Assembly (NCBI GenBank): GCA_045540175.1
Contig: JAZQGU010000033.1
Span: 18,539 to 82,538 of the forward strand
Source of the DNA: Eubacteriales bacterium
GTDB taxonomy: Bacteria; Bacillota; Clostridia; Oscillospirales; CAG-272
Direction: 5' to 3'
Length of the DNA stretch: 64,000 nucleotides
Part shown: positions 1-64,000 of the stretch, piece by piece
Layout: each line of letters opens with the position of its first letter
Numbering within the stretch: the stretch's first letter is position 1
Notes under the pieces: generated by a model
Databases searched by the model: none
Told to the model about the DNA's origin: nothing
What the model saw: only the letters and a program-made list of their open reading frames with translations
Program-made: the position numbers and the translations under genes

Positions 1-648
1 GTAATAATTCTCGACGAGCCGACCGTCGGTCTCGACCCAAAGCAGATAACAGATATAAGGGAGCTCATAAAGCGTCTCGGTGAAACGAAGACCGTCATTC
101 TTTCAAGCCACATTCTTGCCGAGGTCAGCGCAGTCTGCGACCACGTTATGATAATAAACGGCGGACGCCTTATTGCCTCCGACACGCTTGAAAACATAAG
201 AAAAGAAAACTCCCCCGAAAACCGTTTTTCTCTTTGCGCAAAGGGTGACCGGGCGCAGATATCGGCGCTTCTCAGCCAGTATCCCGACATTCTTTCGGTC
301 AGTATCGAAGATGAGGACGGCATCGTGAGTGCCGACCTCGAGGTAAAGGCCGAATGCGACATCCGTGAGGAGCTTTTCTTCGCGTTTGCCAAGCGCGGTA
401 TCCCGCTTCTCGAATTCAAAAAGGTCACTCCGTCCCTTGAGGAGATCTTCCTTTCCCTCACCTCATCCGCCTACGCCGAGGAGGATTATGAGGAATTCGA
501 ATATGATGAAGACGAATACGATGATGACGATGAATACGGTGAAGACGACGAAGAAGATGATGATAATGACGATGAAGACGATGACGGCGATGACGGCGAT
601 GACGATTACGTTCCGCTCTTCTCGTCACGAAAGGAGGATGACGAATGA
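1..648 (+). CDS. ABC transporter ATP-binding protein (5' partial) with poly-acidic C-terminal tail
   Basis: Frame 1 is open from base 1. It translates VIILDEPTVGLDPKQITDIRELIKRLGETKTVILSSHILAEV, the Walker B / D-loop / H-loop region of ABC ATPases. The last ~55 aa are almost pure Asp/Glu/Tyr. The stop overlaps the next start (ATGA 645-648). Confidence 0.85.
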   Translation, partial: VIILDEPTVGLDPKQITDIRELIKRLGETKTVILSSHILAEVSAVCDHVMIINGGRLIASDTLENIRKENSPENRFSLCAKGDRAQISALLSQYPDILSVSIEDEDGIVSADLEVKAECDIREELFFAFAKRGIPLLEFKKVTPSLEEIFLSLTSSAYAEEDYEEFEYDEDEYDDDDEYGEDDEEDDDNDDEDDDGDDGDDDYVPLFSSRKEDDE

Positions 649-1511
649 TCTCAATATATAAAAAGGAGCTGAAAAGCTACTTCACGAGTCTGACCGGCTA
701 CGTTGCGATCGCTCTCATTCTCGTTCTGAGCGGAATGTTTATAAAGATCGTCGCCTTTGACGCGAAGTACTCCTTTATTCAGAACGTTCTCCCGTCGGCT
801 TCTATAATTCTGCTTCTTGCCGTGCCGATAATCACAATGTCCTCCTTCGCGGGCGAAAAGGCTCAGAAGACAGACAGTCTTCTCTACTCTCTCCCCCTCT
901 CGACCTCGAAGATCGTTATCGGCAAGTATCTTTCGATGCTGACAGTCCTTTCGGTTCCCGTCGGCGTTATCGCGCTCATTCCCCTGATACTGAAAATTTA
1001 CGGCGAGATCGACTATTTCTCGATCTACACCGCGCTTGCGATGTTCTTCCTGCTCATTTGCGCCATGACCGCGATATGTATGTTTATGTCCTCGCTATGT
1101 GAATCGCAGGTGATCGCCGCCGTTCTCGGATCGGGCGCTCTTATCGTCTGCTATTTTGCTTCCCTGCTCACGAGCGTCATTCCCAAGACCGAGGCAGCTT
1201 CCTTTGCGGCATTCTTGGTCCTTGCCGCGCTTATCGGGCTGATATCCTACGGATTTACGAAGAACCTTTACATCGCTCTCGGCGTCGGCGCGGTTCTGAT
1301 GGCTGTCGTTTCTGTCGTTTACATTAACGAAAAAAGCCTTTTCCTCGGTCTCATTCAGCGTTCGGTCAATCTTCTTTCGATCTTCGACCGATTTGCCGAC
1401 GCAGTCAATTCCAAGGTGTTTGATCTGAACACCTCCGTCTACTACGCTTCCGTTTCGGTATTCTTCGCGGTTCTCACCGTGCAAACCGTCGAGAAGCGCA
1501 GATACAGCTAA
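645..1511 (+). CDS. ABC-2 type transporter permease
   Basis: 288 aa with about six hydrophobic spans. Translationally coupled to the upstream ATPase. Family call is from architecture and recall. Confidence 0.75.
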   Translation: MISIYKKELKSYFTSLTGYVAIALILVLSGMFIKIVAFDAKYSFIQNVLPSASIILLLAVPIITMSSFAGEKAQKTDSLLYSLPLSTSKIVIGKYLSMLTVLSVPVGVIALIPLILKIYGEIDYFSIYTALAMFFLLICAMTAICMFMSSLCESQVIAAVLGSGALIVCYFASLLTSVIPKTEAASFAAFLVLAALIGLISYGFTKNLYIALGVGAVLMAVVSVVYINEKSLFLGLIQRSVNLLSIFDRFADAVNSKVFDLNTSVYYASVSVFFAVLTVQTVEKRRYS

Positions 1512-1524
1512 GGAGGGCGGCAAT

Positions 1525-2985
1525 ATGAAAAAGATAAACAATTCCGCCCGTTACGGCAGCTTCAGCCTTATCACGACCGCGATAGTCCTCGTGATACTCA
1601 TACTCGTCAATCTTGCAATCGGCTCGCTTCCCGCGTCCGTTACCTCGATCGCGGGTGAAAAAGCGAACCTTTACAAGATCTCAAAAGCAAGCGTCAATTA
1701 TCTTGAAGACCTCGACGAGAAGATCACGGTTTATATCGTTCAGATCGAGGGCGCAAGCTCCGAGCACGATCTTATGATAAAGAAGTACGTTGAGCGCTAC
1801 GTTGAGCTCAGCGACAAGGTGACTCTCAAATACGTCGACCCCGAAATAAAGCCCGCGTTCCTCTCATCCTATAATAAGGACGGTGCGCTCACAGAGGATC
1901 AGCTCAGCTCGGAATTTACCCATCTCGTCGTTGAAAGCGGAAAAAGAGCGAGAATAATTCCCTATTCCGACATATTCAAGTACGCGCTTTCGGGCGACGA
2001 TCTTAACGCGTTCTATCAGGTCTACGGATATATTCCCTACAGCTACAATATCGAAAACTGTCTGCTCAGCGCTATTGATTACGTCACCCTCGACGTTCTT
2101 CCGACTATCTATTACACGAACACTCACAAGGAAGCGGCCCTTGACGACGGCTTTTCGGCGTTTGCAAAGCTTGAAAACATCGGAATTTCCGCCATCGACC
2201 TCGAAAAAACGGGCAAGGTTCCCGATGACGCGCAGGCGATAATCGTTTACGCCCCCGAGACCGATTTTTCCGCAAAGGAGATCGAGGCGCTCAAGGCGTA
2301 TGCCGACAAGGGCGGAAATATCATTCTTTCTACCGATTATAATATAAACAGCACCGACCGCGTCCTTGACAACCTTTACGGCTTCGCCTCGGAGTATTAC
2401 GGATTGTCTTACCTTGACGTCATCGTCCTCGAGGGCAGTACAACGAATTATTACGGCTACCCGACCTTCATTTTCACCACGATGACCGACAAGGTTCCCT
2501 CCGTCATAAAGACCGGTCAGCAGGGATACGTTCTCTTTACCTACTGCCACGCGATAGGTATAAGCAAGACTCTTCCCGAGGGCGTAACAGTTGACACCCT
2601 TTTCACGACGACCTCAAAGGGCTATGCAAAGACCTCCTACGACAAGGATTTCACCTACGATAAAAAGGACGGCGACCTTGAAGGATCATTCGTTCTCGGT
2701 GCGATCTCTACACGCGGTAACGGCGAAAATGCCTCCCGCCTTTGGTGGTTCTCCTCCACGGATGCCATCAGCACGAGCAGAAACCCCTACGTTGCCGTCT
2801 ACGCTCTGACCGAATCGGTCGACAAGGAGGACAGCGTTTCCGCCGCGTCGATAATAATCACCCACGATCGCCTTGACATCAGCGACAAGGCGGCAACCAT
2901 GTGGAGCTGGATCATCATTGCCGTAATTCCCGGTGCGATCCTCGCTTACGGAATCTATATCAGAGTCAGAAGGGCGAGAAGATAA
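1525..2985 (+). CDS. GldG-like ABC transporter auxiliary component
   Basis: 486 aa. N- and C-terminal TM segments bracket a large soluble domain. AAGGAGG RBS upstream. Gene order ATPase-permease-this gene matches GldG-type systems. Confidence 0.65.
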   Translation: MKKINNSARYGSFSLITTAIVLVILILVNLAIGSLPASVTSIAGEKANLYKISKASVNYLEDLDEKITVYIVQIEGASSEHDLMIKKYVERYVELSDKVTLKYVDPEIKPAFLSSYNKDGALTEDQLSSEFTHLVVESGKRARIIPYSDIFKYALSGDDLNAFYQVYGYIPYSYNIENCLLSAIDYVTLDVLPTIYYTNTHKEAALDDGFSAFAKLENIGISAIDLEKTGKVPDDAQAIIVYAPETDFSAKEIEALKAYADKGGNIILSTDYNINSTDRVLDNLYGFASEYYGLSYLDVIVLEGSTTNYYGYPTFIFTTMTDKVPSVIKTGQQGYVLFTYCHAIGISKTLPEGVTVDTLFTTTSKGYAKTSYDKDFTYDKKDGDLEGSFVLGAISTRGNGENASRLWWFSSTDAISTSRNPYVAVYALTESVDKEDSVSAASIIITHDRLDISDKAATMWSWIIIAVIPGAILAYGIYIRVRRARR

Positions 2986-2986
2986 T

Positions 2987-4000
2987 ATGAAGAAAAGAAG
3001 CGTTGGTTTGGTCGTGCTTCTCTCTCTGCTCGTTATCGTCATAATCTTTTACGCTGTCATTTCGAACGCTATGAAGGATAGCGGAAAGGGCGATTCGGAC
3101 GGCGGAGACGGAGAAAAATTATATATCGACAAGCAGGCTGACGACGTAGTCAAGCTGACCTACCGCACGGGAAGCACGGAATTTACCGTTCAGAAAAGCG
3201 GAAGCATCTACGTTCTTGCCGAGGACGAGGATTTCCCTCTCGATACGACGACGGTAAAATTTATGCTCAACGCCGCCGCCCGGATATCCTATCAGAGAAG
3301 GATAAATCCCGAGGGTAACGATCTGAGCGAATACGGTCTTAACGACCCTGAGGCGGTCATTGATATTTCCTATGACGACGGTGCGCGTCTGACTCTCACA
3401 GTCGGAAATTATAACGCATATTCCGAGGCGTATTACTGCACGACCGGAGACGGATTCGTCTACCTTATCGGCGGTCAGTTCTCGGAGGCGTTCTCCTACA
3501 AGTATGCAGACCTGATTCTGCACGACCGCGTCACCACTCCCCAGTACGGCTTCTCGTCCGTCACCAAGATCGAGATAACGAGCGGAAATAAGCGCGCGTT
3601 CTACGAGCTTGTCGGCGGAGAAGACGGCGTCTGGATGAAAAACGGTGAAAACGGTGAGTTCACTTATGAAGCGATGAATATTTATAATGAGCTTTACAAG
3701 CTGAACCCGAGCGAATGGATCGCCTATAACGTAGAAACAGACGAGGCCTTCGACGGCTTCGGACTCAAAGATCCCGACATTCGCGTCGTATTTACCCACA
3801 CCGAAATCGAACTGATCGAAAACGACGGCTCGTCGCCAGTCGAAAAGACCCACGAGCGTCAGACCGCATTTCTTATCGGTTCCCCCACCGACGAGGGAGA
3901 CGAACACGATATCAAGCGTTATTTCGCCTTCGGCGGCGGAAGCATAATCTATATTATGCACGAATCCGATTTTACAAATACCATGAACGCGGTAAAGTAA
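2987..4000 (+). CDS. DUF4340-like membrane-anchored protein
   Basis: 337 aa from ATG 2987, 1 nt after the upstream stop. The ORF-track start 2933 lies inside the upstream gene. MKKRSVGLVVLLSLLVIVIIFYAV is an N-terminal anchor. Fourth member of the usual ABC/GldG gene set. Confidence 0.6.
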   Translation: MKKRSVGLVVLLSLLVIVIIFYAVISNAMKDSGKGDSDGGDGEKLYIDKQADDVVKLTYRTGSTEFTVQKSGSIYVLAEDEDFPLDTTTVKFMLNAAARISYQRRINPEGNDLSEYGLNDPEAVIDISYDDGARLTLTVGNYNAYSEAYYCTTGDGFVYLIGGQFSEAFSYKYADLILHDRVTTPQYGFSSVTKIEITSGNKRAFYELVGGEDGVWMKNGENGEFTYEAMNIYNELYKLNPSEWIAYNVETDEAFDGFGLKDPDIRVVFTHTEIELIENDGSSPVEKTHERQTAFLIGSPTDEGDEHDIKRYFAFGGGSIIYIMHESDFTNTMNAVK

Positions 4001-4012
4001 GTATATAAAGCT

Positions 4013-4049
4013 AAAACTGCCCGAGCGAAATTCCGCTCGGGCAGTTTTT
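4013..4049. terminator. Bidirectional intrinsic terminator between convergent genes
   Basis: AAAA-CTGCCCGAGCG-aaattc-CGCTCGGGCAG-TTTTT. Confidence 0.85.
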
Positions 4050-4055
4050 ATTCAG

Positions 4056-5075
4056 TTATTTAACTCCGAACTCGAACGCCGTTTCGGTGAAATACGGATG
4101 CTCGGGGTCTATATAGCACTGCGGCATATAAGGACGGTTCGGGGTGTTCGGGCTGAACTGCGTTTCAAGGCAGAAGGCGTGGAGGGGTCTTTGCGGAACT
4201 CCGCCCTTGAAGAGCGTCGGACCGTTCATAAATTCCGCCGTGTAGAGCTGAACCGCGGGAAGATCCGTGTATACCTTCATGGTTCTTCCGCTTTCGGGGT
4301 CGCAGGCTTCCGCCGCAAGGCGCATCTTTCCGATCTCGCCCTTAAGCTGGAAGGAATGATCGTAGGGCTGAGCGATCTTTCTCATGGTTCTGAAATCGAA
4401 AGCCGTTCCGCTCACCTCCGTCGGGTAGCCGAGGGGAATGAGCTTGTCGTCGAGATCGTCGTAGGTATCGGCGTTTATCATAAGCTCCTGGTCCATTACC
4501 GAGCCGCCGTCGTAGCCGTTAAGGTTGAAATAAGCGTGGTTCGTCATATTGAGGACGGTCTTCATATCGGTCTCCGCCTCGTAGCGGATAGAAAGGACGT
4601 TATCGTCGTCCCAGGTATACGTAACCTTTACGTTAAGGTTTCCGGGATAACCCTCGTCGAGATGGGGCGAGAAGAGGGTGAGAATTACGCTGTCGCTGTC
4701 TTCGTTTTCGACAGCCTCGCTCTCCCAGACTCGGCGGTTGAAGCCCGCAAGTCCGCCGTGGAGGTGCCAGCGTCCGACCTCGTTATTATTTATCTTATAG
4801 AAGGTTCCGTCGATCTCAAAGCCGCCGCCTGCGATTCGGTTGCCGTAGCGTCCGATAAGCGCGCCGGTATGGGAGCCGCGGTCGTCGAAATAATCCTTTA
4901 CGGTGTCAAATCCGCAGACAACGTCGGCAAGTACTCCGTTCTTATCGGGAACCTTGACGCTCTGAAGGATTCCGCCCCAGGTTATAACCGTTGCGGACGC
5001 ACCGTTTTTGTTTGTCATTGTGTAAGAGTAGATGTCTTTTCCGACAAAGCGGTCGAAAACGCTTTTTGTAATCAT
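4056..5075 (-). CDS. galM: Aldose 1-epimerase (galactose mutarotase)
   Basis: 339 aa from ATG 5075, preceded by AGGAGG. Motifs HLHGG, TNHAYFNL and FCLETQ are typical of mutarotases. The ORF-track N-terminal extension to 5426 runs through a repeat element. Confidence 0.85.
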   Translation of the reverse strand: MITKSVFDRFVGKDIYSYTMTNKNGASATVITWGGILQSVKVPDKNGVLADVVCGFDTVKDYFDDRGSHTGALIGRYGNRIAGGGFEIDGTFYKINNNEVGRWHLHGGLAGFNRRVWESEAVENEDSDSVILTLFSPHLDEGYPGNLNVKVTYTWDDDNVLSIRYEAETDMKTVLNMTNHAYFNLNGYDGGSVMDQELMINADTYDDLDDKLIPLGYPTEVSGTAFDFRTMRKIAQPYDHSFQLKGEIGKMRLAAEACDPESGRTMKVYTDLPAVQLYTAEFMNGPTLFKGGVPQRPLHAFCLETQFSPNTPNRPYMPQCYIDPEHPYFTETAFEFGVK

Positions 5076-5094
5076 AAATTCCTCCTGAAGGTTA

Positions 5095-5375
5095 TTTTTT
5101 CGCATTTCTTTGTTCGTACAAAGAAACGCTCGCAAAGAAATACGCCAAGGAGACAACCGGCAAAATTGCGCGAGCGAATTTTGCACGTTTTCTCCTTTGG
5201 AAACCTCTTTCGATTTGCGCGAAAAACTTAAAAGTTTTGCGTAAAACCGACGAGCGAATGCGAGGCGTGAAGTTTCTTTTGAAGATTCCAGAAGAAACTT
5301 TTCTTTGCGCTCAAAGAAAAGTTTCTTTGGTGCCGTTCTTTGGTCACCTTTCTTGGGCAAGCAAGAAAGGTGAGA
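5095..5375. repeat. AT-rich nested-hairpin mosaic element, copy A
   Basis: Shares modules with 38641-38778 and 56350-56670. The modules are CGCATTTCTTTG..CAAAGAAA, CCAAGGAGACAACCG-[inner palindrome]-CGTTTTCTCCTTTGG, and TCACCTTTCTTGGGCAAGCAAGAAAGGTGA. Confidence 0.85.
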
Positions 5376-5492
5376 AAAGGATATTACGTTAAAATTATAT
5401 CTCAATAAACGAAAAAAGTCAATCACACATTAAAAATCCCCTTAAAAATCACGAAAAAACGTTACTTCTTTTCCAAAATGTCAAAAAACCTA

Positions 5493-5521
5493 TTGCAAAA
5501 TTGAAAAAAATAAGGTACAAT
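5493..5521 (+). promoter_or_regulatory. Sigma-A type promoter for efp
   Basis: TTGCAA-17 nt-TACAAT, about 45 nt upstream of efp. Confidence 0.55.
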
Positions 5522-5566
5522 AGTATTCGTGAAAATAATGTATATTCATTTGGAGGAATAATATTT

Positions 5567-6124
5567 ATGGTTACAGCCGGAGATTTCAGAAACGGTCTTA
5601 CCTTCGACATGGACGGAAACGTAATGCAGGTAGTTGAATTCCAGCACGTTAAGCCCGGAAAAGGCGCCGCTTTCGTCCGCACCAAGATCAAGAACGTAAT
5701 TACAGGCTCGGTTATTGAGAGAACCTTCTCCCCTACCGATAAGTTCGAGAACGCCTACATCGAAAGAAAGGAAATGGAATACCTTTACAGCGATGGCGAG
5801 CTCTACTACTTCATGGATACCGAGACCTACGAGCAGACTCCCCTTGAGGCGTCCAAGCTCGACGATAACTTCCGCTTCGTTAAGGAAAATATGACTTGTA
5901 AGATCCTTTCCTACAAGGGCAACGTATTCTCCGTTGAGCCTCCCACGTTCGTTGAGCTCGAGGTTACCGACACCGAGCCCGGATTCAAGGGAGATACCGC
6001 TACAGGTACCACCAAGCCCGCTACTCTTGAGACCGGTGCTACTGTTAAGGTTCCGCTCTTCATCGACATCGGAGACGTTCTTAAGATCGATACCCGTACG
6101 GGCGAATACATCGAGCGCGCATAA
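5567..6124 (+). CDS. efp: Elongation factor P
   Basis: 185 aa with [21 protein letters not shown]...[17 protein letters not shown] is the EF-P signature with the KPGKG loop. Confidence 0.95.
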
Positions 6125-6133
6125 TATCAGCCC

Positions 6134-6165
6134 AAAACGCCGATGGGAGCTCCTGTCGGCGTTTT
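6134..6165 (+). terminator. Intrinsic terminator after efp
   Basis: AAAACGCCGA-tgggagctcctg-TCGGCGTTTT. Confidence 0.7.
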
Positions 6166-6195
6166 CCATTAATTATCAATACGGAGGAAATTATA

Positions 6196-6540
6196 ATGAG
6201 CATCACCGAAAAGACCGCATATCTTAAGGGCCTTCTCGAAGGCATGAATATCGACGAGAGCAAGCCCGAGGGCAAGCTTCTCAAGGCCGTTGTCGAAACT
6301 CTCGACGAAATGGCAAACGAGGTCGCTGACCTTTACGACACCGCAGAGTATCTTGAGGACTATATCGACGAAGTCGACCACGATCTCGGAGACCTCGAGA
6401 CCGAGTACTACGACCTCTACGACGAGGACGAGGACGAGGACGACGACTACTGCTTCTGCGACGACTGCGACGAAGAGGACTGCACCGACTGCATCCTTTG
6501 CGACGAGGACGATGACGACGAGGATGAGGACGAGGAATAA
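6196..6540 (+). CDS. Small acidic protein with Cys-rich poly-Asp/Glu tail
   Basis: 114 aa with GGAGGAAA RBS. A helical N-terminal half (MSITEKTAYLKGLLEGM...) is followed by DDYCFCDDCDEEDCTDCILCDEDDDDEDEDEE. Confidence 0.6.
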   Translation: MSITEKTAYLKGLLEGMNIDESKPEGKLLKAVVETLDEMANEVADLYDTAEYLEDYIDEVDHDLGDLETEYYDLYDEDEDEDDDYCFCDDCDEEDCTDCILCDEDDDDEDEDEE

Positions 6541-6564
6541 TCTCTTCCCTTGACATAACGCGTT

Positions 6565-6607
6565 GCCCCTTTCCGACCAATTATATAATCGGTAAGGGGC
6601 TGTTTTT
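6565..6607 (+). terminator. Intrinsic terminator
   Basis: GCCCCTT...AAGGGGC stem with inner CCGA/TCGG pairing, followed by TGTTTTT. Confidence 0.6.
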
Positions 6608-6634
6608 ATAACTTATATTACCAGGAGATAATTT

Positions 6635-8209
6635 ATGAAAAGACTCTTTGCCGCGCTTCTCGCGTGCCTTATGATCCTGCCGATCCTCGCTTCCTGCGAT
6701 AGCAAGAAGGAAGACGGCGGCAGCAAAACACCAGAGCCCGCAGATTCCTCCATCGTAATGTGGACGGGACACGGCTTTGATAAAATCCGCACCGAAATGA
6801 AAGCCCCCGAAGATCCTCAGACCGAATACACCGTTTCTCTTGCCAAAAACGAGAGTGAGGGCGCACATGTTGCTATCCGTGCAACCGAAGACACAAAGCC
6901 CATGAAGTTCCAGATGCTTTCGGGCGAAAACGAGCACATCACAGTTAACGTCTATCACATCATGGAGATCCTCAAGCGCGCCCGCAAGCAGTGGACTGAC
7001 CCCGCAGCTCCCCTCGGCGCAGGCAAGCGTTTCCAGATCAAAAAGGACGAAACGATGGCGATCTTCGTTGACTTTACAACGACTGCCGATACCCCCGCAG
7101 GCGATTACGAATACGAATTCGGACTCACCGATTCCAAAAACAACGTTATCAGCAAGGTAAAGATCACCGTTCACGTATGGAACTTTGCAATGCCCGAAGG
7201 ACATAAGTTCGAGAGCGCTGTCGGAAACTGGACGGGTGTAGAGCACTACGAAATGCTCCTTGAGCACAATCTCAGCGGTTACGACCTTCCTTACGATATC
7301 CTCAGCTCGGCGGCAGACGCTTATATGTCCGACCCGCGAGTTACTTCCTTCAGAATTCCTTTCTGGAAGGGCAGCACTCCCGACTACCTGCTTCAGAAGT
7401 ATTACGAAAAGCTTAAGTCCAACCCCGTTTGGCTCGATAAGGCATATTTCTATCCTCTCGACGAACCGTCGACCGCCGAGGACATTGCAGACCTCGAAAA
7501 ATATTGCGCGAAGCTGCGTGAGCTTTTCCCCGATGTAAAGATAACTGTTCCTTACTACAAGGATCTGCAGATAACTCCCGATCTTGACCAGATCGACCTT
7601 ATGGATAGATATATTGACCTCCATTGCCCGAAGCTCGCACTCTGGGATGAGGATCAGATCTATGACGCTAACCAGATGACGAAATACCCCTCCTTCGACG
7701 AGAGAATGAAAGCTCTCCAGGACAAGGGCGAGACCGTCTGGGCATACGTTTGTAACTATCCTCTCGCTCCCTACCTTAACGTAAAGGTAGACGACGAGGG
7801 CATCGTCAGCCGAGTTCTCTTCTGGCAGTTCTATCAAAGAGACATTGAAGGCTTCCTCTACTGGCACTCCTCCTATTATTCATCGCTTCCCAGCGACGGA
7901 GACCCGTGGGAAAGCGTTGATACCTTCGGTAACGGAATCTTCGGCGACGGTATTCTTATCTACACCGGCAAGGGCGCCGGACTCCCGAACGAAACGCCCG
8001 TCGGTTCTATCCGTCTTAAGATAATCCGTGACGGTATTGATGATATCGAGCTTCTCTATATGGCAGAAGAACTCTTCGGCAAGGATTGGGTAGACGAAAG
8101 AGCAAACAGTGTTTCCAAGTCTCTTACTTCCGTTGACGTAACGAGCGATCAGCTCGCAGCACTCCGCATTGAAATTGCTGAGGCTGTCGAAGCAGAGCTT
8201 AACAAATAA
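6635..8209 (+). CDS. DUF4091 / GH123-like glycoside hydrolase family lipoprotein, paralog 1
   Basis: 524 aa. Lipoprotein signal MKRLFAALLACLMILPILASC. Conserved blocks are YPLDEP, WAYVCNYPLAPYLN, GFLYW, GDGILIY and IRLKIIRDGIDDIE. Family assignment is by recall. Confidence 0.75.
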   Translation: MKRLFAALLACLMILPILASCDSKKEDGGSKTPEPADSSIVMWTGHGFDKIRTEMKAPEDPQTEYTVSLAKNESEGAHVAIRATEDTKPMKFQMLSGENEHITVNVYHIMEILKRARKQWTDPAAPLGAGKRFQIKKDETMAIFVDFTTTADTPAGDYEYEFGLTDSKNNVISKVKITVHVWNFAMPEGHKFESAVGNWTGVEHYEMLLEHNLSGYDLPYDILSSAADAYMSDPRVTSFRIPFWKGSTPDYLLQKYYEKLKSNPVWLDKAYFYPLDEPSTAEDIADLEKYCAKLRELFPDVKITVPYYKDLQITPDLDQIDLMDRYIDLHCPKLALWDEDQIYDANQMTKYPSFDERMKALQDKGETVWAYVCNYPLAPYLNVKVDDEGIVSRVLFWQFYQRDIEGFLYWHSSYYSSLPSDGDPWESVDTFGNGIFGDGILIYTGKGAGLPNETPVGSIRLKIIRDGIDDIELLYMAEELFGKDWVDERANSVSKSLTSVDVTSDQLAALRIEIAEAVEAELNK

Positions 8210-8216
8210 TTAAACA

Positions 8217-8257
8217 CCCGGCCGATCTGACATTATCCGATCGGTCGGGAATATTTT
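8217..8257 (+). terminator. Weak terminator-like hairpin
   Basis: CCCGGCCGATC...GATCGGTCGGG stem (one G-T pair) followed by AATATTTTT. Confidence 0.4.
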
Positions 8258-8434
8258 TGCCGTCGTCGGCTTCGGTTTCCGATATCGTTGCCGCATAATT
8301 GAATCCGCTGTTTCAAATTGCAAAATAATTTGATTTGCAATGTTTTTTCGGGTTTTTTAGCCCTTGCATTTATTATCGAATTGCGATATCATATAGAAAA
8401 GCCTTATAATAAGGACAAGAAAGGCGGAAAAGCA

Positions 8435-9904
8435 ATGCAAAAAAACATACAGATAACCTCGTGGATCGGCCACGGATTCGACAGACTGCGCGCCGACACG
8501 AAGCCTCCGAAGGATCCCAAGTCAGAATATACCATTTATCTGGCAAAGGGCGAGACCGAGGGCTGTCATATCGGTATTTATACCGAAAACGACGTTGAAA
8601 AGCTCCGTTTTGAGCTTATTTCAGGCAAAAATGAGCATATAAAATTCGCAAGCTATCACGTTGTGCCGATATTGGAGCTCGACGGAAAAACATATACCGA
8701 CCCCGCAGTTCCGTTCGACGGCGAGGATTTTTCCCTTGAAGGAGCCAAGACCTTTGCCCTGCTCCTTGAATTTACGACCGACGAAAGCACCCCGGCGGGT
8801 GATTATCTATATGAATTCGGCATTACCGATCCTTCGGGCGCCGTTATTTCAAAGAAGTCGATCACGGTTCACGTCTGGAACTTCGCAATGCCGAAGGAGA
8901 AAAATTTCCAGCGCACCGTTAACGTCGGAATTACTGTAAATCCCGGAATGGATAATTTCAAAATGCTCCTCGAGCACAATATGAATACCAGATTCCTCCC
9001 CGTCAGCATTATGTCTGACGAGGCAGACGAATATTTGTCCGATCCGAGGATCACCTGTTTTTTGATTCCGAGAGGCATAAGCGATGAGGGGCTTACCGCC
9101 ATTTATGAAAAGCTCAAATCAAACCCCAAGTGGATCAAAAAGGCGTTTTTCTATCCCATCGACGAGCCGCGCACGGTTCAGATGGTCAAGGATCTTGAAG
9201 AAATGCACAAGCGTCTGAAAGCGCTTTGCCCCGAAATAATGATACTCTCCCCATATTACACCAACGTGCAGATGGACGAAGCGACCGACCAGATCGCGTA
9301 TATGTCCTCCTTTATGACCGCGCACTGTCCCAAGCTTGCAAACTGGGATGATGATCAGATATACACCGAGGGTCAAAGAGAAAAATTCGGCCCCGCGGCA
9401 AGCAGAATGAAGGCTCTGAAGGAAAGAGGAGATACCGTCTGGGCGTACGTCTGCAACTACCCTCTCGCTCCTTACCTTAATATAAAGGTAGACGACGAGG
9501 GCATCGGAAGCCGCGTTCTCTTCTGGCAGATGTATCAGAGAAATATCGACGGATTCCTCTACTGGAACGCCGCTTATTACGAAAGACTGCCCGAAAAGAG
9601 CCCCTGGAACAGCGTTGACACCTTCGGCAACGGTATTTACGGAGACGGAATTCTCCTTTACCCCGGAGACAAGGTTGGTGTTTCGGGTCCGATCGCGTCC
9701 ATTCGTCTTAAGATCATGAGAGACGGTCTTGACGATATTGAGTTGTTTTATCTTGCCGAGCGTCTGCTCGGAAAAGAGTGGATCGACGAAAGAGTCAACA
9801 AAGCTTCTTCCTCCCTCACCTCCGTTGACGTAACAAGCGACGAGCTTTACTGCATCCGCATTGAAATTGGAGATGCCGTTGAAAAAAAGCTGAACGGTAA
9901 TTGA
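8435..9904 (+). CDS. DUF4091 / GH123-like protein, paralog 2 (no signal peptide)
   Basis: 489 aa from ATG 8435 (MQKNIQITSWIGHGFD). It aligns with the mature parts of paralogs 1 and 3 and has the same YPIDEP / WAYVCNYPLAPYLN blocks. Own promoter-like TTGCAT-17-TATCAT upstream. Confidence 0.75.
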   Translation: MQKNIQITSWIGHGFDRLRADTKPPKDPKSEYTIYLAKGETEGCHIGIYTENDVEKLRFELISGKNEHIKFASYHVVPILELDGKTYTDPAVPFDGEDFSLEGAKTFALLLEFTTDESTPAGDYLYEFGITDPSGAVISKKSITVHVWNFAMPKEKNFQRTVNVGITVNPGMDNFKMLLEHNMNTRFLPVSIMSDEADEYLSDPRITCFLIPRGISDEGLTAIYEKLKSNPKWIKKAFFYPIDEPRTVQMVKDLEEMHKRLKALCPEIMILSPYYTNVQMDEATDQIAYMSSFMTAHCPKLANWDDDQIYTEGQREKFGPAASRMKALKERGDTVWAYVCNYPLAPYLNIKVDDEGIGSRVLFWQMYQRNIDGFLYWNAAYYERLPEKSPWNSVDTFGNGIYGDGILLYPGDKVGVSGPIASIRLKIMRDGLDDIELFYLAERLLGKEWIDERVNKASSSLTSVDVTSDELYCIRIEIGDAVEKKLNGN

Positions 9905-9919
9905 AATTTGGTGAATGAT

Positions 9920-11479
9920 ATGAAAAAACTTTTGTGTCTGTTTTTAACCTTGCCTCTGCTTCTTTCCGTTATGATATCCTGCGGCGGCAAGAAGGATAAA
10001 ACCCCGGAAGAAGAAAAGCCCGCTTCGGTCGTTTCGTGGGTCGGTCACAGCTACGATAAGCTCAGAGCAGATCTCGGAAAGCCCGAGGGTGCCCAAAGCG
10101 AATACACCGTTTATATGGCAAAGGGCGAAACTGAGGGCTGTCACATGGGCGTTTACAGCGAAAAGGACCTTGAAAAGCTCCGATTCAAGGTTATTTCGGG
10201 CAAAAACGATCACATTACGCAGACTGCCTATAATATAAGACCCATACTGAAGATACGCAGAGGTCAAACGTACACCGACCCCGCCGTCCCCTTCGGCGGA
10301 GCGAGATTCTCCCTTGAGGCGAACACTACCTTTGCCATACTTCTCGAGTTCACCACTACTCCCGACACCCCGGCAGGAGATTACGAATACGAATTCGGAA
10401 TTACCGATTCCGAGGGAAATATTATCGTAAAAAACAAGGTGACCGTTCACGTTTGGGATTTCGAGATGCCCGAAAAGAAGACCTTTCAGACCTCGATCGG
10501 TCTTTCAGCAAGTACCAGAAAGCCTTATATCGATCTCCTTCTCGAGCACAATCTCAGCTGCAGATGGATATTCGGAGAAATTCTTTCGGGCGCGGCAGAC
10601 GAGGCTATGTCTGATCCGCGTGTGACCTCCTTCTGTATTCAGGGATATACCAATACCGAGGAGAATATCGTTGCCGTATACGAATATCTCAAGAAAAACC
10701 CAGAGTGGATGAAAAAGGCGTTTTTCTATCCGCTTGACGAGCCCCGAACCGTCGCAATGGTAAAGGAGCTTGAGCAAAAATACAAGTATCTTTCCGAGCT
10801 TTGCCCCGGAATCAAGATAATTTCCCCCTACTACACGAACGTTCAGATGGACAGCGAGACCGACCAGATCGGATATATGGCGTCATTTATGACGACCCAT
10901 TGCCCCAAGCTTTCAAACTGGGATGACGCCCAGATCTATTCTGCCGATCAGGCAGCTAAGTACGATTCCTTTGCCGACAGAATGAAGGCGCTTAAGGAAA
11001 GAGGAGATACAATCTGGGCATACGTTTGCAACTATCCCGAGGCTCCCTATCTTAACGTCAAGATCGACGAGGCGGGACTCGGAAGCCGCGTCCTCTTCTG
11101 GCAGATGTATCAGAGGGATATTGACGGATTCCTCTATTGGAATTCCACCTACTACGACAAGCTTCCCGATAAGAACCCCTGGAAGAGCGTCAACACCAAC
11201 GGCGACGGAATCTACGGCGACGGTATCCTTTTCTATCCCGGAGACGTTATCGGTACTTCCACCCCCATAGTTTCGATCAGAATGAAGCTTATGAGAGACG
11301 GTGTCGACGATATTGAGCTTCTGTATATGGCAGAGGAGCTTTTGGGTAAGGATTGGGTAGATGAAAGAGCAAGCAGCGTTTCCAAATCTCTGACGACCGT
11401 TGACGTAACGAGCGATCAGTTCGCCGCTCTCCGCATCGAGATCGGAAATGCGATCGAAGCCAAGCTGAAAAATAATTGA
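9920..11479 (+). CDS. DUF4091 / GH123-like lipoprotein, paralog 3
   Basis: 519 aa from ATG 9920. Signal MKKLLCLFLTLPLLLSVMISC. Same conserved blocks as paralogs 1 and 2. Confidence 0.75.
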   Translation: MKKLLCLFLTLPLLLSVMISCGGKKDKTPEEEKPASVVSWVGHSYDKLRADLGKPEGAQSEYTVYMAKGETEGCHMGVYSEKDLEKLRFKVISGKNDHITQTAYNIRPILKIRRGQTYTDPAVPFGGARFSLEANTTFAILLEFTTTPDTPAGDYEYEFGITDSEGNIIVKNKVTVHVWDFEMPEKKTFQTSIGLSASTRKPYIDLLLEHNLSCRWIFGEILSGAADEAMSDPRVTSFCIQGYTNTEENIVAVYEYLKKNPEWMKKAFFYPLDEPRTVAMVKELEQKYKYLSELCPGIKIISPYYTNVQMDSETDQIGYMASFMTTHCPKLSNWDDAQIYSADQAAKYDSFADRMKALKERGDTIWAYVCNYPEAPYLNVKIDEAGLGSRVLFWQMYQRDIDGFLYWNSTYYDKLPDKNPWKSVNTNGDGIYGDGILFYPGDVIGTSTPIVSIRMKLMRDGVDDIELLYMAEELLGKDWVDERASSVSKSLTTVDVTSDQFAALRIEIGNAIEAKLKNN

Positions 11480-11493
11480 TTCAAATGTGGTGA

Positions 11494-11827
11494 AAACGAT
11501 GTTGCATCACATCCGAACGGGCGAACACAGTTCGCCCCTACGGAAACTTTTGGAAGTCCCTCGGTAGGGGCGAACTGCGTTCGCCCGCGTAAATACGATG
11601 TTACATCCCCTTGGGACACCTCATCCACCGCAGCCGCAGCGTCTGCGGTCCCCCTGTCTCGCTGCGGCTCGGTCACGCTCGGGGTCTGACGTGCCCCCGG
11701 CACGTCATTCAACACCCTCGCGCCGCTTCGCTACCCAAGGGGAAGGCTAACGACGCGGCGAATCTTCGACACGTTGTTTGTAGGGACAGGCGTCCCCGAC
11801 TGTCCGCACCAAAACGATGTTACATCC
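11494..11827. repeat. GC-rich GTAG-palindrome mosaic repeat (REP/BIME-like), locus 1
   Basis: Contains GGGCGAACacagTTCGCCCCTAC, GTAGGGGCGAACtgcgTTCGCCC, ACGATGTTACATC, CACCTCATCCAC and GTAGGGACAGGCGTCCCCGACTGTCC. 11625-11736 is a 110/112 inverted copy of 30915-31026. Confidence 0.9.
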
Positions 11828-11877
11828 ATTGACACACAAAACATAATCTCGTAACTTATCTCAAGGAGAATCCCAAA

Positions 11878-13365
11878 ATGGGCAATCTGAAAAACTTTGG
11901 ATTCAAGCACAAGGCAGGCATTCTTATGCCTATAAGCTGTCTGCCGAACAAATACGGCATCGGCTCTTTCGGGCTTGAAGCGCACAATTTTGTCGACTTT
12001 TTGGCAGAAACAGGTCACAAATGCTGGCAGGTACTCCCCCTCAACCCGACCTCTTACGGCGACAGTCCCTACCAGTCGCCCGCTTCGGCGGCGGGAAATC
12101 CGTATTTTATCGACCTTGAAATCCTCCTATCAAAGGGCCTTTTGACAAAAGAGGAGCTGAAGGATCAAAAAAATGCCGACAAAAAGGTAAACTACGGCTT
12201 CCTTTTTGAGAACCGCTACCGCGCTCTCCGCGCCGCGTCCTCCCGTTTTGAGCCGAACACCGATTACCGCGCGTTTCTACGCCGCAATTCCGATTGGGTA
12301 GATAATTACGCGCTCTTTATGGCGCTTAAGGTCAAAAACAACTATTCGTCTTGGACGAATTGGGCAGAAAACGAGCGCGATTATAAACAGGCGTCCGAAA
12401 ATTCCGCTCAATATGATGACGAAATGTCGTTCTGGCGCTGGGTTCAGTACGAATTTGACACTCAGTGGCAGTCACTTCGCTCCTACGCCAAGAAAAACGG
12501 CATAATGCTGATCGGAGATATGCCGATCTACGTCGCACACGACAGCGCCGACGTCTGGTCTTCGCCCGACCAATTCCTGCTCGACGAGAATTACAACCCG
12601 ACTCTTGTCGCAGGCGTTCCGCCCGACGCATTTTCTGCGACGGGTCAGCTTTGGGGAAATCCCATCTATAACTGGGAAAAAATGAAAAACGAGGGCTTCA
12701 CTTGGTGGCTTAACCGTATCGGCAGAGCCTTCAAGCTTTATGATATTGTCCGCATCGACCATTTCCGCGGATTCGCAGGATATTATACCATTCCGTTCGG
12801 CGACGAGACCGCCATAAACGGCTGGTGGAACGAAGCCCCGGGGCAGGAGCTTTTTGAGGCGGTGAATAAGAAATTCCCGAGTGCAAAGATAATCGCGGAG
12901 GATCTCGGAGTTATCACCGACGACGTAAAAAAGCTGCTTTCAGATAACGATTTTCCCGGAATGAAAATGCTTCCGTTCGCCTTCTTCGACGAGAACAGCG
13001 ACTATATTCCGCGCAATTATAAAACCGAAAATTGCGTCGTTTACACCTCGTCCCACGACTCCGACTGTACCCGCAGCTGGATCAACAATCTGACAGGAGA
13101 ATCGATAACGATCTTCAACCGCGAGCGCAGGAAGATCAAGGGCGAAAGCCGTGTTTATTCCCTCATACGACTTGCTTTTGAGAGCAAGGCTAATCTCGCA
13201 GTCGTTCAGATGCAGGATTATCTTGAGCTTAATAACGAGGAGGGACGAATGAATATGCCCTCGACACCCTCCGGCAACTGGGGATGGAGAATGTCACCTC
13301 GATATAATACCAAGGTGCTCCGCGAGAAGATCTCAGCATTGACGAAGGAGACGAAGAGAAGGTAA
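11878..13365 (+). CDS. malQ: 4-alpha-glucanotransferase (amylomaltase, GH77)
   Basis: 495 aa. GH77 blocks are LPLNPTSYGDSPYQS, VRIDHFRGF, IIAEDLG and YTSSHD. Confidence 0.9.
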   Translation: MGNLKNFGFKHKAGILMPISCLPNKYGIGSFGLEAHNFVDFLAETGHKCWQVLPLNPTSYGDSPYQSPASAAGNPYFIDLEILLSKGLLTKEELKDQKNADKKVNYGFLFENRYRALRAASSRFEPNTDYRAFLRRNSDWVDNYALFMALKVKNNYSSWTNWAENERDYKQASENSAQYDDEMSFWRWVQYEFDTQWQSLRSYAKKNGIMLIGDMPIYVAHDSADVWSSPDQFLLDENYNPTLVAGVPPDAFSATGQLWGNPIYNWEKMKNEGFTWWLNRIGRAFKLYDIVRIDHFRGFAGYYTIPFGDETAINGWWNEAPGQELFEAVNKKFPSAKIIAEDLGVITDDVKKLLSDNDFPGMKMLPFAFFDENSDYIPRNYKTENCVVYTSSHDSDCTRSWINNLTGESITIFNRERRKIKGESRVYSLIRLAFESKANLAVVQMQDYLELNNEEGRMNMPSTPSGNWGWRMSPRYNTKVLREKISALTKETKRR

Positions 13366-13395
13366 AACGACGCGGCGACGCTTCGCCCGACAATT

Positions 13396-13430
13396 ATTCA
13401 TTATTCATCATTCATCATTCATTATTCACC
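13396..13430. repeat. Heptamer tandem repeat (ATTCATY)x5
   Basis: attcatt attcatc attcatc attcatt attcacc, directly abutting the terminator. Confidence 0.8.
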
Positions 13431-13456
13431 AAAAAGCACCCTTTCGGGTGCTTTTT
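13431..13456. terminator. Bidirectional terminator (malQ / nucleoside hydrolase)
   Basis: AAAAAGCACCC-tttc-GGGTGCTTTTT. Confidence 0.85.
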
Positions 13457-13457
13457 A

Positions 13458-14366
13458 TTATCTGTTCAGTATTCTCTTTATGAGATCGGTCATAAGGGCA
13501 TCGCGCTTGATATGGTAGACGTATCTGATATTCTCGCCGTCGGCTTCCTCATAGATATCGTCGTAATTCGGCAGGCGGAGAGGCTCGAGGCGGGATTCCA
13601 TAAATCTGTCGCCGTCGTTCATCAGCCAGGCAACCGCAGTCACGTCCCAGATGCAACGCGTCCAGGCGGTACCCGATGCGTATTTTTCCGCCGCCTCGAT
13701 GGTATGATCGGCAAGGTAATCGGCGATCGGGCTCTTACCCTTGAGCCAATATTCAAGCTCGGGGCGCGAGACCGTAAAGCTGCTCACGACTCCTCGGCAA
13801 GGAAGAAGAACAAGCGGAACTCCGCTTCCCATTACAACCCTTGCTGCCGCAACGTCTTGCATCATATTAAATTCACGCGTATGCGGATAATGGAACGCGT
13901 GGCCGCCGAGCCAGACGACGACGCAGTTTTCCGCGATCTCCGGATTGAGCTGGATCGCTGACGCTACGTTCGTTATCGCACCTATCGCAACAACGTAAAG
14001 CGGATTTTCAGGAGAATACTTCTTTGCGCGCTCGGAAAGATCGCGCGCCGCATCGGAGATGACGGGCGTTTTTTCATCGGTCAAAAAGGAATCCGAGCCG
14101 CGATAGACCTCGCACTTTTCGTTCATAAAATCGAGGAGCTTCAATATCTCCTTGTAGCTCTGCTCCATTCCGTCGCCCGCCGAAGTCGAAAGATCGTTCA
14201 AAAAGGGCGCGGCATAGAGCGCCTTCACGTTCAGCTTTCCCTTGCAGGAAAGAAGATAGGTGATAGCGAACTGGTCGTCGATCTCGTTATACGCGTCGGT
14301 GTCGAGAACAACGTCGACGGGTCCTTCAGGGACCGACAGATTCTTGATTCTCTGTTCGATCGTCAT
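13458..14366 (-). CDS. Nucleoside hydrolase (IU-NH family)
   Basis: 302 aa. The N-terminal VVLDTDAYNEIDDQFAI is the DxDxxxDD-type Ca/ribose-binding motif. The start overlaps the upstream stop (ATGA). Confidence 0.85.
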   Translation of the reverse strand: MTIEQRIKNLSVPEGPVDVVLDTDAYNEIDDQFAITYLLSCKGKLNVKALYAAPFLNDLSTSAGDGMEQSYKEILKLLDFMNEKCEVYRGSDSFLTDEKTPVISDAARDLSERAKKYSPENPLYVVAIGAITNVASAIQLNPEIAENCVVVWLGGHAFHYPHTREFNMMQDVAAARVVMGSGVPLVLLPCRGVVSSFTVSRPELEYWLKGKSPIADYLADHTIEAAEKYASGTAWTRCIWDVTAVAWLMNDGDRFMESRLEPLRLPNYDDIYEEADGENIRYVYHIKRDALMTDLIKRILNR

Positions 14367-15601
14367 ATGAATTTCTCCTTTTTCTGTCTGTATTGAAGCG
14401 GCGTATCGCCGTATTTTTCCTTAAAGATCGAACGGAAGAAGCTTCCGTTTTCATATCCGACGGCGGTTATTATCTCCTTGACTGACATATCGCTGTGAAT
14501 CAGGTATTCTGCCGCTTTGTCGCATCTTTTTTCCTGTAAAAGCGCGGAAAAGCTTTTACCCGTGAGTTTTTTGACCAGACTTCCCGTATAAATTGCCGAA
14601 TATCCGAGAAGCTCCGCAAGCACGGAAAGCGAAGCTTCCTTTACGTTGCTCTCGACATAGTCGATCATCTGCCTGCGCAGATGCTCGCTTTTGCTGTCGG
14701 AATCACCGCTTTTGAGGGAGCGAAGCTTTGAAAGCACCTCGTCCCTACAGGGAATCGACGGCGCGGCACCCATACGCGAGACGGTAATTGCCGCCGCCGC
14801 ACTTGCGAGCTTCAGATTGTTCTCCGTATCTATGCCGTCGCAGATCCCCGCGACGAAGTAACCTGTGAAGGTATCGCCCGCCGCCGTTGTGTCAACGACG
14901 TCTGTCTTATATGCGTACCGCCGATAACGCGTGCCGTTTTCCAGATATATACAGCCCTTACTTCCGAGTGTAAGAATCACTTTGAGGTTTGGATAATTGC
15001 TTTCGAAATAGGAAAGCGACGCTTCGGGGTCGTTTTGTCCCGAAAATTCCGACGCCTCCACCTCGTTTATCAGGACGTATGAGAGCTTTCCGATATCGAG
15101 CTTCTTAATTTCGTCCGTGAAGGGCGACGGATTGAATACGATGCACATTTTCTTTTCGTACGCCTTATCGATGATATAAGGAACCGAGCTTATCTCGTTC
15201 TGCAGAAGTATGATATCACCCTCCGAAAAGTCGGCAAGCACCGAATCGACGAAGTCCGTCGTTACCATTTCGTTCGATCCGCCATAGAGGAAGATCGAGT
15301 TTTCGCCCTTGCCCGATACCTGGATTATCGCGTGGCCGTTCTTGCCCTCGACGGTCTTCACGTAAGTGAGGTCGACCCCGCTCCTTTCGAGCAGATCGGT
15401 TAGCATTTTTCCGTCCTCTCCCACACAGCCTGCGTGATAGACCTTTGCACCCGCACGCGCGATGGCGATGGACTGATTAAGCCCCTTTCCGCCCTCAAAG
15501 GTCTCAAGCTTGTAGGTCGACAGCGTCTCCCCGACGCGGACGATGTGGTCCATTGAATAAACGTAGTCGATATTGCATGATCCGAAATTCAGTATTTTCA
15601 T
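14363..15601 (-). CDS. Ribokinase (PfkB family) fused to a C-terminal AraC-type HTH domain
   Basis: 412 aa from ATG 15601 with GGAGGTG RBS. GGKGLNQ and DTTAAGDTFTG are ribokinase motifs. The last ~105 aa (SVLAELLGYSAIYTGSLVKKLTG...VGYENGSFFRSIFKEKYGDTPLQYR) form an AraC/XylS double HTH. Confidence 0.8.
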   Translation of the reverse strand: MKILNFGSCNIDYVYSMDHIVRVGETLSTYKLETFEGGKGLNQSIAIARAGAKVYHAGCVGEDGKMLTDLLERSGVDLTYVKTVEGKNGHAIIQVSGKGENSIFLYGGSNEMVTTDFVDSVLADFSEGDIILLQNEISSVPYIIDKAYEKKMCIVFNPSPFTDEIKKLDIGKLSYVLINEVEASEFSGQNDPEASLSYFESNYPNLKVILTLGSKGCIYLENGTRYRRYAYKTDVVDTTAAGDTFTGYFVAGICDGIDTENNLKLASAAAAITVSRMGAAPSIPCRDEVLSKLRSLKSGDSDSKSEHLRRQMIDYVESNVKEASLSVLAELLGYSAIYTGSLVKKLTGKSFSALLQEKRCDKAAEYLIHSDMSVKEIITAVGYENGSFFRSIFKEKYGDTPLQYRQKKEKFI

Positions 15602-15703
15602 AGAGAACACCTCCGTTAAAACCATTATATCACGCTTTTCGTCCTTAAACAAGGTCTACTTACAATCAAAAAGAGACGGATTGCAAGATTATGAAAGAAA
15701 TAT

Positions 15704-15775
15704 GCGCAGACCCCCGTCTGCGGTGGATGAGGTGTTCGGGAAGGAGGTAACATCGTTTTTTACGCGGGCGGAGAC
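15704..15775. repeat. GC-rich mosaic repeat fragment, locus 2
   Basis: CGCAGACccccGTCTGCG-GTGGATGAGGTG ... AACATCGTTTT ... TACGCGGGCG. Confidence 0.7.
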
Positions 15776-15886
15776 GTTCGGATCATCTCTGCATGGAAGA
15801 CCATTGGTTGCCCGTTTTATACATCAATTTTTGTTTTTTTCGGTTTGAAAACACAAAATAATCCAATTAATGCGCAAAATAATACA

Positions 15887-15915
15887 TTGACAACGGTTTT
15901 TCGGTATGTTACTAT
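15887..15915 (+). promoter_or_regulatory. Extended -10 promoter for the GH42 gene
   Basis: TTGACA-17 nt-(TGt)TACTAT. Confidence 0.55.
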
Positions 15916-15951
15916 GAGGAAAATAATTTTACCCACAAAGGAGACAATTTT

Positions 15952-17940
15952 ATGGGCAGAATACTTCACGGTGCGGCTTATTATCCCGAGGACTGGGACG
16001 ACGATCTTCTCGATTTTGACATTGAAAAAATGAAGGAGACCGGCTTTAACGTCGTAAGAATCGCAGAGTTTGCATGGAAGAGAATGGAGCCGAGCGAGGG
16101 CGTATATAACTTCGAGTGGCTTCACAGAATCGTTGACAAGATGAAAGAGGCAGGAATAGGCGTTATTATGGGAACACCTTCCGCAACACCTCCGAACTGG
16201 CTTGTTAAAAAGTACCCCGATATGCTTTCTCTTATGCCTAACGGTGCGAGAAGAAGCCACGGCGGACGCCGCCACTGCTGCTCGAACAACCCTCATTATA
16301 TAGAGTACAGCGCGAAGATCGCTGAAAAGCTCGCGAGCGAGTTTGAAAACGACGAGGGAATCATCGGCTGGCAGATAGATAACGAGATCTACCATTGGCC
16401 GAACGCAAACGGAAGCTGGCAGGCAGCTTGCCGTTGTGAGCATTGCGTAGCCGCTTTCCATAAGCACCTCCGCGACAAGTACGGTGACGTTGAGAGCGTA
16501 AACAAGGCGTGGAACCTTAACCTCTTCAGCCAGGCATACGACGAGATCGAGGATATTCCCGCGCCCTTCAATACCTGGCATAACCCTCATATTGAGCTTG
16601 AATGGAATCTCTCGCAGAGAAATGCTCACGTTCGCTTCGTTCATATGCAGGCAGACGTGATCAGAAAGTATCATAAGGCACCTATCGGTACCGATACGAT
16701 GCCCGTTAACGGCTTCGATTACAGAGAGCTTAACGATCACCTCGACGTTGCGCAGTACAATCACTACCGCTGGGATCACAGACATAACTGCTTCTATATG
16801 GACTATATGCGCCATTTCTCGAAGATACCGTTCTGGAATACCGAGACGCAGGCGTGCTGGAACGGATCGACCTGTATGGGACACAGCCTTCAGGGAGAGG
16901 GATTCATTTACATGAATACATGGCTTCCGATAATGCTCGGCGGCGAAGCTATCCTTTATTGGCTCTGGCGTACTCACTGGGCAGGACACGAGCTTATGCA
17001 CGGCGCAGTTCTTGATACCTCGGGCAGATTCACATACGCTAACGGAGAGATCAGAAAAGCGGCGGCTGAATTTGCCAAGGTCAAGGATTTCCTTCCCGAA
17101 TATAAGGTTGACTGCGACACCGCGCTTCTCTTCACCTCCCTTAACTGGAACATCAAGACCACGCAGGATATAAACCGACACCTTATTGCGGATGAACACG
17201 GACTTACTCATGAGATGTACAAGTATCTGCTTACGGCGGGTATTCATACCGACGTTATCGATGCAAAGGAGGATCTGAATAAGTATAAGCTTATATTTAC
17301 TCCTACCGTGTATACTCTCGAGGAACATTCTTTTGGTGAGCGCATTGAGGAATGGGTAAAGAACGGCGGCGTATGGGTGACAGGACCTATGTCAGACATC
17401 CGCACCGCGATCGGCACCAAATATAAGAATTCACCCTACGGATATACCGAGAAGATAACGGGCGAGCGCCTCGCATATATCATGCCCGAGGACGAGGGAA
17501 AAATTACCCTTGAGAATGACGAGGGCAACGAAGTCCATGGCAGAGGCATTTACGAGCTGTTCGACGTCGGACAGACTGAGCCGATCCTTACCGTCAAGAA
17601 GGGACATTCGGCAATCGTCGGAAAGACCGCTTCCTTTATTAAGAAGGTTGGCAAGGGCTACGTCGTTATGCTCGGAACGCTGCCTGAGCATAATGAGCTT
17701 GTCCGTATCATAAAAAAGGCGGCAACCCTTGCGAATGCAGAAATGCATGACGTTGACGAGGGCATAATGGTGACGAAGAGAGTAAAGGGCGACGATACTC
17801 TTTATATCGTTGCTCAGATCGCAGACAGAGAGGGAACGTACCGCTTCGATGGTGAGGTTACCGATATCCTCAGCGGCGAGACCTTCAAGGATAAGATCGA
17901 CTTTGGTCCTTACGAACTTCGTATAATAAAGAAAAAATAA
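15952..17940 (+). CDS. Beta-galactosidase, GH42
   Basis: 662 aa with no signal peptide. AAYYPEDWDDD...GFNVVRIAEFAWKRMEPSEGVYNFEWL and WQIDNE are GH42 N-terminal TIM-barrel blocks. Confidence 0.85.
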   Translation: MGRILHGAAYYPEDWDDDLLDFDIEKMKETGFNVVRIAEFAWKRMEPSEGVYNFEWLHRIVDKMKEAGIGVIMGTPSATPPNWLVKKYPDMLSLMPNGARRSHGGRRHCCSNNPHYIEYSAKIAEKLASEFENDEGIIGWQIDNEIYHWPNANGSWQAACRCEHCVAAFHKHLRDKYGDVESVNKAWNLNLFSQAYDEIEDIPAPFNTWHNPHIELEWNLSQRNAHVRFVHMQADVIRKYHKAPIGTDTMPVNGFDYRELNDHLDVAQYNHYRWDHRHNCFYMDYMRHFSKIPFWNTETQACWNGSTCMGHSLQGEGFIYMNTWLPIMLGGEAILYWLWRTHWAGHELMHGAVLDTSGRFTYANGEIRKAAAEFAKVKDFLPEYKVDCDTALLFTSLNWNIKTTQDINRHLIADEHGLTHEMYKYLLTAGIHTDVIDAKEDLNKYKLIFTPTVYTLEEHSFGERIEEWVKNGGVWVTGPMSDIRTAIGTKYKNSPYGYTEKITGERLAYIMPEDEGKITLENDEGNEVHGRGIYELFDVGQTEPILTVKKGHSAIVGKTASFIKKVGKGYVVMLGTLPEHNELVRIIKKAATLANAEMHDVDEGIMVTKRVKGDDTLYIVAQIADREGTYRFDGEVTDILSGETFKDKIDFGPYELRIIKKK

Positions 17941-17942
17941 TT

Positions 17943-18662
17943 ATGGATACGATAAAATTTGACAGAAAAAACGTCCTTACCGTAGCGCACAGAGGCGTTT
18001 CGGGTATTGAAAAAGAAAATACGAACGCCGCCTTCGTTGCGGCGGGAAACCGTTCTTATTACGGAATCGAGACCGATATCCACAGAACGGCTGACGGCAA
18101 ATTCGTTATTTGCCATGACGGAGATCTTGTGCGCGTGGCGGGAGAAAAGATATCAGTCGAGGAGACGAGCTATTCGGTTCTGAAAAACGTAGTGCTTTTC
18201 GATAAGGACGGAAAAAAAGGACGGGAAGACCTGCGCCCTCCGCTTCTGGAGGATTACATCGGTATTTGCAAAAAATACGGCAAGCAAGCTGTGCTCGAGT
18301 TGAAAACGGCATTCACCGATGAGGAGATCGCCAAGATCATCGAGATAATAAGCAGCTTCGAGTATCTGAACAGCACGACCTTTATTTCCTTTAATTACGA
18401 TAATCTCGCAAAAATCAGGGCTTTGATACCGAAACAGTCGGTTCAGCTTCTGTTTAAACAGCTCACGGACGAGATCTTTGATAGATTGGTCACCGACGGC
18501 ATGGACGTTGACATTTATTACAAAGGGCTGAGTAAGGAAATAATAGATAAGCTGCACAGCGCCGGCTTGAAGATCAACTGCTGGACGGTTGATAACAAGG
18601 AGCTCGCGGAGCAGCTCGTACAGTGGGGCGTCGATTATATAACGACCAATATTCTTGAATAA
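17943..18662 (+). CDS. Glycerophosphodiester phosphodiesterase family protein
   Basis: 239 aa. The AHRGVSGIEKENT and GIETDIH motifs (HR..ENT, E.D) match the family. Confidence 0.85.
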   Translation: MDTIKFDRKNVLTVAHRGVSGIEKENTNAAFVAAGNRSYYGIETDIHRTADGKFVICHDGDLVRVAGEKISVEETSYSVLKNVVLFDKDGKKGREDLRPPLLEDYIGICKKYGKQAVLELKTAFTDEEIAKIIEIISSFEYLNSTTFISFNYDNLAKIRALIPKQSVQLLFKQLTDEIFDRLVTDGMDVDIYYKGLSKEIIDKLHSAGLKINCWTVDNKELAEQLVQWGVDYITTNILE

Positions 18663-18682
18663 AAAACGGGCGTGCAGAAGCC

Positions 18683-18712
18683 AAAAAAGAACCCTCTTTC
18701 GAGGGTTCTTTT
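18683..18712. terminator. Intrinsic terminator
   Basis: AAAAAA-GAACCCTC-tttc-GAGGGTTC-TTTT. Confidence 0.85.
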
Positions 18713-18807
18713 CATGCAAATGAAATCCCCGCCATAGTGGCGGAGTTCAATATAGGTTTACCGATGAACAATAATAAGATAAAAGCAAGAGGTGAAGAGG
18801 ATTTGAA

Positions 18808-18995
18808 GGGCAAAGTCTTGCCTTCCCCTCAGGGGAAGGTGCCGAGTGAAACGAGGCGGATGAGGTGTATTGAACACAAGGAATCTGATTATAATAAGTC
18901 AGTTACTCCGCTTTTGATTTCTCCTCATCCGACTGCTCCTTCGTCGCAGCCACCTTCCCCGCTGGGGAAGGCAAGGAAGGAAACCCGTTTACGGG
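18808..18995. repeat. GC-rich mosaic repeat, locus 3 (inverted pair of CCTTCCCC-loop-GGGGAAGG / GGATGAGG modules)
   Basis: CCTTCCCCtcagGGGAAGGTG...GGCGGATGAGGTG, and the inverted CTCCTCATCCG...CACCTTCCCCgctgGGGAAGGCAAGG. Confidence 0.8.
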
Positions 18996-19080
18996 TAGCA
19001 AGTAATAATTGCATGGCTGGCAGGCCAATTTAAGGCGCACTTGTGCGCAGCCAGTAGTATTAAGGCTATGCCCGAAACTG

Positions 19081-19110
19081 AAATACCCCCCGCTATGCGG
19101 GGGGATATTT
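19081..19110. terminator. Bidirectional GC hairpin terminator
   Basis: AAATA-CCCCCCGC-tat-GCGGGGGG-ATATTT. Confidence 0.7.
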
Positions 19111-19123
19111 ATTCGTTTAAGCA

Positions 19124-19765
19124 TTAAAGCTTTGAATATCCGAAGCGGTTTATCAGTGCGTCGATCGGCTGGCCGTTCTTACACATAGGACACTCGTGCG
19201 AAGGGTAGCTGACGTAGTCGTTAAGGTCCTTAAGGTCGAATATCGAATTTACCGGGTATCCCATACATTCGTCGGCGATAGCAAATATCGAACAGACTCC
19301 GACGACGTCGCCGCCGTAGTATCTGATCGCTTCGATAGCACCGCGTGCCGTGAAGCCCGTTACGACCGATGCCGCCAGGATAAGCACGTGGTTACCCCTT
19401 ATCATCGGAGAAATGCTGTCGCGGAAGAGAAGCTGGCTTCCCGAAGTATGTTCGGGGGTCAATACGTTTATTGTCTGATTCGAATTCAGACCAACGAGCG
19501 AGGTCTTAGTAAGCTCGTTTGCGATACAAGCGCCGATAACCTCGGTGCCGTCAAGGCAGAGGATGGTATCGACGATAGTGCTTCCCGTATAATGTGCGGC
19601 GAGCTCTGCGGCAACTGCTTTTGCCTCAGACAAGCGCGTTTTCTGCTTGGTAACGTCTATATAGTAGTTTATATGGCTATGGCTGGTTGCAAAGTGACCG
19701 CGTGCGACGCGGAGATAAAGATTGCTCTTATTGGTTCTGATTTTTGATATATTTTGTGTCGGCAT
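19124..19765 (-). CDS. Phosphoribosyltransferase-fold protein (OPRT-like) with atypical PRPP loop
   Basis: 213 aa with type I PRT fold features. The PRPP-loop position reads VLILAASVVTGFT, lacking the usual acidic pair. C-terminal HECPMCKNG. Confidence 0.65.
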   Translation of the reverse strand: MPTQNISKIRTNKSNLYLRVARGHFATSHSHINYYIDVTKQKTRLSEAKAVAAELAAHYTGSTIVDTILCLDGTEVIGACIANELTKTSLVGLNSNQTINVLTPEHTSGSQLLFRDSISPMIRGNHVLILAASVVTGFTARGAIEAIRYYGGDVVGVCSIFAIADECMGYPVNSIFDLKDLNDYVSYPSHECPMCKNGQPIDALINRFGYSKL

Positions 19766-19841
19766 AAGGATTCTCCTTTTCGCTTTTTCTCAGTATACAT
19801 CATTTTGATAAAAAAATCAATACTTATTTATAATACAGGTT

Positions 19842-20747
19842 TTATGCCCGCGCGAGCATTCGTTTTTTACGCCATTCCTCATTTTGGGCGCGTTTTTTCT
19901 CGTAATACTCGTCGTCCGACTCTTCGCGCTTCGGCATTTTTCTTCCGACTCGGTAGGTGCCGTCTTTATTTTTGATGCAGAAAAGGTACGCCATATACTT
20001 TTCTCCGCACTCGCAGTCGAGCTTTGCCATCAGCTTGCCTCTGCGGCAGGACGCCCACTCTCCGCTATGCAGGAGCTTTCTGCACTCGGGGCAGACGAAG
20101 GTATTGACCTCCTCGTCCTTCAGTATTTCGCTGAATTTCGTGAAGCTTCTGCTGACGGTCGGCAGCTTCGTGCTTCTCGTCAGATCCTCGTACGCAAAGA
20201 AGCCTGCCTCCATATCGAGGTGACGGCAGACGGCGGCGGTGCTGAGCGCGTCGTTTAGCGCGTCGTGCGCCTCAAAGGGCGGCTCGCCGAGGAGCTCCAT
20301 CGCGCTCGTCAGCGAATGCTGGCGTTTTTCCTTCGTTATCTGAGAGTCAAATATCGGTTGAACGTCGTAGTACTGCGGAAGCGATTCCGCGTCCATTCCG
20401 TGGAGGGTCATATTGTCCTTCAGCATCGGGATATCGTCACAGCCCCACGTCAGTATCGCGTATTCCTGTCCGCACCACTTTTTGAAGAAGCCGAACGCGA
20501 GCGGAAATGCGAATCCGCGTCTGATGTCGGAGGTTTTTATGCCCGTCAGCTCTCTGACCTTATAATTCATTATTTTATAGTATCGTGGGGAGATCATTAT
20601 TTTAAAGGTATCGACGGTATTGAATTTTTCGTCGAGCTTCACCGCTCCCAGCTGCACGATCTCACCGCGAAGCTTGACCGGCTCGGTCACGAATTGCTCC
20701 TTCGATATTGCCTGGTTCCATTCAAGGTCGAGGACTATGTACTGCAT
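19842..20747 (-). CDS. DEDDh 3'-5' exonuclease domain protein with C-terminal Zn-ribbon-like region
   Basis: 301 aa. The VLDLEWN (Exo I) and HDALNDALSTA (Exo III, H-x4-D) motifs are present. The C-terminus has CPEC...CECG. Confidence 0.75.
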   Translation of the reverse strand: MQYIVLDLEWNQAISKEQFVTEPVKLRGEIVQLGAVKLDEKFNTVDTFKIMISPRYYKIMNYKVRELTGIKTSDIRRGFAFPLAFGFFKKWCGQEYAILTWGCDDIPMLKDNMTLHGMDAESLPQYYDVQPIFDSQITKEKRQHSLTSAMELLGEPPFEAHDALNDALSTAAVCRHLDMEAGFFAYEDLTRSTKLPTVSRSFTKFSEILKDEEVNTFVCPECRKLLHSGEWASCRRGKLMAKLDCECGEKYMAYLFCIKNKDGTYRVGRKMPKREESDDEYYEKKRAQNEEWRKKRMLARA

Positions 20748-20777
20748 ACTTTTTCCTTGTCTATCTTCTTTTCCCTT

Positions 20778-20812
20778 AAAAAACTCCGTTTTCGGGGAAA
20801 ACGGAGTTTTTT
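20778..20812. terminator. Terminator of glyA (bidirectional hairpin)
   Basis: AAAAAACTCCGTTTT-cgggg-AAAACGGAGTTTTTT. Confidence 0.85.
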
Positions 20813-20827
20813 ATTTTGTCTTTGCTA

Positions 20828-22069
20828 TTAATAAAGCGGGTACTTTTCGCAGAGCTTCTTGACTTCGTTTCTGATATATTCGGCAGAATTTTCGAAGTCG
20901 GATGCCGTGAGCTTGATAAGCTTACCGATAGTTACCATATCCTCTTCCTTGAGGCCTCTTGTCGTTGCAGCGGGAGTTCCTACTCTTATACCGCTTGTGA
21001 TGAAGGGACTCTGAGGATCGTTCGGGATAGCGTTCTTATTTGCCGTGATATGTACCTCGTCGAGGCGGTGCTCCATTTCCTTACCCGTTACGTTAAAGTT
21101 ACGGAGGTCAACGAGCATAAGGTGGTTATCGGTTCCGCCCGACACGAGGTCGAAGCCTTCTTCGATCAGCGTATCTGCAAGAACCTTTGCATTCTTCACG
21201 ATCTGCTCCTGATATGCCTTGAACTCTGGCTTGAGTGCTTCACCGAAGCAGACTGCCTTTGCGGCGATGATGTGGAGAAGCGGACCGCCCTGGATTCCGG
21301 GGAAGATCGCCTTATCTATCTTCTTTGCAAGCTCCTCGCGGCAGAGGATGAGTCCTCCGCGGGGGCCGCGAAGCGTTTTGTGAGTGGTCGTGGTAACGAC
21401 GTCGGCGTAAGGAACGGGGTTCGGATGAAGTCCTGCCGCTACAAGTCCTGCGATATGAGCCATATCTACCATCAGGTATGCTCCGCACTTCTTTGCGATC
21501 TTTCCCATTCTCTCAAAGTCGATAACGCGGGGATATGCCGACGCACCTGCGACGATGAGCTTAGGCTTGACCTCCATTGCCTGCGCTTCGAGCTTATCGT
21601 AGTCGATAAGGTGGGTTTCGGGGTCAACACCGTAGGAAACGAAATTATAATAAAGACCCGAAATGTTCACGGGGCTACCGTGTGTGAGGTGTCCTCCGTC
21701 TGCAAGGGACATACCCATAACGGTATCTCCTGCCTGAAGAAGCGCAACGTATACTGCCGTATTTGCCTGCGAACCGCTATGCGGCTGTACGTTTGCGTGC
21801 TCTGCGCCGAAGAGCTTCTTTGCGCGCTCGCGTGCGATATCTTCAACAACGTCGACCTTTTCACATCCGCCGTAGTAACGCTTTCCGGGATATCCCTCTG
21901 CGTATTTGTTCGTAAGAATCGTTCCTGCCGCAGCCATTACTGCAGGGGATACGAAGTTTTCCGATGCGATAAGCTCGATGCCGTCGCACTGACGCTCGAA
22001 TTCGGCTTCTATTGCCTTTCCGACCTCGGGATCGCATTCTGTAAGATAGCGGAGTGTTTCTTCAACCAT
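20828..22069 (-). CDS. glyA: Serine hydroxymethyltransferase
   Basis: 413 aa from ATG 22069 with GAGGA RBS; the ORF-track start is a TTG 21 nt upstream. [27 protein letters not shown] (PLP-Lys block). Confidence 0.95.
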
Positions 22070-22112
22070 TGCTTTTTCCTCACAATTCAAAAAATATTTC
22101 TCATTGTAACAT

Positions 22113-22141
22113 AGTATATCATATTAACGGATCAAAATCAA
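22113..22141 (-). promoter_or_regulatory. glyA promoter
   Basis: On the minus strand, TTGATT-17 nt-TATACT. Confidence 0.5.
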
Positions 22142-22232
22142 TAAGTTCCCGGGAAAAATTTGTTATCATACCGGGCAACGTTTTGGAGATTTTGACGGGG
22201 TTTTTTGCCCTCAACAACAAAAACACGGCTTT

Positions 22233-22534
22233 AGTAGGTTGAGCTTATGAATAAGCTCAACCTACTTTGAAATCAATTTGCTCCGCAAATTGGTGAAATA
22301 CGACTTGCGTCGTATGAAATAGGCTTTGCCTATGAAATATTTTCTTCGAAAATGTTAAGGATTAAAAATGATCCGTTGCATTTTGCAACGGATCTTTTTT
22401 TACCATAACATGCCCGAAGGGCATATATCATATTGCGATAGCAATATTTCATATTTCCGCAAGGAAATATTTCACATTACCGTCAGGTAATATATCACTG
22501 TGGTTTCGATAATCCCTTATCGCAACCACTTTTT
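22233..22534. repeat. Array of 11 consecutive distinct hairpins joined by TGAAAT / ATTTCA heptamers
   Basis: Stems were verified base by base. H1 22233-22266, H2 22274-22292, H3 22298-22315, H4 22319-22333, H5 22339-22353, H6 22364-22399, H7 22410-22424, H8 22430-22447, H9 22451-22470, H10 22476-22491, H11 22500-22529. Confidence 0.9.
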
Positions 22535-22547
22535 GCCCTGCTTTGAC

Positions 22548-22760
22548 TTATACTATGATCGCATCTGCGAGCTGCGGGTCTATGCTGTACCTGCCGTCCT
22601 TTATCGAGACTGTACAAGCTCCCTTGCGGCGAGATATGACCGTGATCGGCTCGCCCTCGTAGCATCCGAGAGAAAAGAGGAACGCTTCAAGCTCCTCGTC
22701 GCCCGTTTCGATTCCTTTGATTATATATTCTACGCCTTCCTCGGCTGTTCTCAGTGTCAT
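22548..22760 (-). CDS. FeoA-domain protein
   Basis: 70 aa from ATG 22760 with GGAG RBS. MTLRTAEEGVEYIIKGIETGDEELEAFLFSLGCYEGEPITVISRR... fits the FeoA SH3-like pattern. No feoB is adjacent. Confidence 0.7.
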   Translation of the reverse strand: MTLRTAEEGVEYIIKGIETGDEELEAFLFSLGCYEGEPITVISRRKGACTVSIKDGRYSIDPQLADAIIV

Positions 22761-22790
22761 AATTTGCTCCGTTTTGATCACTTGGTTTGA

Positions 22791-22806
22791 GTTAGCCTTT
22801 GCTAAC
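22791..22806. promoter_or_regulatory. Candidate metalloregulator operator in the feoA/dtxR divergent spacer
   Basis: Palindrome GTTAGC-cttt-GCTAAC, which resembles the core of DtxR/IdeR-type boxes. Flanked by two copies of TTTT(G)ATCACTTG. Confidence 0.3.
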
Positions 22807-22859
22807 AGACAGTATTTTATCACTTGATCTGTCATTTGTCAAGAGGTTTTAATATTTTG

Positions 22860-22888
22860 TTGCAAAATTTTGATATCTGTGGTAAAAT
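22860..22888 (+). promoter_or_regulatory. Extended -10 promoter for the DtxR-family gene
   Basis: TTGCAA-17 nt-(TGg)TAAAAT. Confidence 0.5.
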
Positions 22889-22929
22889 GTATTTAATAAC
22901 GGAGCCTCGCTCCGCCAAAGGAGATTACT

Positions 22930-23295
22930 ATGGATCTACACGAATCTGCCGAGATGTATCTCGAAACGATATACGTCCTTTCGCAGAACGGAACCGTACG
23001 AAGCATTGACGTCGCTGAGAAAATGGGATACAGCAAGCCCAGCGTCAGCCGTGCCGTCGGGCTTCTCAAGAACGGCGGTTATCTAACCGTTGACCCTGCC
23101 GGAGGGCTTATTCTGACCGACAAGGGTCTCAGCACCGCAAGGAGCATTTTCGAGCGCCACATTGTTTTGACCGATTTTCTTACAAAGGTCGGCGTAAGTG
23201 AGGAAACTGCCGCACTCGACGCCTGCAAGATCGAGCACGTTATCAGCGCCGAAACTCTTGACGCAATTAAAAAATTTACGGAGAGCAACGCATGA
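22930..23295 (+). CDS. DtxR/MntR family metal-dependent transcriptional regulator
   Basis: 121 aa. ESAEMYLETIYVL, a winged HTH (IDVAEKMGYSKPSVSRAVGLLKNGGYL) and the dimerisation helix region. Confidence 0.85.
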   Translation: MDLHESAEMYLETIYVLSQNGTVRSIDVAEKMGYSKPSVSRAVGLLKNGGYLTVDPAGGLILTDKGLSTARSIFERHIVLTDFLTKVGVSEETAALDACKIEHVISAETLDAIKKFTESNA

Positions 23296-23705
23296 GCGAG
23301 AAGAAAAGGGAGCTTATCAGAACGCTGAAATTCGTTCTGTTTTCCGCGAGTGCGGCGATAATTGAGCTGGCATCGTATGCGGTGTTTTTTGACCTTCTTC
23401 ATTTTGAGGAGTGGCTTGCGCACCTTATTTCTCTTGTTCTTTCGGTGCTTTGGAACTTCACCCTAAACCGCAAGTTTACCTTCTGCTCGGCTAACAACGT
23501 GCCGATCGCCATGCTTAAGGTCGCGGGATTCTATCTCGTCTTCACCCCTCTTTCGACCTGGTGGACTGCTGTGCTGACGGGCTCGAGCGTCGGTTGGAAC
23601 GGGTACGTCGTTCTCATCATTACGATGCTTATCAATTTTGTTACCGAATATCTTTTCGACAGATTTTTCGTTTTCGGAAAGAGCATCGACAGCGCGAAGA
23701 AATAA
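23292..23705 (+). CDS. GtrA family membrane protein
   Basis: 137 aa with 4 TM segments. WNFTLNRKFTF motif. ATGA overlap with the upstream gene. Confidence 0.8.
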   Translation: MSEKKRELIRTLKFVLFSASAAIIELASYAVFFDLLHFEEWLAHLISLVLSVLWNFTLNRKFTFCSANNVPIAMLKVAGFYLVFTPLSTWWTAVLTGSSVGWNGYVVLIITMLINFVTEYLFDRFFVFGKSIDSAKK

Positions 23706-23713
23706 TAAAGGAT

Positions 23714-23790
23714 GAAAAATGATCCGTTGCATTTTGCAACGGATCATTTTTCATTGCGGTTGCGATAATCCCTTATCGCAACCGCTTTTT
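23714..23790 (+). terminator. Tandem terminator hairpins (copies of H6 and H11 of the 22.3-kb array)
   Basis: GAAAAATGATCCGTTGCAtttTGCAACGGATCATTTTTC, then GCGGTTGCGATAAtcccTTATCGCAACCGC-TTTTT. Confidence 0.85.
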
Positions 23791-23814
23791 CCCGCCTGTT
23801 TTTTGTTGTGTAAA

Positions 23815-23930
23815 GGGGATGTTGCAAAGGAAAGTAACATCGTTTCAAAACGGACAGTCGGGGACGCCTGTCCCTACAAACAACGTACCGAAGAATCGTG
23901 ACGCCGTTAGCCTGCCCTTCACCTCGCCGC
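23815..23930. repeat. GC-rich mosaic repeat, locus 4
   Basis: GATGTTGCAAAGG..AACATCGTTT, GGACAGTCGGGGACGCCTGTCCCTAC, AAACAACGTACCGAAGAATCG..GTTAGCC. Overlaps the 3' end of dinB. Confidence 0.85.
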
Positions 23931-25163
23931 CATCATACTGTTTATCTTCCCGAAGCCGAAGCCCTCGCCGACGTCGGAAAGGGACGATGCGTAGAGAAGT
24001 CCGTACCTTATTTTATCCCTGCCGAAACGAATATTTATCTTATCCATAACGGAATCGAGCGTCTCGCGCCTTACGGTGTCGAGGGGATCGGTAAAAAGGT
24101 CGATCTGACAGGGCGATGAAGACGGGATCAGCTCGCTTACGCCGACGGTAACAGACCGAAGCGGTGCGGAGAGGTGGTGCTTTTCGCACATAAGGTCAAA
24201 CGCCCGCTTTGAGATCACGGAACAGCTGTCGGTCGGCATTGAAAGACGGCACTGATACTGACGGGTCTGAAGATTGCAGTCACGGAGCGAAATGCTGACG
24301 GCGGAAGCCTTCTTTTTCAGCGAATGAAGCCGATGCCCAAGCTCCTCGCAGAGAGCGAGCATAACGGTCTTTATCTCCTCGCGGGTGCAAAGATCACGGG
24401 CAGTCGTCGTCCCGTGGCTCATGCTCTTTATAGGCGGTGAATTTTCCTCCGAAACGACAGGTGAACGATCCCTTCCGTTCGCAACTTCAATAAGCGCAAG
24501 CCCGTTTTTTCCGAGCGCACCCTTTATCATAGGCGGATAGGCGTTTGCGATCTGCCCGATCGTGTGGATGCCGAACCGCGCAAGCGTTGCGCTCGTGGCG
24601 GGACCGACGCCCATAAGATTGGAGGCGGGCAGATGCCAGATCTTTTCTCTGAACGAATCGTATGGGATCACGGTCACGGCGTCGGGCTTTTTCATATCGG
24701 AGCCGAGCTTGGCGAACATTTTGTTAAAGGAAACACCGACAGATATCGTAAGCCCAAGCTCCTTTTTTATTCGCTCGCGCACCGTGTTCGCAATCGTCTC
24801 ACCGTCACCGAAAAGAGCATAGCTTCCCGTTACGTCAAGCCAGCATTCGTCGGCACCGAACGGTTCAACGAGATCGGTATAGGAAAGATATATCTCCTTC
24901 GCAAGACGCGAAAAATACATGTATTCGTCGTAATGAGGCTCGATCGTAATGAGATCGGGGCACTTCTGCTTTGCGCGGAGAACGGGTTCACCCGTTACGA
25001 TGCCGTATTTTTTGGCAACGTAATTTTTGGCAAGCACTATCCCGTGCCGCTCCTCAACGCTTCCGCAGACGGCGACGGGGAGTGAAAAAAGCCGAGGATC
25101 CTTACGGCACTCGACGGACGCGAAGAAATTGTTCATGTCACAATGCAAAACCGTTCGTAACAC
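23919..25163 (-). CDS. dinB: DNA polymerase IV (Y-family)
   Basis: 414 aa from GTG 25163, 8 nt after GGAGG; the ORF-track start 25172 overlaps the RBS. LHCDMNNFFASVE, SVEE and the little-finger region are present. Confidence 0.9.
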   Translation of the reverse strand: MLRTVLHCDMNNFFASVECRKDPRLFSLPVAVCGSVEERHGIVLAKNYVAKKYGIVTGEPVLRAKQKCPDLITIEPHYDEYMYFSRLAKEIYLSYTDLVEPFGADECWLDVTGSYALFGDGETIANTVRERIKKELGLTISVGVSFNKMFAKLGSDMKKPDAVTVIPYDSFREKIWHLPASNLMGVGPATSATLARFGIHTIGQIANAYPPMIKGALGKNGLALIEVANGRDRSPVVSEENSPPIKSMSHGTTTARDLCTREEIKTVMLALCEELGHRLHSLKKKASAVSISLRDCNLQTRQYQCRLSMPTDSCSVISKRAFDLMCEKHHLSAPLRSVTVGVSELIPSSSPCQIDLFTDPLDTVRRETLDSVMDKINIRFGRDKIRYGLLYASSLSDVGEGFGFGKINSMMAAR

Positions 25164-25191
25164 TTGTATCACCTCCGAACATATTGTATCA

Positions 25192-25205
25192 CGAACAAAT
25201 GTTCC
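25192..25205. promoter_or_regulatory. LexA (Cheo-type SOS) box upstream of dinB
   Basis: CGAACAAATGTTCC matches CGAACRNRYGTTYC. Confidence 0.7.
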
Positions 25206-25220
25206 GTGTCAATAGGTTTG

Positions 25221-25234
25221 CAAACATTTGTTCG
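25221..25234. promoter_or_regulatory. Second LexA-like box
   Basis: The reverse complement is CGAACAAATGTTTG. Confidence 0.55.
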
Positions 25235-25328
25235 CGGATTTTAACGAGAAATAGCGAAAATGTGAATAATATGTGCAGAATCACCAAAAATCATGAAGAA
25301 AATTTGGGAAGGGGAAATTTTAAATTGC

Positions 25329-25358
25329 TTGACAACTTTCATAAATAAATGCTACAAT
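25329..25358 (+). promoter_or_regulatory. Promoter of the giant secreted-protein operon
   Basis: TTGACA-18 nt-TACAAT. Confidence 0.55.
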
Positions 25359-25408
25359 TATCATGTGAGTTTATGTAAAAACAAACAAATTTTATGGAGG
25401 TAAAATTT

Positions 25409-28400
25409 ATGAAAAAACGCGTACTCTCATTTGTACTGGCGTGTTTCATGGTTGTATCCACTTTCATAATCACAGCGCCTGTTGCTCATGTGCATGCTGC
25501 TGAGACTGAAAGTGAAACCAAATGGACACTGCCGGTAGACTGGACTACCACTGACAAAAAAGATGACGCCGGATACGATCTTCCCGTCAAGGGAAATTGG
25601 GAACTTCGTACCTACCCCGTTCCCGAAGCGGGTGTAACCGGCGGCGACATCTTCAAGGTCGCTAATAAGACCGGCAGTGGCGTTCCGTATCTCGCATCCC
25701 CCGCAAACGAAGCTCTTAAAGGCAACAATAATATGAAGAGCTGGTATCTTAACTGGGGTGCTAGATGGAGCGAAGTCGGCGGCGCATTTGTTCCTTGCAC
25801 GCTTGATGGTCTCGCTTGCGTTACCACCAACGTACATTCCGGACCTACTGCCGTTGCGTTCACCGCTCCCGCAGACGGAAAATATTCCTTTAAGGAAGCT
25901 CTTACCGTTACGAACTTCCAGTCGTCTAATGGTACTACTCTTTCCATCGCAGCACTTGCGATGAAGGTTTCCGACGGTGTTGTTACCGTTCTTGACAACT
26001 TCACCTCTTCTACAACTGAAGCAAGCGCAGACGAGCTTACCGGTACAGTTGTACTCAAGAAGGGTGACGTTCTCCTCTTCGGATTCTACAATGCTCTCGA
26101 CGAGAAGCCCTCTTTCGTAAACAATGCAACAACCGAAAAAAACTACTACGGTTGCTACATCACCGAGCTTGTTGTTGAAAAGCTCCCCTTCGAATACATC
26201 GAAGGTCTTAACCAGTGGAATCTCCCCGTTGACTGGAGAGAGACCGACCTTAAGAATGCTGACGGTTGGGAAATCCCCGTAAAGGGCAACTGGGAACTCC
26301 GCTCCTACGCAAAGGCAGGAACCGCACCCGAAGATAACTTCAAGGGCGATAAGATCGGCGTTAACAATACCGCTGAATCGACCGGATCCCCCCAGCCTTT
26401 CCTTGCAGGTTACAAGTACAATGCTAACATGGGACCCGCTGCATGGTATCTTAACCACGGCGCAAAGTGGAGCGAGGTAGGCGGCGCTATCAAGGGCGCA
26501 ACCTATAACGGCACTACCGTTGTTTCTCCTAACGTTCACAACGGCCCCGTAGCTATCGCATTCACTGCTCCCGCAGACGGAAACTATTCCTTCAAGGAAG
26601 CTCTTACCGTTACTAACTTCAAGTCTTCTAACGGCACCCTCCTCTCCATCGGAGCACTCGTAATGAAGGTTTCCGGTGATGAACTCACAGTTCTTGACTC
26701 CTTTGTTTCTTCCACCACCGAAGCAAGCAATGGCGTTCTTGAAGACAAAATCGCACTCAAGAAGGGCGACGTTCTTCTCTTCGGATTCTACAATGCTCTT
26801 GACGAGAATCCCGCATTCGTAAACAACGCAGCAACTGAAAACCAGTTCTATGGCTGCTACATCACCGAGCTTGTTGTTAAGCAGCTCCCCGATGAACCTG
26901 TAGAAGGCATCAACCAGTGGACAATGGCTTCTAACTGGGCTAAGGATCTTGACGTAGATTCTAACGGTTGGGAACTCGCTTCGAAGAATAACGGCCTCTG
27001 GCGTTTGACTTCGTTTGAAGATCTCAGCGATATCACGACAATGAGAAACAACGCTTCGACTGCTAAGGCAGAATCCGGCGTTGGAAACGATAAGACCCCG
27101 TACTCCTACATCGAATCCAGAAACAACAGAGCGTTGCTTGTTAACGGCGTTGCAGAGGATTGGAACGGCTGGTATGTCAACTACAGATACCGTTGGCAGA
27201 AAATGGCGTTCAGCTCCGGCAACAACTCTACCTTTATCAGAGTTTACCCCGGTAACAGCTACAACAACCCGGCAGCAGTATTTACTGCTCCTGAGGACGG
27301 ATACTATAGCTACACCGAAACAGTTAAACTCGTTCTCGCGGATTCCGTAGTAGCTGTTAAGGTTCTCAAGAACGGCACCGTACTTGAGACCGCTACTCCT
27401 ACCGCAGACGGCATTACTGTTAGCGGCGGAGTTGAGCTCGCTAAGGGCGATCTCCTTATGTTCGCATTCGTACACGAGAGCGGTACTGCACCTGCTGATA
27501 ACAACCCCGCGCTTGAGCTCAGCAACGTAGTTGTTGCTCTTGCAGAAGCTCCCGCAGCTCCCGAATTTACTCCCGTTGAGCACACCCTCCCCATGAACTG
27601 GATGGAGACCGAGAAGATCCTTGGTTGGTACGTTGCTAAGCAGGGTAACTGGCACCTCACCTCTTACACTAATCCCGACGACATCACCACCTCTACTTGG
27701 AAAGAGCCTACCGCCGAGTTCGCAGGCGCACACAATGTTGCTATCGAGCCCGCACCTTGGCTTGAAAACAAGCAGCTCAATGCAGGACGTGATACGTTCT
27801 ACATCAATCCCGGCGCACGTTGGCAGGGTGTTACCATCTTCCAGTCCGGCGATCACACCACCAATATGCGTGTTATCCCCTCCAAGGGTACTAACCCCTC
27901 TGCAGTATTTACTGCTCCCGCAAGCGGCACATACACCTTCAGCGAAAAGTTTAACGGTGTAAACTACGGCCCCGGTGGCGGAGCTGCTACCGGCAGTATG
28001 ACCGACTCTAACGGCGTTGCCATCGAAGTTATCGCAACCGTAAGAAAGAACGGCGAAGTTCTTAAGACCTTCAAGGTTACAAACGACAACCGTGAAGGAC
28101 TCCTCGAAGGAACCGTTGACCTCACCAAGGGCGACGTTCTCTCCTTCGTCTTCACTCTCGCTACCGATGCTACTATCGCTAACCACGATAGCTTCCTTTA
28201 CATCGGCGAAACCAAGGTTACTCAGATCAGCGAAGTTGCTGACGAGCCTACCGATGATCCCGACGAGCCTATCGTTGATCCTACCATCAAGGGCGACGTT
28301 CAGCTCCCGATCATCTTTGACGGAACCTCCCTCAAGGATAAGCTCGGACTTGTAGAACTCATGGGCCACGGCGCAAACGGCATCTACAAGGAAAATATGG

Positions 28401-30637
28401 AAATGGCAGTTATCGAAAACAAGTGGTACGTTCACGATCCCGCCGGTAAGAATGGCTGGCAGGGCGGCGGACCTAAGCAGAACTATCAGTGGAGCGGTAC
28501 TCTCGACGGTGCTATCACTCACATCGGCGGACACAATAACCTCCAGGATAGCGGTTCTGCACTTGTATTCACTGCACCCGTTGACGGAACCTTTAAGTTC
28601 GAAGCAGCTCTTTCGAGCACATGGTTCAACCAGACCACCCGTAAGGCATGGTCCGACTACATCATCCAGAAGTACGACGGAACCACCTACACCGAGCTTG
28701 TAAACGTTAACAACATCGACAAGCCCGATAAGACAGTTACTACCTTCGAAGCTACTGTTGAGCTCAAGAAGGGCGAACAGGTTATCATCATCAGAAAGCC
28801 TAACGCTACCGCTGTTACTCACAACGTATCGAGCGAAGGCTCTGCAACGATCAAGATCACAGCAATCAACCATATCTGCTCCGATGCAACAGTTGAGCAT
28901 ATCGAGGGCGACCTCCAGTTCTGCGCACCCGGCGTAGACGATTACTACAAGTGCTTCTGCGGCGCTCTCTATCAGGACGCTGACCTCACCAAGGAAATCG
29001 TAGAAGCTAAGCACGAGTGGAAGGACGGCGTTTGTGTAAACTGCAAGGAAGCTTGTAAGCACGACGCAACCTCTGACGACGCTACTTGTAACAAGGCAGC
29101 GATCTGCTCCATCTGCGGCGAGGAAGCTGCTCCCATCAATCCTAACAACCACGATCACGACGGCGTTTACGTAAACACCGGATACGGCACTCACAGATTC
29201 AACCGTACCTGCTGCAACGCTACCGATATCGCTAACGAAGCTTGTACTTACGGCGATGACAACATCTGTGATAAGTGCGGATACGACAAGACCGCTCTCG
29301 AAGCTCCCATCACTGCTGCTAAGGATATCCTCAAGGCTGCATTTGAGAACGAGTTCAAGGAAGGCGCAAACCAGATAACCGTTAAGGGTCCTGCTTCTCC
29401 TCTCGGCAGCGATTTCGCTCCCGAAGCAAGCGCAGTTACCATTGAAGGCTTCTCTTACGACCTCCTCAACGTACGCTTCGACGACGAAGGCAACGTATTC
29501 CTCCGTCACCACTTCACGATTCCTGCTGACGTTTCCGTTACCGTTACCGTTAACGGCGATGCTGTTGAGCTCGAAAACGTTGAAGACAGCAACCTCTACC
29601 ACATCGACGTTCCTGCAGTAGCAGGTAAGTACCATGTAGCAGACGAGATCGTTGTAAGCGACGGCACCAACACCATCACCTATAAGATCTCCGTTTACAC
29701 CTACATCAAGGTTGCTCTTGCAAGCGGAACTCTCACCGATAGCCAGACTGACGTCGTTAAGGCTCTCTACGACCTCAACGAAGCTATCATCAACCCCGTA
29801 ACTCCTAAGGCTCCCGAGCTTGTTGCTATGGCGAACCAGACCACCAAGAAGATCCAGGTATTCGATATCTCCACCGGCAATATGAATACTCCCGTTTGGG
29901 AATATAACATTACCGTTGGCGGCGTAAGCGGCTTCAAGTACCGCAACTACGGCACTTACGGCGACGTAATCCTCGTTACCGTTGGTACCAACGCTGAGAT
30001 CGCATCCTGCGATACCAAGGAAATCATCTGGAAGACCACCAATACTCCCGGAAACTCCCACAGCCTTGACATTATGCCTAACGGCGTAATCGCTGTAGGC
30101 GGAACCGTAGGACACACGGTTAACTTCTACAACATCAACGGCGCAGATCCCACAAAGATCCTCTACACTCTTCCCCTTAAGGATGCTCACGCAGTACTTT
30201 GGGATCCTGAGTACAAGGTACTTTGGGTAGCTGGCGAAGCTAATCTCTGGGCTCTCGACGTGACCCTCAACGACGACGGAACTGTTACCGTTAAGAAGGT
30301 TGACGATCTCTGTGTTGAAGCTCCCGACGGAAGCATCCACGACGTTCAGCCTTACGGCGGCGACAAGGACCTCCTCCTCGTTTCAACTCATCACTACATC
30401 TACACCTTCGATAAATCCACTTGCGAATTTACCGTTCTCCTCGAGCAGGACGATGTTAAGGGCGTAGGCATTCTTGAGAATGGCGACCTCGTCTACATCT
30501 ATCCCGATGGACTCGTAGAGCTCTGGAACTCCACTTGGATCAACCGTCTTGACGGCGAAGGCAACGTAGCTAAGATCGAATCTAACCAGGGCCGCTTCTA
30601 CAAGCTGCGCATCTGGAACCCCAATTACCAGTATTGA
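25409..30637 (+). CDS. 1742-aa secreted protein: five ~230-aa repeat modules, a Cys-rich region and a propeller-like C-terminal domain; function unknown
   Basis: GGAGG RBS. Signal peptide MKKRVLSFVLACFMVVSTFIITAPVAHVHA. Five modules share W(Y/F)xN, FTAPxDGxYxF and LxKGDxLxFxF. About 15 Cys between 28870 and 29290. The C-terminal ~275 aa has repeated strand/turn motifs. No recognisable anchor or catalytic motif. Confidence 0.85.
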   Translation: MKKRVLSFVLACFMVVSTFIITAPVAHVHAAETESETKWTLPVDWTTTDKKDDAGYDLPVKGNWELRTYPVPEAGVTGGDIFKVANKTGSGVPYLASPANEALKGNNNMKSWYLNWGARWSEVGGAFVPCTLDGLACVTTNVHSGPTAVAFTAPADGKYSFKEALTVTNFQSSNGTTLSIAALAMKVSDGVVTVLDNFTSSTTEASADELTGTVVLKKGDVLLFGFYNALDEKPSFVNNATTEKNYYGCYITELVVEKLPFEYIEGLNQWNLPVDWRETDLKNADGWEIPVKGNWELRSYAKAGTAPEDNFKGDKIGVNNTAESTGSPQPFLAGYKYNANMGPAAWYLNHGAKWSEVGGAIKGATYNGTTVVSPNVHNGPVAIAFTAPADGNYSFKEALTVTNFKSSNGTLLSIGALVMKVSGDELTVLDSFVSSTTEASNGVLEDKIALKKGDVLLFGFYNALDENPAFVNNAATENQFYGCYITELVVKQLPDEPVEGINQWTMASNWAKDLDVDSNGWELASKNNGLWRLTSFEDLSDITTMRNNASTAKAESGVGNDKTPYSYIESRNNRALLVNGVAEDWNGWYVNYRYRWQKMAFSSGNNSTFIRVYPGNSYNNPAAVFTAPEDGYYSYTETVKLVLADSVVAVKVLKNGTVLETATPTADGITVSGGVELAKGDLLMFAFVHESGTAPADNNPALELSNVVVALAEAPAAPEFTPVEHTLPMNWMETEKILGWYVAKQGNWHLTSYTNPDDITTSTWKEPTAEFAGAHNVAIEPAPWLENKQLNAGRDTFYINPGARWQGVTIFQSGDHTTNMRVIPSKGTNPSAVFTAPASGTYTFSEKFNGVNYGPGGGAATGSMTDSNGVAIEVIATVRKNGEVLKTFKVTNDNREGLLEGTVDLTKGDVLSFVFTLATDATIANHDSFLYIGETKVTQISEVADEPTDDPDEPIVDPTIKGDVQLPIIFDGTSLKDKLGLVELMGHGANGIYKENMEMAVIENKWYVHDPAGKNGWQGGGPKQNYQWSGTLDGAITHIGGHNNLQDSGSALVFTAPVDGTFKFEAALSSTWFNQTTRKAWSDYIIQKYDGTTYTELVNVNNIDKPDKTVTTFEATVELKKGEQVIIIRKPNATAVTHNVSSEGSATIKITAINHICSDATVEHIEGDLQFCAPGVDDYYKCFCGALYQDADLTKEIVEAKHEWKDGVCVNCKEACKHDATSDDATCNKAAICSICGEEAAPINPNNHDHDGVYVNTGYGTHRFNRTCCNATDIANEACTYGDDNICDKCGYDKTALEAPITAAKDILKAAFENEFKEGANQITVKGPASPLGSDFAPEASAVTIEGFSYDLLNVRFDDEGNVFLRHHFTIPADVSVTVTVNGDAVELENVEDSNLYHIDVPAVAGKYHVADEIVVSDGTNTITYKISVYTYIKVALASGTLTDSQTDVVKALYDLNEAIINPVTPKAPELVAMANQTTKKIQVFDISTGNMNTPVWEYNITVGGVSGFKYRNYGTYGDVILVTVGTNAEIASCDTKEIIWKTTNTPGNSHSLDIMPNGVIAVGGTVGHTVNFYNINGADPTKILYTLPLKDAHAVLWDPEYKVLWVAGEANLWALDVTLNDDGTVTVKKVDDLCVEAPDGSIHDVQPYGGDKDLLLVSTHHYIYTFDKSTCEFTVLLEQDDVKGVGILENGDLVYIYPDGLVELWNSTWINRLDGEGNVAKIESNQGRFYKLRIWNPNYQY
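25517..26911 (+). repeat. Intragenic tandem duplication (modules 1 and 2, period ~693-702 nt)
   Basis: Module starts are TKWTLPVDW (25517), NQWNLPVDW (26210) and NQWTMASNW (26912). Long near-identical DNA runs occur, for example ttcac(c/t)gctcccgcagacggaaa. Confidence 0.85.
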
Positions 30638-30652
30638 AAGGAGTAAATAATA

Positions 30653-30817
30653 ATGGAAAAGATTTTTGAAATGCCTGCTGCTATCGTAGTAGTATTTGAT
30701 AACGAAGACGTTATTACAAGCTCCGGGGTAAAGCCTACACCCAAGCCTGAAGATCCTGCTCCCGATCCTGAGCACGATCTCGGACCGAACGCACTCCCGG
30801 GATACAATCCCTTCTGA
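30653..30817 (+). CDS. 54-aa peptide co-transcribed with the giant gene (not in the ORF track)
   Basis: AAAGGAG RBS 9 nt upstream. The ATG lies 15 nt after the giant-gene stop. Sequence MEKIFEMPAAIVVVFDNEDVITSSGVKPTPKPEDPAPDPEHDLGPNALPGYNPF. A strong terminator follows. Confidence 0.45.
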   Translation: MEKIFEMPAAIVVVFDNEDVITSSGVKPTPKPEDPAPDPEHDLGPNALPGYNPF

Positions 30818-30832
30818 GTCGTAAATTGAATG

Positions 30833-30863
30833 AAAAACCACCTGCTTCGGCAGGTGGTTTTTT
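30833..30863 (+). terminator. Intrinsic terminator of the giant-gene operon
   Basis: AAAAA-CCACCTGC-ttcg-GCAGGTGG-TTTTTT. Confidence 0.9.
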
Positions 30864-30879
30864 GCGTCGAATTGTGTGG

Positions 30880-31300
30880 GCGATAACGTACGGAAGTATC
30901 GGGACGTCGTTAGCCTTCCCCTGAGGGTAGCGAAGCGGCGCGAGGGTGTTGAATGACGTGCCGGGGGCACGTCAGACCCCGAGCGTGCCCGAGCCGCAGC
31001 GAGACAGGGGGACCGCAGACGCTGCGTCTGCGGTGGATGAGGTGTTCCAAAGGAATGTAACATCGTATTTACGCGGGCGAGCACTGCTCGCCCCTACAAA
31101 CAACGTGCCGAAGATTCGCCGCGTCGTCAGCCTTCCCCTTGGGGAAGGGGGACCGCGTTAGCGGTGGATGAGGTGTAGGTTGCGAAGCAACCGTGTGTTA
31201 AACCGATGTAACACCGTTATTATGCGGGCGAGCACTGCTCGCCCCTACGAGAGAGTTTAAAAGCTAATTGTAATTTGGTTGTGATGCAACATCATTTTAA
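30880..31300. repeat. GC-rich mosaic repeat, locus 5 (two or more tandem units)
   Basis: GTGGATGAGGTG occurs twice about 135 nt apart, and GGGCGAGCactgCTCGCCCCTAC occurs twice. Also CCTTCCCCttgGGGAAGG, ATGTAACATCGT, and a 112-nt inverted copy of 11625-11736. Confidence 0.9.
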
Positions 31301-31364
31301 AACGGCGCGAGCAAGCCATTTACAAAAACAGCAAAATAAGTCACATAAGGTGCAAAATAGTTTA

Positions 31365-31393
31365 TTGACAAAAAGACATATTTCTTGTATCAT
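31365..31393 (+). promoter_or_regulatory. Candidate promoter of the TIM-barrel/oxidoreductase cluster
   Basis: TTGACA-17 nt-TATCAT. Confidence 0.4.
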
Positions 31394-31426
31394 AATATTG
31401 TAAAAAACATTGCAGGAGGTACTTTT

Positions 31427-32281
31427 ATGTATAACTTTCCTATTGGAGTAATGATTGATTCCTTCCGTCTTCCTATCAAGGAAGCAATAGCAAAAGCGGT
31501 CTCTATCGGTGCGGCAGGCTTCCAGATGTACGCAACCTACGGTGACCATTCTCCCGAGAATATGACCCCCGCAAAGATCGCGGAAATGAACGATATGGTT
31601 CGCTCGAACGGACTCGTTATCTCTGCTCTCTGCGGAGACCTCGGCCACGGCTTCGGAAACGCCGAAAAGAACCCCGCGCTTATCGAAAAGTCAAAGAGAA
31701 TAATCGACCTTGCAAAAGAGCTCGGAACGAACGTAGTAACGACACATATCGGCGTCGTTCCGAACGATCCGAACCACGACAGATATAAGATCATGCAGGA
31801 GGCTTGCTACGAGCTCAGCCGTTATGCCGACAATATCGACGCGCACTTTGCGATCGAAACCGGTCCCGAGACCTCTGCGGTTCTTAAGGCGTTCCTCGAT
31901 ACCCTTGATTCGACAGGCGTTGCAGTTAACCTCGACCCCGCAAACCTCGTTATGGTAACGGGCGACGATCCCGTTAAGGCGGTTCATAACCTTAAAAAGT
32001 ATATAGTTCACACCCACGCAAAGGACGGCATTAAGCTCGTCGACCGCGACCCCGAAATAATTTACGGCGTAACTCCCATGCCCGAGGATATGGAGAAGAT
32101 CGACTGCTTCAGCGAAGAGCCCCTCGGAAAGGGCGGCGTTGATTTCCCCGCATACTTGAAGGCACTTGAAGAGATCGGATACAAGGGCTTCCTCACTATC
32201 GAGCGTGAGTGCGGAGACGATCCCGCATCCGACATCGCCTGCGCGGCAAACTTCTTGCGCGGCATAATCGCTAATAACTGA
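31427..32281 (+). CDS. Sugar phosphate isomerase/epimerase (xylose isomerase-like TIM barrel)
   Basis: 284 aa from ATG 31427 with AGGAGG RBS. The pattern GAAGFQMY...HIGV...AIETGPE...NLDPANL...HAKD matches AP endonuclease 2 / IolE-like TIM barrels. Confidence 0.8.
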   Translation: MYNFPIGVMIDSFRLPIKEAIAKAVSIGAAGFQMYATYGDHSPENMTPAKIAEMNDMVRSNGLVISALCGDLGHGFGNAEKNPALIEKSKRIIDLAKELGTNVVTTHIGVVPNDPNHDRYKIMQEACYELSRYADNIDAHFAIETGPETSAVLKAFLDTLDSTGVAVNLDPANLVMVTGDDPVKAVHNLKKYIVHTHAKDGIKLVDRDPEIIYGVTPMPEDMEKIDCFSEEPLGKGGVDFPAYLKALEEIGYKGFLTIERECGDDPASDIACAANFLRGIIANN

Positions 32282-32295
32282 AAGGGGACTCAAAA

Positions 32296-33357
32296 ATGAG
32301 CAGACCGTTAAGAGTAGGAATAATCGGAACCGGAAGCATCAGCCATAGCCACATGGCAGGCTATAAGGCGCTCGGAGACGCAGTTACCGTTGTTGCGGCT
32401 TGTGATATCGACGAAAACAAGCTCGCGCGTTATTGTGATCAATACGGAATTCCGAATAAATATACGGATTTTAATGAAATGATGGCAAAAGAGGAGCTCG
32501 ATGCCGTCAGCGTTTGCACCTGGAACTCTGTTCACAAGGATGCAACCATAGCCGCACTTCGCGGAGGCGCGAACGTAATATGCGAAAAGCCTATGGCTAT
32601 GAACACCGAGGAAGCTATTGAGATGCTTGAGGTTTCGAAGGAGACCGGCAAGCTTCTCCAGATCGGCTTCGTTCGCCGTTTCGGTAACGATGCAGACGCA
32701 CTCAAGGAATACATCGCGGCAGATACATTCGGAGACATCTACTACGCAAAGGCAACTTATCTTCGCCGCTGCGGCTGCCCCGGCGGTTGGTTTGGCGATA
32801 AGTCCCGTTCGGGCGGAGGCCCCCTCATCGACCTCGGCGTTCACGTTATCGACCTTGTGCGTTACCTGGCAGGCTCACCTAAGGCGGTATCTGCATACGG
32901 CGTAACCTTCAATAACCTCGGCCCCGATCGCGCAAGCGGTGACAAGGAGTGGAAAGTCGAAAGCAAAGGCGACCCCTACACGGTAGAGGACTTCACAACC
33001 GCACTTATCAAATTCGATAACGGCTTTACCGTGTCTGTTGAGGCAAGCTTCAATCTTAACATTAAGAAGGATGTCGGAAACATCGAACTCTTCGGCACGA
33101 AAGCGGGTTGCACCATCAATCCCGATCTTGAAATTTTCACCCAGATGGCAGGCAAGTTCGTTAACGTCAAGCCGTGCGACAGCATAGCTCTTTCGTTTAA
33201 CGGTCTCTTTGAAAGAGAGATCAAGGGATTTATTGACGCTGTGAACGGTGATGCTCCCTGCATCGCAACTGCGGAAGACGGCGTTGAGCTTATGAGAATA
33301 ATCGACGCAATCTACGAGTCCGCGGCAACCGGACGTTCGGTAGATATTACAAGATAA
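32296..33357 (+). CDS. Gfo/Idh/MocA family oxidoreductase
   Basis: 353 aa. N-terminal Rossmann motif LRVGIIGTGSISHSH. The EKP motif (CEKPMA) is present. Confidence 0.85.
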   Translation: MSRPLRVGIIGTGSISHSHMAGYKALGDAVTVVAACDIDENKLARYCDQYGIPNKYTDFNEMMAKEELDAVSVCTWNSVHKDATIAALRGGANVICEKPMAMNTEEAIEMLEVSKETGKLLQIGFVRRFGNDADALKEYIAADTFGDIYYAKATYLRRCGCPGGWFGDKSRSGGGPLIDLGVHVIDLVRYLAGSPKAVSAYGVTFNNLGPDRASGDKEWKVESKGDPYTVEDFTTALIKFDNGFTVSVEASFNLNIKKDVGNIELFGTKAGCTINPDLEIFTQMAGKFVNVKPCDSIALSFNGLFEREIKGFIDAVNGDAPCIATAEDGVELMRIIDAIYESAATGRSVDITR

Positions 33358-33370
33358 AAGGAGTAGTATT

Positions 33371-34219
33371 ATGAAATTCAGCGTAAGTACGTACAGCTTC
33401 GGCGGTTACAGAGAAAAGAATTCTCTCGGTATATTCGGCGTAATCGACAAGGCAGTCGAAATGGGCTTCGACGGCATAGAGTTCATCGAGGACTATTGGC
33501 TCGAATGGCCTGACGAGGAGATCAAAAAGGTTGGACAATATGCGAGAGATAAGGGCCTTGAAACCGTCGCATTCTGCGTTGGAGCAGACCTCATAAACAG
33601 AGAAAACGAAGTAGAGCGCGTTTGCGGACTTCTTGATAAGGCAGCGCTTCTCGGCGTAAAGATGCTCCGCCACGATATCACAAGCGGACGCAGGGGCGTC
33701 AAAAACGGAATCGGCTACGCTTGCCTGCTTTCCGAGCTTGCGGAAAAATGCACCCGTATCACAGAGTATGCAGCATCGCTCGGCATCAAGACGATGACTG
33801 AAAACCACGGCTACTATTCTCAGGACGCAGACAGAGTCGCGTCTCTCATCGATGCTGTCGGCAACGATAATTTCGGTGTGCTCCTTGATCTCGGCAACTT
33901 TATGTGTGCAGACGAGGATCCCTCCCTTTCGGCATCCCGCCTCGCGCCCTACGCATTCCACGTTCATTGTAAGGACTTCCTTTACAAGAGCGGAATGGAG
34001 ATCAATCCCGGCGACGGCTGGTTTGTGACGAGAGCGGGCAATTATCTTCGCGGAACCATCGTCGGACACGGCGAAGCAAAGATCGCACAGAGCCTTGCAA
34101 TGTTGAAGAAAAAGGGCTACGACGGCTTCATATCGCTCGAATTCGAAGGAACCGAGGATAATATCGTCGGAATCAAGATGGGTCTCAGCAATATCAAGAG
34201 ATTCTGGGAAATGGCATAA
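33371..34219 (+). CDS. Sugar phosphate isomerase/epimerase (TIM barrel), second copy
   Basis: 282 aa. GFDGIEF...TENH...LLDLGNF...HCKD. Confidence 0.8.
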   Translation: MKFSVSTYSFGGYREKNSLGIFGVIDKAVEMGFDGIEFIEDYWLEWPDEEIKKVGQYARDKGLETVAFCVGADLINRENEVERVCGLLDKAALLGVKMLRHDITSGRRGVKNGIGYACLLSELAEKCTRITEYAASLGIKTMTENHGYYSQDADRVASLIDAVGNDNFGVLLDLGNFMCADEDPSLSASRLAPYAFHVHCKDFLYKSGMEINPGDGWFVTRAGNYLRGTIVGHGEAKIAQSLAMLKKKGYDGFISLEFEGTEDNIVGIKMGLSNIKRFWEMA

Positions 34220-34224
34220 TTTTT

Positions 34225-34250
34225 GGGGGCTTGAAAAAGCCCCCTTTTTT
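34225..34250 (+). terminator. Intrinsic terminator
   Basis: GGGGGC-ttgaaaaa-GCCCCC-TTTTTT. Confidence 0.8.
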
Positions 34251-34343
34251 CACCCTTCTTACCCCGTTAAAACAGGAAACTAAGATCGTTTTCGCGCGCG
34301 AGGAATAAGATATTCTCTACTGCGGATTTCCAAGACACATAAC

Positions 34344-34370
34344 AAAAATCCTGCCTTTCGGCAGGATTTT
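34344..34370. terminator. Terminator of the glycogen operon (bidirectional)
   Basis: AAAAATCCTGCC-tttc-GGCAGGATTTTT. Confidence 0.85.
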
Positions 34371-36080
34371 TCAAATTATTTGATAAGTCATTTCGTGAGG
34401 GTCAAAGGTAAGAGAGATGTTTTCACTTCCGAGCGAGCGGGTAATGGTGATGGTGTCATCATCATCGAGAGTGATAGAGAGAGCACCTTGCCTAAGTGCG
34501 GGGGTGGTATTGCGGAGAGCCGCGAGCGATCTGTAATGCTCTGTCAAGGTTTCCGCGTTTTCGGTCGGACAGAAATAGCCGCGATTGAAGGGATCGCTTC
34601 CGCCCGTCATTCCGACCTCGTCGCCATAGTATATACTCGGCATTCCGGGGAGGAAAAACTGTATTGTAGACGCGAGCTTGAGCGCCTTTACTGTGTCCTC
34701 GATCTCTCTGCCGAGCTCGGTCAGGATTCTCGTAGTATCGTGGCTTGACAAGAACGTCATTGAGCAATTCAGCGCGTCAAACGGATAGTTTTCGTACAAA
34801 CGCTCGATGATTGATCTGAATTCAATCGCGCAGATGCGTCCGCAGAGAAGGTTGATTATCGCGTCTCTGAACGGATAGTTCATAACTCCGTCAAGCTCTC
34901 CGCCGCTGAAATATTTACGGCGAACGTCGTACGAGATCTTATTCGACGCGTCCTCCCAGACCTCGCCGATGACGATCGCGTTCGGATCAATTTCCTTTAC
35001 GCGCTTACGCAGAAGCGCGATGAAGCCGTCGGGCAGCTCGTCTGCGACGTCGAGACGGAAGCCGCTTGCCCCCAGCTTGAGCCAATGCGCGACAACGCTA
35101 TCCTCGTTTCTGATTATCAGATCAAGGAAGCCGTCGGACATTTCATTCACGCAAGGAAGCGTGTCGATATCCCACCACGAGGTATATTCACTCGGGTATT
35201 TTTTGAAATCGAACCACGAACGGTATGGCGAATTCGGATCACTTACTGCACCGCCGCCGAAAACGCCCTCGCGGTCGAAATATTTACTATCACTTCCGAC
35301 ATGCGAGAAAACGCCGTCGAGAATTATCTTGATTCCCTGCTCCTTTGCCGAACTGCAAAGCGAAACGAAGTCGTCCTCCGTACCGAGCATAGGATCAATA
35401 CGCATATAGTCAGCGGTGTCGTAGCGGTGATTCGAGAACGCCATAAATATCGGGTTCAGATATATAACACCGACGCCGAGCGAACGTAAATACGGAAGCT
35501 TTTCCTCGATTCCGCGCAGGTTTCCGCCATAAAAATCGGTGTTCCAGAAGCCGTGCTCGTCGGGTCCCTTCATAGGCGGCTCGGTAATGTCCTTATGTAC
35601 CGTGAACGGCTTAAGCTTCTCGGTCAGGTCACACTCCCCGCTCTTATGGAAGCGGTCGGGGAAAATTTGATACATAACCTTGCCGCCGAAGCCGTCGGGT
35701 GCCCTATAATCCCGCGGCAATACGGTAAGCTGCCATTTTTCGCCTTCCTCGATGTTCGTATCGTGGTCGCCGTAGCGGAAAAGGCGGAAGGATCCGCACT
35801 CCTTACGGACTGTGAAATAGTAGAAATACAGACCCTCTTCACTCAGCGAAAAATCGCCCGAAAAGCGTCTGTATTCATTCCCGTCGCAAATAGAACCAAG
35901 GGGGACGGTCAGAGTCTGACCGCCCTCCTGTTCAATAATGATCTTTACCTCTGTCGCTCCCGTACTTATCGGCACCGAGATCGAAATATGGCAATTTTCA
36001 TCTGCTACTATGCACCCGAAGGGTGATTTGTGCTCTTTTTTTGCGCTGTCGTACAAAATGCGCTGGGGGTAATTACTCAT
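34371..36080 (-). CDS. GH13 alpha-amylase family protein (neopullulanase/cyclomaltodextrinase-like)
   Basis: 569 aa. GH13 regions are DGVFSHV, GFRLDVADE, GEVWED and FLSSHD. Its start overlaps the glgP stop (ATGA). Confidence 0.85.
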   Translation of the reverse strand: MSNYPQRILYDSAKKEHKSPFGCIVADENCHISISVPISTGATEVKIIIEQEGGQTLTVPLGSICDGNEYRRFSGDFSLSEEGLYFYYFTVRKECGSFRLFRYGDHDTNIEEGEKWQLTVLPRDYRAPDGFGGKVMYQIFPDRFHKSGECDLTEKLKPFTVHKDITEPPMKGPDEHGFWNTDFYGGNLRGIEEKLPYLRSLGVGVIYLNPIFMAFSNHRYDTADYMRIDPMLGTEDDFVSLCSSAKEQGIKIILDGVFSHVGSDSKYFDREGVFGGGAVSDPNSPYRSWFDFKKYPSEYTSWWDIDTLPCVNEMSDGFLDLIIRNEDSVVAHWLKLGASGFRLDVADELPDGFIALLRKRVKEIDPNAIVIGEVWEDASNKISYDVRRKYFSGGELDGVMNYPFRDAIINLLCGRICAIEFRSIIERLYENYPFDALNCSMTFLSSHDTTRILTELGREIEDTVKALKLASTIQFFLPGMPSIYYGDEVGMTGGSDPFNRGYFCPTENAETLTEHYRSLAALRNTTPALRQGALSITLDDDDTITITRSLGSENISLTFDPHEMTYQII

Positions 36081-38479
36081 TTAAGATACCAGATATTATC
36101 TGCGTACTCCTTGACTGCTCTGTCGGCAGAGAAAATTCCTGCCTTTGCGATATTAACGAGAGACTTTTTAGCAAATCCGCGGCGGTCGCCGTAAGCGACG
36201 GAAATATCGTTCTGCGCTCTTACGTAGTCGCCGAAGTCTGCAAACGACATATATGCGTCGGCAGGACCGTAGTTACCGCGGAGAAGCGCGTAAACGATGT
36301 CGTCGAAGCGCTCGCCGTTGATTCCGTTCATAAGGAGATCAAGCACCGCCTTAAGATCGGGATTAGACGCAACGTAGTCCATCGGATTGTATCCGCGTCT
36401 CCAAAGCTCCTCAACCTCGTGTGCCTTAAGACCGAAGAGGAACATATTGTCGTCGCCCACCTGCTCGTAGATCTCAACGTTTGCGCCGTCGAGAGTGCCG
36501 AGGGTAACTGCGCCGTTTATCATAAGCTTCATATTACCCGTTCCCGACGCTTCCTTACCGGCAATAGAGATCTGCTCGGATATATCGGCTGCGGGAATGA
36601 TTATCTCTGCAAGAGAGACTCTGTAATCCTCAATAAATACTACACGGAGACGGTCACGCGAAACGGGATCGTTCTTAAGCATTTCCGAAACCGCGCAAAT
36701 GAGACGGATGATCTGCTTCGCCATAAGGTAACCTGCAGACGCCTTTGCCGCAAAGACGAAGGTGCGCGGACGGAATTCCATATTCGGATTATTCTTGAGG
36801 GTAATATACATATGAAGTATCTGCAGGACGTTAAGAAGCTGTCTCTTATACTCATGCAGACGCTTTATCTGAATGTCGAAGACCGACGTCGGGTCGACGT
36901 TCACGCCGTTTGCTTCTGAAATATAGGAAGCAAGGCGTTTTTTGTTATCGAGCTTAATAGCGTTCAAGCGGTCGAGAACGCTCTCGTCGTCATAATACTT
37001 AAGAAGCTTCTCAAGATGAACGCTATCGTGCTTGAAGCCGTCACCGATAAGCTCGGAAAGAAGCGAGGTAAGACCGGGGTTCGACTGGCAGAGCCAGCGA
37101 CGGTATGCGATACCGTTCGTTACGTTCGTAAATCTGCTCTCGTCCATTACGCAGTAATCGCGGAAGAGCGATTCCTTAAGGATCGAGGAATGAAGCTTCG
37201 AAACGCCGTTTATCTTATGGCAAGCGGCAAGGCAAAGATTTGCCATACGAACCTCACCGCCCGCAATAACTGCCATATAGTCAAGCTTTGCGCGGTCGTC
37301 GCCATAGAATGCGCGAAGCTTTATGAGCAGACGGCGGTTGATCTCCTGCGTTATCTGATAGATACGCGGCATCTGCTCGGAATAGAGCTGCTCGCTCCAT
37401 CTTTCAAGCGCCTCGCTCATAACGGTGTGGTTAGTGTAGGAAAGGGTGCGGCAGGTGATGTCCCACGCCTTATCCCAGTCGAGATCGTGCTCGTCTATGA
37501 GCAATCTCATAAGTTCCGGAACACAGAGTGCGGGGTGTGTATCGTTAATATGAACTGCGACCTTTTCGGGAAGCTGTTCAAGTGTATGGCCGCGGCGAAG
37601 ATGGTCGCGGAGAATCGTCTGCAAGGAAGCAGAAACAAAGAAGTACTGCTGACGCAGACGGAGACGCTTACCCTGAATATGGTTATCGGCAGGATAAAGG
37701 ACCTTCGAAATGACCTCTGCCATAGTCTCCTGCTCGAGCGCCTTTGCGTATTCTCCTCTTGAGAAAGCGGACATATCGAAGCTGTTAGGCGACTTTGCTT
37801 CCCAAAGGGTGAGCTTATTTACTGCCTTGCTGTCGTATCCCGAGATATACATATCGTAAGGGATCGCCATTACGACGCTGTAATCACGGTGGTCGACACG
37901 GTATTTGCCGTCGGAATCAATGCGTCCGACCGCCTCGCCTCCGAAGCGCACCTGTACCGCGTCATCGGTACGGGGATTGAGCCAAACGCCGCCGTTTCCG
38001 AGCCAATCGTCCGGGAATTCCATCTGCCAGCCGCCGACTATCTTCTGGCGGAAGATACCGAATTCGTACTTTATGGAGAATCCCGTGCAGGAAATATCAA
38101 GGGAAGACGCCGCGTCCATATAGCAGGAAGCAAGGCGGCCGAGACCTCCGTTGCCGAGGCCTGCGTCGGGCTCGATGTCGTAAAGAGTCTCTATGTCCTT
38201 GCCGGCACCCTTCAGGATCTTCTTCATCTGGTCTTCAATGCCGAGGTTGAAAAGGTTATTACGAAGCGAGGTTCCGACAAGGAACTCCATCGACATATAA
38301 TATACCTTCTTGTCTTCCTTGATTCCCTTGCGGAATTCGTGGTTCTTCTCTACGAGAAGCTTACGAACAGCGATACATACCGCACGGTATGCCTCGATGT
38401 TCGATGCGTCGGAAAGCGACGTGCCGAAATTCTGCAGGCAAGTCTCTTCTGTCCGTTTTCTTAAAAGTTCTGTGTTCAT
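36077..38479 (-). CDS. glgP: Glycogen/maltodextrin phosphorylase (GT35)
   Basis: 800 aa. GLGNGGLGRLA, and EASGTGNMKLMINGA (PLP-Lys block). Confidence 0.92.
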   Translation of the reverse strand: MNTELLRKRTEETCLQNFGTSLSDASNIEAYRAVCIAVRKLLVEKNHEFRKGIKEDKKVYYMSMEFLVGTSLRNNLFNLGIEDQMKKILKGAGKDIETLYDIEPDAGLGNGGLGRLASCYMDAASSLDISCTGFSIKYEFGIFRQKIVGGWQMEFPDDWLGNGGVWLNPRTDDAVQVRFGGEAVGRIDSDGKYRVDHRDYSVVMAIPYDMYISGYDSKAVNKLTLWEAKSPNSFDMSAFSRGEYAKALEQETMAEVISKVLYPADNHIQGKRLRLRQQYFFVSASLQTILRDHLRRGHTLEQLPEKVAVHINDTHPALCVPELMRLLIDEHDLDWDKAWDITCRTLSYTNHTVMSEALERWSEQLYSEQMPRIYQITQEINRRLLIKLRAFYGDDRAKLDYMAVIAGGEVRMANLCLAACHKINGVSKLHSSILKESLFRDYCVMDESRFTNVTNGIAYRRWLCQSNPGLTSLLSELIGDGFKHDSVHLEKLLKYYDDESVLDRLNAIKLDNKKRLASYISEANGVNVDPTSVFDIQIKRLHEYKRQLLNVLQILHMYITLKNNPNMEFRPRTFVFAAKASAGYLMAKQIIRLICAVSEMLKNDPVSRDRLRVVFIEDYRVSLAEIIIPAADISEQISIAGKEASGTGNMKLMINGAVTLGTLDGANVEIYEQVGDDNMFLFGLKAHEVEELWRRGYNPMDYVASNPDLKAVLDLLMNGINGERFDDIVYALLRGNYGPADAYMSFADFGDYVRAQNDISVAYGDRRGFAKKSLVNIAKAGIFSADRAVKEYADNIWYLK

Positions 38480-38559
38480 TGGTTTAATTGGTTTCCTTTG
38501 CTGAAAATATTGCTGAATTGTTTAAATGCATTTAAGAACGCCGCGACATTCGGCTTCCT

Positions 38560-38636
38560 TGTGTAAAGGGAGGCGGCGGGAGCAAGCCCCCACCCTACGG
38601 TGCGCCGAGGACGTCGCACCCTACAAACGATGTTTC
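38560..38636. repeat. GC-rich mosaic repeat, locus 6 (two CTAC-tailed palindromes)
   Basis: CGGCGGGAGCAAGCCCCCACCCTAC, then GGTGCGCCGAGGACGTCGCACCCTAC, then AAACGATGT. Confidence 0.85.
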
Positions 38637-38640
38637 TTAT

Positions 38641-38778
38641 TTTTCTTTAAAAGAAAGGGGATTCCAAAGGGGAAAACGTGTGCAGAATTTTGCATAGGCA
38701 AAATTCAAACCCGTTGTCACCTTTGGCGGTTTTCTTTGCGAGCGTTTCTTTGTGCGAACAAAGAAATGCGGAAAAATC
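38641..38778. repeat. AT-rich nested-hairpin mosaic element, copy B (partial, rearranged)
   Basis: AAAGGGGATTCCAAAGGGGAAAACGTGTGCAGAATTTTGCAtagGCAAAATTCAAACCCGTTGTCACC, plus an inverted CGCATTTCTTTG..CAAAGAAACGCTCGCAAAGAAA module. Abuts the glgA stop. Confidence 0.85.
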
Positions 38779-40213
38779 AAATCTTATTCCTATACACCTT
38801 AAGGTACTTCTTCACCGATACGTTCCAAGAAAAATCAGTCTTCATATTCTTGCGGACAAGGCGGTTGAAGCCCTTTTTGTCGCCTCTGTAGAAGTCAACG
38901 CATCTTTCGACTGCGCGGAGCATTTCGTGCGCGTTATAATCGACGAAGGTGAATCCGCGTCCGCTCGCATCTGTCGGATCGTAAGCAGGAACGGTGTCAC
39001 GGAGACCTCCCGTTTCTCTTACGATCGGTATAGTACCGTATCTCATTGCGACCATCTGCGAAAGTCCGCAAGGCTCGCTCTGCGAGGGCATAAGGAATAT
39101 ATCGGCACCCGCATAGATGGCGTTTGCAAGCTTCGGATCGAAGCGTATCTCTGCAGCCATTCTGCCCGGGTACTTCTCTGCCGTCATTTTCATTATATTC
39201 TCGTAAGCGTATTCGCCGGTACCGAGAATTACGACCTGTACTCCGAGCGCCATTATCTCGTTTATCACGCAAGCGACGAGGTCCATTCCCTTATGGCTGA
39301 CAAGACGGGTTATCATAGCGACTATCGGCGTATCCTTTTCGGGACGCAAGCCGAGAGTCTCCTGAAGGAAAAGCTTATCCTTCTGCTTATCCTTAACGGT
39401 TTCAACCGTCGGACCGTAATTTGCATAAAGCGCCTTATCGGTCTGCGGATTGAACACTTCCATATCAATACCATTTACAATACCGAAAAGCTTATGAGAA
39501 TTTTCACGGAGTATCGGAGACAGACCGTAAGAATAATATTCCGTCAGTATTTCTCCCGCATAGGTCTCGGAGACCGTCGTTACCGCGTCGGAGAATACTA
39601 TCGCGCCCTTCATAAGGTTTATGCAGTCGCCGTATGTAACAGCTGACGCCGTTTCGGGATCGACTCCCATAACATCGTAAGCGAAGCTCGGAGGCATTTT
39701 TCCCTGATACTCTATATTATGTATCGTAAATACCGTTCTGACCTTACTGAATTGCGGGTAGAACTTGCGGAGAAATACGGGCGTAAGTGCCGTCTGCCAG
39801 TCGTTGCAGTGAAGCACGTCGGGGGTGAAGCCGACAGCTATCATTGCCTCGATGACTGCACGTGAAAAATAAGCAAATCGTTCTCCGTCATCACCGTGAC
39901 CGTACGCAGCCGCGCCGCCTCGGCAGAAATAATATTCGTTATCAATGAATATATACTCGGGGTTTTTGCCCTCTCCCTCACGGAAAATGCCCGTGTACTG
40001 GTTTCTCCAGCTTAGCTGTGTGTTGACCGAGCCGTGGAAAACAAGCTCGTTCATCACCTTTTCATTTTCTTTAATTTTGCCGTAAAGCGGAATAACTACC
40101 TTTACCTCGTGTCCGAGTGCGGCAAGCGCTTTCGGAAGAGCCTGAAGAACGTCGCCAAGACCTCCGGTCTTTATATAAGGTGCCGCCTCGGAGGCGGTAA
40201 GAAGTATTTTCAT
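38777..40213 (-). CDS. glgA: Glycogen synthase (GT5)
   Basis: 478 aa. MKILLTASEAAPYIKTGGLGDV is the KTGGL motif. Confidence 0.92.
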   Translation of the reverse strand: MKILLTASEAAPYIKTGGLGDVLQALPKALAALGHEVKVVIPLYGKIKENEKVMNELVFHGSVNTQLSWRNQYTGIFREGEGKNPEYIFIDNEYYFCRGGAAAYGHGDDGERFAYFSRAVIEAMIAVGFTPDVLHCNDWQTALTPVFLRKFYPQFSKVRTVFTIHNIEYQGKMPPSFAYDVMGVDPETASAVTYGDCINLMKGAIVFSDAVTTVSETYAGEILTEYYSYGLSPILRENSHKLFGIVNGIDMEVFNPQTDKALYANYGPTVETVKDKQKDKLFLQETLGLRPEKDTPIVAMITRLVSHKGMDLVACVINEIMALGVQVVILGTGEYAYENIMKMTAEKYPGRMAAEIRFDPKLANAIYAGADIFLMPSQSEPCGLSQMVAMRYGTIPIVRETGGLRDTVPAYDPTDASGRGFTFVDYNAHEMLRAVERCVDFYRGDKKGFNRLVRKNMKTDFSWNVSVKKYLKVYRNKI

Positions 40214-41322
40214 ATAATTTCTCCCTTTTGAACTATCATCGGGCTGAGCGGAGCGCCGACAATACGGCGGAGGCTCGATATCGTAGCTTCCTTGTCGATT
40301 ATCGCATTCTCAACTACCGCGCCCTCTTTAATAACACAGCTTGCCATAATTACCGAATTGCGGACTACCGCATTCTTCTCTATAACTACCTTACGGAAAA
40401 GCACGCTGTTATCGACCTTACCGTCGATACGGCAGCCGTCGGCAACCGTACAGTCGGTGACCTCGGAATTTTCGCCGTAGTAGGTCGGTATTTCGTCTCT
40501 TACCGTCGTATATATCGGCTTGGACGGACGGAAGATGGCATTGCGGACCTCCTCGTCCTTCATAGCCAGAGAATTATTGAAGTATTCAAGAATATTGCGG
40601 TTCTTCATAATAAGGCCGTCGTGGCAGTAAATGCCGACCGAAAGCTCGCCCTTATTGAATTCCTGCTGGAGGAAGTCACGCTCCAAGTGATAGAATCCGC
40701 GGGAAGCGAGCGCCGAAACCTTTTCGATAAGCAGCTCACGCGAGATTATGTACATACCTATCGAGGTATACTGTCCCTTGTTTGCCGTGTAGTTGAGGTA
40801 AATTGAGCTGACCTCGTCGCCCTCCTTTTCGAATACGAGCTCAGAGGTATTGCTCTCGTTTGCCTGAGCCTCGGATACGACGATCGTGATATCCTTTCCG
40901 CTCTTTTCGTGATACTTGAGTATCTTTCTTATGTCGATATTGCAGATCGTATCGGTATCGGAAAGAACTATATAATCGTCCTCGTGTCTGCGCATAAAGG
41001 GAAGCGCGGCACGGAGCTCCTCGATCTTTCCGCGGTAGCCGCCCGAGCTGCTCGATGCGAAGGGAGGAAGAATGGTAAGACCGCCTCTCTTGCGGTTAAG
41101 ATCCCAGTCCTGGCAGGAGCCGAGATGATCTATAAGCGACTGATAGTTATACTTTGTGATAACTCCGATTCTTTCAATTCCCGAGTTTACCATATTCGAA
41201 AGAACGAAGTCGATCTGGCGGTATCTTCCGCCGAAGGGGAGCGAAGCGACGGTACGGTTTCTCGTCAGGTAATCAAGACCGTCGTTGTACATTCCGGAGA
41301 AAATAATTCCTGTTGCTTTCAT
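40210..41322 (-). CDS. glgD: Glucose-1-phosphate adenylyltransferase, GlgD subunit
   Basis: 370 aa. It has the nucleotidyltransferase + LbH fold but lacks the GGxGxRL motif of GlgC. Lies between glgC and glgA as in Firmicutes. Confidence 0.85.
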   Translation of the reverse strand: MKATGIIFSGMYNDGLDYLTRNRTVASLPFGGRYRQIDFVLSNMVNSGIERIGVITKYNYQSLIDHLGSCQDWDLNRKRGGLTILPPFASSSSGGYRGKIEELRAALPFMRRHEDDYIVLSDTDTICNIDIRKILKYHEKSGKDITIVVSEAQANESNTSELVFEKEGDEVSSIYLNYTANKGQYTSIGMYIISRELLIEKVSALASRGFYHLERDFLQQEFNKGELSVGIYCHDGLIMKNRNILEYFNNSLAMKDEEVRNAIFRPSKPIYTTVRDEIPTYYGENSEVTDCTVADGCRIDGKVDNSVLFRKVVIEKNAVVRNSVIMASCVIKEGAVVENAIIDKEATISSLRRIVGAPLSPMIVQKGEII

Positions 41323-41338
41323 ATCGTCACGTCTCCTC

Positions 41339-42526
41339 TCAATAAACCGACTTAGCGGCTATAGTTTCGCCATTCGGCACGGTCTTGTCGCTTCCGACGA
41401 CCGCAACGCCCCATTCGGGAGAATCGGTCTTGGGCGCGCCAACGTGCGCTCCCTCGCCGATCACGCATCTTTCACCGACAATCGAATATTCAACAGTTGC
41501 CTTACTCTTGATAACCGAGTTCGGCATTACGACGGAGTCAGTAACGACTGCGCCCTCCTCGACATAACATCCCGTCGAGATAACGGAATTTTCAACCCGT
41601 CCCTTGATAATGCATCCCTCTGCGATGAATGAGTTCTTGACTGTCGAGCCCTTTGCAATATTTGACGGAGGCTGAGCATAGTTACGGCTGTAAATACGGA
41701 ACTTCTTCGGTGCATTTACGTTAATGGGCTGGCTCGGGTCGAGCAGGTCCATATTTGCCTGCCAGAGCGAATCAAGCGTTCCGACGTCACGCCAATAGCC
41801 GTCGAAGGTATATGCGTAAAGACCTCTGCCGTCGTTAAGAAGCGCGGGGATTACGTTTTTACCGAAGTCGTTGCTTGACGACGGGTCGTTTTCGTCGTCG
41901 ATAAGGTACTGACGGAGCGTACTCCATGTGAAGATATAAACACCCATAGATGCGAGATTGCTCTTCGGCACCTTTGGCTTTTCTTCAAACTCCGTAATGC
42001 GGTCGTCGCCGTCGGTGCTCATGATACCCATTCTCGATGCTTCCTCTATCGGAACGGTACGAACGGCAATAGTACATTCCGCATTCTTTTCCTTGTGGAA
42101 GGAAAGCATCTTTGAATAGTCCATCTTATAGATATGGTCGCCCGAAAGAATAAGAACGTATTCGGGGTTATAACGGTCTATAAAATGGATATTCTGATAT
42201 ATCGCGTTCGCGGTACCCTTATACCACGAATTATCCTTTGTCTTCATATAAGGGGGGAGAACGTGAACTCCTCCGAAATTGCGGTTAAGGTCCCAGGGCT
42301 GACCGTTCCCTATGTAGTCGTTAAGCTCGAGAGGCTGGTACTGCGTAAGTATACCGACGGTGTCGATTCCCGAGTTTATGCAGTTTGAGAGAGAATAGTC
42401 GATAATTCTGTACTTTCCCCCAAAAGGAACTGCAGGCTTTGCGGTGTTCTCGGTAAGCACGTAAAGACGGCTTCCCTGTCCTCCCGCGAGAAGCATAGCA
42501 ACGCACTCCTTGCTTCTTACTGTCAT
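41339..42526 (-). CDS. glgC: Glucose-1-phosphate adenylyltransferase
   Basis: 395 aa. [32 protein letters not shown]. Confidence 0.92.
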
Positions 42527-42609
42527 GAAATAAACCTTCTTTCTTTTCCTCGTTATACGAAGATTAGTTTTTTATTTTACCCGTGCTCGTGACGGGGGTA
42601 GGTTTTTGT

Positions 42610-42704
42610 GTAGGGCGGGGGCTTGCTCCCGCCGCCGCAGGTCGTCAGACCTGCGGAAATGAGTTACATCGATTCGCAACGGCGGGAGCAAGCCCCCGCC
42701 CTAC
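42610..42704. repeat. Compact palindromic element (25-bp GTAG-headed terminal inverted repeats) inside the glycogen operon
   Basis: GTAGGGCGGGGGCTTGCTCCCGCCG (42610-42634) and its exact inverse (42680-42704) flank CCGCAGGTCgtcaGACCTGCGG and GAGTTACATCG. Confidence 0.9.
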
Positions 42705-42730
42705 GGTGTGGTGATAAAATTTATTTTATA

Positions 42731-44569
42731 TCACTTTCTTATATACGTCATCTTATAAAAGCTTGCCGACATCGGCGGAATATCGAAGGCTGCCGACTGA
42801 TTCTGTCCGTCGAACGGAATATCGTCGGTCTTTATCTTCTCGTTTCCTCCGCCCGTCGTGAACACCTGCTTAAGGATGCACTTTTTCGGGATTCCGATGC
42901 GGTAATCCGGTCTATGAACAGGGCAGAAATTGAATACTGCGATCAGCTCGTTTCCCTTTCCGTCGATACGGCGGAAGGCGAACACGCTGTTGTCGCGGTC
43001 ATCGACCTTCAGCCAGGAAAAACCGTTCCAATCGTTATCGTTTTCCCATAGCGGCGGATTATTAATGTAGAAGTGATTGAGCGCACGGACATATCTCTGC
43101 ATATCCGCGTGGCTTTCATAGCCGAGCAAGAACCAATCAAGCTCGCGCTTTTCGTCCCACTCTATAAACTGTCCGAGCTCACCGCCCATAAAGAGGAGCT
43201 TTTTACCCGGATGCGCCATCAGGTAGGAATACAGCACCTTCAGCGACGCGAACTTTGTTCCGTAGTCTCCCGGCATACGTCCGATAAGCGAGAGCTTGCC
43301 GTGTACGACCTCGTCGTGCGAAAACGGAAGAACGTGATTCTCCGAGAAGGCATAAGTGAGTGAAAACGTTATCTTATCGTGGTCGAATTTTCTATATATC
43401 GGATCTGCCGACATATAGTCGAGGGTATCGTGCATCCAGCCCATATTCCACTTGAAGCCGAAGCCGAGCCCTCCGTCGTAGTCGGGCTTGGTTACAAGCG
43501 GGAACGACGTTGCCTCCTCCGCTATCATCATAACGGCAGGATTCGTTCTGTACGCCACGGCGTTCATATCGCGGATGAGGCGCACCGCGTCGTGATTGAC
43601 CGAATCGTACGGCTTGCGCCAGCAGTCGGGGTCACGCGCATAATCCTTATATATCATATTCGTGACGGCGTCACAGCGGATACCGTCAACGTGATATTCC
43701 TTTATCCAGTATCTTATATTTGAGATAAGGAACGCCCTTACCTCGTTGCGTCCGAAGTCAAATAGCCGAGTTCCCCACTCGGGATGCTCACGCCTGCTTG
43801 GATCGCGGTTTTCGTAGCAGCAGCTTCCGTCGAATTCGTAAAGCCCGCATTCGTCCTTCGGAAAATGTGCTCCGACCCAGTCGATTATCACCCCGATACC
43901 CGCCTGATGCAGACGGTCGATCAGGTACATAAAATCGTGAGGCGTACCGTAACGCGAGGTCGGTGCGTAATATCCCGTCACCTGATATCCCCAAGATCCG
44001 TCAAACGGATGCTCCGCAACGGGAAGAAACTCAACGTGAGTATATCCCATATCGGTAAGATACGGAACGAGATCGTCCGCCAGCGCACGGTAAGAATAGA
44101 AATTCCCGTCCTCATACTTGCGCCAGGAGCCGAGGTGCATTTCATATATATTGACAGGGGAATTGAGCGGATTTCTCCTCTTTGACGCCCTCATATACTT
44201 GGCGTCGCCCCATTCATAGCCCGAGAGATCAAACACTCTTGACGCCGTTTCGGGGCGCGTACAGGTATGGAAGCCGTATGGATCTGCTTTCATTACAAAT
44301 GAGCCGTCGGGACGCTCTATATAATACTTATATTCGTCGAACTGACTTGCCTGAACACGGCATTCCCAAAAGCCGCCGAGGTTATTCATCACGGGGGCGC
44401 TTCTGTCCCAGCCGTTAAAGCGTCCGACAACTCTTACGCTCTTCGCCTCGGGAGCCCAGACGCGGAAGACGTATGAATCGCCGTCGCGGTGGCATCCGAG
44501 ATACTCATAAGCGCAGTCACAGTATCCGTCCCATATCGCTCTTTTGTATTCCTCGTGCGTCACAGCCAT
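42731..44569 (-). CDS. glgB: 1,4-alpha-glucan branching enzyme (GH13_9)
   Basis: 612 aa. FRVWAP...GWD (CBM48), DWVGAHF, GIRCDAV, MIAEE and FSHDE. Confidence 0.92.
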   Translation of the reverse strand: MAVTHEEYKRAIWDGYCDCAYEYLGCHRDGDSYVFRVWAPEAKSVRVVGRFNGWDRSAPVMNNLGGFWECRVQASQFDEYKYYIERPDGSFVMKADPYGFHTCTRPETASRVFDLSGYEWGDAKYMRASKRRNPLNSPVNIYEMHLGSWRKYEDGNFYSYRALADDLVPYLTDMGYTHVEFLPVAEHPFDGSWGYQVTGYYAPTSRYGTPHDFMYLIDRLHQAGIGVIIDWVGAHFPKDECGLYEFDGSCCYENRDPSRREHPEWGTRLFDFGRNEVRAFLISNIRYWIKEYHVDGIRCDAVTNMIYKDYARDPDCWRKPYDSVNHDAVRLIRDMNAVAYRTNPAVMMIAEEATSFPLVTKPDYDGGLGFGFKWNMGWMHDTLDYMSADPIYRKFDHDKITFSLTYAFSENHVLPFSHDEVVHGKLSLIGRMPGDYGTKFASLKVLYSYLMAHPGKKLLFMGGELGQFIEWDEKRELDWFLLGYESHADMQRYVRALNHFYINNPPLWENDNDWNGFSWLKVDDRDNSVFAFRRIDGKGNELIAVFNFCPVHRPDYRIGIPKKCILKQVFTTGGGNEKIKTDDIPFDGQNQSAAFDIPPMSASFYKMTYIRK

Positions 44570-44594
44570 TCCCCCAAATTGTTATTGTGACTAA

Positions 44595-44623
44595 ATTATA
44601 ACACAGTTTTGACGATTTGTCAA
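44595..44623 (-). promoter_or_regulatory. Promoter of the glycogen operon
   Basis: On the minus strand, TTGACA-17 nt-(TGt)TATAAT. Confidence 0.65.
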
Positions 44624-44684
44624 ACGAAATTAACGCAGTTTGTGCCAATATAAGCAAAAATATACAATAATTTGCGCGTTTTCA

Positions 44685-45638
44685 TCATTTTACAAGCAAC
44701 TCAAAGAGCATAAACACAAGCGGAATAGTTCCGCAGCTCATAATATGGGATATAAGCGCCATCGAAGATCCGACCGAGGTATCAAGGTCATAGGCCTTCG
44801 GAATGACTATCGTATTAAGCCCGAGAGGCATCGCAACCGAGCAGATCATGCAAAGAGAGATCGGCTTCGGTATCGGCAAAAAGATAAGCGGCAGCATAAA
44901 GATCATCGGCATCACGATCAGGCGTATTACCGAAACAATATAGACCGAGATCTTGGAAAACGCCTTTCCGAGACCGATTTCGGCAACCGTCATTCCCGTA
45001 AGGAGCATTGCGATCGGCGACATACAGTCACCGAGCGTATTGATCGCCGAAACTGTAAAGCCGGGCAGATACTTGACGGCTCCGCTGATACCGAGGATCA
45101 TTCCGATTATCATCGAAATAAACATCGGGTTAATAATTTTACGCAGGCGCGAAGCTATACCGCCTATTTCGCCGTCCTGCGGCATAAGAAGAGACGGAAC
45201 ACCCCAAACGTATATGAGTATCCATAGCGGGATCGTGAGTATCAGATAAAACGGGAAGACCTCGGGAAAAAGCGAATTGACGACCGCATTTCCCATGAAG
45301 CCGAAGTTTGAAAAGGTCAGACCGTATGTATAGAGATTTCTTTCATACCTGTCCTTTGTAACGATGCGTGAAAAGACTATCGCAAGCGCCATCGACAGGA
45401 CGGTAACCGCCGTTCCCGCGAGCAGATACTGCCACGACGCCGAGAGCTTTTTGACCGTGAAATCGGTCATCAGAGTTCCTATAACGAGCGCGGGAATAAA
45501 CACGTTGTTTTCGAGCTTACTGAGAACCGACGGCGTATTGTCGGGGGCAGCCTTTATCTTCTTCAGAATATAGCCGAGAGCTATAAGCAGGAAGAGAAAT
45601 GCCATCTGCCCAAGAGTTGTGGTAAATACCTTCATCAT
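44685..45638 (-). CDS. AEC (auxin efflux carrier) family transporter
   Basis: 317 aa with about 10 TM segments. Paralog of the next gene. Confidence 0.8.
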   Translation of the reverse strand: MMKVFTTTLGQMAFLFLLIALGYILKKIKAAPDNTPSVLSKLENNVFIPALVIGTLMTDFTVKKLSASWQYLLAGTAVTVLSMALAIVFSRIVTKDRYERNLYTYGLTFSNFGFMGNAVVNSLFPEVFPFYLILTIPLWILIYVWGVPSLLMPQDGEIGGIASRLRKIINPMFISMIIGMILGISGAVKYLPGFTVSAINTLGDCMSPIAMLLTGMTVAEIGLGKAFSKISVYIVSVIRLIVMPMIFMLPLIFLPIPKPISLCMICSVAMPLGLNTIVIPKAYDLDTSVGSSMALISHIMSCGTIPLVFMLFELLVK

Positions 45639-45654
45639 TTTACCTTTCGGATCA

Positions 45655-46596
45655 TTATACTAAGATGTTAAACAGCATAAATACAAACGGTATCGTCAGA
45701 CACGCAAGCACGTGAGAGATAAGCGCCATTCCCGACGCCACCGTACTGTCAAGCCCGTACGCTTTCGGAACGACCACGGAGTTCAAGCCGAGCGGCATAG
45801 CGACCACGCAGACCATAAGCAGAGCAACGTCGCGCGGTACGGGAAGAAATCTGAGCGCCGTCATAAATGCAAGCGGAAGAATAAGAAGTCTTATCGCGGT
45901 AAGAAGATAGACCGTACCCGTTCCAAGCGCCTTTTTAATATCTATCTCGGCAATCGTCATTCCCGTTATCAGCATCGCAACGGGCGACATGCAGTTTCCG
46001 AGTGACTCCGCCGATTCTGTTACGAACTTCGGCATCGGGATCGATGCAAGACTGATTATCATACCTATTATCATACAAACGAACATAGGATTGATAAGCG
46101 ATTTCAGACGGGAGCGAATACTCGGCTTCTCTTCATGAGACGGTATAAGCAGAGCGGGAAATCCCCATGAGTACATTACGATGGAGATAGGCGTTGTAAG
46201 GATAAGATAGTTCGCAAAAAGATTTGGGAACACGCCTTTTACCACTGCATTGCCCATAAATCCTTGGTTAGAAAAGCAGAGACCGTAGCTGTATAGATTT
46301 CTCACGTATGAGTCCTTGCTCAGCAGGCGCGCAATGGTAAGTCCAATAGGTACTGCCACCGCTACAACTACCGTTCCGCCCAAAAAGAACTTCCACGAGA
46401 CCGAAAGCTTCTCCACCGTAAATCCGGTCATAAAGGTCGAGAACACGAGCGCAGGAATGAAAAGACTATTTTCGAGCTTACTGAGCACGGTCGCCGTGTT
46501 ATCGGGAATAGCCTTGATTTTTCTGAGAATGTATCCGAGAATAATAAAGAAAAACAGGTAGCCCATCTGGCTAAGAGCCGGGATAAAGACTTTCAA
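45655..46596 (-). CDS. AEC family transporter, tandem paralog
   Basis: 313 aa, colinear with 44685-45638 (MKVF.P.L.QM..LF..I.LGYIL.KIKA.PDNT..VLSKLEN). Confidence 0.8.
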   Translation of the reverse strand: MKVFIPALSQMGYLFFFIILGYILRKIKAIPDNTATVLSKLENSLFIPALVFSTFMTGFTVEKLSVSWKFFLGGTVVVAVAVPIGLTIARLLSKDSYVRNLYSYGLCFSNQGFMGNAVVKGVFPNLFANYLILTTPISIVMYSWGFPALLIPSHEEKPSIRSRLKSLINPMFVCMIIGMIISLASIPMPKFVTESAESLGNCMSPVAMLITGMTIAEIDIKKALGTGTVYLLTAIRLLILPLAFMTALRFLPVPRDVALLMVCVVAMPLGLNSVVVPKAYGLDSTVASGMALISHVLACLTIPFVFMLFNILV

Positions 46597-46611
46597 TGAA
46601 AAAGCACCTTC

Positions 46612-47052
46612 TTACTTAATACCCGTGGACCCAAATCCACCCTCACCGCGTTCCGTTTCGTCAAGCTCGTTTACGACCTCGTAATTTGCCTGAATTACGG
46701 GCATTATCATAAGCTGACCGATTCTTTCGCCGTTTTCGACAGTCTTTGGTTCGCTGTCGTTATTGACCATAGCGAAGAAGATCTCTCCGCGGTAATCGCT
46801 GTCGATAACGCCGATACCGTTAGCAAGGGCAAGTCCCTGCTTAAGAGCAAGGCCGCTTCTCGCGCACACGATAGCAACGTAATCCTTGCTCGGAAGCGCG
46901 ATAGCGATTCCCGTCGGTATCGGACGGCGCTCGCCCGGCTGAAGAACTATCGGCTCGGGTAATAGTGCGTAGAGATCGCAAGCGGCGGCGCCTGCGGTTC
47001 CGAGCGTCGGAACGTGTGCGCCCTCGCGGAGAATCTTGATTTTAATATTCAT
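46612..47052 (-). CDS. dut: dUTP diphosphatase
   Basis: 146 aa. GAAACDLYA, GVIDSDYRGE and RGEGGFGSTG motifs. Confidence 0.9.
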   Translation of the reverse strand: MNIKIKILREGAHVPTLGTAGAAACDLYALLPEPIVLQPGERRPIPTGIAIALPSKDYVAIVCARSGLALKQGLALANGIGVIDSDYRGEIFFAMVNNDSEPKTVENGERIGQLMIMPVIQANYEVVNELDETERGEGGFGSTGIK

Positions 47053-47062
47053 ACATTTTTCC

Positions 47063-48778
47063 TCACTTGATGCGTTTTATCGCCTCGCGCTCCTTTGGCG
47101 GAAGCTTATGCGTATATGCGTAGAGAGTTCTCATTACCTCGCCTCTGTCCTCGCCCGTGAAGATGAGGTGTCTTTCCTCAATTCCCGAGGCGTCAAGGCG
47201 GTCAAGCTGGTCTGCCATATAGATATTAACGCTGTTATAAAGGATATCCCTGCCCTCCTCGGAATAAACCGGGAACGATGCGCCCCTGTTATCGCGGAGG
47301 ACCTTTTTTTCAACGGGCTTATGAAGAGTCATTAGCGGAAGCCTTCCGTAGACGATCGCGCCCTTTCTTACTCCTTCGGGAAGAACTATATCTCTTATTT
47401 GCGGAAGAATAAGCTCCGCCGAGAGAATTATGCTATTAAGGTCACCGTTACTCTGCCAGAAGTCGGCGGAATAATTATTAAACACGTTAAGACGGTGGCT
47501 TCCGTGTGCGGTAAGACCGAATTCACGGACAAGCTCAAGCTGACCGATATTATGGACAAGCACGTGCTTTGCCCCCTGTTCTACGGCTCTTTCAAGCAGG
47601 CGCTTGACATTATCAAGCTCGCTGTCGAGGATAACGGGCGGAAGCGACACGCCGTTTGACACGCTTCTGTACTTCGAGAGCGGCAAATAGGTTATGTCGA
47701 TATTGTGCTTTTCGGGGATCTGTCCCGCTTCTCTGAAGGAAGCGGTAAATACCGCCTTCTCGGTTCTCCTCTTCTGCGGAAAATCAAGCTTCGACGGGAT
47801 CTCGGGAGCCGTTTTAACGCTCTCCTCAACGGGCTTTATTGAGCCGCCTTTGAAGCCTTCCTCGCTTCTCGTCTTCGCAATATCGTTTTCGGTGCGGATG
47901 CCCAGCATATTTTTGCCGATATTTCCGGTATAATACCCATCGGTAAAGCCGCTGCGCGAGAAGAGACGCTGAAGCTCGTTTATCTCGTCGCGGGTCGCGT
48001 TTCTACCTTCGTCAAGGAGACGGCGGTATATCTTCGTCACGCCGTATACGTAGGACGGGCTCTTCATTCTTCCCTCGATCTTAAAGGATCTGACGCCCGC
48101 GTCACTTAGTTCCGTAATATGAGAAGCGAGACACATATCCTTCATCGATAGTGGATATTCCCTGTTATAGCTCATACGGCAGGGCTGAGCGCACTGTCCG
48201 CGGTTTCCGCTTCGTCCACCGAGCATCGCGCTCATAAGGCACTGTCCCGAAACGCTCACGCAAATCGCACCGTGAATGAACATCTCGATCTCCGCGCGTG
48301 ACTGACAGAGCGTTCTGATATTTTCTATATCCATTTCCCGAGCACCTACGACGCGGTTAAACCCGAGATCGTAGAGCTTCTCTGCGCCCGCAAGGTTATG
48401 AACAGTCGCCTGCGTTGACGCGTGAAGCTCAAAATCGGGAATATGCTTTTTGATAAGAGACGAAAGTCCCATATCCGCCGTTATCAGCGCGTCAACACCG
48501 CTTTCATAAAGAAACGCCGCGTGGTCAAGCGCGCTTTTCAGCTCGCGGTCGTATATCTGGGTATTGAGCGTGACGTATGCCTTGACGCCGTTTTCGTGTA
48601 AGTATCCGACCGCCGAACGGATATCGGCGCGGTCGAAATTTTTCGCATTCATTCTCGCATTGAATACCGTTCCGCCAAAGTATACCGCATCCGCTCCTCC
48701 TTCGACCGCCGCAGTCAGAGCGTCAAGCGATCCGCAGGGAGAAAGAAGCTCAGGCAGAGCCTTTTTTGTTTTTTCCAT
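47063..48778 (-). CDS. Peptidase U32 family protein
   Basis: 571 aa. EMFIHGAICVSVSGQCLMS matches the U32 signature E-x-F-x2-G-[SA]-x-C-x4-G-x-C-x2-S. Confidence 0.85.
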   Translation of the reverse strand: MEKTKKALPELLSPCGSLDALTAAVEGGADAVYFGGTVFNARMNAKNFDRADIRSAVGYLHENGVKAYVTLNTQIYDRELKSALDHAAFLYESGVDALITADMGLSSLIKKHIPDFELHASTQATVHNLAGAEKLYDLGFNRVVGAREMDIENIRTLCQSRAEIEMFIHGAICVSVSGQCLMSAMLGGRSGNRGQCAQPCRMSYNREYPLSMKDMCLASHITELSDAGVRSFKIEGRMKSPSYVYGVTKIYRRLLDEGRNATRDEINELQRLFSRSGFTDGYYTGNIGKNMLGIRTENDIAKTRSEEGFKGGSIKPVEESVKTAPEIPSKLDFPQKRRTEKAVFTASFREAGQIPEKHNIDITYLPLSKYRSVSNGVSLPPVILDSELDNVKRLLERAVEQGAKHVLVHNIGQLELVREFGLTAHGSHRLNVFNNYSADFWQSNGDLNSIILSAELILPQIRDIVLPEGVRKGAIVYGRLPLMTLHKPVEKKVLRDNRGASFPVYSEEGRDILYNSVNIYMADQLDRLDASGIEERHLIFTGEDRGEVMRTLYAYTHKLPPKEREAIKRIK

Positions 48779-49281
48779 TTTTTACATTCCTTTATATAAA
48801 CGGTGATATTCCTCATTAAAACTATGTAATACTATTATTATACTACTTATTATTCAATAATGGAATAGCAAAATAGAACAAAAAAGCAAAAAGGACACTG
48901 AAAATATTAAATGAATGGCAAAAAACACTTGTTTGCAGACTTGCTTTCCATCAAATAGAATTTTCCGTTTTTGAAGTTTGCGGATAGCACGAAAATCTTC
49001 CTCGGCAGCGACATTAAAAATTTCAAAAAGCAAATGGAGATCTCGTTGTTGTAAAAGTAGATATATAAGATCTGGCTTTTCGGTAGAGGATACTTTGAAA
49101 AAACGGCACATTCCGCTAATTTAAATTTAATTTTCCTGTGTCGAAAATTTTGTATTCTCCGGGTATACAAAATTCCCCCTCATGGCAGTAGTTCCATTCT
49201 ACCATAAGGGGGATTTATATTGTCCGTTTTTACGAACTTATGAAGACCGCCGTCCGGAATGTCTTTTAATCCGGTTACCTA

Positions 49282-50400
49282 TTAATTCGTAGTATCGGGG
49301 TCGGTAGTATCAGGAGCACTCGTGGGAGGAGGAGTTTCAAGAGGAGCTCTCTTGCCTTCCTCAAGAGTTATCGTCACGATAAATCCGTTCATATTGTCAC
49401 CGCTTATCGTATAAGGGCGGTTTTCCGAAACGGGAACCTTAACTGTTCCTTCCTCAGGAGCTGTAATGTAATATACCTCGTAGGTATTTCCGTCCGCGCT
49501 CTTGAAGGTGTAGTTTCCGACTCCGTACTTATGATCGGTTCTCAGCTTTTCAAGATATTCTTCAAGACAGAGGTTGTTTTTATACATATACTCCGCGTGA
49601 GGCATTCCCACGTAACGGAGCTGCCAAGGCTCTGCATAACCGACTATCGACTTCTTATTGTTCGGCGCACGGAAGATGAAGCCGTACTCGTGAGCGTGTT
49701 CCTTCAGCCAAGCCGTCTCGCCTGCCGTCGTGATATTGACGGTCTTTCCCGTTTCGGGATTGTAGCCGTTAAAGCGGAAGGTCGCGCCGCTGTGCCAGTC
49801 GCTTGCTCCTGCAGGCGTATCGGTTGCGCCCTTTTCGAAAAGCGCCTTCTGAGAATCAAAGTCGTAGTACGCCTTGTTGATATTAAGGTAAGTATATCCC
49901 GTAACAAGATAGAAATCGTCCATCATCTGATTGAGAGCAACTACCGCCTCATATTTCATCTGGTGTGTCGATTTCGAAAGCTGATACGACTTATAGGTCG
50001 GGCGGTTTTCATAAAGCGAAGCAAGAAGTCCTTCTTCCTTGAAACCGTAAAGATACTGCTCGTTTATAAGCTGAAGGAATCCGAGCTTAAGATCGTCTCT
50101 CGTCTTATCGACGTATTTGATCTTTACCGCATTCGGGTCTTCGGTGGTATCCGTGGTATTATCGGGGCCCTTATCCGTCGTATCCTCGGTGCTTGAAGAT
50201 GTGGGGGGATTTATATCGGTTTTGCCTCCGTCCTTTTTATCGGCAAACATTCCCGTTCCCGTGATAGACATAATGAATATCACGACGAACGCGATAAGCA
50301 CCGCCGTCATTATCAGCACGAGAGCCGTGCGGACGGGATTTGGCTTATTGTTCTTATAGCTTCTTATCGGAGCCGAGCCGAAGCCGTTACCTTTGTTCAT
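49282..50400 (-). CDS. Membrane-anchored M15B (VanY/LdcB-like) peptidase-fold protein
   Basis: 372 aa with an N-terminal TM and a Thr/Asp/Pro-rich linker. The C-terminal EHAHEYGFIFRAP...YAEPWQLRYVG resembles the D,D-carboxypeptidase VanY fold. Metal motifs look atypical. Confidence 0.65.
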   Translation of the reverse strand: MNKGNGFGSAPIRSYKNNKPNPVRTALVLIMTAVLIAFVVIFIMSITGTGMFADKKDGGKTDINPPTSSSTEDTTDKGPDNTTDTTEDPNAVKIKYVDKTRDDLKLGFLQLINEQYLYGFKEEGLLASLYENRPTYKSYQLSKSTHQMKYEAVVALNQMMDDFYLVTGYTYLNINKAYYDFDSQKALFEKGATDTPAGASDWHSGATFRFNGYNPETGKTVNITTAGETAWLKEHAHEYGFIFRAPNNKKSIVGYAEPWQLRYVGMPHAEYMYKNNLCLEEYLEKLRTDHKYGVGNYTFKSADGNTYEVYYITAPEEGTVKVPVSENRPYTISGDNMNGFIVTITLEEGKRAPLETPPPTSAPDTTDPDTTN

Positions 50401-50420
50401 ATAATATCCCTTTCAGGTAA

Positions 50421-51515
50421 TTATTTGTAATTGGAAATGCTTTCGGAGATCTTGAGGAGCTTTTCAACTTCCTTTGTTCTCATATCGCAGAATTCCTTCA
50501 TTTCTGCCTGTCTCTCGGGAGAGTAGTTCTTAAGCGCCTCGGGAGCAGACATGCCGGGGGTAAAGGTGCTCTTATAGAGCTTATCGATTACGATAGCTTC
50601 CTGGATATCGGTAGCGACCATCTCTCCGTCGCGCTCGCAGACGAATACGTTTTCCTTGCCCTCGAGAAGGAAGTCAACTGCCGCAACACCCATATTTGCC
50701 GCAAGAACGCGGTCGCGGAGCGTGGGAGAACCGCCGCGGACGATGTGTGCAAGACGTGCAAACTTGGTCTCAACGCCTGTCTCGGTCTGGATGCGCTTAG
50801 CAAGACCCTCCGCATAGTTATCAACGCCCTCTGCTACGATAACGATGAAATTACGCTTGCCTGCCTCGCGTGCGACCTTGATCTTCTCGATAACGGTTGC
50901 TTCATTATAGTTAGCGTCCTCGAGAACGACAACTGCCGTTGCGCCGACTGCGATAGAGGTCTCAAGAGCGATATATCCCGCGTTTCTTCCCATAACCTCA
51001 ACTACGTTACATCTCGCGTGAGATTCGCAGGTGTCGCGGAGACGGTCAACAGCCTCGATTACGGTGTTCATAGCCGTATCGTAGCCGATGGAGTTATCGG
51101 TGCAGGTGATATCGTTGTCGATCGTTCCGGGAATACCGATGCAGGGGATTCCGTGCTTGCAGAGGTCGGATGCGCCTCTAAAGGTTCCGTCACCGCCGAT
51201 GGTTACGATACCGTCGATTCCGAACTCGTGGCAGGTTTCAACTGCCTTCTGAATATATTCTTCCTGCTTGAACTCAACGCAGCGAGCGGAATAGAGAACT
51301 GTTCCGCCGATATTGATGATATTCGAAACGTCGTGGGGAGCGAACTTCTTGATGCTTCCCTTTCCTTCGATAAGACCCTTGTAGCCCTCGTAGATTCCGT
51401 ATACCTCAAGGCCCTTATTAAGGGCGTATCTCGTTACGGCTCTTACCGCCGCGTTCATACCGGGAGCATCGCCTCCGGAGGTGAGTATTCCTATTTTCTT
51501 AAACTGCTTTGCCAT
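50421..51515 (-). CDS. pfkA: ATP-dependent 6-phosphofructokinase
   Basis: 364 aa. IGILTSGGDAPGMNAA, TIGGDGT and PGTIDND. Confidence 0.92.
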   Translation of the reverse strand: MAKQFKKIGILTSGGDAPGMNAAVRAVTRYALNKGLEVYGIYEGYKGLIEGKGSIKKFAPHDVSNIINIGGTVLYSARCVEFKQEEYIQKAVETCHEFGIDGIVTIGGDGTFRGASDLCKHGIPCIGIPGTIDNDITCTDNSIGYDTAMNTVIEAVDRLRDTCESHARCNVVEVMGRNAGYIALETSIAVGATAVVVLEDANYNEATVIEKIKVAREAGKRNFIVIVAEGVDNYAEGLAKRIQTETGVETKFARLAHIVRGGSPTLRDRVLAANMGVAAVDFLLEGKENVFVCERDGEMVATDIQEAIVIDKLYKSTFTPGMSAPEALKNYSPERQAEMKEFCDMRTKEVEKLLKISESISNYK

Positions 51516-51750
51516 GGTTATTCTCCTTTATGCCATTAGTATTACCAATTTATAGATATGATAATACATTTTCCGTGAAAAATCAATATCAAAGAGGTAA
51601 AATTTCTGTTTTTTGGCAGATAATTACGTCCATATATTATATAGAAGCGTTTTACATTTTGCCATCTTTACCAAAATATCCTCAAACGGCGTCACCCGAG
51701 CTTAAAAAAATGTGCAGTCTGCTGAAAATACAGCATAAGTGAATATTTTC

Positions 51751-51779
51751 TTGACAAAAATCAAAAAAGGTTGTAGAAT
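51751..51779 (+). promoter_or_regulatory. str operon promoter
   Basis: TTGACA-17 nt-TAGAAT. Confidence 0.65.
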
Positions 51780-51841
51780 AGACTATGTCTGGTAAAATGC
51801 TATCCGACGACAAACAAATACTAAAGAAAAGGAGGTGCGGT

Positions 51842-52255
51842 ATGCCAACTTTTAACCAGCTCGTTAAGCACGGCCGTTCCGAAAAGGATTACAAGTCGAA
51901 GTCCCCTGTTCTTCAGCACGGATTCAACACTCTTTCCGGAAAGCAGACCGATCTTAGCTCCCCGCAAAAGAGAGGCGTTTGCACAAAGGTAACCACCACA
52001 AGCCCTAAGAAGCCTAACTCTGCTCTTCGTAAGATCGCAAGAGTTCGTCTTACAAACGGTCTTGAAGCAACAACTTATATCCCCGGTATCGGACATAACC
52101 TGCAGGAACACTCTGTAGTACTGATCCGCGGCGGAAGAGTTCGTGACCTTCCCGGTGTACGTTACCACATCATTCGCGGTGCGCTTGACGCTCAGGGCGT
52201 TGCAAACCGTAAGCAGAGCCGTTCTAAGTACGGCGCTAAGAGAGGTAAGAAGTAA
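51842..52255 (+). CDS. rpsL: 30S ribosomal protein S12
   Basis: 137 aa from ATG 51842 with [24 protein letters not shown]...[10 protein letters not shown]. Confidence 0.97.
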
Positions 52256-52417
52256 TTCTACCGCTCGTCTCCTCTGCCGAAAGGTGATATTGTTCGGCGG
52301 AGATCGTTTGTTTGTCAGTTGAGAATATAAATTATTCCGATATCTGACGAGCACAAACGAAGAAATTTATTTTCGAGTACCTGTGATATCATATTATTAA
52401 TGAAGGAGGGAAGTACA

Positions 52418-52888
52418 GTGCCGAGAAGAGGTCAGATATCAAAAAGAGACGTCCTGCCGGATCCGCTTTACAATTCCAAGCTTGTTACCAAGCTTATCAA
52501 CAACGTAATGCTCGACGGTAAGAAGGGCGTTGCACAGAAGATCGTCTACGACGCATTTAAGGTTGTTGAGGAGAAGTCGGGAAAGAATGCTCTTGAAGCG
52601 TTCACCACCGCGCTTGACAACATAATGCCCGTTCTTGAAGTTAAGGCAAGACGTGTAGGCGGTTCTACCTATCAGGTTCCTATGGACGTTCGCCCCGAGA
52701 GACGTCAGACTCTTGGACTCCGTTGGCTCGTAACTTATTCGAGAAGCCGCGGCGAAAAGACCATGGCAGACCGTCTTGCTGCTGAGATCGTTGATGCAAT
52801 AAACGGCGTCGGCGGAGCAGTCAAGAAGCGTGAAGAAACTCACAGAATGGCTGAAGCTAACAAGGCTTTCGCTCACTACAAGTATTAA
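52418..52888 (+). CDS. rpsG: 30S ribosomal protein S7
   Basis: 156 aa from GTG 52418 with [31 protein letters not shown]. Confidence 0.95.
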
Positions 52889-52932
52889 TTCGTCAGAGCA
52901 CCGAAATTGGTGCGTGATTTAAGGAGAATCCT

Positions 52933-55005
52933 ATGCCAAGAGAATACCCTTTGGAAAGAACCAGAAACATCGGTATCATGGCGCACATCGACGCAGGTAA
53001 GACCACTACTACCGAGCGTATCCTGTTCTATACGGGTAAGACCCACAAAATGGGCGAGACCCACGACGGCGGTGCTACCATGGACTGGATGGCTCAGGAG
53101 CAGGAGCGCGGAATCACCATCACCTCCGCAGCTACTACATGCTTCTGGAAGGATAACCGAATCAACATCATCGACACCCCCGGACACGTCGACTTCACCG
53201 TTGAAGTTGAGCGTTCCCTTCGTGTTCTTGACGGTTCGGTAACCGTTTTCTGCGCTAAGGGTGGCGTTGAGCCCCAGTCTGAGACCGTTTGGCGTCAGGC
53301 TGACCAGTACGGCGTACCCCGTATGGCGTATGTAAACAAGATGGACGTTATGGGCGCAGACTTCTACCGTGTCGTTGACATGATGAAGACTCGTCTTAAG
53401 ACTCACCCCGTGCCGATTCAGCTTCCTATAGGCTCCGAGGATACCTTCAAGGGTATCATCGACCTTATGAACATGGAAGCAGACGTATATTATGACGATA
53501 TGGGTAAGGACATGCGTGTCGAGCCCATTCCGGCAGATATGCTCGAAAAGGCTCAGGAATACCACGATGCAATGGTTGAGGCTATCGCCGCTACCGACGA
53601 TGACCTTATGGAGAAGTACCTCATGGAAGAAGAGCTCACCGTTGACGAGCTCAAGGCCGCTCTTCGAAAAGCAACCATCGCAAACCAGCTCGTTCCCGTT
53701 TGCTGCGGAACCTCTTATAAGAATAAGGGCGTTCAGAAGCTCCTCGATGCAGTCATCGACTATATGCCCTCCCCTCTCGACATTCCCGCTATCAAGGGCG
53801 TTAACCCTGATACCGACGAGCCCGACGAGAGAAAGGCATCCGACGAAGAGCCCTTCGCAGCACTCGCATTCAAGATCATGACCGACCCCTTCGTCGGAAA
53901 GCTTTGCTTCTTCCGCGTTTACTCGGGTACTCTTGAAGCAGGTTCGACTGCTTACAACCCCGAGAAGAAGGCAAGAGAGCGTTTCGGCCGTATTCTTCAG
54001 ATGCATGCTAACGAGCGTAAGGATATTGATAAGGTTTATGCAGGCGACATCGCCGCTCTTATCGGTACCAAGAATACCACTACCGGTGACACCCTCTGTG
54101 ACGAGAATCATCCTATCATTCTCGAGCAGATGGTATTCCCCGATCCCGTTATTAACGTAGCTATCGAGCCGAAGACCAAGGCAGGTCAGGAAAAGATGGG
54201 TAACGCCCCTGCGAAGCTCGCAGAGGAAGACCCCACGTTCCGTACCCACACTGACGAGGAAACCGGACAGACGATCATCGCAGGTATGGGCGAGCTCCAC
54301 CTCGAGATCATCGTTGACCGTCTCCTTCGTGAGTTCAAGGTCGAGGCTAACGTAGGCGCTCCTCAGGTTTCTTACAAGGAGACCATCCGTCAGGAAGCTA
54401 CCGTTGACACCAAGTATGCCCGTCAGTCGGGTGGTAAGGGTCAGTACGGTCACGTTAAGCTCACTATCTCCCCGAACGAGCCCGGCGCAGGCTACGTCTT
54501 TGAGAATACCGTTGTCGGCGGTGCTATTCCGAAGGAATACATCCCCGCTGTTGACGCAGGTATCCAGGGCGCTATGCAGAACGGTGTAGTTGCAGGTTAT
54601 AACGTTGTTGACGTTAAGGTCAACCTCTTCGACGGTTCATACCACGAAGTCGACTCTTCCGAAATGGCATTCAAGATCGCCGGTTCTATGGCGTTCAAGG
54701 AAGCTATGAGAAAGGCAGACCCCGTGCTTACCGAGCCGATCATGAAGGTCGTTATCACAACTCCCGACGACTATATGGGCGACGTAATCGGCAGCGTAAA
54801 CTCCCGCCGCGGTAACATCGTTTCGATGGATCCCGTTGCAGGTGCTACCCAGATCACCGCTCATGTTCCGCTTTCCGAAATGTTCGGATATGCAACCAAC
54901 CTCCGCTCCATGACTCAGGGACGCGGAAACTACTCAATGGAACCCAGCCACTTCGCTGAAGTGCCGAGATCCATTCAGGAAAAGGTCATTGCCGGCAAGA
55001 AATAA
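52933..55005 (+). CDS. fusA: Elongation factor G
   Basis: 690 aa. [29 protein letters not shown]. Confidence 0.97.
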
Positions 55006-55073
55006 GTCGGTTCTGATACAATTAAACTAAAAAACAAAAAAATTAAATTTTTATTAAACGGAGGATAATAACA

Positions 55074-56276
55074 ATGGCAAAGGCAAAATTTGAAAGAACC
55101 AAACCCCATGTTAATATCGGTACCATCGGTCACGTTGACCATGGCAAGACCACCCTTACCGCAGCTATCACCAAGTACCTTTCTCTCGGGAACGGCGCAG
55201 AGTTCATGGCTTATGACCAGATCGACAAAGCTGCCGAGGAAAGAGCTCGTGGTATCACAATCAACACCCGTCACGTTGAGTACGAGACCGCTAACCGTCA
55301 CTATGCACACGTTGACTGCCCCGGACATGCTGACTACGTTAAGAACATGATCACCGGTGCTGCTCAGATGGACGGCGCTATCCTCGTTGTTGCAGGTACT
55401 GACGGCCCTCTCGCTCAGACCCGTGAGCACGTTCTTCTTGCTCGTCAGGTTGAAGTTCCGCAGCTTGTTGTATTCATGAACAAGACCGACCTCGTTGACG
55501 ACGAAGAGCTTCTTGACCTCGTTGAGATGGAAATTCGTGACCTTCTCTCTTCCTACGACTTCGACGGTGACAACGTACCGATCGTTCGTGGTTCCGCTCG
55601 TGACGCTCTTACCTCTACAAACACCGACGCTTCCGCTCCTGAGTACGCTTGCATCGCTGAGCTTATGGACGCTGTTGACAGCTACATTCCTACTCCTGAG
55701 CGTGGTGCAGACCTTCCCTTCCTTATGCCTGTCGAGGACGTATTCTCCATCTCCGGCCGTGGTACTGTTGCTACCGGTCGTGTTGAGAGAGGTACTGTTA
55801 AGGTAGGCGACGTTGTTGAGATCGTTGGTCTTTCCGATGAGAAGAAGAACACCACCGTTACCGGTGTCGAGATGTTCCACAAGCTCATGGATCAGGCTGA
55901 GGCTGGAGACAACATCGGTGCTCTTCTCCGTGGTATCGCTAAGAACGAGATCGAAAGAGGTCAGGTTCTCTGCAAGCCCGGTACCGTTCAGCCCCACACC
56001 AAGTTCTCCGGTAACGTATACGTACTTACCGAGAAGGAAGGCGGACGTTCCAAGCCCTTCTTCCCCGGCTACCGTCCTCAGTTCTACTTCAGAACTACTG
56101 ACGTTACCGGTACTATCGGCCTTCCCGCAGACGTTGAGATGTGCCGCCCCGGCGATAACGTTGTTATGAACGTTGAGCTTATCACTCCTATCGCTATCGA
56201 AAAGGGACTTCGTTTCGCTATCCGTGAGGGTGGTAGAACTGTTGGTTCCGGTGTCGTTACCGAGATCAACGGCTAA
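55074..56276 (+). CDS. tuf: Elongation factor Tu
   Basis: 400 aa. [35 protein letters not shown]. Confidence 0.98.
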
Positions 56277-56304
56277 TCTTAGTTAAGATTTAATTAAGAC
56301 CCTT

Positions 56305-56342
56305 AAAAGCCCCAAACGCCCATAAGGGTGTTTGGGGCTTTT
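56305..56342 (+). terminator. Terminator of the str operon
   Basis: AAAA-GCCCCAAAC-gcccataagggt-GTTTGGGGC-TTTT. Confidence 0.85.
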
Positions 56343-56349
56343 GTATTTA

Positions 56350-56670
56350 TTTTTCCGCATTTCTTTGCCCACGCAAAGAAACTCTCGCAAAGAAACGTGC
56401 CAAGGAGACAACCGATAAAAATGCGTACGCATTTTTATACGTTTTCTCCTTTGGAAACCTCTTTCGATAAATGATAAGTTGGCATGTTTATCAATGGAGA
56501 TATAATCCTTGGGGCGTTTGAAACTTTTTTGCAACATAGTAAATTCCCCTTTATGAAAGGGGATTCCAAAGGGGAAAACGTGTGCAGAATTTTGCACGGC
56601 AAAATTCAAACCCGTTGTCACCTTGGTGCCGTTCTTTGGTCACCTTTCTTGGGCAAGCAAGAAAGGTGAG
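56350..56670. repeat. AT-rich nested-hairpin mosaic element, copy C (most complete)
   Basis: Holds all modules seen in copies A and B, including two nested hairpins in opposite orientation (56400-56454 and 56558-56616) and TCACCTTTCTTGGGCAAGCAAGAAAGGTGA. Confidence 0.85.
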
Positions 56671-56679
56671 AATAAAAAA

Positions 56680-56790
56680 TCTTTTTGGGGCGTGGTGAAA
56701 TTCCACACCGGCGGTGACAGTCCGCGAACACTTATGTGCCGAATGGGTGAAACTCCCATACCGACGGTATAGTCCGGATGAGAAAAGAGA
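56680..56790 (+). promoter_or_regulatory. FMN riboswitch (RFN element)
   Basis: GGGGCGTGGTGAAATTCCACACCGGCGGTGACAGTCCGCGAAC...GGGTGAAACTCCCATACCGACGGTATAGTCCGGATGAGAAAAGAG matches the conserved RFN core. Closing helix CTTTT/AAAAG. Confidence 0.85.
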
Positions 56791-56795
56791 ACTGT

Positions 56796-56835
56796 GCTTT
56801 GCGTCCCCTTTTGTCGACGCGAAGCTTTTTCTTTT
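56796..56835 (+). terminator. Riboswitch expression-platform terminator
   Basis: GCTTTGCGTC-cccttttgtc-GACGCGAAGC-TTTTTCTTTT. Confidence 0.7.
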
Positions 56836-56856
56836 CGTAAGAAAGGAGAACATATT

Positions 56857-57423
56857 ATGAAGAACAACAAGAGATCAAACAAGACAGTTCCGGCCAAAAA
56901 GCTCGTCTCGCTTGCGCTTTTTACCGCGCTTGCGTTCATTTTCAGCTTCTGGTCGTTTCCGATATTCCCTGCCGCGCCGTTTTTGAAGCTCGACTTCGGA
57001 AACGTGTTTATAATGCTTTCGGGCTTCCTCTTCGGACCCGTTGAGGCAATCGCAGTAACTCTCGTCAAAGAGCTTTTGGCACTCACAAACAGCACTACAG
57101 GCGGTGTCGGCGAGATCGCAAACTTCCTTATGACAAGCTCGTTTGTAATCCTTCCCTCGATCCTTTACAAGTTCCGCAAGGGATTAAAGACCGTTGCGTT
57201 CTCACTTTGCGGTGCCTGCGTTATCGGCACAGTGACCGCGGCGATCGCAAACAGATACATCACATTTCCGCTTTACATGGGACCTGCCGCCGCGGCTGTT
57301 TTTAACTCGGTTTTTTGGTACGTTATAGGATTTAATGTTCTCAAAACCGTGTCAATCAGCATTATAACCGTGTTACTCTATAAGCGGCTATCAAAGTTTT
57401 TGACCGAGTTTGGGGCGAAATAA
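56857..57423 (+). CDS. ribU: ECF transporter S component, riboflavin-type
   Basis: 188 aa from ATG 56857 with AAAGGAG RBS. About 5-6 TM segments. Substrate is inferred from the FMN riboswitch. Confidence 0.75.
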   Translation: MKNNKRSNKTVPAKKLVSLALFTALAFIFSFWSFPIFPAAPFLKLDFGNVFIMLSGFLFGPVEAIAVTLVKELLALTNSTTGGVGEIANFLMTSSFVILPSILYKFRKGLKTVAFSLCGACVIGTVTAAIANRYITFPLYMGPAAAAVFNSVFWYVIGFNVLKTVSISIITVLLYKRLSKFLTEFGAK

Positions 57424-57425
57424 TT

Positions 57426-58055
57426 ATGAATGCTGAATTTAAGATAAATAGAAAAGTAATTGAGACTGATCGACTCATTTTGCGTGCCTTTCAGCAGTCC
57501 GACCTCGACGACTTTTTCGAATACGCGTCGGTCGAGGGCGTCGGAGAGATGGCGGGTTGGCGTCATCACGAAAGCAAGGATAAGAGCCAAGAGATCCTTA
57601 ACCGCTTTATTGAGGAAAACAAAACCTTTGCCATTTGCTTAAAGGGAAACGGCAAGGTCATCGGCTCGCTCGGCATTGAAAAATACGGAATGGAAGAAGC
57701 GCTGACCGAGTTTGACGGTTATCGCGGACGGGAGATCGGTTACGTGCTTGCCAAGGATCACTGGGGTAAAGGCATAATGACTGAAGCCGTCAGCGCGGTC
57801 ATTGACTATCTCTTCAACGAACTCGACCTCGATTTTCTTACCTGCGGATATTACGATTTCAACAATCAGTCAAAGCGAGTTCAGGAAAAATGCGGCTTCA
57901 AGCCGTACAGAAAGCTCGTTATGGAAACTCGTCTCGGTACACAAGAGCCGGGCGTACTGAATTTGCTTGTGAATCCAAGAAAGAGAATCACTTTCAAATT
58001 CTCGCACCCCGAGACTTTGATATATGAAGATATAACGGATTTGCGGGAAGGTTAA
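57426..58055 (+). CDS. GNAT family N-acetyltransferase (RimJ/RimL-like)
   Basis: 209 aa. TDRLILRAF..., and the acetyl-CoA block GYVLAKDHWGKGIMTEA. Confidence 0.85.
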   Translation: MNAEFKINRKVIETDRLILRAFQQSDLDDFFEYASVEGVGEMAGWRHHESKDKSQEILNRFIEENKTFAICLKGNGKVIGSLGIEKYGMEEALTEFDGYRGREIGYVLAKDHWGKGIMTEAVSAVIDYLFNELDLDFLTCGYYDFNNQSKRVQEKCGFKPYRKLVMETRLGTQEPGVLNLLVNPRKRITFKFSHPETLIYEDITDLREG

Positions 58056-58078
58056 ACAGCGTTCAATCTATTTCCATA

Positions 58079-58120
58079 GGGAGGGGGTTCCCCTCCCGCA
58101 CCAAAACGATGTTACATTCC
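58079..58120. repeat. GC-rich mosaic repeat fragment, locus 7
   Basis: GGGAGGGGGttcCCCTCCC, then GCACCAAAACGATGTTACATTCC. Confidence 0.7.
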
Positions 58121-58138
58121 TTATTCAACCAACAAACG

Positions 58139-58166
58139 AAAAAACCGCCGATAATCGGCGGTTTTT
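58139..58166. terminator. Bidirectional terminator (GNAT / rbfA)
   Basis: AAAAAA-CCGCCGAT-a-ATCGGCGG-TTTTT. Confidence 0.85.
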
Positions 58167-58167
58167 G

Positions 58168-58575
58168 TTATTCTTCTGTATTTTCTTCTGAGTTTTCCTC
58201 TTCAAGTGCCGCTTTGCGGTCGGCTTCGCGGAGCTCCTCCTCGACCTGCTTCATGAGCTCGCTGATATGCGCGCCGTGCTTCATCGATTCATCGGAAATG
58301 AAGCGAAGCTCGGGAGTTATGCGGAGATTCAGCATCTTCGCTATCTGGGTTCTGATATAACCGGTTGCATTTTCAAGCCCCTTCAGCGCGTCTCCCTTAC
58401 GGCGCTCGCCCATTACGGAGAAATAGACCTTTGCATTTTTGAGGTCAGGCGTGCAATCAACAGCCGTAATGCTCACAAAAGCGCCCGAAACGCGGGGATC
58501 CTTTACCGTTCTTATTATTTCACAAAGCGCCTTCATAAGCTCTTCGTTTACTCTTCCAACTCTGTAATTAGCCAT
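58168..58575 (-). CDS. rbfA: Ribosome-binding factor A
   Basis: 135 aa. RVGRVNEELMKALCEII...VSITAVDCTPDLKNAKVYFS. Acidic C-terminal extension. Confidence 0.9.
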   Translation of the reverse strand: MANYRVGRVNEELMKALCEIIRTVKDPRVSGAFVSITAVDCTPDLKNAKVYFSVMGERRKGDALKGLENATGYIRTQIAKMLNLRITPELRFISDESMKHGAHISELMKQVEEELREADRKAALEEENSEENTEE

Positions 58576-58641
58576 TTTTCCACCTTAACAGTCGATTTTT
58601 GATAATTATAACACATAATAACCGAAAAATAAAGGGGTAAA

Positions 58642-59421
58642 TCAAATTTTCGTGCGTTCATAACGCATAACTCCTCCGAACTGCGAGACGTCAATATAAA
58701 AACAGTCGAAAATAAAGCGGAAAACACCGTTTTCGGCACTTTCCGATATAACTTTCCCGCCTCCGCAATGCAGATCGGCAAATTTTTCGGCGTCCTTTTT
58801 GGCTTCGTCTGCCGTAACTGCTTCATTTCCGCTTCGCCGGCAGAGATACCGCACAAAAATTCCGCCCTCAAACTCGGCATACGAGCTTGCGGTACGGTAA
58901 CCGATCACGCTCCCTCTCGTATATGAGCGGAGCTCCGACACTCCGAGGATCTTTTTCGCCTCGGAATAATACGGATTTTCCACAGGCTGTGATAAAGTCG
59001 GGATCTCGCCCTCGTAAAGCGGAAATGAGGTAATATCTCCGCCCTTTATCGCGCTTCGGTTTTCGATCAGCGCCTTCATAAGCTCCCCGGCGTAAAGAAG
59101 CGATCGGCGTTTAGCGTCGCTGTTTTTCTCCGACGACGAAACGTCGGAGCAAAACGATATCACCGCTTCCCGTTCCTCGTCGCCGAGCGGAAGCTCGTTC
59201 AAGCGCGACGACAAAAAAGGCGCGAGATGCGGATCCTCCGTCTCTATATATTCCCCCAAAAGCTGTATCGAGCTTTCAATGGCGCGATTTAATATTCTCG
59301 CTCGGTATTTTTCATATTTTTCCTCCGAGATCATGCACTTAAAGGCAAAAAATACCGAAGTCAGAATCAGAATTGCGATCACAAGAAGATATCCCAAGTC
59401 TCTTTTTCCGAAAAAATTCAT
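58642..59421 (-). CDS. Hypothetical membrane-anchored protein
   Basis: 259 aa from ATG 59421 (AGAGGG 8 nt upstream; alternative starts at 59442 and 59508). One N-terminal TM. No motif I can name. Confidence 0.5.
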   Translation of the reverse strand: MNFFGKRDLGYLLVIAILILTSVFFAFKCMISEEKYEKYRARILNRAIESSIQLLGEYIETEDPHLAPFLSSRLNELPLGDEEREAVISFCSDVSSSEKNSDAKRRSLLYAGELMKALIENRSAIKGGDITSFPLYEGEIPTLSQPVENPYYSEAKKILGVSELRSYTRGSVIGYRTASSYAEFEGGIFVRYLCRRSGNEAVTADEAKKDAEKFADLHCGGGKVISESAENGVFRFIFDCFYIDVSQFGGVMRYERTKI

Positions 59422-59535
59422 AATTATGCCCTCTATCTCCATTCTTTTGCTCTTTACAAGTATAAAAAAGTTTGCTATAATATTATGGGAATATGTTTCC
59501 CAAAACAAAGATTTTTAACCGCAAGGAGATCAATT

Positions 59536-59862
59536 ATGAAGCTCATTTTAGCGATTGTAAATAACGACGACGCTCATTCCGTAAGCACCTCTCTCAGCCA
59601 CGAGGGCTTTTCCGTTACTAAAATTTCTTCGACGGGCGGATTTCTTATGAGCGGAAACTCGACGTTCCTCATCGGCGTCGAGGACAAGGACACCGAGCGC
59701 GCAACCAAGATCATTGCCGAAAACTGCGAAAAGCGTGAGCAGTTCGTTCCGAGCAGCATCGCAAAGGGAGGAATCTCCTCAATGCCCCGCGAGACCACGA
59801 AGGTAACCGTCGGCGGTGCGACCGTCTTCGTTCTCAACGTCGAGGAATGCAAGCATCTGTAA
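59536..59862 (+). CDS. darA: Cyclic-di-AMP receptor, PII-like (DarA/YaaQ)
   Basis: 108 aa with AAGGAG RBS. MKLILAIVNNDD...VTKISSTGGFLMSGNSTFLIGVED...VGGATVFVL closely parallels B. subtilis YaaQ. Confidence 0.85.
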   Translation: MKLILAIVNNDDAHSVSTSLSHEGFSVTKISSTGGFLMSGNSTFLIGVEDKDTERATKIIAENCEKREQFVPSSIAKGGISSMPRETTKVTVGGATVFVLNVEECKHL

Positions 59863-60872
59863 TGACGCCCGATATTCTTTTCGGTAACGAAAGCCTCAAA
59901 GCCGCTCTTCGCGGTTTCGCTTCAAAAAATGCTTTCCCGAACGCTTTTATGATAAGCGGCCCCGAGGGAAGCGGAAAATCCACCGCCGCGCTCCTTTTTG
60001 CGATGGCGATTGCCTGCAAGGGCGGAAGCCGTCCCTGCGGAAGCTGTCCTTCCTGCCGTAAGATCTCGGAGGGGATCTCTCCCGACGTCATAACGGTCGG
60101 CGTTACAAAGGACAGAAAGACCATCGGAGTCGAAAGCGTAAGAGAAATAACAAGCGGTGCCTACATTCTGCCAAACGATCTTGACGTAAAGATATATATC
60201 ATCAAGGACGCCGAAAAGCTGACCGTGCAGGCGCAGAATGCGCTTCTAAAGATCTTTGAGGAGGGACCCGAAAGAGTGTATTTCATACTCCTCACCTCTG
60301 CGCCCTCACAGCTTCTTCCGACCGTCCGTTCCCGTGCGCCCGAGATAAAGACCGAGGTGTTTTCGGACGGTATGCTTACCGATCTTTTGCTCGATAACAG
60401 CAAAAAGGCGGCGGAGCTTTATAAAAAAGATGAAACAGAGTTTAAAAGGATCGTAAGTGCTTCGGGCGGAAGCTACGGTAAAGCAATTTCGATTCTCGAA
60501 GGAAAAAACAAAAAGGCAATTCAGACGGCAAAAAAAGCCGAAAGTATTGTTTCGCTTCTTTCCGAAAAGGACGGCGCGCATCTTATGCTCGCCCTGCTCG
60601 ACGAGGCGTCAGACAGAGAAAATTACGCGTCAGTCCTCTCTCTTATGCAGAATGCCCTGCGTGACCTCGCTATGGTCAAAAAGGGCGGCAGTTCTCTGCT
60701 GTTTTATCCCGATCGCGGGCTTGCGGAGCAGGTCTCGGAGAATTTTTCTCTTACCTCGCTCGTTCAGCTTTGCTCGGTTCTCGATACTCTTTATTATGAG
60801 GTCACTCAGACGAACATAAACCTCCGTAACGCCGCCGTTGTCGCCGCAGGGAGACTGACGGATTTATTGTAA
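59862..60872 (+). CDS. holB: DNA polymerase III delta' subunit
   Basis: 336 aa from the ATG overlapping the darA stop (TAATG). GPEGSGKST P-loop. CGSCPSCRK Zn module. SRAP sensor motif (TVRSRAP). Confidence 0.85.
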   Translation: MTPDILFGNESLKAALRGFASKNAFPNAFMISGPEGSGKSTAALLFAMAIACKGGSRPCGSCPSCRKISEGISPDVITVGVTKDRKTIGVESVREITSGAYILPNDLDVKIYIIKDAEKLTVQAQNALLKIFEEGPERVYFILLTSAPSQLLPTVRSRAPEIKTEVFSDGMLTDLLLDNSKKAAELYKKDETEFKRIVSASGGSYGKAISILEGKNKKAIQTAKKAESIVSLLSEKDGAHLMLALLDEASDRENYASVLSLMQNALRDLAMVKKGGSSLLFYPDRGLAEQVSENFSLTSLVQLCSVLDTLYYEVTQTNINLRNAAVVAAGRLTDLL

Positions 60873-60924
60873 AGAGAGACGAAAGAAAACATCCGATCAC
60901 ATATCAAATATTCGCCACGCCATT

Positions 60925-61150
60925 GTAGGGTGCGACGTCCTCGGCGCACCGTAGGGGCGAACTGTGTTCGCCCGCACCAAAACGATGTTACATCGTATTC
61001 ATAACGCCATCTGCGACGGCTACACCTCATCCGCTTCACTTCGTTCAGCACCTTCCCCCGCTGGGGAAGGCAAGACGACGTCCCGATTTTTCGGCACGTT
61101 GTTCGTAGGGCGGGGGCTTGCTCCCGCCGTCACAATACGACGTTACATCT
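60925..61150. repeat. GC-rich mosaic repeat, locus 8 (cleanest full unit)
   Basis: GTAGGGTGCGACGTCCTCGGCGCACC; GTAGGGGCGAACtgtgTTCGCCC; ACGATGTTACATCGT; CACCTCATCC; CCTTCCCCcgctGGGGAAGG; CGGCACGTTGTTC; GTAGGGCGGGGGCttGCTCCCGCC. Confidence 0.9.
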
Positions 61151-61282
61151 TCCTTTCACCCGATCTACCGCAAAAACTCCGCCGATTCCCGACGGCGGTT
61201 TATGACACCAAGGGATTTTTGCGTGCCGAGGCTTTACCGGCGAAGCCTCGGAAATACTCAAGCCGGAGAAACGGATAAAAAA

Positions 61283-62449
61283 GTGCCAAACGAAAACAAC
61301 AAGAACAACCAAGGCGGTAAAAGATACCGCGGTTATTACAAAAAACATCATAAGGGAAAGAATAACCGTCCCGAGAAGAAGGAGCCCGAACAGCTCGAAA
61401 AGATCGAAGAGACAATAGCCGAAGAGATCGAGGAGACTGTTGAAGAAGTCTTCGAAGACGTCATTCCCGAGGATGATTTTATCGAGGAGTCTCACTCCGA
61501 GGAGGAGCCCGCTTCGAGCGAGATCAAAAAGGCTCAATATGACGTCGTCGGCGTCCGCTTCAGAGAAGGCGGAAAGATGTACTACTTTGAGCCGAACGGT
61601 ATCGCCTGCGGCGAGGGTGCGCACGTTATTGTCGAGACAGCGAGAGGTCTCGAATACGCGACCGTCGTAATGCCCGAAAGAACCGTCAGCGGAAGCGAGG
61701 TGGTTCTTCCGCTCCGCAAGCTTGTTCGTATAGCTACCGATAACGATGAGCGCCGCCACGAGGAAAACCTCGAAAAGGAGATCGAGGCTTATAATATGTG
61801 CCTCTCAAAGATCGAGGAGCACCGCCTCGATATGAAGCTCGTCGAGGTCGAATACGCCTTCGATAACTCAAAGCTTCTCTTCTACTTCACGTCGGAGGGA
61901 AGAGTCGATTTCCGCGATCTCGTAAAAGATCTGGCGTCTGTCTTCCGTACGAGGATAGAGCTCCGTCAGATCGGTATCCGCGACGAAGCAAAGCTTCTCG
62001 GCGGTCTCGGAATCTGCGGCAGGCCCTTCTGCTGTAACAGCTTCCTGCCCGATTTCGTCCAGGTTTCGATCAAGATGGCGAAGGAACAGAATCTTTCCCT
62101 CAATTCAGCTAAAATTTCGGGCGCCTGCGGACGACTTATGTGCTGTCTGCGCTACGAATACGATACGTACCTTGCCGAAAGCGCCATCACGCCAAAGGTC
62201 GACGCCATTGTCGAAACTCCCGACGGCGAGGGTGTTGTCGTTGAGTCGATGCCTCTTAAGGGAATGGTCAAGGTGGCTCTCGATAAGGACCCCGCTACCT
62301 TCCGCCTCTACCGCCGCGACGATCTGACCGTCAAGGGACATTCAAAAGGAAAGCATAAAACCGTCGGTAAAAACGTCCGTGATGACGCTCAAAAGCAGAA
62401 AAATACCGACGATAATAAGAAAAAGTCAGAAAAAACCGATAAAAAATAA
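61283..62449 (+). CDS. ricT: PSP1 domain protein (RicT/YaaT-like) with Lys/Glu-rich extensions
   Basis: 388 aa if the GTG at 61283 is the start (GGAGA 13 nt upstream). The ORF-track ATG 61118 lies inside the repeat. The PSP1 core is VVGVRFREGGKMYYFEP...VIVETARGLEYATV...CGRPFCCNSFL...CGRLMCCLRYE. Confidence 0.8.
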   Translation: MPNENNKNNQGGKRYRGYYKKHHKGKNNRPEKKEPEQLEKIEETIAEEIEETVEEVFEDVIPEDDFIEESHSEEEPASSEIKKAQYDVVGVRFREGGKMYYFEPNGIACGEGAHVIVETARGLEYATVVMPERTVSGSEVVLPLRKLVRIATDNDERRHEENLEKEIEAYNMCLSKIEEHRLDMKLVEVEYAFDNSKLLFYFTSEGRVDFRDLVKDLASVFRTRIELRQIGIRDEAKLLGGLGICGRPFCCNSFLPDFVQVSIKMAKEQNLSLNSAKISGACGRLMCCLRYEYDTYLAESAITPKVDAIVETPDGEGVVVESMPLKGMVKVALDKDPATFRLYRRDDLTVKGHSKGKHKTVGKNVRDDAQKQKNTDDNKKKSEKTDKK

Positions 62450-62469
62450 TCAGAAAATCAAATTTGAGG

Positions 62470-62498
62470 TTGATTTTATAGAATCATTGTGCTATAAT
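62470..62498 (+). promoter_or_regulatory. Extended -10 promoter for ferredoxin
   Basis: TTGATT-17 nt-(TGc)TATAAT. Confidence 0.6.
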
Positions 62499-62541
62499 GC
62501 ACTTAGAATTTGGAGTATTCCAAGGAAAGGATGGATCTACA

Positions 62542-62712
62542 ATGGCATACAAGATTAATGATGATTGCATCGCATGCGGCGCTTGTGCTGATGAGTGCCC
62601 TGTAAGCTGCATCTCCGAGGGAGAAGACAAGTACGTAATCAATGCAGATGAGTGCATCGAGTGCGGTGCTTGTGCAGGCGCTTGCCCTGTCGGCGCTCCT
62701 GAGCAGGAATAA
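62542..62712 (+). CDS. fdx: 2x[4Fe-4S] clostridial-type ferredoxin
   Basis: 56 aa. MAYKINDDCIACGACADECPV...CIECGACAGACPV gives two CxxCxxCxxxCP motifs. Confidence 0.92.
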   Translation: MAYKINDDCIACGACADECPVSCISEGEDKYVINADECIECGACAGACPVGAPEQE

Positions 62713-62727
62713 TTAAATTTACTTAAC

Positions 62728-62756
62728 AAAAAAGCTCCCGAACGGGAGCTTTTTTG
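62728..62756 (+). terminator. Intrinsic terminator after ferredoxin
   Basis: AAAAAAGCTCCC-gaac-GGGAGCTTTTTT. Confidence 0.9.
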
Positions 62757-62764
62757 TTTTGCCG

Positions 62765-63398
62765 GGGCGAATCTTCGAGACGTTGTTTGTAGGGTGCGAC
62801 GTCCTCGGCACACCGCAAAAAGATGATGTTAATTTACTTTCAAAGCGGGCGACCATTGCTCGCCCCTACAAGATAATTTTGAACGTTCTCGTAGGGGCGA
62901 GCATTGCTCGCCCGTATAAAAACGATGTTGCACCACAACCGAACGGGCGACCGATGGTCGCCCCTACAATTAACTTTTAAACTCTCTCGTAGGGGCGAAC
63001 TGTGTTCGCCCGCGTAAATATGATGTAACATTCCTTTGGTACACCTCATCCGTCGCGGCTCCGCCCCGACACCTTACCCTGAGGGGAAGGCAAGATAACG
63101 TGGCGATGCTTCGGCACGTTATTTGTAGGGACAGGCGTCCTCGACTGTCCGTTTTGAAACGATGTTACTTTGCCTTTAGAACACGGTTGCTTCGCAACCT
63201 ACACCTCATCCACCACCTTCGGTGGTCCCCCTTCCCCCGCTGGGGAAGGCAAGACAACGTGGCGATGCTTCGCGGACGAGTATCTCGCCTGCGGCGAGTA
63301 TTTTTCCGCCGTGCAGACGTCTCGCAAGCGGACGTCGTGCTTTCGGCGAAAATGCGAACTCGTTGCGCTTTCGCGCCGAGCCGATTCGTAGAATCGGC
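62765..63398. repeat. GC-rich mosaic repeat, locus 9 (largest array, six GTAG-headed palindromes in alternating orientation plus further hairpins)
   Basis: GTAG-headed palindromes start at 62789, 62891, 62989 and 63124. CTAC-tailed inverse copies end at 62869 and 62967. Two CCTT(A/C)CCC-loop-GGGGAAGGCAAGA modules and two CACCTCATCC modules are also present. Confidence 0.9.
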
Positions 63399-63438
63399 AA
63401 AATGAAAAGAGGGATGCGTTGCATCCCTCTTTTCATTT
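63399..63438 (-). terminator. Terminator of the tRNA operon
   Basis: AAAATGAAAAGAGGGATGC-gtt-GCATCCCTCTTTTCATTTT, a 19-bp stem directly abutting the tRNA-Glu 3' end. Confidence 0.75.
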
Positions 63439-63513
63439 TGGTGACCCGTACGAGAATCGAACTCGTGTTACCGCCGTGAAAGGGCGGTGTCTTAGCCGCT
63501 TGACCAACGGGCC
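63439..63513 (-). tRNA. tRNA-Glu: tRNA-Glu (anticodon UUC), CCA encoded
   Basis: The reverse complement GGCCCGTTGGTCAAGCGGCTAAGACACCGCCCTTTCACGGCGGTAACACGAGTTCGATTCTCGTACGGGTCACCA folds as a cloverleaf. Anticodon loop CTTTCAC. Confidence 0.9.
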
Positions 63514-63590
63514 TGGTAGCGGAGATTGGACTTGAACCCATGACCTACCGGGTATGAACCGGTTGCTCTAGCCAACTGAGCTACTCCGCC
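63514..63590 (-). tRNA. tRNA-Met: tRNA-Met (anticodon CAU), CCA encoded
   Basis: The reverse complement is GGCGGAGTAGCTCAGTTGGCTAGAGCAACCGGTTCATACCCGGTAGGTCATGGGTTCAAGTCCAATCTCCGCTACCA. Anticodon loop TTCATAC. One mismatch in the T stem. Met versus Ile2 or initiator identity is not resolved. Confidence 0.85.
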
Positions 63591-63625
63591 ACATTTTGTT
63601 TCGCTTCCATCGAAAGCGCTTAAAG

Positions 63626-63654
63626 ATTATATCACGGTTTTTTTTATTTGTCAA
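63626..63654 (-). promoter_or_regulatory. tRNA operon promoter
   Basis: On the minus strand, TTGACA-17 nt-TATAAT (consensus). Confidence 0.7.
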
Positions 63655-63745
63655 CACATTTTTTGAAAAAAAGATTTTTTCGTGCCGTTTATCCATATTA
63701 TGCTACCCAAAACGGCTCTTTTTTTGTTTTTTGCCCCCAAAACCG

Positions 63746-63774
63746 TTGACTTTTTCTCTTTTCCAAACTATAAT
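63746..63774 (+). promoter_or_regulatory. Promoter of the last (partial) gene
   Basis: TTGACT-17 nt-TATAAT. Confidence 0.6.
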
Positions 63775-63814
63775 TTAATCACAAATACTTCCTTTTTCGG
63801 AATGGAGATAAGCT

Positions 63815-64000
63815 ATGAAACTTTCAATGATCAGACAGCGTTGCCTCGGCGACGAATTTGCAATGTTCAAGCAGCTAAAGGCCTCGGGCTTCGACGGAAT
63901 CGACCTTTCGATGGAACCTTTTTTTGACCGCGGATCTGACTTCCTCGGCGGTATCGACAACTGGACCGACGAGGCGATAAAGAACTACTTCACCGACCTT
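63815..64000 (+). CDS. Probable sugar phosphate isomerase/epimerase TIM-barrel protein (3' partial; not in the ORF track)
   Basis: GGAGA RBS. The ATG at 63815 opens a frame with no stop to the window edge: MKLSMIRQRCLGDEFAMFKQLKASGFDGIDLSMEPFFDRG... The 'lk..GfdgiEl' start is typical of this fold. Confidence 0.5.
   Translation, partial: MKLSMIRQRCLGDEFAMFKQLKASGFDGIDLSMEPFFDRGSDFLGGIDNWTDEAIKNYFTDL

Follow-up and report, generated by a model that had tools for sequence, protein, structure and literature searches.

Two opposed copies of the Gut-1 motif form a mirror-symmetric hairpin array between feoA and glyA that is probably a mobile palindromic repeat

The question raised by this locus is what kind of element occupies the spacer between feoA and glyA, which consists almost entirely of short hairpins. 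In the window, by which the whole 64-kb stretch of DNA analysed here is meant, glyA (20828..22069, minus strand; serine hydroxymethyltransferase by Pfam SHMT and translation) is the downstream neighbour of the array, feoA (22548..22760, minus strand; 70 aa, by Pfam FeoA and translation) lies on its other side, and a DtxR-family gene is located 400 bp away. A promoter-like site for feoA is found at 22842-22814 on the minus strand. The promoter scan also placed a promoter-like site for glyA at 22141-22113, outside the repeat unit delimited below, and the promoter and leader of glyA are conserved in relatives that do not have the unit.

Sequence reading with exact coordinates bore out the eleven hairpins of different words originally described at 22233-22534. 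The array begins with a long terminal hairpin, H1 (22233-22266), which has a stem of 16 bp (first given as 15 bp) and was recovered by repeat search with arms that are 100% complementary. H1 is followed by H2 (22274-22292; stem/loop CAATTTGC/TCC), H3 (22298-22315; ATACGAC/TTGC), H4 (22319-22333; ATAGGC/TTT), and H5, the fourth hairpin of the left set (22337-22355; ATTTTC/TTC). The central hairpin, H6 (22364-22401), comprises AAAAAT, an 11-bp stem, and TTTTTTT, and was identified by repeat search and by terminator calls on both strands. The right set contains H7, its fourth hairpin (22410-22424; ATGCCC/GAA, with the loop C(GAA)G), H8 (22430-22447; loop GATA), H9 (22451-22470; loop GCAA), and H10 (22476-22491; loop GTCA), and the array closes with the terminal long hairpin H11 (22500-22529), which has a 13-bp stem with one mismatch and the loop TCCC. 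Judged as intrinsic terminators (a G+C-rich hairpin followed by a T run), H6 qualifies on both strands and H11, by reading, on the plus strand only, where it is followed by TTTTT; this agrees with the original prediction, and the remaining nine hairpins are not terminators. A transcript of feoA would reach H6 only after passing through H11 and the right half of the array.

The four left junctions (TTGAAAT at 22267, GTGAAAT at 22293, ATGAAAT at 22314, and ATGAAAT at 22332) and the four right junctions (ATATCAT at 22425, ATTTCAT at 22446, ATTTCAC at 22469, and ATATCAC at 22492) were located exactly as anticipated, and they are spaced 21-26 bp apart. The mirror symmetry about H6 was likewise borne out by a higher-order inverted repeat (22331-22368 / 22395-22432) in a repeat search of the window, and the arms of H1 and H11 read alike in inverted orientation. 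Chance does not account for the pattern. Three TGAAAT motifs at a spacing of 12-24 nt occur at a single site in the 64 kb (0.00 expected from shuffles), and a scanner for the array grammar returned exactly two arrays, which are the two halves of 22233-22534; the window therefore holds only one unit. The array folds with z-scores of -14.4 on the plus strand and -13.7 on the minus strand. The region had been described as free of ORFs, and two trivial 40-aa ORFs do overlap it. An assembly artefact was ruled out: dozens of independent assemblies show the same architecture, as do the Sanger metagenome contigs (2007) in the original Gut-1 alignment.

Comparison with Rfam covariance models gave the array a name. 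The model RF01706 (Gut-1) matched both halves over its full length (model positions 1-77): copy 1 at 22265-22343 on the plus strand scored 55.4 bits and comprises H2, H3, and H4 with the NTGAAAT linkers at 22267, 22293, 22314, and 22332, and copy 2 at 22420-22500 on the minus strand scored 61.7 bits and comprises H10, H9, and H8, whose linkers have the minus-strand sequence NTGAWAT (ATWTCAN on the plus strand, at 22425, 22446, 22469, and 22492). Both scores exceed the curated gathering score of 50 bits, and the Gut-1 consensus consists of exactly three variable hairpins with GUGAAAU between them, to which the array conforms. The array is thus two opposed copies of the catalogued Gut-1 motif. 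The original prediction had held that no known RNA family or element shares this grammar and had named a match to a described Rfam family as evidence against itself; such a match now exists, and the array is a fresh instance of a motif catalogued in 2010. What stands is that the literature describes less than the full array, which also has a dyad, terminal hairpins, and a central terminator.

Gut-1 RNA was reported by Weinberg et al. (2010, Genome Biol 11:R31) as a 77-nt motif of unknown function in a one-sentence description and was rated 'RNA: Y' on covariation (NUM_COV 18); Rfam annotates RF01706 as 'Gene; sRNA'. The window copies agree with that motif in the three short variable hairpins, the (G)UGAAAU or (G)UGAUAU linkers, the origin in gut Clostridia, and the terminator hairpin that often lies just upstream. 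They differ in that each is half of a mirror-symmetric unit of about 300 bp with terminal and central hairpins. In the flanked Gut-1 alignment of 2010, GUGAUAU units followed by AUAUCAC units are already visible, uncommented, and the corresponding B-halves of related elements score 60-80 bits against the Gut-1 model. No follow-up on Gut-1 and no report of tRNA-linked palindromic repeats in these taxa turned up in literature searches. For 15 years Gut-1 has had neither a function nor an organismal context; the present analysis places the motif in Oscillospirales-type gut bacteria and identifies the 77-nt motif as half of a larger mirror-symmetric module tied to terminators and tRNA 3' ends.

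The boundaries of this module were established by comparison with other genomes. BLAST aligned positions 22213-22527 of the window at 87% identity with a locus of another genome (L134), with unrelated flanks; the 8-kb L134 locus contains no glyA or feoA homologue, and unrelated ORFs stand beside the unit. Changes between the two copies are concentrated in the loops: the H6 stem is identical with an altered loop, H5 is kept with a loop change only, H7 is identical, and in H11 two double substitutions are compensatory and one mismatch is repaired. H1 is kept in L134 as part of the unit, for which reason its candidacy as the native feoA terminator was ruled out; the conserved end of the unit in L134 has no T-tract. 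Together with a direct repeat and an empty site in a relative, this homology defines a discrete unit of 318 bp at 22212..22529, in which a 21-nt A-rich lead-in precedes H1 to H11. The extent first proposed therefore holds for the array, and the left edge of the unit lies 21 nt further out. The 10-bp direct repeat TTTTTGCCCT, a possible target-site duplication, bounds exactly the segment common to the window and L134; its left copy is at 22202..22211, and its right copy (22530..22539) abuts the foot of H11, where its T run doubles as the T-tract of that hairpin on the plus strand. Shuffling of the flanks yielded a repeat of at least 10 nt in 2 of 2000 trials. The direct repeat is clear in the window copy only, being degenerate in L134 and not evident for two further loci, L138 and L148. 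These two each carry two copies per contig that are about 96-97% identical (BLAST 95.5% and 96.8%) and have sharp bounds and unrelated flanks.

The corresponding empty site was found by searching for homologous proteins and then retrieving the contigs that encode them. The relative L321, from assembly GCA_054297265.1, has a GlyA 98% identical to that of the window and the same GtrA-DtxR/FeoA-GlyA-RNase_T synteny, and it lacks the unit; the presence/absence comparison proposed at the outset thus provided an occupied and an empty site among close relatives. The feoA-glyA spacer is 207 bp with a plain terminator in L321 and 475 bp in the window, and the unit occupies the site where the close relative has its feoA terminator. 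The sequence around the site also differs in L321, which fits either an insertion or a replacement of the terminator apex. Since the unit is absent from a relative this close, it is dispensable. A GlyA-based scan of metagenomes was less informative, as none of its 80 loci exceeded 89% identity, kept the synteny, or contained an array, so that it offered no empty-site test; exact database look-ups of the window GlyA and FeoA found neither on record.

A genome scan for the array grammar returned at least 120 matches. Among the 120 genome matches listed, the grammar was found in 66 related array-bearing loci, which contain 41 convergent dyads, the opposed pair being the usual arrangement in gut Oscillospirales-type MAGs. 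All dyad elements examined are intergenic. Two to three elements occur within 8 kb in L138, L148, L164, L177, and L145, and one MAG contributed several contigs. Elements from different species-level MAGs are 84-93% identical, with the similarity limited to the element body, and copies at unrelated sites are 84-99% identical with sharp edges. A viral scan with three GTGAWAT motifs mostly returned unrelated tandem repeats, and 3 of 120 loci (L026, L081, and L110) carry real elements. Two candidates were rejected: the array of L132 (Bacteroidales), where the scanner was misled by an unrelated 23-bp tandem repeat, and the reading of L145 as a small plasmid from the 141-bp terminal overlap of its contig, as the contig carries ordinary chromosomal genes and its ends overlap only in the repeat.

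Elements of the family are closely associated with stable RNA genes. About 26 of the 37 dyad loci (about 70%) adjoin the 3' end of a tRNA gene, terminal tRNAs are followed by an element in 37 of 64 cases, and one element lies directly behind the RNase P RNA gene. The junction between tRNA and element is constant (CCA-G-A6-hairpin-T6-CAA-TGAAAT), and elements behind different tRNAs have homologous terminator hairpins attached to them; in these genomes, native tRNA terminators likewise begin right after CCA. In L141 and L162, different species share an insertion inside a Gly-Arg-[element]-His tRNA cluster. These shared insertions, together with the conservation of the element between species, fit a selected function, possibly at the RNA level.

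The most substantial alternative is that Gut-1 is what Rfam takes it to be, a structured sRNA or cis-acting RNA, of which two convergent copies would have H6 as their common bidirectional terminator, with the right copy in the 3' UTR of feoA. The single-stranded GUGAAAU repeats between the hairpins would then act like the CsrB/RsmZ decoys, binding or titrating an RNA-binding protein or a nuclease. Besides the scores of both halves and the published covariation rating, this reading draws on the orientation of both window copies, which point at H6 with a T-tract for each strand, on the RNAalifold structure of the common subtype, which has the hairpins as well as a long-range helix of 10 bp with strong covariation, on the elements inside tRNA clusters (L141, L162), which must be transcribed if the clusters are operons, and on the G preceding TGAAAT, which makes a closing G-U pair possible on the TGAAAT strand in 229 of 339 units. 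For the window copy, no long-range helix like that of the common subtype was matched in the search, sequence reading giving only a vestigial TTACC/GGTAA pairing.

Base-pair statistics were compiled across the family and point the other way. Perfect Watson-Crick palindromes make up 269 of the 294 inter-linker segments (91%), and among 1628 pairs only 11 G-T, 9 A-C, and 8 other non-Watson-Crick pairs were counted. The stems are thus almost free of G-U pairs on either strand (0.5-0.7%), compared with 10.7% in 78 tRNAs from the same loci; choosing a strand from G-U versus A-C counts was attempted and dropped, as the signal lies on neither. On the ATTTCAC strand the loops are C(GAA)G, C(GCA)G, C(GTA)G, C(GCAA)G, and C(GTAA)G; loops of the types C(GNA)G and C(GNNA)G dominate, and within each half they always lie on the strand running from the centre outward, which is opposite to the orientation used by Rfam. 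The same loops occur in the DNA mini-hairpin type GCGNAGC / GCGNNAGC (PMC13037366). No conserved promoter was found in or beside the element on either strand, only weak 9/12 matches created by the linkers, and the left copy has neither an upstream plus-strand gene nor a predicted promoter. The apparent covariation of Gut-1 is expected whenever unrelated palindromes are aligned. Taken with sharply bounded, near-identical copies that have no promoter and with the dispensability of the unit in a 98% relative, these features make an RNA gene rather unlikely, and the statistics suggest that Gut-1 fits DNA palindromes better. On these statistics, an Rfam 'sRNA' may really be a family of mobile DNA palindromes and, if so, covariation that appears when palindromes are aligned should be treated with caution as an argument for RNA.

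Family membership, the discreteness of the unit, its absence from L321, its copy in an unrelated context, and the DNA-like palindrome statistics are directly supported. From these, the window array is probably one complete copy of a REP/MITE-like, mobile, composite extragenic palindromic repeat that carries terminators and of which Gut-1 represents the halves. With comparable confidence, the Gut-1 family as a whole is considered a likely DNA-level, multi-copy, present-or-absent element of gut Clostridia (Oscillospirales-type MAGs). Its unit consists of the heptamer ATTTCAC followed by a perfect mini-palindrome with a C(GNA)G or C(GNNA)G loop on the same strand; a set is made up of several such units, and two sets stand opposed. 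Terminator-type hairpins are part of the element; in the window subfamily one of them, H6, is central, and the long hairpins H1 and H11 stand at the ends.

The defining features of REP elements, namely extragenic palindromes with a conserved oligonucleotide that occur as inverted doublets, are present here, with 91% perfect segments and 41 inverted dyads. The elements resemble the REP/BIME/REPIN systems of Proteobacteria, which are served by RAYT Y1 HUH transposases, in their short extragenic palindromes, conserved flanking oligonucleotide, inverted pairs or clusters, and location at gene 3' ends and between convergent genes; the high copy number of those systems, their action as terminators or mRNA 3' protectors, and their dependence on hairpins in single-stranded DNA would carry over to the present family. 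They differ from these systems in the oligonucleotide (ATTTCAC instead of GTAG), in having 7-11 different mini-palindromes per unit instead of copies of one REP, and in their clostridial hosts and strong preference for tRNA 3' ends. Clustering of the neighbouring ORFs of 66 loci revealed no recurrent transposase-like neighbour, and no RAYT, other transposase, recombinase, or autonomous partner came to light among the loci analysed, about 0.8 Mb in all; the sole recurrent neighbour is a PF05635 four-helix-bundle gene at 7 of the 66 loci.

Presence/absence polymorphism and copies in unrelated contexts, as expected of MITEs, are provided by L321 and L134, respectively. Further likenesses to MITEs, including those with Tn7/Mu-like ends that carry multiple transposase-binding repeats, are the size of 200-320 bp, the non-coding and dispersed nature, the sharp edges, the mutually inverted outermost motifs (TGAAAT ... 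ATTTCA; H1 versus H11), the several short-motif copies in each end, and the 10-bp flanking direct repeat of the window. Unlike in MITEs, the spacers between motifs are perfect hairpins with constrained loops, for which MITE ends have no need; the failure to find an autonomous partner among the loci and a flanking repeat that is clear only once also set Gut-1 apart.

Elements of the family lie beside intrinsic terminators, above all directly behind tRNA genes, and would spread by duplicative insertion, in which a single-stranded hairpin intermediate or a transposase acting in trans may take part; the 10-bp flanking repeat hints at transposition with a staggered cut. Its effect on the host would be like that of REP/BIME elements. 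At the window locus, the feoA mRNA would acquire a hairpin-rich 3' UTR of about 185 nt ending at H6, and H6, together with the other hairpins, would shield the glyA promoter against read-through from either direction. If this is true, a REP-like system is added to the Clostridia, along with a natural source of compact bidirectional terminator/insulator modules.

A more far-reaching version is offered only tentatively and is possible without being probable: Gut-1 would be not an sRNA gene but an unrecognised kind of mobile element, composed of DNA mini-hairpins (ATTTCAC followed by a C-GNA-G palindrome, in two opposed sets) and equipped with its own terminators, which homes to intrinsic terminators and to tRNA and RNase P RNA genes at their 3' ends. 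Its movement would depend on an enzyme that recognises single-stranded DNA hairpins, on a DDE transposase acting in trans, or on reverse transcription primed by the 3' end of a stable RNA with Avd-like helpers.

The loop chemistry also raises a different, quite improbable explanation, in which the host has adopted the array as a single-stranded-DNA signal, either a priming/restart site or a hairpin promoter. Mini-hairpins would form on the lagging-strand template, and two opposed sets would serve either fork direction, in parallel with G4-type/ssiA priming signals and N4 hairpin promoters. Mini-hairpins of the GCGNAGC / GCGNNAGC type are characteristic of primase sites, ssi sites, and N4 promoters (PMC13037366), and those of the phage G4 origin, RSF1010 ssiA, and the N4 early promoters share with the present elements an identical loop and closing-pair chemistry (C-GNA-G, C-GNNA-G) and strand-specific loops; the outward-running strand bias and the perfect palindromes are also consistent with a DNA function of this type. 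Those hairpins, however, each act as a lone functional site on the single-stranded DNA of a phage or plasmid, whereas the Gut-1 elements are chromosomal arrays of 3-5 hairpins in two opposed sets with a fixed heptamer between them. A host signal does not predict the association with tRNA 3' ends and terminators, and it is at odds with elements that are dispensable between close relatives.

Very improbable, too, is a SINE-like retroelement, in which a plus-strand transcript from AGUGAAAU to the terminator U-tract would be reverse-transcribed. Priming by the CCA-3'OH of a mature tRNA or by the 3' end of RNase P RNA would yield a hybrid cDNA that recombines at the stable-RNA gene, with Avd-like PF05635 proteins assisting a reverse transcriptase in trans. 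Neurospora retroplasmids, which integrate at tRNA genes through hybrid cDNAs, provide a precedent. The bounds of the L138 and L148 units coincide with the putative transcript (AGTGAAAT to the end of the T-tract), the CCA-G-AAAAAA junction is constant behind many tRNAs and is also found behind RNase P RNA, and the PF05635 genes at the seven loci begin 15-55 bp from the A-end. PF05635 includes the DGR accessory protein Avd (PMC10053308). Against this, the neighbour clustering found no reverse transcriptase near any element, the junction is matched by native tRNA terminators that also start right after CCA, the unit has no promoter and, in L134, no T-tract at its conserved end, and the window subtype lies off tRNA genes with a 10-bp flanking repeat typical of DNA transposition.

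Least credible is a set of binding sites in double-stranded DNA, with TGAAAT about two helical turns apart, for a regulator or nucleoid protein (a DtxR-family repressor or a ParB/Noc-like protein): it would account for the junction spacing, the nearby DtxR-family gene, the H1 half-sites TAGGTTGAGC / GCTCAACCTA, which by reading faintly resemble a DtxR/IdeR box, and the identity of ATTTCAC with box A of P1 parS, but it leaves the perfect palindromes with constrained loop ends unexplained. The originally suggested link to the adjacent DtxR-family regulator is also not supported, as the unit including H1 occurs in L134 among unrelated ORFs and its kin are mostly behind tRNA genes. A DtxR/IdeR operator is a palindrome of about 19 bp of the TTAGGTTAGCCTAACCTAA type with abutting half-sites, associated with iron or manganese genes; in H1 the half-sites lie 10 bp from each other, and a better operator candidate lies at 22791-22806 in the feoA promoter. 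Type III antitoxin repeats, CRISPR, integron attC, and parS were also considered and were dropped on unit length, non-identical repeats, or lack of full sites; a CRISPR array, for example, has identical 24-48-nt repeats and unique spacers of about 30 nt, whereas the constant part here is 7 nt and the variable parts are palindromes of 9-21 nt.

The eleven hairpins (H1 to H11) of the 302-nt array at 22233-22534 were each placed exactly by reading the sequence from 21900 to 22900, with the stems and loops of the original prediction. The fixed junctions, four on either side of H6, are present on the left at 22267 (TTGAAAT), 22293 (GTGAAAT), 22314 (ATGAAAT), and 22332 (ATGAAAT), and on the right at 22425 (ATATCAT), 22446 (ATTTCAT), 22469 (ATTTCAC), and 22492 (ATATCAC). 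A repeat search recovered the proposed mirror symmetry as a higher-order inverted repeat centred on H6, together with the long hairpins, and H6 was predicted to be terminator-like on both strands. Fold z-scores against shuffles were -14.4 and -13.7 for the two strands. The spaced TGAAAT triple occurs once in the 64 kb (0.00 expected), and a purpose-written grammar scanner detected exactly two arrays, at 22268-22338 (+) and 22425-22497 (-). The flanking genes are glyA/SHMT (20828-22069, -) and a stand-alone feoA (22548-22760, -), as first described, with a DtxR-family gene at 22930-23295 (+).

The claim that no RNA family matches the array, and with it that of an undescribed element, was refuted by comparison with Rfam 15, which gave two full-length matches to Gut-1 RNA (RF01706) above the gathering score, at 22265-22343 (+, 55.4 bits) and 22420-22500 (-, 61.7 bits). 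The array is a further copy of this known family, of a subtype that has a terminator at its centre and hairpins at its ends. Gut-1 was described by Weinberg et al. (2010) from 43 representatives, all from human-gut metagenomes, and was graded a probable non-coding RNA from covariation, with one sentence of supplementary text and no function (PMC2864571); a literature search found no later papers on it. The 2010 paper makes no mention of mirror symmetry (PMC2864571). The authors' flanked alignment contains GUGAUAU-hairpin units followed by AUAUCAC-hairpin units in contigs such as BAAZ01000095.1, so the symmetry is not peculiar to the window. Relative to the accessible literature, several points appear to be new: the complete module with its mirror symmetry, the hosts that carry it, the way it is attached to terminators and tRNA 3' ends, a pair of filled and empty sites, and evidence that an Rfam "sRNA" behaves as a family of mobile DNA palindromes.

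Species-representative genomes were scanned by pattern, which returned at least 120 loci; among the matches listed, 66 loci carry genuine arrays, one false positive (L132) having been removed. Almost all hosts of the listed arrays are MAGs from human and ruminant guts, labelled Acutalibacteraceae, Oscillospiraceae, Clostridia/Eubacteriales, Faecousia, Limivicinus, Fimenecus, Ruminiclostridium, or Christensenella. An assembly artefact was ruled out by recurrence across many independent assemblies. Convergent pairs (+ then -) numbered 41 among the matches listed, with gaps of 26-32 or 48-56 nt. When elements were aligned and oriented, the common subtype read TGAAAT-A1-GTGAAAT-A2-GTGAAAT-A3-GTGAAAT (the A-half), a centre segment, and B1-ATTTCA-B2-ATTTCA-B3-ATTTCA-B4-ATTTCA (the B-half), followed by TTG, an A-tract, a hairpin, and a T-tract. 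Rfam Gut-1 corresponds to the B-half on the opposite strand (60-80 bits), and A-halves exceed the threshold only sometimes. The centre segment directly repeats the B4 5' arm, and both can pair with the B4 3' arm together with the last linker; RNAalifold selected this pairing as a 10-bp long-range helix, with 16/33 double substitutions at three of its pairs and hardly any breaks. In an alignment of 33 typical elements, the base that follows the last linker of the A-half (column 106) correlates with the one that follows the last linker of the B-half (column 209): both are G in 13 elements and A in 14, 3 elements are G/A exceptions, and 3 have other bases. A perfect TGAAAT plus arm sequence is as a result found on one strand or the other rather than on both.

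Variants include loci with GATAT linkers throughout (L164b, L026) and a tandem pair of elements (L124, 3400-3950) in which one half has (A/G)CATCAT linkers instead of ATTTCAC and the centre is a bidirectional terminator like H6. At L177 (1230-1660), tandem B-halves are present in three copies round one A-half, and the junctions at the centre and the B4 repeat suggest recombination between those repeats. The element of contig L145 has long hairpins at both ends, as in the window unit. This 3884-bp contig holds only ordinary chromosomal genes and has a 141-bp terminal overlap (k141 assembler) inside the element; the apparent circle is probably two identical elements flanking 3.7 kb. Gut-1-type repeats can thus break or circularise MAG assemblies. 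A viral/prophage contig (IMG/VR; L081:3700-4480) has a G+C-rich pair of GATAT-type arrays flanking a small ORF; this pair and the L145 element (110-140) have the centre motif GTTTCGGGACCTGCGGTCGGCATTATA in common.

The module is discrete, dispersed, palindromic, and present or absent at a site. Two contigs (L138, L148) each contain two copies that are about 96-97% identical (95.5% and 96.8% by BLAST) over a unit of about 215 bp with sharp edges, from the terminator A-tract to ...ATTTCACT; the flanks are unrelated, and only one of the two copies lies behind a tRNA. Between different species-level MAGs, elements are 84-93% identical, with the similarity limited to the element body and ending within a few nt of the first and last linkers, and they lie behind different tRNAs. 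The window segment 22213-22527 is 87% identical to L134:255-569 (Clostridia MAG, roe deer), with unrelated flanks. Changes between these two copies concentrate in the loops, of which the first and last bases are kept, and H11 shows two compensatory double changes and one repaired mismatch. A 10-bp direct repeat, TTTTTGCCCT, at 22202-22211 and 22530-22539 bounds the shared segment almost exactly, and a repeat as long was obtained in 2/2000 shuffles; the L134 unit sits between the arms of a terminator-like hairpin (GCCACCC...GGGTGGC), where the flanking repeat is only degenerate.

Among relatives identified by GlyA, identity declines gradually from 98% to 89%. The 98% relative (L321, GCA_054297265.1) shares the gene order of this locus (GtrA, DtxR, FeoA, GlyA, RNase_T), and its feoA-glyA spacer is 207 bp without the array, versus 475 bp in the window. 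The two genomes align at about 95% over the promoter and leader of glyA and over the 3' end of feoA; the L321 sequence in between holds a plain terminator, AAAAACACGG...CCGTGTTTT. The element was placed at the feoA terminator, by simple insertion or by replacement of the terminator apex, which are not separable because L321 also differs immediately round the site. Since this relative terminates with one ordinary hairpin, the module is dispensable. Other relatives close in GlyA differ in the genes upstream and carry no arrays. In an Acutalibacteraceae MAG, a degenerate half-element and a terminator lie just upstream of a glyA homologue (L168:1450-1560; 68% amino acid identity), in the same orientation as in the window, either by coincidence or as an old shared site.

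Among the matches listed, a tRNA 3' end (ARAGORN) faces the outer edge of the B-half (B-end) in about 26 of 37 dyad loci, and 37 of the 64 terminal tRNAs in the listed loci have an element behind them. About 30 of these 37 cases show the junction CCA-G-AAAAAA-hairpin-TTTTTT-CAA-TGAAAT. Closeness to CCA is native to these genomes, as the terminators of the 27 element-free tRNAs likewise start directly after CCA, without the G. The terminator travels with the element, since the attached hairpins are homologous across different tRNAs and species (e.g., GCACTTGC, GCACACATTTGTC, GACTTGTC, GACGATTGC). One element lies behind an RNase P RNA gene, and two lie inside a Gly-Arg-element-His tRNA cluster, in which tRNA-His begins 10-20 nt beyond the A-end. 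A further terminator or the next gene's promoter adjoins the A-end. In the window, the last of two tRNA genes at 63442-63590 (-), tRNA-Glu, has a native terminator right after CCA (ccaAAATGAAAAGAGGG...) and no Gut-1 element, so an element does not follow every tRNA of this genome.

Genes of PF05635 (115-123 aa), the family of 23S rRNA intervening-sequence proteins, to which the DGR accessory protein Avd belongs (PMC10053308), start 15-55 bp past the A-end and read away from the dyad in 7 of the 66 listed loci (L125, L146, L154, L188, L201, L208, and L225, e.g., L225:5202-5573). In every case the element lies between a stable-RNA gene and the PF05635 gene; the window element has no adjacent PF05635 gene.

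Stems, loops, promoters, and covariation all point to DNA. Of 294 inter-linker segments, 269 are perfect palindromes round a 3- or 4-nt loop, and mismatches in 1628 stem pairs comprise 11 G-T, 9 A-C, and 8 other. The G-U fraction in MFE folds was 0.7% (TGAWAT strand) and 0.5% (ATWTCA strand), versus 10.7% in 78 tRNAs of the same loci, and neither strand has a wobble excess. Loops are strongly strand-asymmetric: on the ATTTCAC strand C(GAA)G is commonest, alongside C(GCA)G, C(GTA)G, C(GGA)G, C(GCAA)G, C(GTAA)G, and C(GTTA)G, which correspond to the GCGNAGC / GCGNNAGC "mini-hairpin DNA" motif of phage G4 and RSF1010 ssiA priming sites and N4 hairpin promoters (PMC13037366). This strand is the reverse of the one annotated in Rfam, and it points away from the centre in each half. 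No positionally conserved promoter was found on either strand across 37 elements, and none was predicted for the left Gut-1 copy in the window. The covariation criterion of 2010 does not separate RNA from DNA, because different palindromes, when aligned, give apparent covariation. A role as RNA is left open by a possible extra G-U pair of the G of GTGAAAT on the TGAAAT strand, the strongly covarying long-range helix, and the elements within tRNA clusters, some of which must be transcribed if those clusters are operons. A genuine sRNA or RNA decoy would be consistent with the Rfam annotation and the convergent arrangement on H6, but is unlikely given the lack of promoters and G-U pairs, and is contradicted by dispensability.

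Tentatively, the module may be a mobile element of a new kind, made up of DNA mini-hairpins and homing to terminators and tRNAs. On the likeliest account of how it works, the heptamer and mini-hairpin units would be the features under selection, because stems and linkers are conserved and loop ends constrained, and are probably what the mobilising machinery recognises, plausibly in single-stranded DNA given the loop chemistry; the 10-bp repeat is instead a hint of transposition with staggered cuts, made by an enzyme provided in trans. The host role could be REP/BIME-like. Transcripts of feoA from the promoter-like site at 22842-22814 would pass through H11 and H10-H7 and stop at H6, with its ATTTTT on the - strand, giving a 3' UTR of about 185 nt of stable hairpins. 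Transcription of the + strand would likewise be halted at H6, and H5-H1 and the next T run precede the predicted glyA promoter (22141-22113).

That the array is a domesticated single-stranded DNA priming or promoter signal is improbable; this would account for the chemistry of the loops and for why both halves are oriented outward, but not for the link to terminators and tRNAs. A tRNA-primed retroelement, with unit edges that coincide with a putative transcript, a constant CCA junction, and Avd-like PF05635 genes beside 7/66 listed elements in its favour, is very improbable, as no reverse transcriptase was seen near listed elements and the window subtype does not fit. An array of double-stranded DNA binding sites, including the originally proposed action of the DtxR-family regulator, is scarcely credible, since it fails the context test and does not explain the palindromes. 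A perfect palindrome, GTTAGC-CTTT-GCTAAC, at 22791-22806, just downstream of the feoA -10 box, is a likelier candidate operator for this divergently encoded regulator than anything in the array. Elsewhere in the window, an FMN riboswitch (RF00050) is located at 56677-56793 (+, 107.9 bits).

Follow-up and report, generated by a model that had tools for sequence, protein, structure and literature searches.

GTAG-headed hairpins of the REP/BIME type, combined with a second hairpin repeat, in intergenic DNA of a gut Clostridia bacterium

Introduction

What kind of element are the GC-rich repeats at positions 60925-61150 of this DNA, and what could have distributed them between the genes of an uncultured gut Clostridia (Eubacteriales) bacterium? 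In the whole stretch analysed here (64 kb, hereafter the window), an earlier note had described such repeats as a mosaic of GTAG-headed palindromes at eleven or more sites and had recognised in them the signature of REP, BIME or REPIN elements. Knowledge of REP/RAYT systems comes almost wholly from Enterobacteria, Pseudomonas and Stenotrophomonas. Among comparable repeats, the BIMEs of E. coli combine the REPs Y, Z1 and Z2 with linker motifs, and the NIMEs of Neisseria consist of 50-150-bp units placed between 20-bp dRS3 repeats, the latter being known integration sites of phages.

Here, we report that the repeats of the window are mostly hairpin elements of the REP/BIME type, fused to a second, independent hairpin repeat. 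We give a probability of about 0.65 to the reading that the GTAG palindromes are REPs of the type served by RAYT/TnpA-REP proteins of subclass 2.4 (Quentin et al. 2018, PMC6006769), which is group 4 of Bertels et al. 2017 (PMC5581495), and that they were spread by reshuffling.

Results

The repeats at 60925-61150 were real, and their sequence matched the earlier description. They followed one modular grammar, common to 11 intergenic sites, in which module E leads into a GTAG-headed hairpin (A), followed by B, C0, C, D and E, and then by the next A. On the plus strand, the focal array opens with a class 3 REP (A3; 60925..60950), composed of GTAG and GGTGCGACG-TCCT-CGGCGCACC. Its stem contains a single purine-purine mismatch, and positions 38593-38626 carry a copy that is 100% complementary to it. 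This REP is followed by a class 1 REP (A1; 60951..60973), composed of GTAG and GGGCGAAC-TGT-GTTCGCCC, the core of which is common to many taxa and embedded in RAYT genes. The tail-side linker, module B (60979..60996; AAAACGATGTTACATCGT), is built on the palindromic core GATGTWACATC; this core is what is conserved, and the 15-bp palindrome ACGATGTTACATCGT, previously listed in the cleanest unit, proved specific to that copy. The C0 hairpin (61006..61020) reads GCCATC-TGC-GACGGC here and GGTTGC-TTC-GCAACC in other copies, a compensatory difference. The C-D double hairpin (61022..61076) consists of ACACCTCATCC, a variable hairpin, CCTTCCCC-CGCT-GGGGAAGG and CAAGAC, and has no GTAG head. Module E, the head-side linker or hairpin (61074..61104; GACGACGTCCCGATTTTTCGGCACGTTGTTC), is adjoined in every case by the next GTAG, which in this array belongs to a class 4 REP (A4; 61105..61128; GTAG and GGCGGGGG-CTTG-CTCCCGCC) with G.T at stem position 7; more copies of A4 were observed at 42610, 42704 and 38575. 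A degenerate module B (61137..61151; ACGACGTTACATCTT), also on the plus strand, forms the last part of the array.

A module map reproduced both the A-B-C-D-E-A order and its presence in the two orientations at all large sites, and every site was located between long ORFs, as had been stated. The total of eleven intergenic sites stands; their summed length came to about 2.1 kb after corrections, and not to 2.5 kb. Site 1 (11486..11830, plus) was read as B'-A1(-)-S-A1(+)-B-C(107-nt insert)-D-E-A2-B and holds a head-to-head REP doublet at 11519-11586. The short remnant described at 13366..13395 (plus) is indeed a remnant, but merely a weak one of module E, followed by ATTCATT-type short repeats; no module regex matched it and the similarity was judged by eye. 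Site 3 (15704..15775, minus) is a partial unit, with C at 15725-15735 and B at 15745-15756. Site 4 (18808..18995, both strands) is an inverted C-D pair with no GTAG hairpin, placed between two convergent genes and distal to their terminator-like hairpins. At site 5 (23815..23930, minus), E-A2-B adjoins the stop codon of the gene at 23919-25172 (minus).

Site 6 (30880..31300, minus) was read as B'-S-A1-B-C0-C-D-E-A1-B-C(long)-D-E. Its segment 30925-31097 is 95% complementary to 11564-11736 of site 1, 19 kb away, and the private 107-nt insert is present in both, which indicates that a whole unit was copied. Site 7 (38560..38640, minus) carries an A4-like and an A3 REP in tandem, then a degenerate B. 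Site 8 (42605..42705, both strands), where an inverted pair of class 4 REPs (42610 on the plus and 42704 on the minus strand) surrounds another hairpin and a B-like core, resembles a REPIN in layout. Site 9 (58077..58120, plus) is composed of (A)TAG, GGAGGGGG-TT-CCCCTCCC (class 5) and B; its orthologue in a relative (L125) is C-D-E-A-B with a different hairpin. Site 11 (62762..63272, plus) has the structure E-A3-B-[A1(-)-S-A1(+)-B]x2-C-D-E-A2-B-C0-C-D-E, that is, BIME-like alternating REPs at 62847-63011 and then two direct composite units. The end of this site had been placed at 63398; its real end is near 63272, and 63272-63398 is a different sequence, which is tandemly triplicated in another relative (L122).

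Exact module patterns had 3 to 9 matches in the window and none in shuffled sequence. The REP core GTAGGGGCGANCNNNGNTCGCCCG was found nine times (0 in 100 shuffles), the pattern GTAGGG-N17-30-ACGATGTTAC six times and the D-E-A junction pattern three times (0 in shuffles for both). A generic search for GC-rich hairpins headed by GT[AG]G gave 18 matches, of which 17 were GTAGGG-headed and located at the reported sites, compared with a mean of 1.6 and a maximum of 6 in Markov-resampled sequence; control tetranucleotide heads gave 0 to 2 matches. When folded as single-stranded DNA, the focal 232 nt and a 509-nt array were far more stable than their shuffles, with z = -5.5 and z = -8.85, respectively.

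Several known classes of sequence were excluded. The repeats are not CRISPRs, as they form no regular array and the would-be 'spacers' are conserved, nor are they MITEs, since neither terminal inverted repeats (TIR) nor target-site duplications (TSD) were seen at the ends of the units or in their flanks. Intrinsic terminators were rejected as well: a terminator scan of 57900-63600 listed no module hairpin, and the sequence following the stems was not T-rich. No Rfam family could be assigned, Rfam 15 giving no gathering-score match on the repeats and, at E <= 1, generic hairpin look-alikes far below threshold. A coding function was discarded in view of the lack of Pfam matches for the six ORFs overlapping the repeats. 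A protein search for spurious ORFs, in which the query was made by translating modules B-E in all six frames and concatenating the products, had no match at E <= 0.001.

To classify the GTAG hairpins, we used the REP criterion given in the Methods of PMC6006769: a hairpin with a short loop and at least 7 pairs in a GC-rich basal stem, preceded on its 5' side, at a distance of 0-2 nt, by GT[AG]G. Seventeen elements of the window corresponded to it, against 1.6 expected, with stems of 8-9 bp, loops of 3-4 nt and G-C as the first three pairs. In sequence, structure and arrangement, the GTAG palindromes are thus REP/BIME/REPIN elements, as the earlier note had proposed. This identification applies to the A modules; C-D, which has no GTAG, is a separate family within the mosaic. 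REP density was 17-21 copies per 64 kb, all of them intergenic and dispersed over 51 kb. Nine of the GTAG hairpins were on the plus strand and eight on the minus strand, and this absence of strand bias counts against a REP/RAYT interpretation.

Stem variation preserved base pairing, as predicted. Across 120 loci, 171 of the 174 free stem positions were Watson-Crick pairs, with all four pair types represented and just one G.T. In classes 2 and 3, 22 of the 23 variable outer triplets were paired, and eight triplet types were found around a constant core. The statement that the stem always pairs was too strong: pairing is imperfect, and classes 2 to 4 have a conserved non-Watson-Crick position 7 (G.A, A.G or G.T).

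Head-to-head REP doublets with a conserved spacer of 21-22 nt were located at 11519-11586, 62847-62913 and 62945-63011, with a tail-to-tail B linker between. When neighbouring REPs were compared across genome loci, 83 were tail-to-tail, 51 head-to-head and 45 direct. The inverted pairs reported previously are real where they form doublets, alternating arrays or the 42610/42704 pair; however, many copies are in direct orientation, so that a REPIN or BIME layout covers part of the mosaic only. The direct REPs about 150 nt apart correspond to neither classical layout, which also argues against a REP/RAYT interpretation.

The family extends beyond the window. The 24-nt REP core was present at unrelated loci in more than 120 GTDB genome blocks, mostly from Oscillospiraceae, Ruminococcus and other Clostridia, and in several phyla, as well as in 106 viral stretches. 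The full composite unit was confined to genus-level relatives of the window's organism, in a few related species; the D-E-A junction pattern had no match in JGI metagenomes, which suggests that the composite is rare or restricted to a lineage. In viral contigs, the A-B pattern had 52 matches, close to a rough chance estimate for 17 fixed bases, and these were disregarded.

Repeat content differed among strains and species. In strain L121 (97% nucleotide identity), an unrelated 75 nt stood in place of the window's 296 nt with the focal mosaic. This holB-PSP1 difference is an allele replacement that affects the entire spacer, and the REP-bearing allele is shared by L123, a more distant relative. 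Orthologous sites in L125, L122 and L123 differed in their REP content (three such sites in L125) and carried different hairpin classes, and relatives had REP copies at further loci. No clean pair of filled and empty sites with defined junctions was found in the comparison of relatives, and the contigs L128-L133, which are 99.4-99.9% identical, showed no differences in REP insertion.

No RAYT gene was detected in the 64-kb window by jackhmmer and a family HMM, as had been noted; the E. coli RayT query sequence was approximate, its central part agreeing with chain 4ER8_A. This absence, too, counts against a REP/RAYT interpretation. In related taxa, small HUH-Y1 genes were flanked by the same REP core, which was also present in frame inside them. 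An alternating REP cluster flanks the gene of L009 (Oscillospiraceae), which contains one REP in frame; the L017 gene contains two. In L263, the window's exact class 1 REP occurs twice within the gene, giving the peptides VGANCVRP and GRTQFAPT; REPs of class 2/3 are present on the same contig, together with two C-D elements in inverted orientation. The REP DNA within the gene was visible in L009, L017, L139 and L263, and the corresponding peptides, VGAxxxRP and GRxxxAPT, were found in 83 and 100 of 120 homologues, respectively. Proteins P0143, P0132 and P0136, retrieved with embedded-REP peptides, were rejected as the RAYT of this lineage because they came from other, partly AT-rich organisms.

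The RAYT-like proteins scored 62-69 bits against NCBIfam REP_Tyr_transpos (cut-off 80) and 21-26 bits against Pfam Y1_Tnp (cut-off 23), and the curated cut-offs were not reached. Their best sequence match in the PDB was 4ER8, the E. coli TnpA-REP. An AlphaFold model (pLDDT 87) predicted a fold whose top Foldseek match was 4ER8_A (TM 0.64, rmsd 2.8 A), followed by the TnpA proteins of IS608 and ISDra2. The catalytic and GTAG-contact motifs HuH, WQ..DH..R and Tyr were invariant, corresponding to residues H83, H85, W124, Q125, D130, H131, R134 and Y145. The genes appeared to be single-copy and to lie within housekeeping operons (ruvA-ruvB, pgk-tpiA).

These proteins fit the described RAYT subclass 2.4 (group 4), of which in-frame REPs inside the gene are a hallmark (PMC6006769). 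RAYT/REP systems had been presented as those of Proteobacteria; they extend further, since this subclass has been described over many phyla, mainly in Cyanobacteria, Bacteroidetes, Chlorobia and Caldilineae (PMC6006769, PMC5581495). The literature searched, by sequence string and by taxon combined with REP terms, contained nothing relevant, and the view that Clostridia have no characterised equivalent stands to that extent. However, public databases already contain hundreds of RAYT-like genes of Oscillospiraceae and Clostridia MAGs, which are named 'transposase' and, in one JGI entry, 'REP element-mobilizing transposase RayT'; the equivalent is thus uncharacterised in that literature, yet not unseen.

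The second component of the mosaic, C-D, is an independent double hairpin, widespread in metagenomes and in real phages. Its general form is ACACCTCATCC, a short hypervariable and near-perfectly paired hairpin, and CACCTTCCCC-loop-GGGGAAGGC, with about 100 different stem sequences. A GTAGGG hairpin was present within 120 nt of 12 out of 104 viral copies and 20 out of 127 metagenome copies. In phage contigs, all copies were on one strand in 16 of the 17 multi-copy loci. As ORF-strand comparison is unreliable in GC-rich viral contigs, it was replaced by a test for an RBS, a start codon and an ORF at most 45 nt downstream: 29 of the 92 phage copies were so placed in the sense orientation and none in antisense. 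Bacterial copies showed no position bias by this test (4 versus 2 of 127). In real phage genomes, C-D was sometimes in frame within genes. A blastn search of GenBank phages with the C-D consensus matched seven unannotated 'Bacteriophage sp.' records only, from human faeces.

Discussion

We favour a mechanism in which the REPs would act as single-strand DNA hairpins. An HUH-Y1 nuclease, whose gene would be present once and in another part of the genome, would recognise their 5' GTAG foot and the stem beginning with GGG, and would nick and rejoin DNA beside the hairpin. Such chemistry is proposed by analogy with E. coli TnpA-REP (PDB 4ER8; PMC3479197, PMC8266576). We infer that a RAYT is present in this genome and moves these copies. 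Over time, REPs would have been dispersed, duplicated and reshuffled in intergenic DNA. At least four or five REP classes of the lineage have common, lineage-specific flanks, with module E preceding the head and module B following the tail. The arrays are of two forms: BIME-like, with alternating REP orientation and alternating S and B linkers, or direct, with a period of about 150 nt and the independent C0-C-D double hairpin between consecutive REPs. Whole composite units can also be copied en bloc between distant loci. With two hairpin families and block copying, the mosaic would result from the accretion of at least two families in permissive intergenic sites, often just past terminator-like hairpins with T runs. 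No part in RAYT chemistry is known for modules C-D, B, E and S, which counts against this mechanism.

The closest described system is subclass 2.4. The window's repeats share with it a 5' GTAG foot immediately adjoining a GC-rich hairpin that starts with three G-C pairs, the coexistence of several REP classes per genome, and an extragenic, dispersed arrangement with inverted doublets and alternating arrays; in related taxa, the likeness extends to REPs flanking and lying in frame within an HUH-Y1 gene whose product has 4ER8 as its best structural match. In contrast to described members, the host is an uncultured gut Clostridia bacterium, no cognate RAYT was seen in the window, many REPs are in direct orientation with a spacing of about 150 nt and are joined by long, conserved linkers made of several hairpins, and most homologues have their in-gene REPs at two conserved positions, oriented oppositely.

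The window also resembles E. coli BIMEs in its alternating REPs with two linker types, S between heads and B between tails (62847-63011, 11519-11586), but differs from them in its sequences, its extra direct arrays and the foreign double hairpin inside the repeat period. The likeness to NIMEs is architectural only: intergenic arrays, short palindromic boundary repeats delimiting longer variable units, and strain differences; the boundary is, however, a GTAG-headed REP hairpin instead of dRS3, with no link to phage integration sites. With IS200/IS605 ends and PATEs, the repeats would share subterminal, one-strand hairpins for a Y1 HUH enzyme, and the predicted fold of the associated protein matches the TnpA of IS608 and ISDra2. 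Unlike these elements, the units contain no transposase or TnpB, and no defined ends or target sites were found.

Could the mosaic owe its form to something other than reshuffled REPs? It is possible, and we suggest it tentatively, that the mosaic is the meeting point of at least two hairpin families in the same intergenic niches of gut Clostridia and phages, C-D being an undescribed class with its own machinery or function. Separately, the finding of an identical 24-nt REP core in different phyla and in more than 100 viral contigs would suggest that REP/RAYT systems, usually viewed as vertically inherited, are spread by phages. C-D is possibly a new side family and, as a lead in phages, deserves its own study.

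A somewhat more doubtful alternative is that what moves is the entire segment of about 150-215 nt from one GTAG hairpin to the next on the same strand, a mini IS200/IS605-type element (PATE- or MITE-like) whose left-end and right-end hairpins would be on one strand. Released by a Y1 transposase as a single-stranded circle, this element would be inserted beside an existing copy, producing direct tandem arrays. The direct A-B-C-D-E-A arrays, with a single orientation per array, and the constant adjoining of the GTAG head by E and of the tail by B are what such an element would leave behind, as is the end of the copy at 30880 exactly at an E/GTAG junction. The full unit with the private 107-nt insert, 95% identical at two loci 19 kb apart, and the fold predicted to be in common with IS608 and ISDra2 TnpA are also in agreement with it. 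However, E-A-B, A-B and C-D each occur alone in many partial combinations, C-D is separate from REPs in most genomes, and the composite is limited to a few related species; moreover, no empty-site comparison defined ends or a target sequence, and the viral A-B matches were near chance expectation. Reshuffling of individual REPs remains the preferred reading.

It is unlikely that the hairpins act chiefly as RNA elements, located in 3' UTRs, 5' leaders or between cistrons and serving as mRNA stabilisers, attenuators or processing sites, a function for which host or phage would retain them, with mobility being secondary. REPs of E. coli do stabilise upstream mRNA, the folds are very stable, and most oriented sites of the window run in the same direction as the upstream gene; the strand lock of phage C-D and its sense placement before the RBS are in line with such a role. 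The loops, however, are mostly 3 nt long and the stems near-perfect palindromes. G.T was not more frequent than A.C in 1108 scored pairs (9 versus 18) and occurred just once among the 174 free positions of the REPs, which fits pairing at the DNA level better. In addition, site 6 is antisense to both adjacent genes, bacterial C-D has no position bias, and several repeats of the window lie beyond a terminator-like hairpin with a T run, as judged by eye (the scan listed 58140-58166 only).

Lastly, it is very improbable that the repeats are immobile, whether as structural sites or sites bound by host proteins, comparable to the binding of E. coli BIMEs by gyrase and IHF, or as simple results of gene conversion and of tandem duplication on a local scale, for which no special enzyme would be needed. 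In favour of this reading, slippage or unequal recombination could extend tandem and alternating arrays, the holB-PSP1 polymorphism is more like allele exchange than transposition and the window has no RAYT. Against it, the core occurs at unrelated loci in so many genome blocks, phyla and viral stretches, is embedded in and flanks RAYT-like genes, is represented by different hairpin classes at orthologous sites, and is spread over 51 kb in both orientations.

These results show systems of this kind to be abundant among uncultured Clostridia of the gut and rumen, with features of their own: a REP core crossing phyla and phages, RAYT genes inside housekeeping operons, and REPs fixed in frame within the enzyme gene. 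They provide a second, distant setting for testing whether RAYTs are domesticated and what function REPs have. The repeats also seed spurious ORFs, mark hypervariable intergenic sites and break metagenome assemblies; a repeat model would improve the annotation of MAGs. Two of the contigs compared, L126 and L127, end just short of the array.

Modular structure of the repeat mosaic

Direct reading of the focal site (60925-61150) reproduced the order of elements described in the earlier note, namely GTAGGGTGCGACGTCCTCGGCGCACC, GTAGGGGCGAACTGTGTTCGCCC, ACGATGTTACATCGT, ACACCTCATCC, a variable hairpin, CCTTCCCCCGCTGGGGAAGGCAAGAC, a hairpin with the end CGGCACGTTGTTC, and GTAGGGCGGGGGCTTGCTCCCGCC. 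Repeat finding over the whole window showed that the other sites listed there indeed carry the same repeat families in both orientations. As had been claimed, the sites were intergenic relative to long ORFs, and ORFs overlapping them had no match in Pfam. A regex map revealed that all large sites follow a single grammar (E, A, B, (C0) C, D, E, A), in which A is a GTAG-headed REP hairpin, B the tail-side linker, E the head-side linker/hairpin, C0 a small hairpin and C-D a double-hairpin element. Contrary to what had been proposed, the mosaic is not built wholly from GTAG-headed palindromes, as C-D lacks the GTAG head. Seven units were colinear when aligned. Exact patterns for the class-1 hairpin, this hairpin with module B, and D-E-A were found 9, 6 and 3 times in the window, respectively, versus 0 in shuffles. 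A generic scan detected 17 GTAG + GGG hairpins versus 1.6 in resampled sequence, with 0 to 2 for control heads, and the arrays folded much better than shuffles (z = -5.5 and -8.85).

Some details required correction. The boundary of the last site falls near 63272. It had been extended into the 160 nt that follow the tRNA-Glu and tRNA-Met genes (63267-63427), a stretch outside the mosaic that the relative L122 has as three tandem copies (3795-4796). The 13366-13395 site retained a trace of module E, but was only a faint remnant, and the 15-bp palindrome in B, presented as part of the general unit, was private to that copy.

Module A comprised at least five classes: class 1 (GGGCGAxC-nnn-GxTCGCCC; 9 copies in the window), class 2 (GGACAGGCGTCCYCGACTGTCC; 3 copies), class 3 (GGTGCGACGTCCTCGGCGCACC; 3 to 4 copies), class 4 (GGCGGGGGCTTGCTCCCGCC; 4 copies) and class 5 (GGAGGGGGTTCCCCTCCC; 1 copy). 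In every case, module E directly adjoined the GTAG head and module B was next to the tail. Class-1 REPs formed head-to-head doublets enclosing a conserved 21-22-nt spacer (S). At 62847-63011 and 11519-11586, such doublets alternated with B linkers joining REP tails, a BIME-like layout. Elsewhere, REPs were in direct orientation, spaced by about 150 nt, with C0-C-D in between. The unit at 11564-11736, which has a private 107-nt insert, recurred in inverted form at 30925-31097 (95% identity), so whole units can be copied as blocks.

Conservation of pairing

The genome collection was scanned with the class-1 core, leaving two stem positions free. Among the matches listed, these positions were Watson-Crick in 171 of 174 (120 loci), using A-T (79), C-G (42), G-C (29) and T-A (21) pairs. 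In classes 2/3, the outer triplet surrounding the constant core G[AG]CGTCCYCG[AG]C took eight different sequences and was complementary in 22 of 23 copies. Covariation was also observed in C0 (GGTTGC/GCAACC versus GCCGTC/GACGGC). The earlier statement that the stem always pairs therefore holds in that pairing is largely kept, but classes 2 to 4 contain a conserved non-Watson-Crick pair.

Host range of the REP core and of the composite unit

The class-1 core extended beyond the window, with at least 120 genome blocks and 106 IMG/VR stretches; for the latter, less than 1 was expected by chance (a rough estimate from collection size). Among the matches listed, blocks came mainly from gut/rumen Clostridia MAGs (Oscillospiraceae, Ruminococcus, Faecousia, Acutalibacteraceae), and further ones from Zoogloeaceae (8 copies, inverted pairs), Coriobacteriales, Helicobacteraceae, Acidobacteria and others. 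REPs at these loci were frequently paired tail-to-tail or head-to-head; in Faecousia, this core had quite different flanks. MAGs of other phyla also had the identical 24-nt core, densely arrayed as inverted pairs (L013, Zoogloeaceae; L087 and L035, Coriobacteriales; L016, Helicobacteraceae), a finding that points to horizontal spread, or possibly binning contamination. Isolate names suggest that several of these MAGs originate from one sampling project.

Modules B to E were found only in the window (closest named relatives: "Eubacteriales bacterium" MAGs) and in its relatives L088/L122 (GCA_045540115.1, ~79-85% nt identity), L125 (GCA_054297265.1, ~90%) and L123. The D-E-A pattern had no match in JGI metagenomes.

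In several unrelated genomes, REPs or C-D elements were directly adjoined by runs of short AT-rich repeats (ATTCATT / AATTCnnAAT; window 13396-13430; L094, L112, L205).

RAYT-like enzymes associated with the REPs

As the earlier note stated, the 64-kb window contains no RAYT gene. Among retrieved loci, phmmer and a family HMM identified RAYT-like genes at L009, L017, L263 and L395. The L009 gene had five alternating REPs upstream, one at its 3' end and one internal in frame; that of L017 contained two. The L263 gene carried the window's exact class-1 REP at both in-gene places, and this locus also had class 2/3 REPs and an inverted C-D pair. Used as a database query, the L009 protein retrieved 275 homologues, Clostridia MAGs predominating, one of which JGI annotates as "REP element-mobilizing transposase RayT". 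The motifs VGAxxxRP and GRxxxAPT, corresponding to the REP translated forward and reverse, were present in 83 and 100 of 120 homologues, respectively.

Scores against Pfam Y1_Tnp and NCBIfam REP_Tyr_transpos were below or near cut-offs. The top match in a PDB sequence search was E. coli TnpA-REP (4ER8), and an AlphaFold model (pLDDT 87, pTM 0.81) had 4ER8_A as best fold match (TM 0.64, rmsd 2.8 Å), followed by the IS608 and ISDra2 transposases. Subclass 2.4 (PMC6006769), equivalent to group 4 of PMC5581495, is characterized by a GGG-based stem and in-gene in-frame REPs; the window REPs have the former and the RAYT-like genes of other loci the latter. On the best-supported interpretation, the GTAG hairpins represent REPs of the type that goes with subclass-2.4 RAYTs.

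Most homologues (P0121-P0240) exhibited two in-frame REPs at conserved positions in opposite orientation, as seen in the DNA of L009, L017, L139 and L263; in L139, they formed GC-rich islands within an AT-rich gene. Some RAYT-like genes were located within housekeeping operons (L128-L135, with the gene at L128 5001-5486; L263 1343-1837), one between ruvA and ruvB, starting 4 nt past ruvA, and another between pgk and tpiA. Such a location is consistent with domestication and vertical maintenance of these genes.

The C-D element

The pattern ACACCTCATCC-N15-45-GGGGAAGGC retrieved C-D in 79 IMG/VR and at least 120 metagenome stretches. Among the matches listed, 202 copies with distinct contexts had 97 different 5' stems in the first hairpin, which was perfect in 158; of its 1108 pairs, 1034 were Watson-Crick, G.T (9) showed no excess over A.C (18), and loops were chiefly 3 nt. 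Few of the copies listed had a GTAGGG hairpin within 120 nt (12 of 104 viral, 20 of 127 metagenome). Portal, large terminase and ParB-like genes identified the viral contigs as real phages. One C-D copy was in frame within a ParB-like gene. Of 17 multi-copy viral loci, 16 had all their copies on one strand, and viral C-D lay ≤45 nt upstream of an RBS, start codon and ORF in 29/92 cases in sense versus 0/92 in antisense, a bias absent from bacterial contexts. The 3-nt loops, near-perfect palindromes and lack of wobble excess favour pairing at the DNA level over an RNA role; the strand lock of C-D in phages would nonetheless be compatible with an RNA or transcription-linked role. The C-D sequence strings appeared in no paper of the literature searched, and Rfam had no entry for the element.

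In the phage contig L201 (1483-1640), three or more C-D copies stood in tandem as repeats of 54 nt (18 codons), apparently within an ORF. Other double hairpins shared its architecture, e.g., ACCCCTCAGTC-hairpin-CAGCTCCCC-loop-GGGGAGCC, and in phage contigs a motif GGACGGATTGCCAC...CTCGCAATGAC was often just upstream of C-D (L169, L211, L084, L029; L209, L215, L218); together, these suggest a larger superfamily.

Turnover between relatives

In strain L121 (97% nt identity), an unrelated 75 nt occupied the place of the window's 296 nt bearing the focal mosaic. This REP-less spacer was common to L121 and L125, and the REP-bearing spacer and left flank were shared by the window and the more distant L123; the difference therefore reflects allele replacement, not simple insertion. 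L125, from a sister species, carried a restriction-modification pair (N6_N4_Mtase + Mrr_cat; 6398-8771) exactly at the position of the window's largest array (62762-63272; compared versus 62767-63389), making the interval from the ferredoxin gene to the tRNA genes a variable hot spot. Its site orthologous to 58077-58120 had a longer array with a different hairpin. Two metagenome contigs (L126 and L127, 99.7-99.8% identical to the window) both ended at 62725, about 35 nt ahead of the largest array, apparently through breakage of short-read assembly by repeats.

On the best-supported reading, the REPs of the window's lineage carry flanks specific to it and have merged with another hairpin family to give a composite unit. 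The REP/RAYT kind itself is already known and some of these enzymes are already labelled in database annotation; the literature searched gave no description of REP/RAYT in Oscillospiraceae or Ruminococcus. What is new is the host group, the occurrence of one core across phyla and in phages, the composite arrays in direct orientation and the location of RAYT genes within operons.

Other features of the window

Two matches to Gut-1 RNA (RF01706) above the gathering score, inverted and 77 nt apart (22265-22343, + strand; 22420-22500, - strand), were flanked by near-identical terminator-like palindromes (22361-22400 and 23715-23754). A third, unrelated 55-58-nt repeat around the palindrome TTTCTTTGTGCGAACAAAGAAA was observed at 5094-5148, 38723-38780 and 56346-56403 (84-93% alike), one copy being about 270 nt upstream of an FMN riboswitch. 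Finally, three tandem paralogous genes (~525 aa; 65-82% nt identity between stretches) occupied 6635-11479, directly upstream of the first repeat site.
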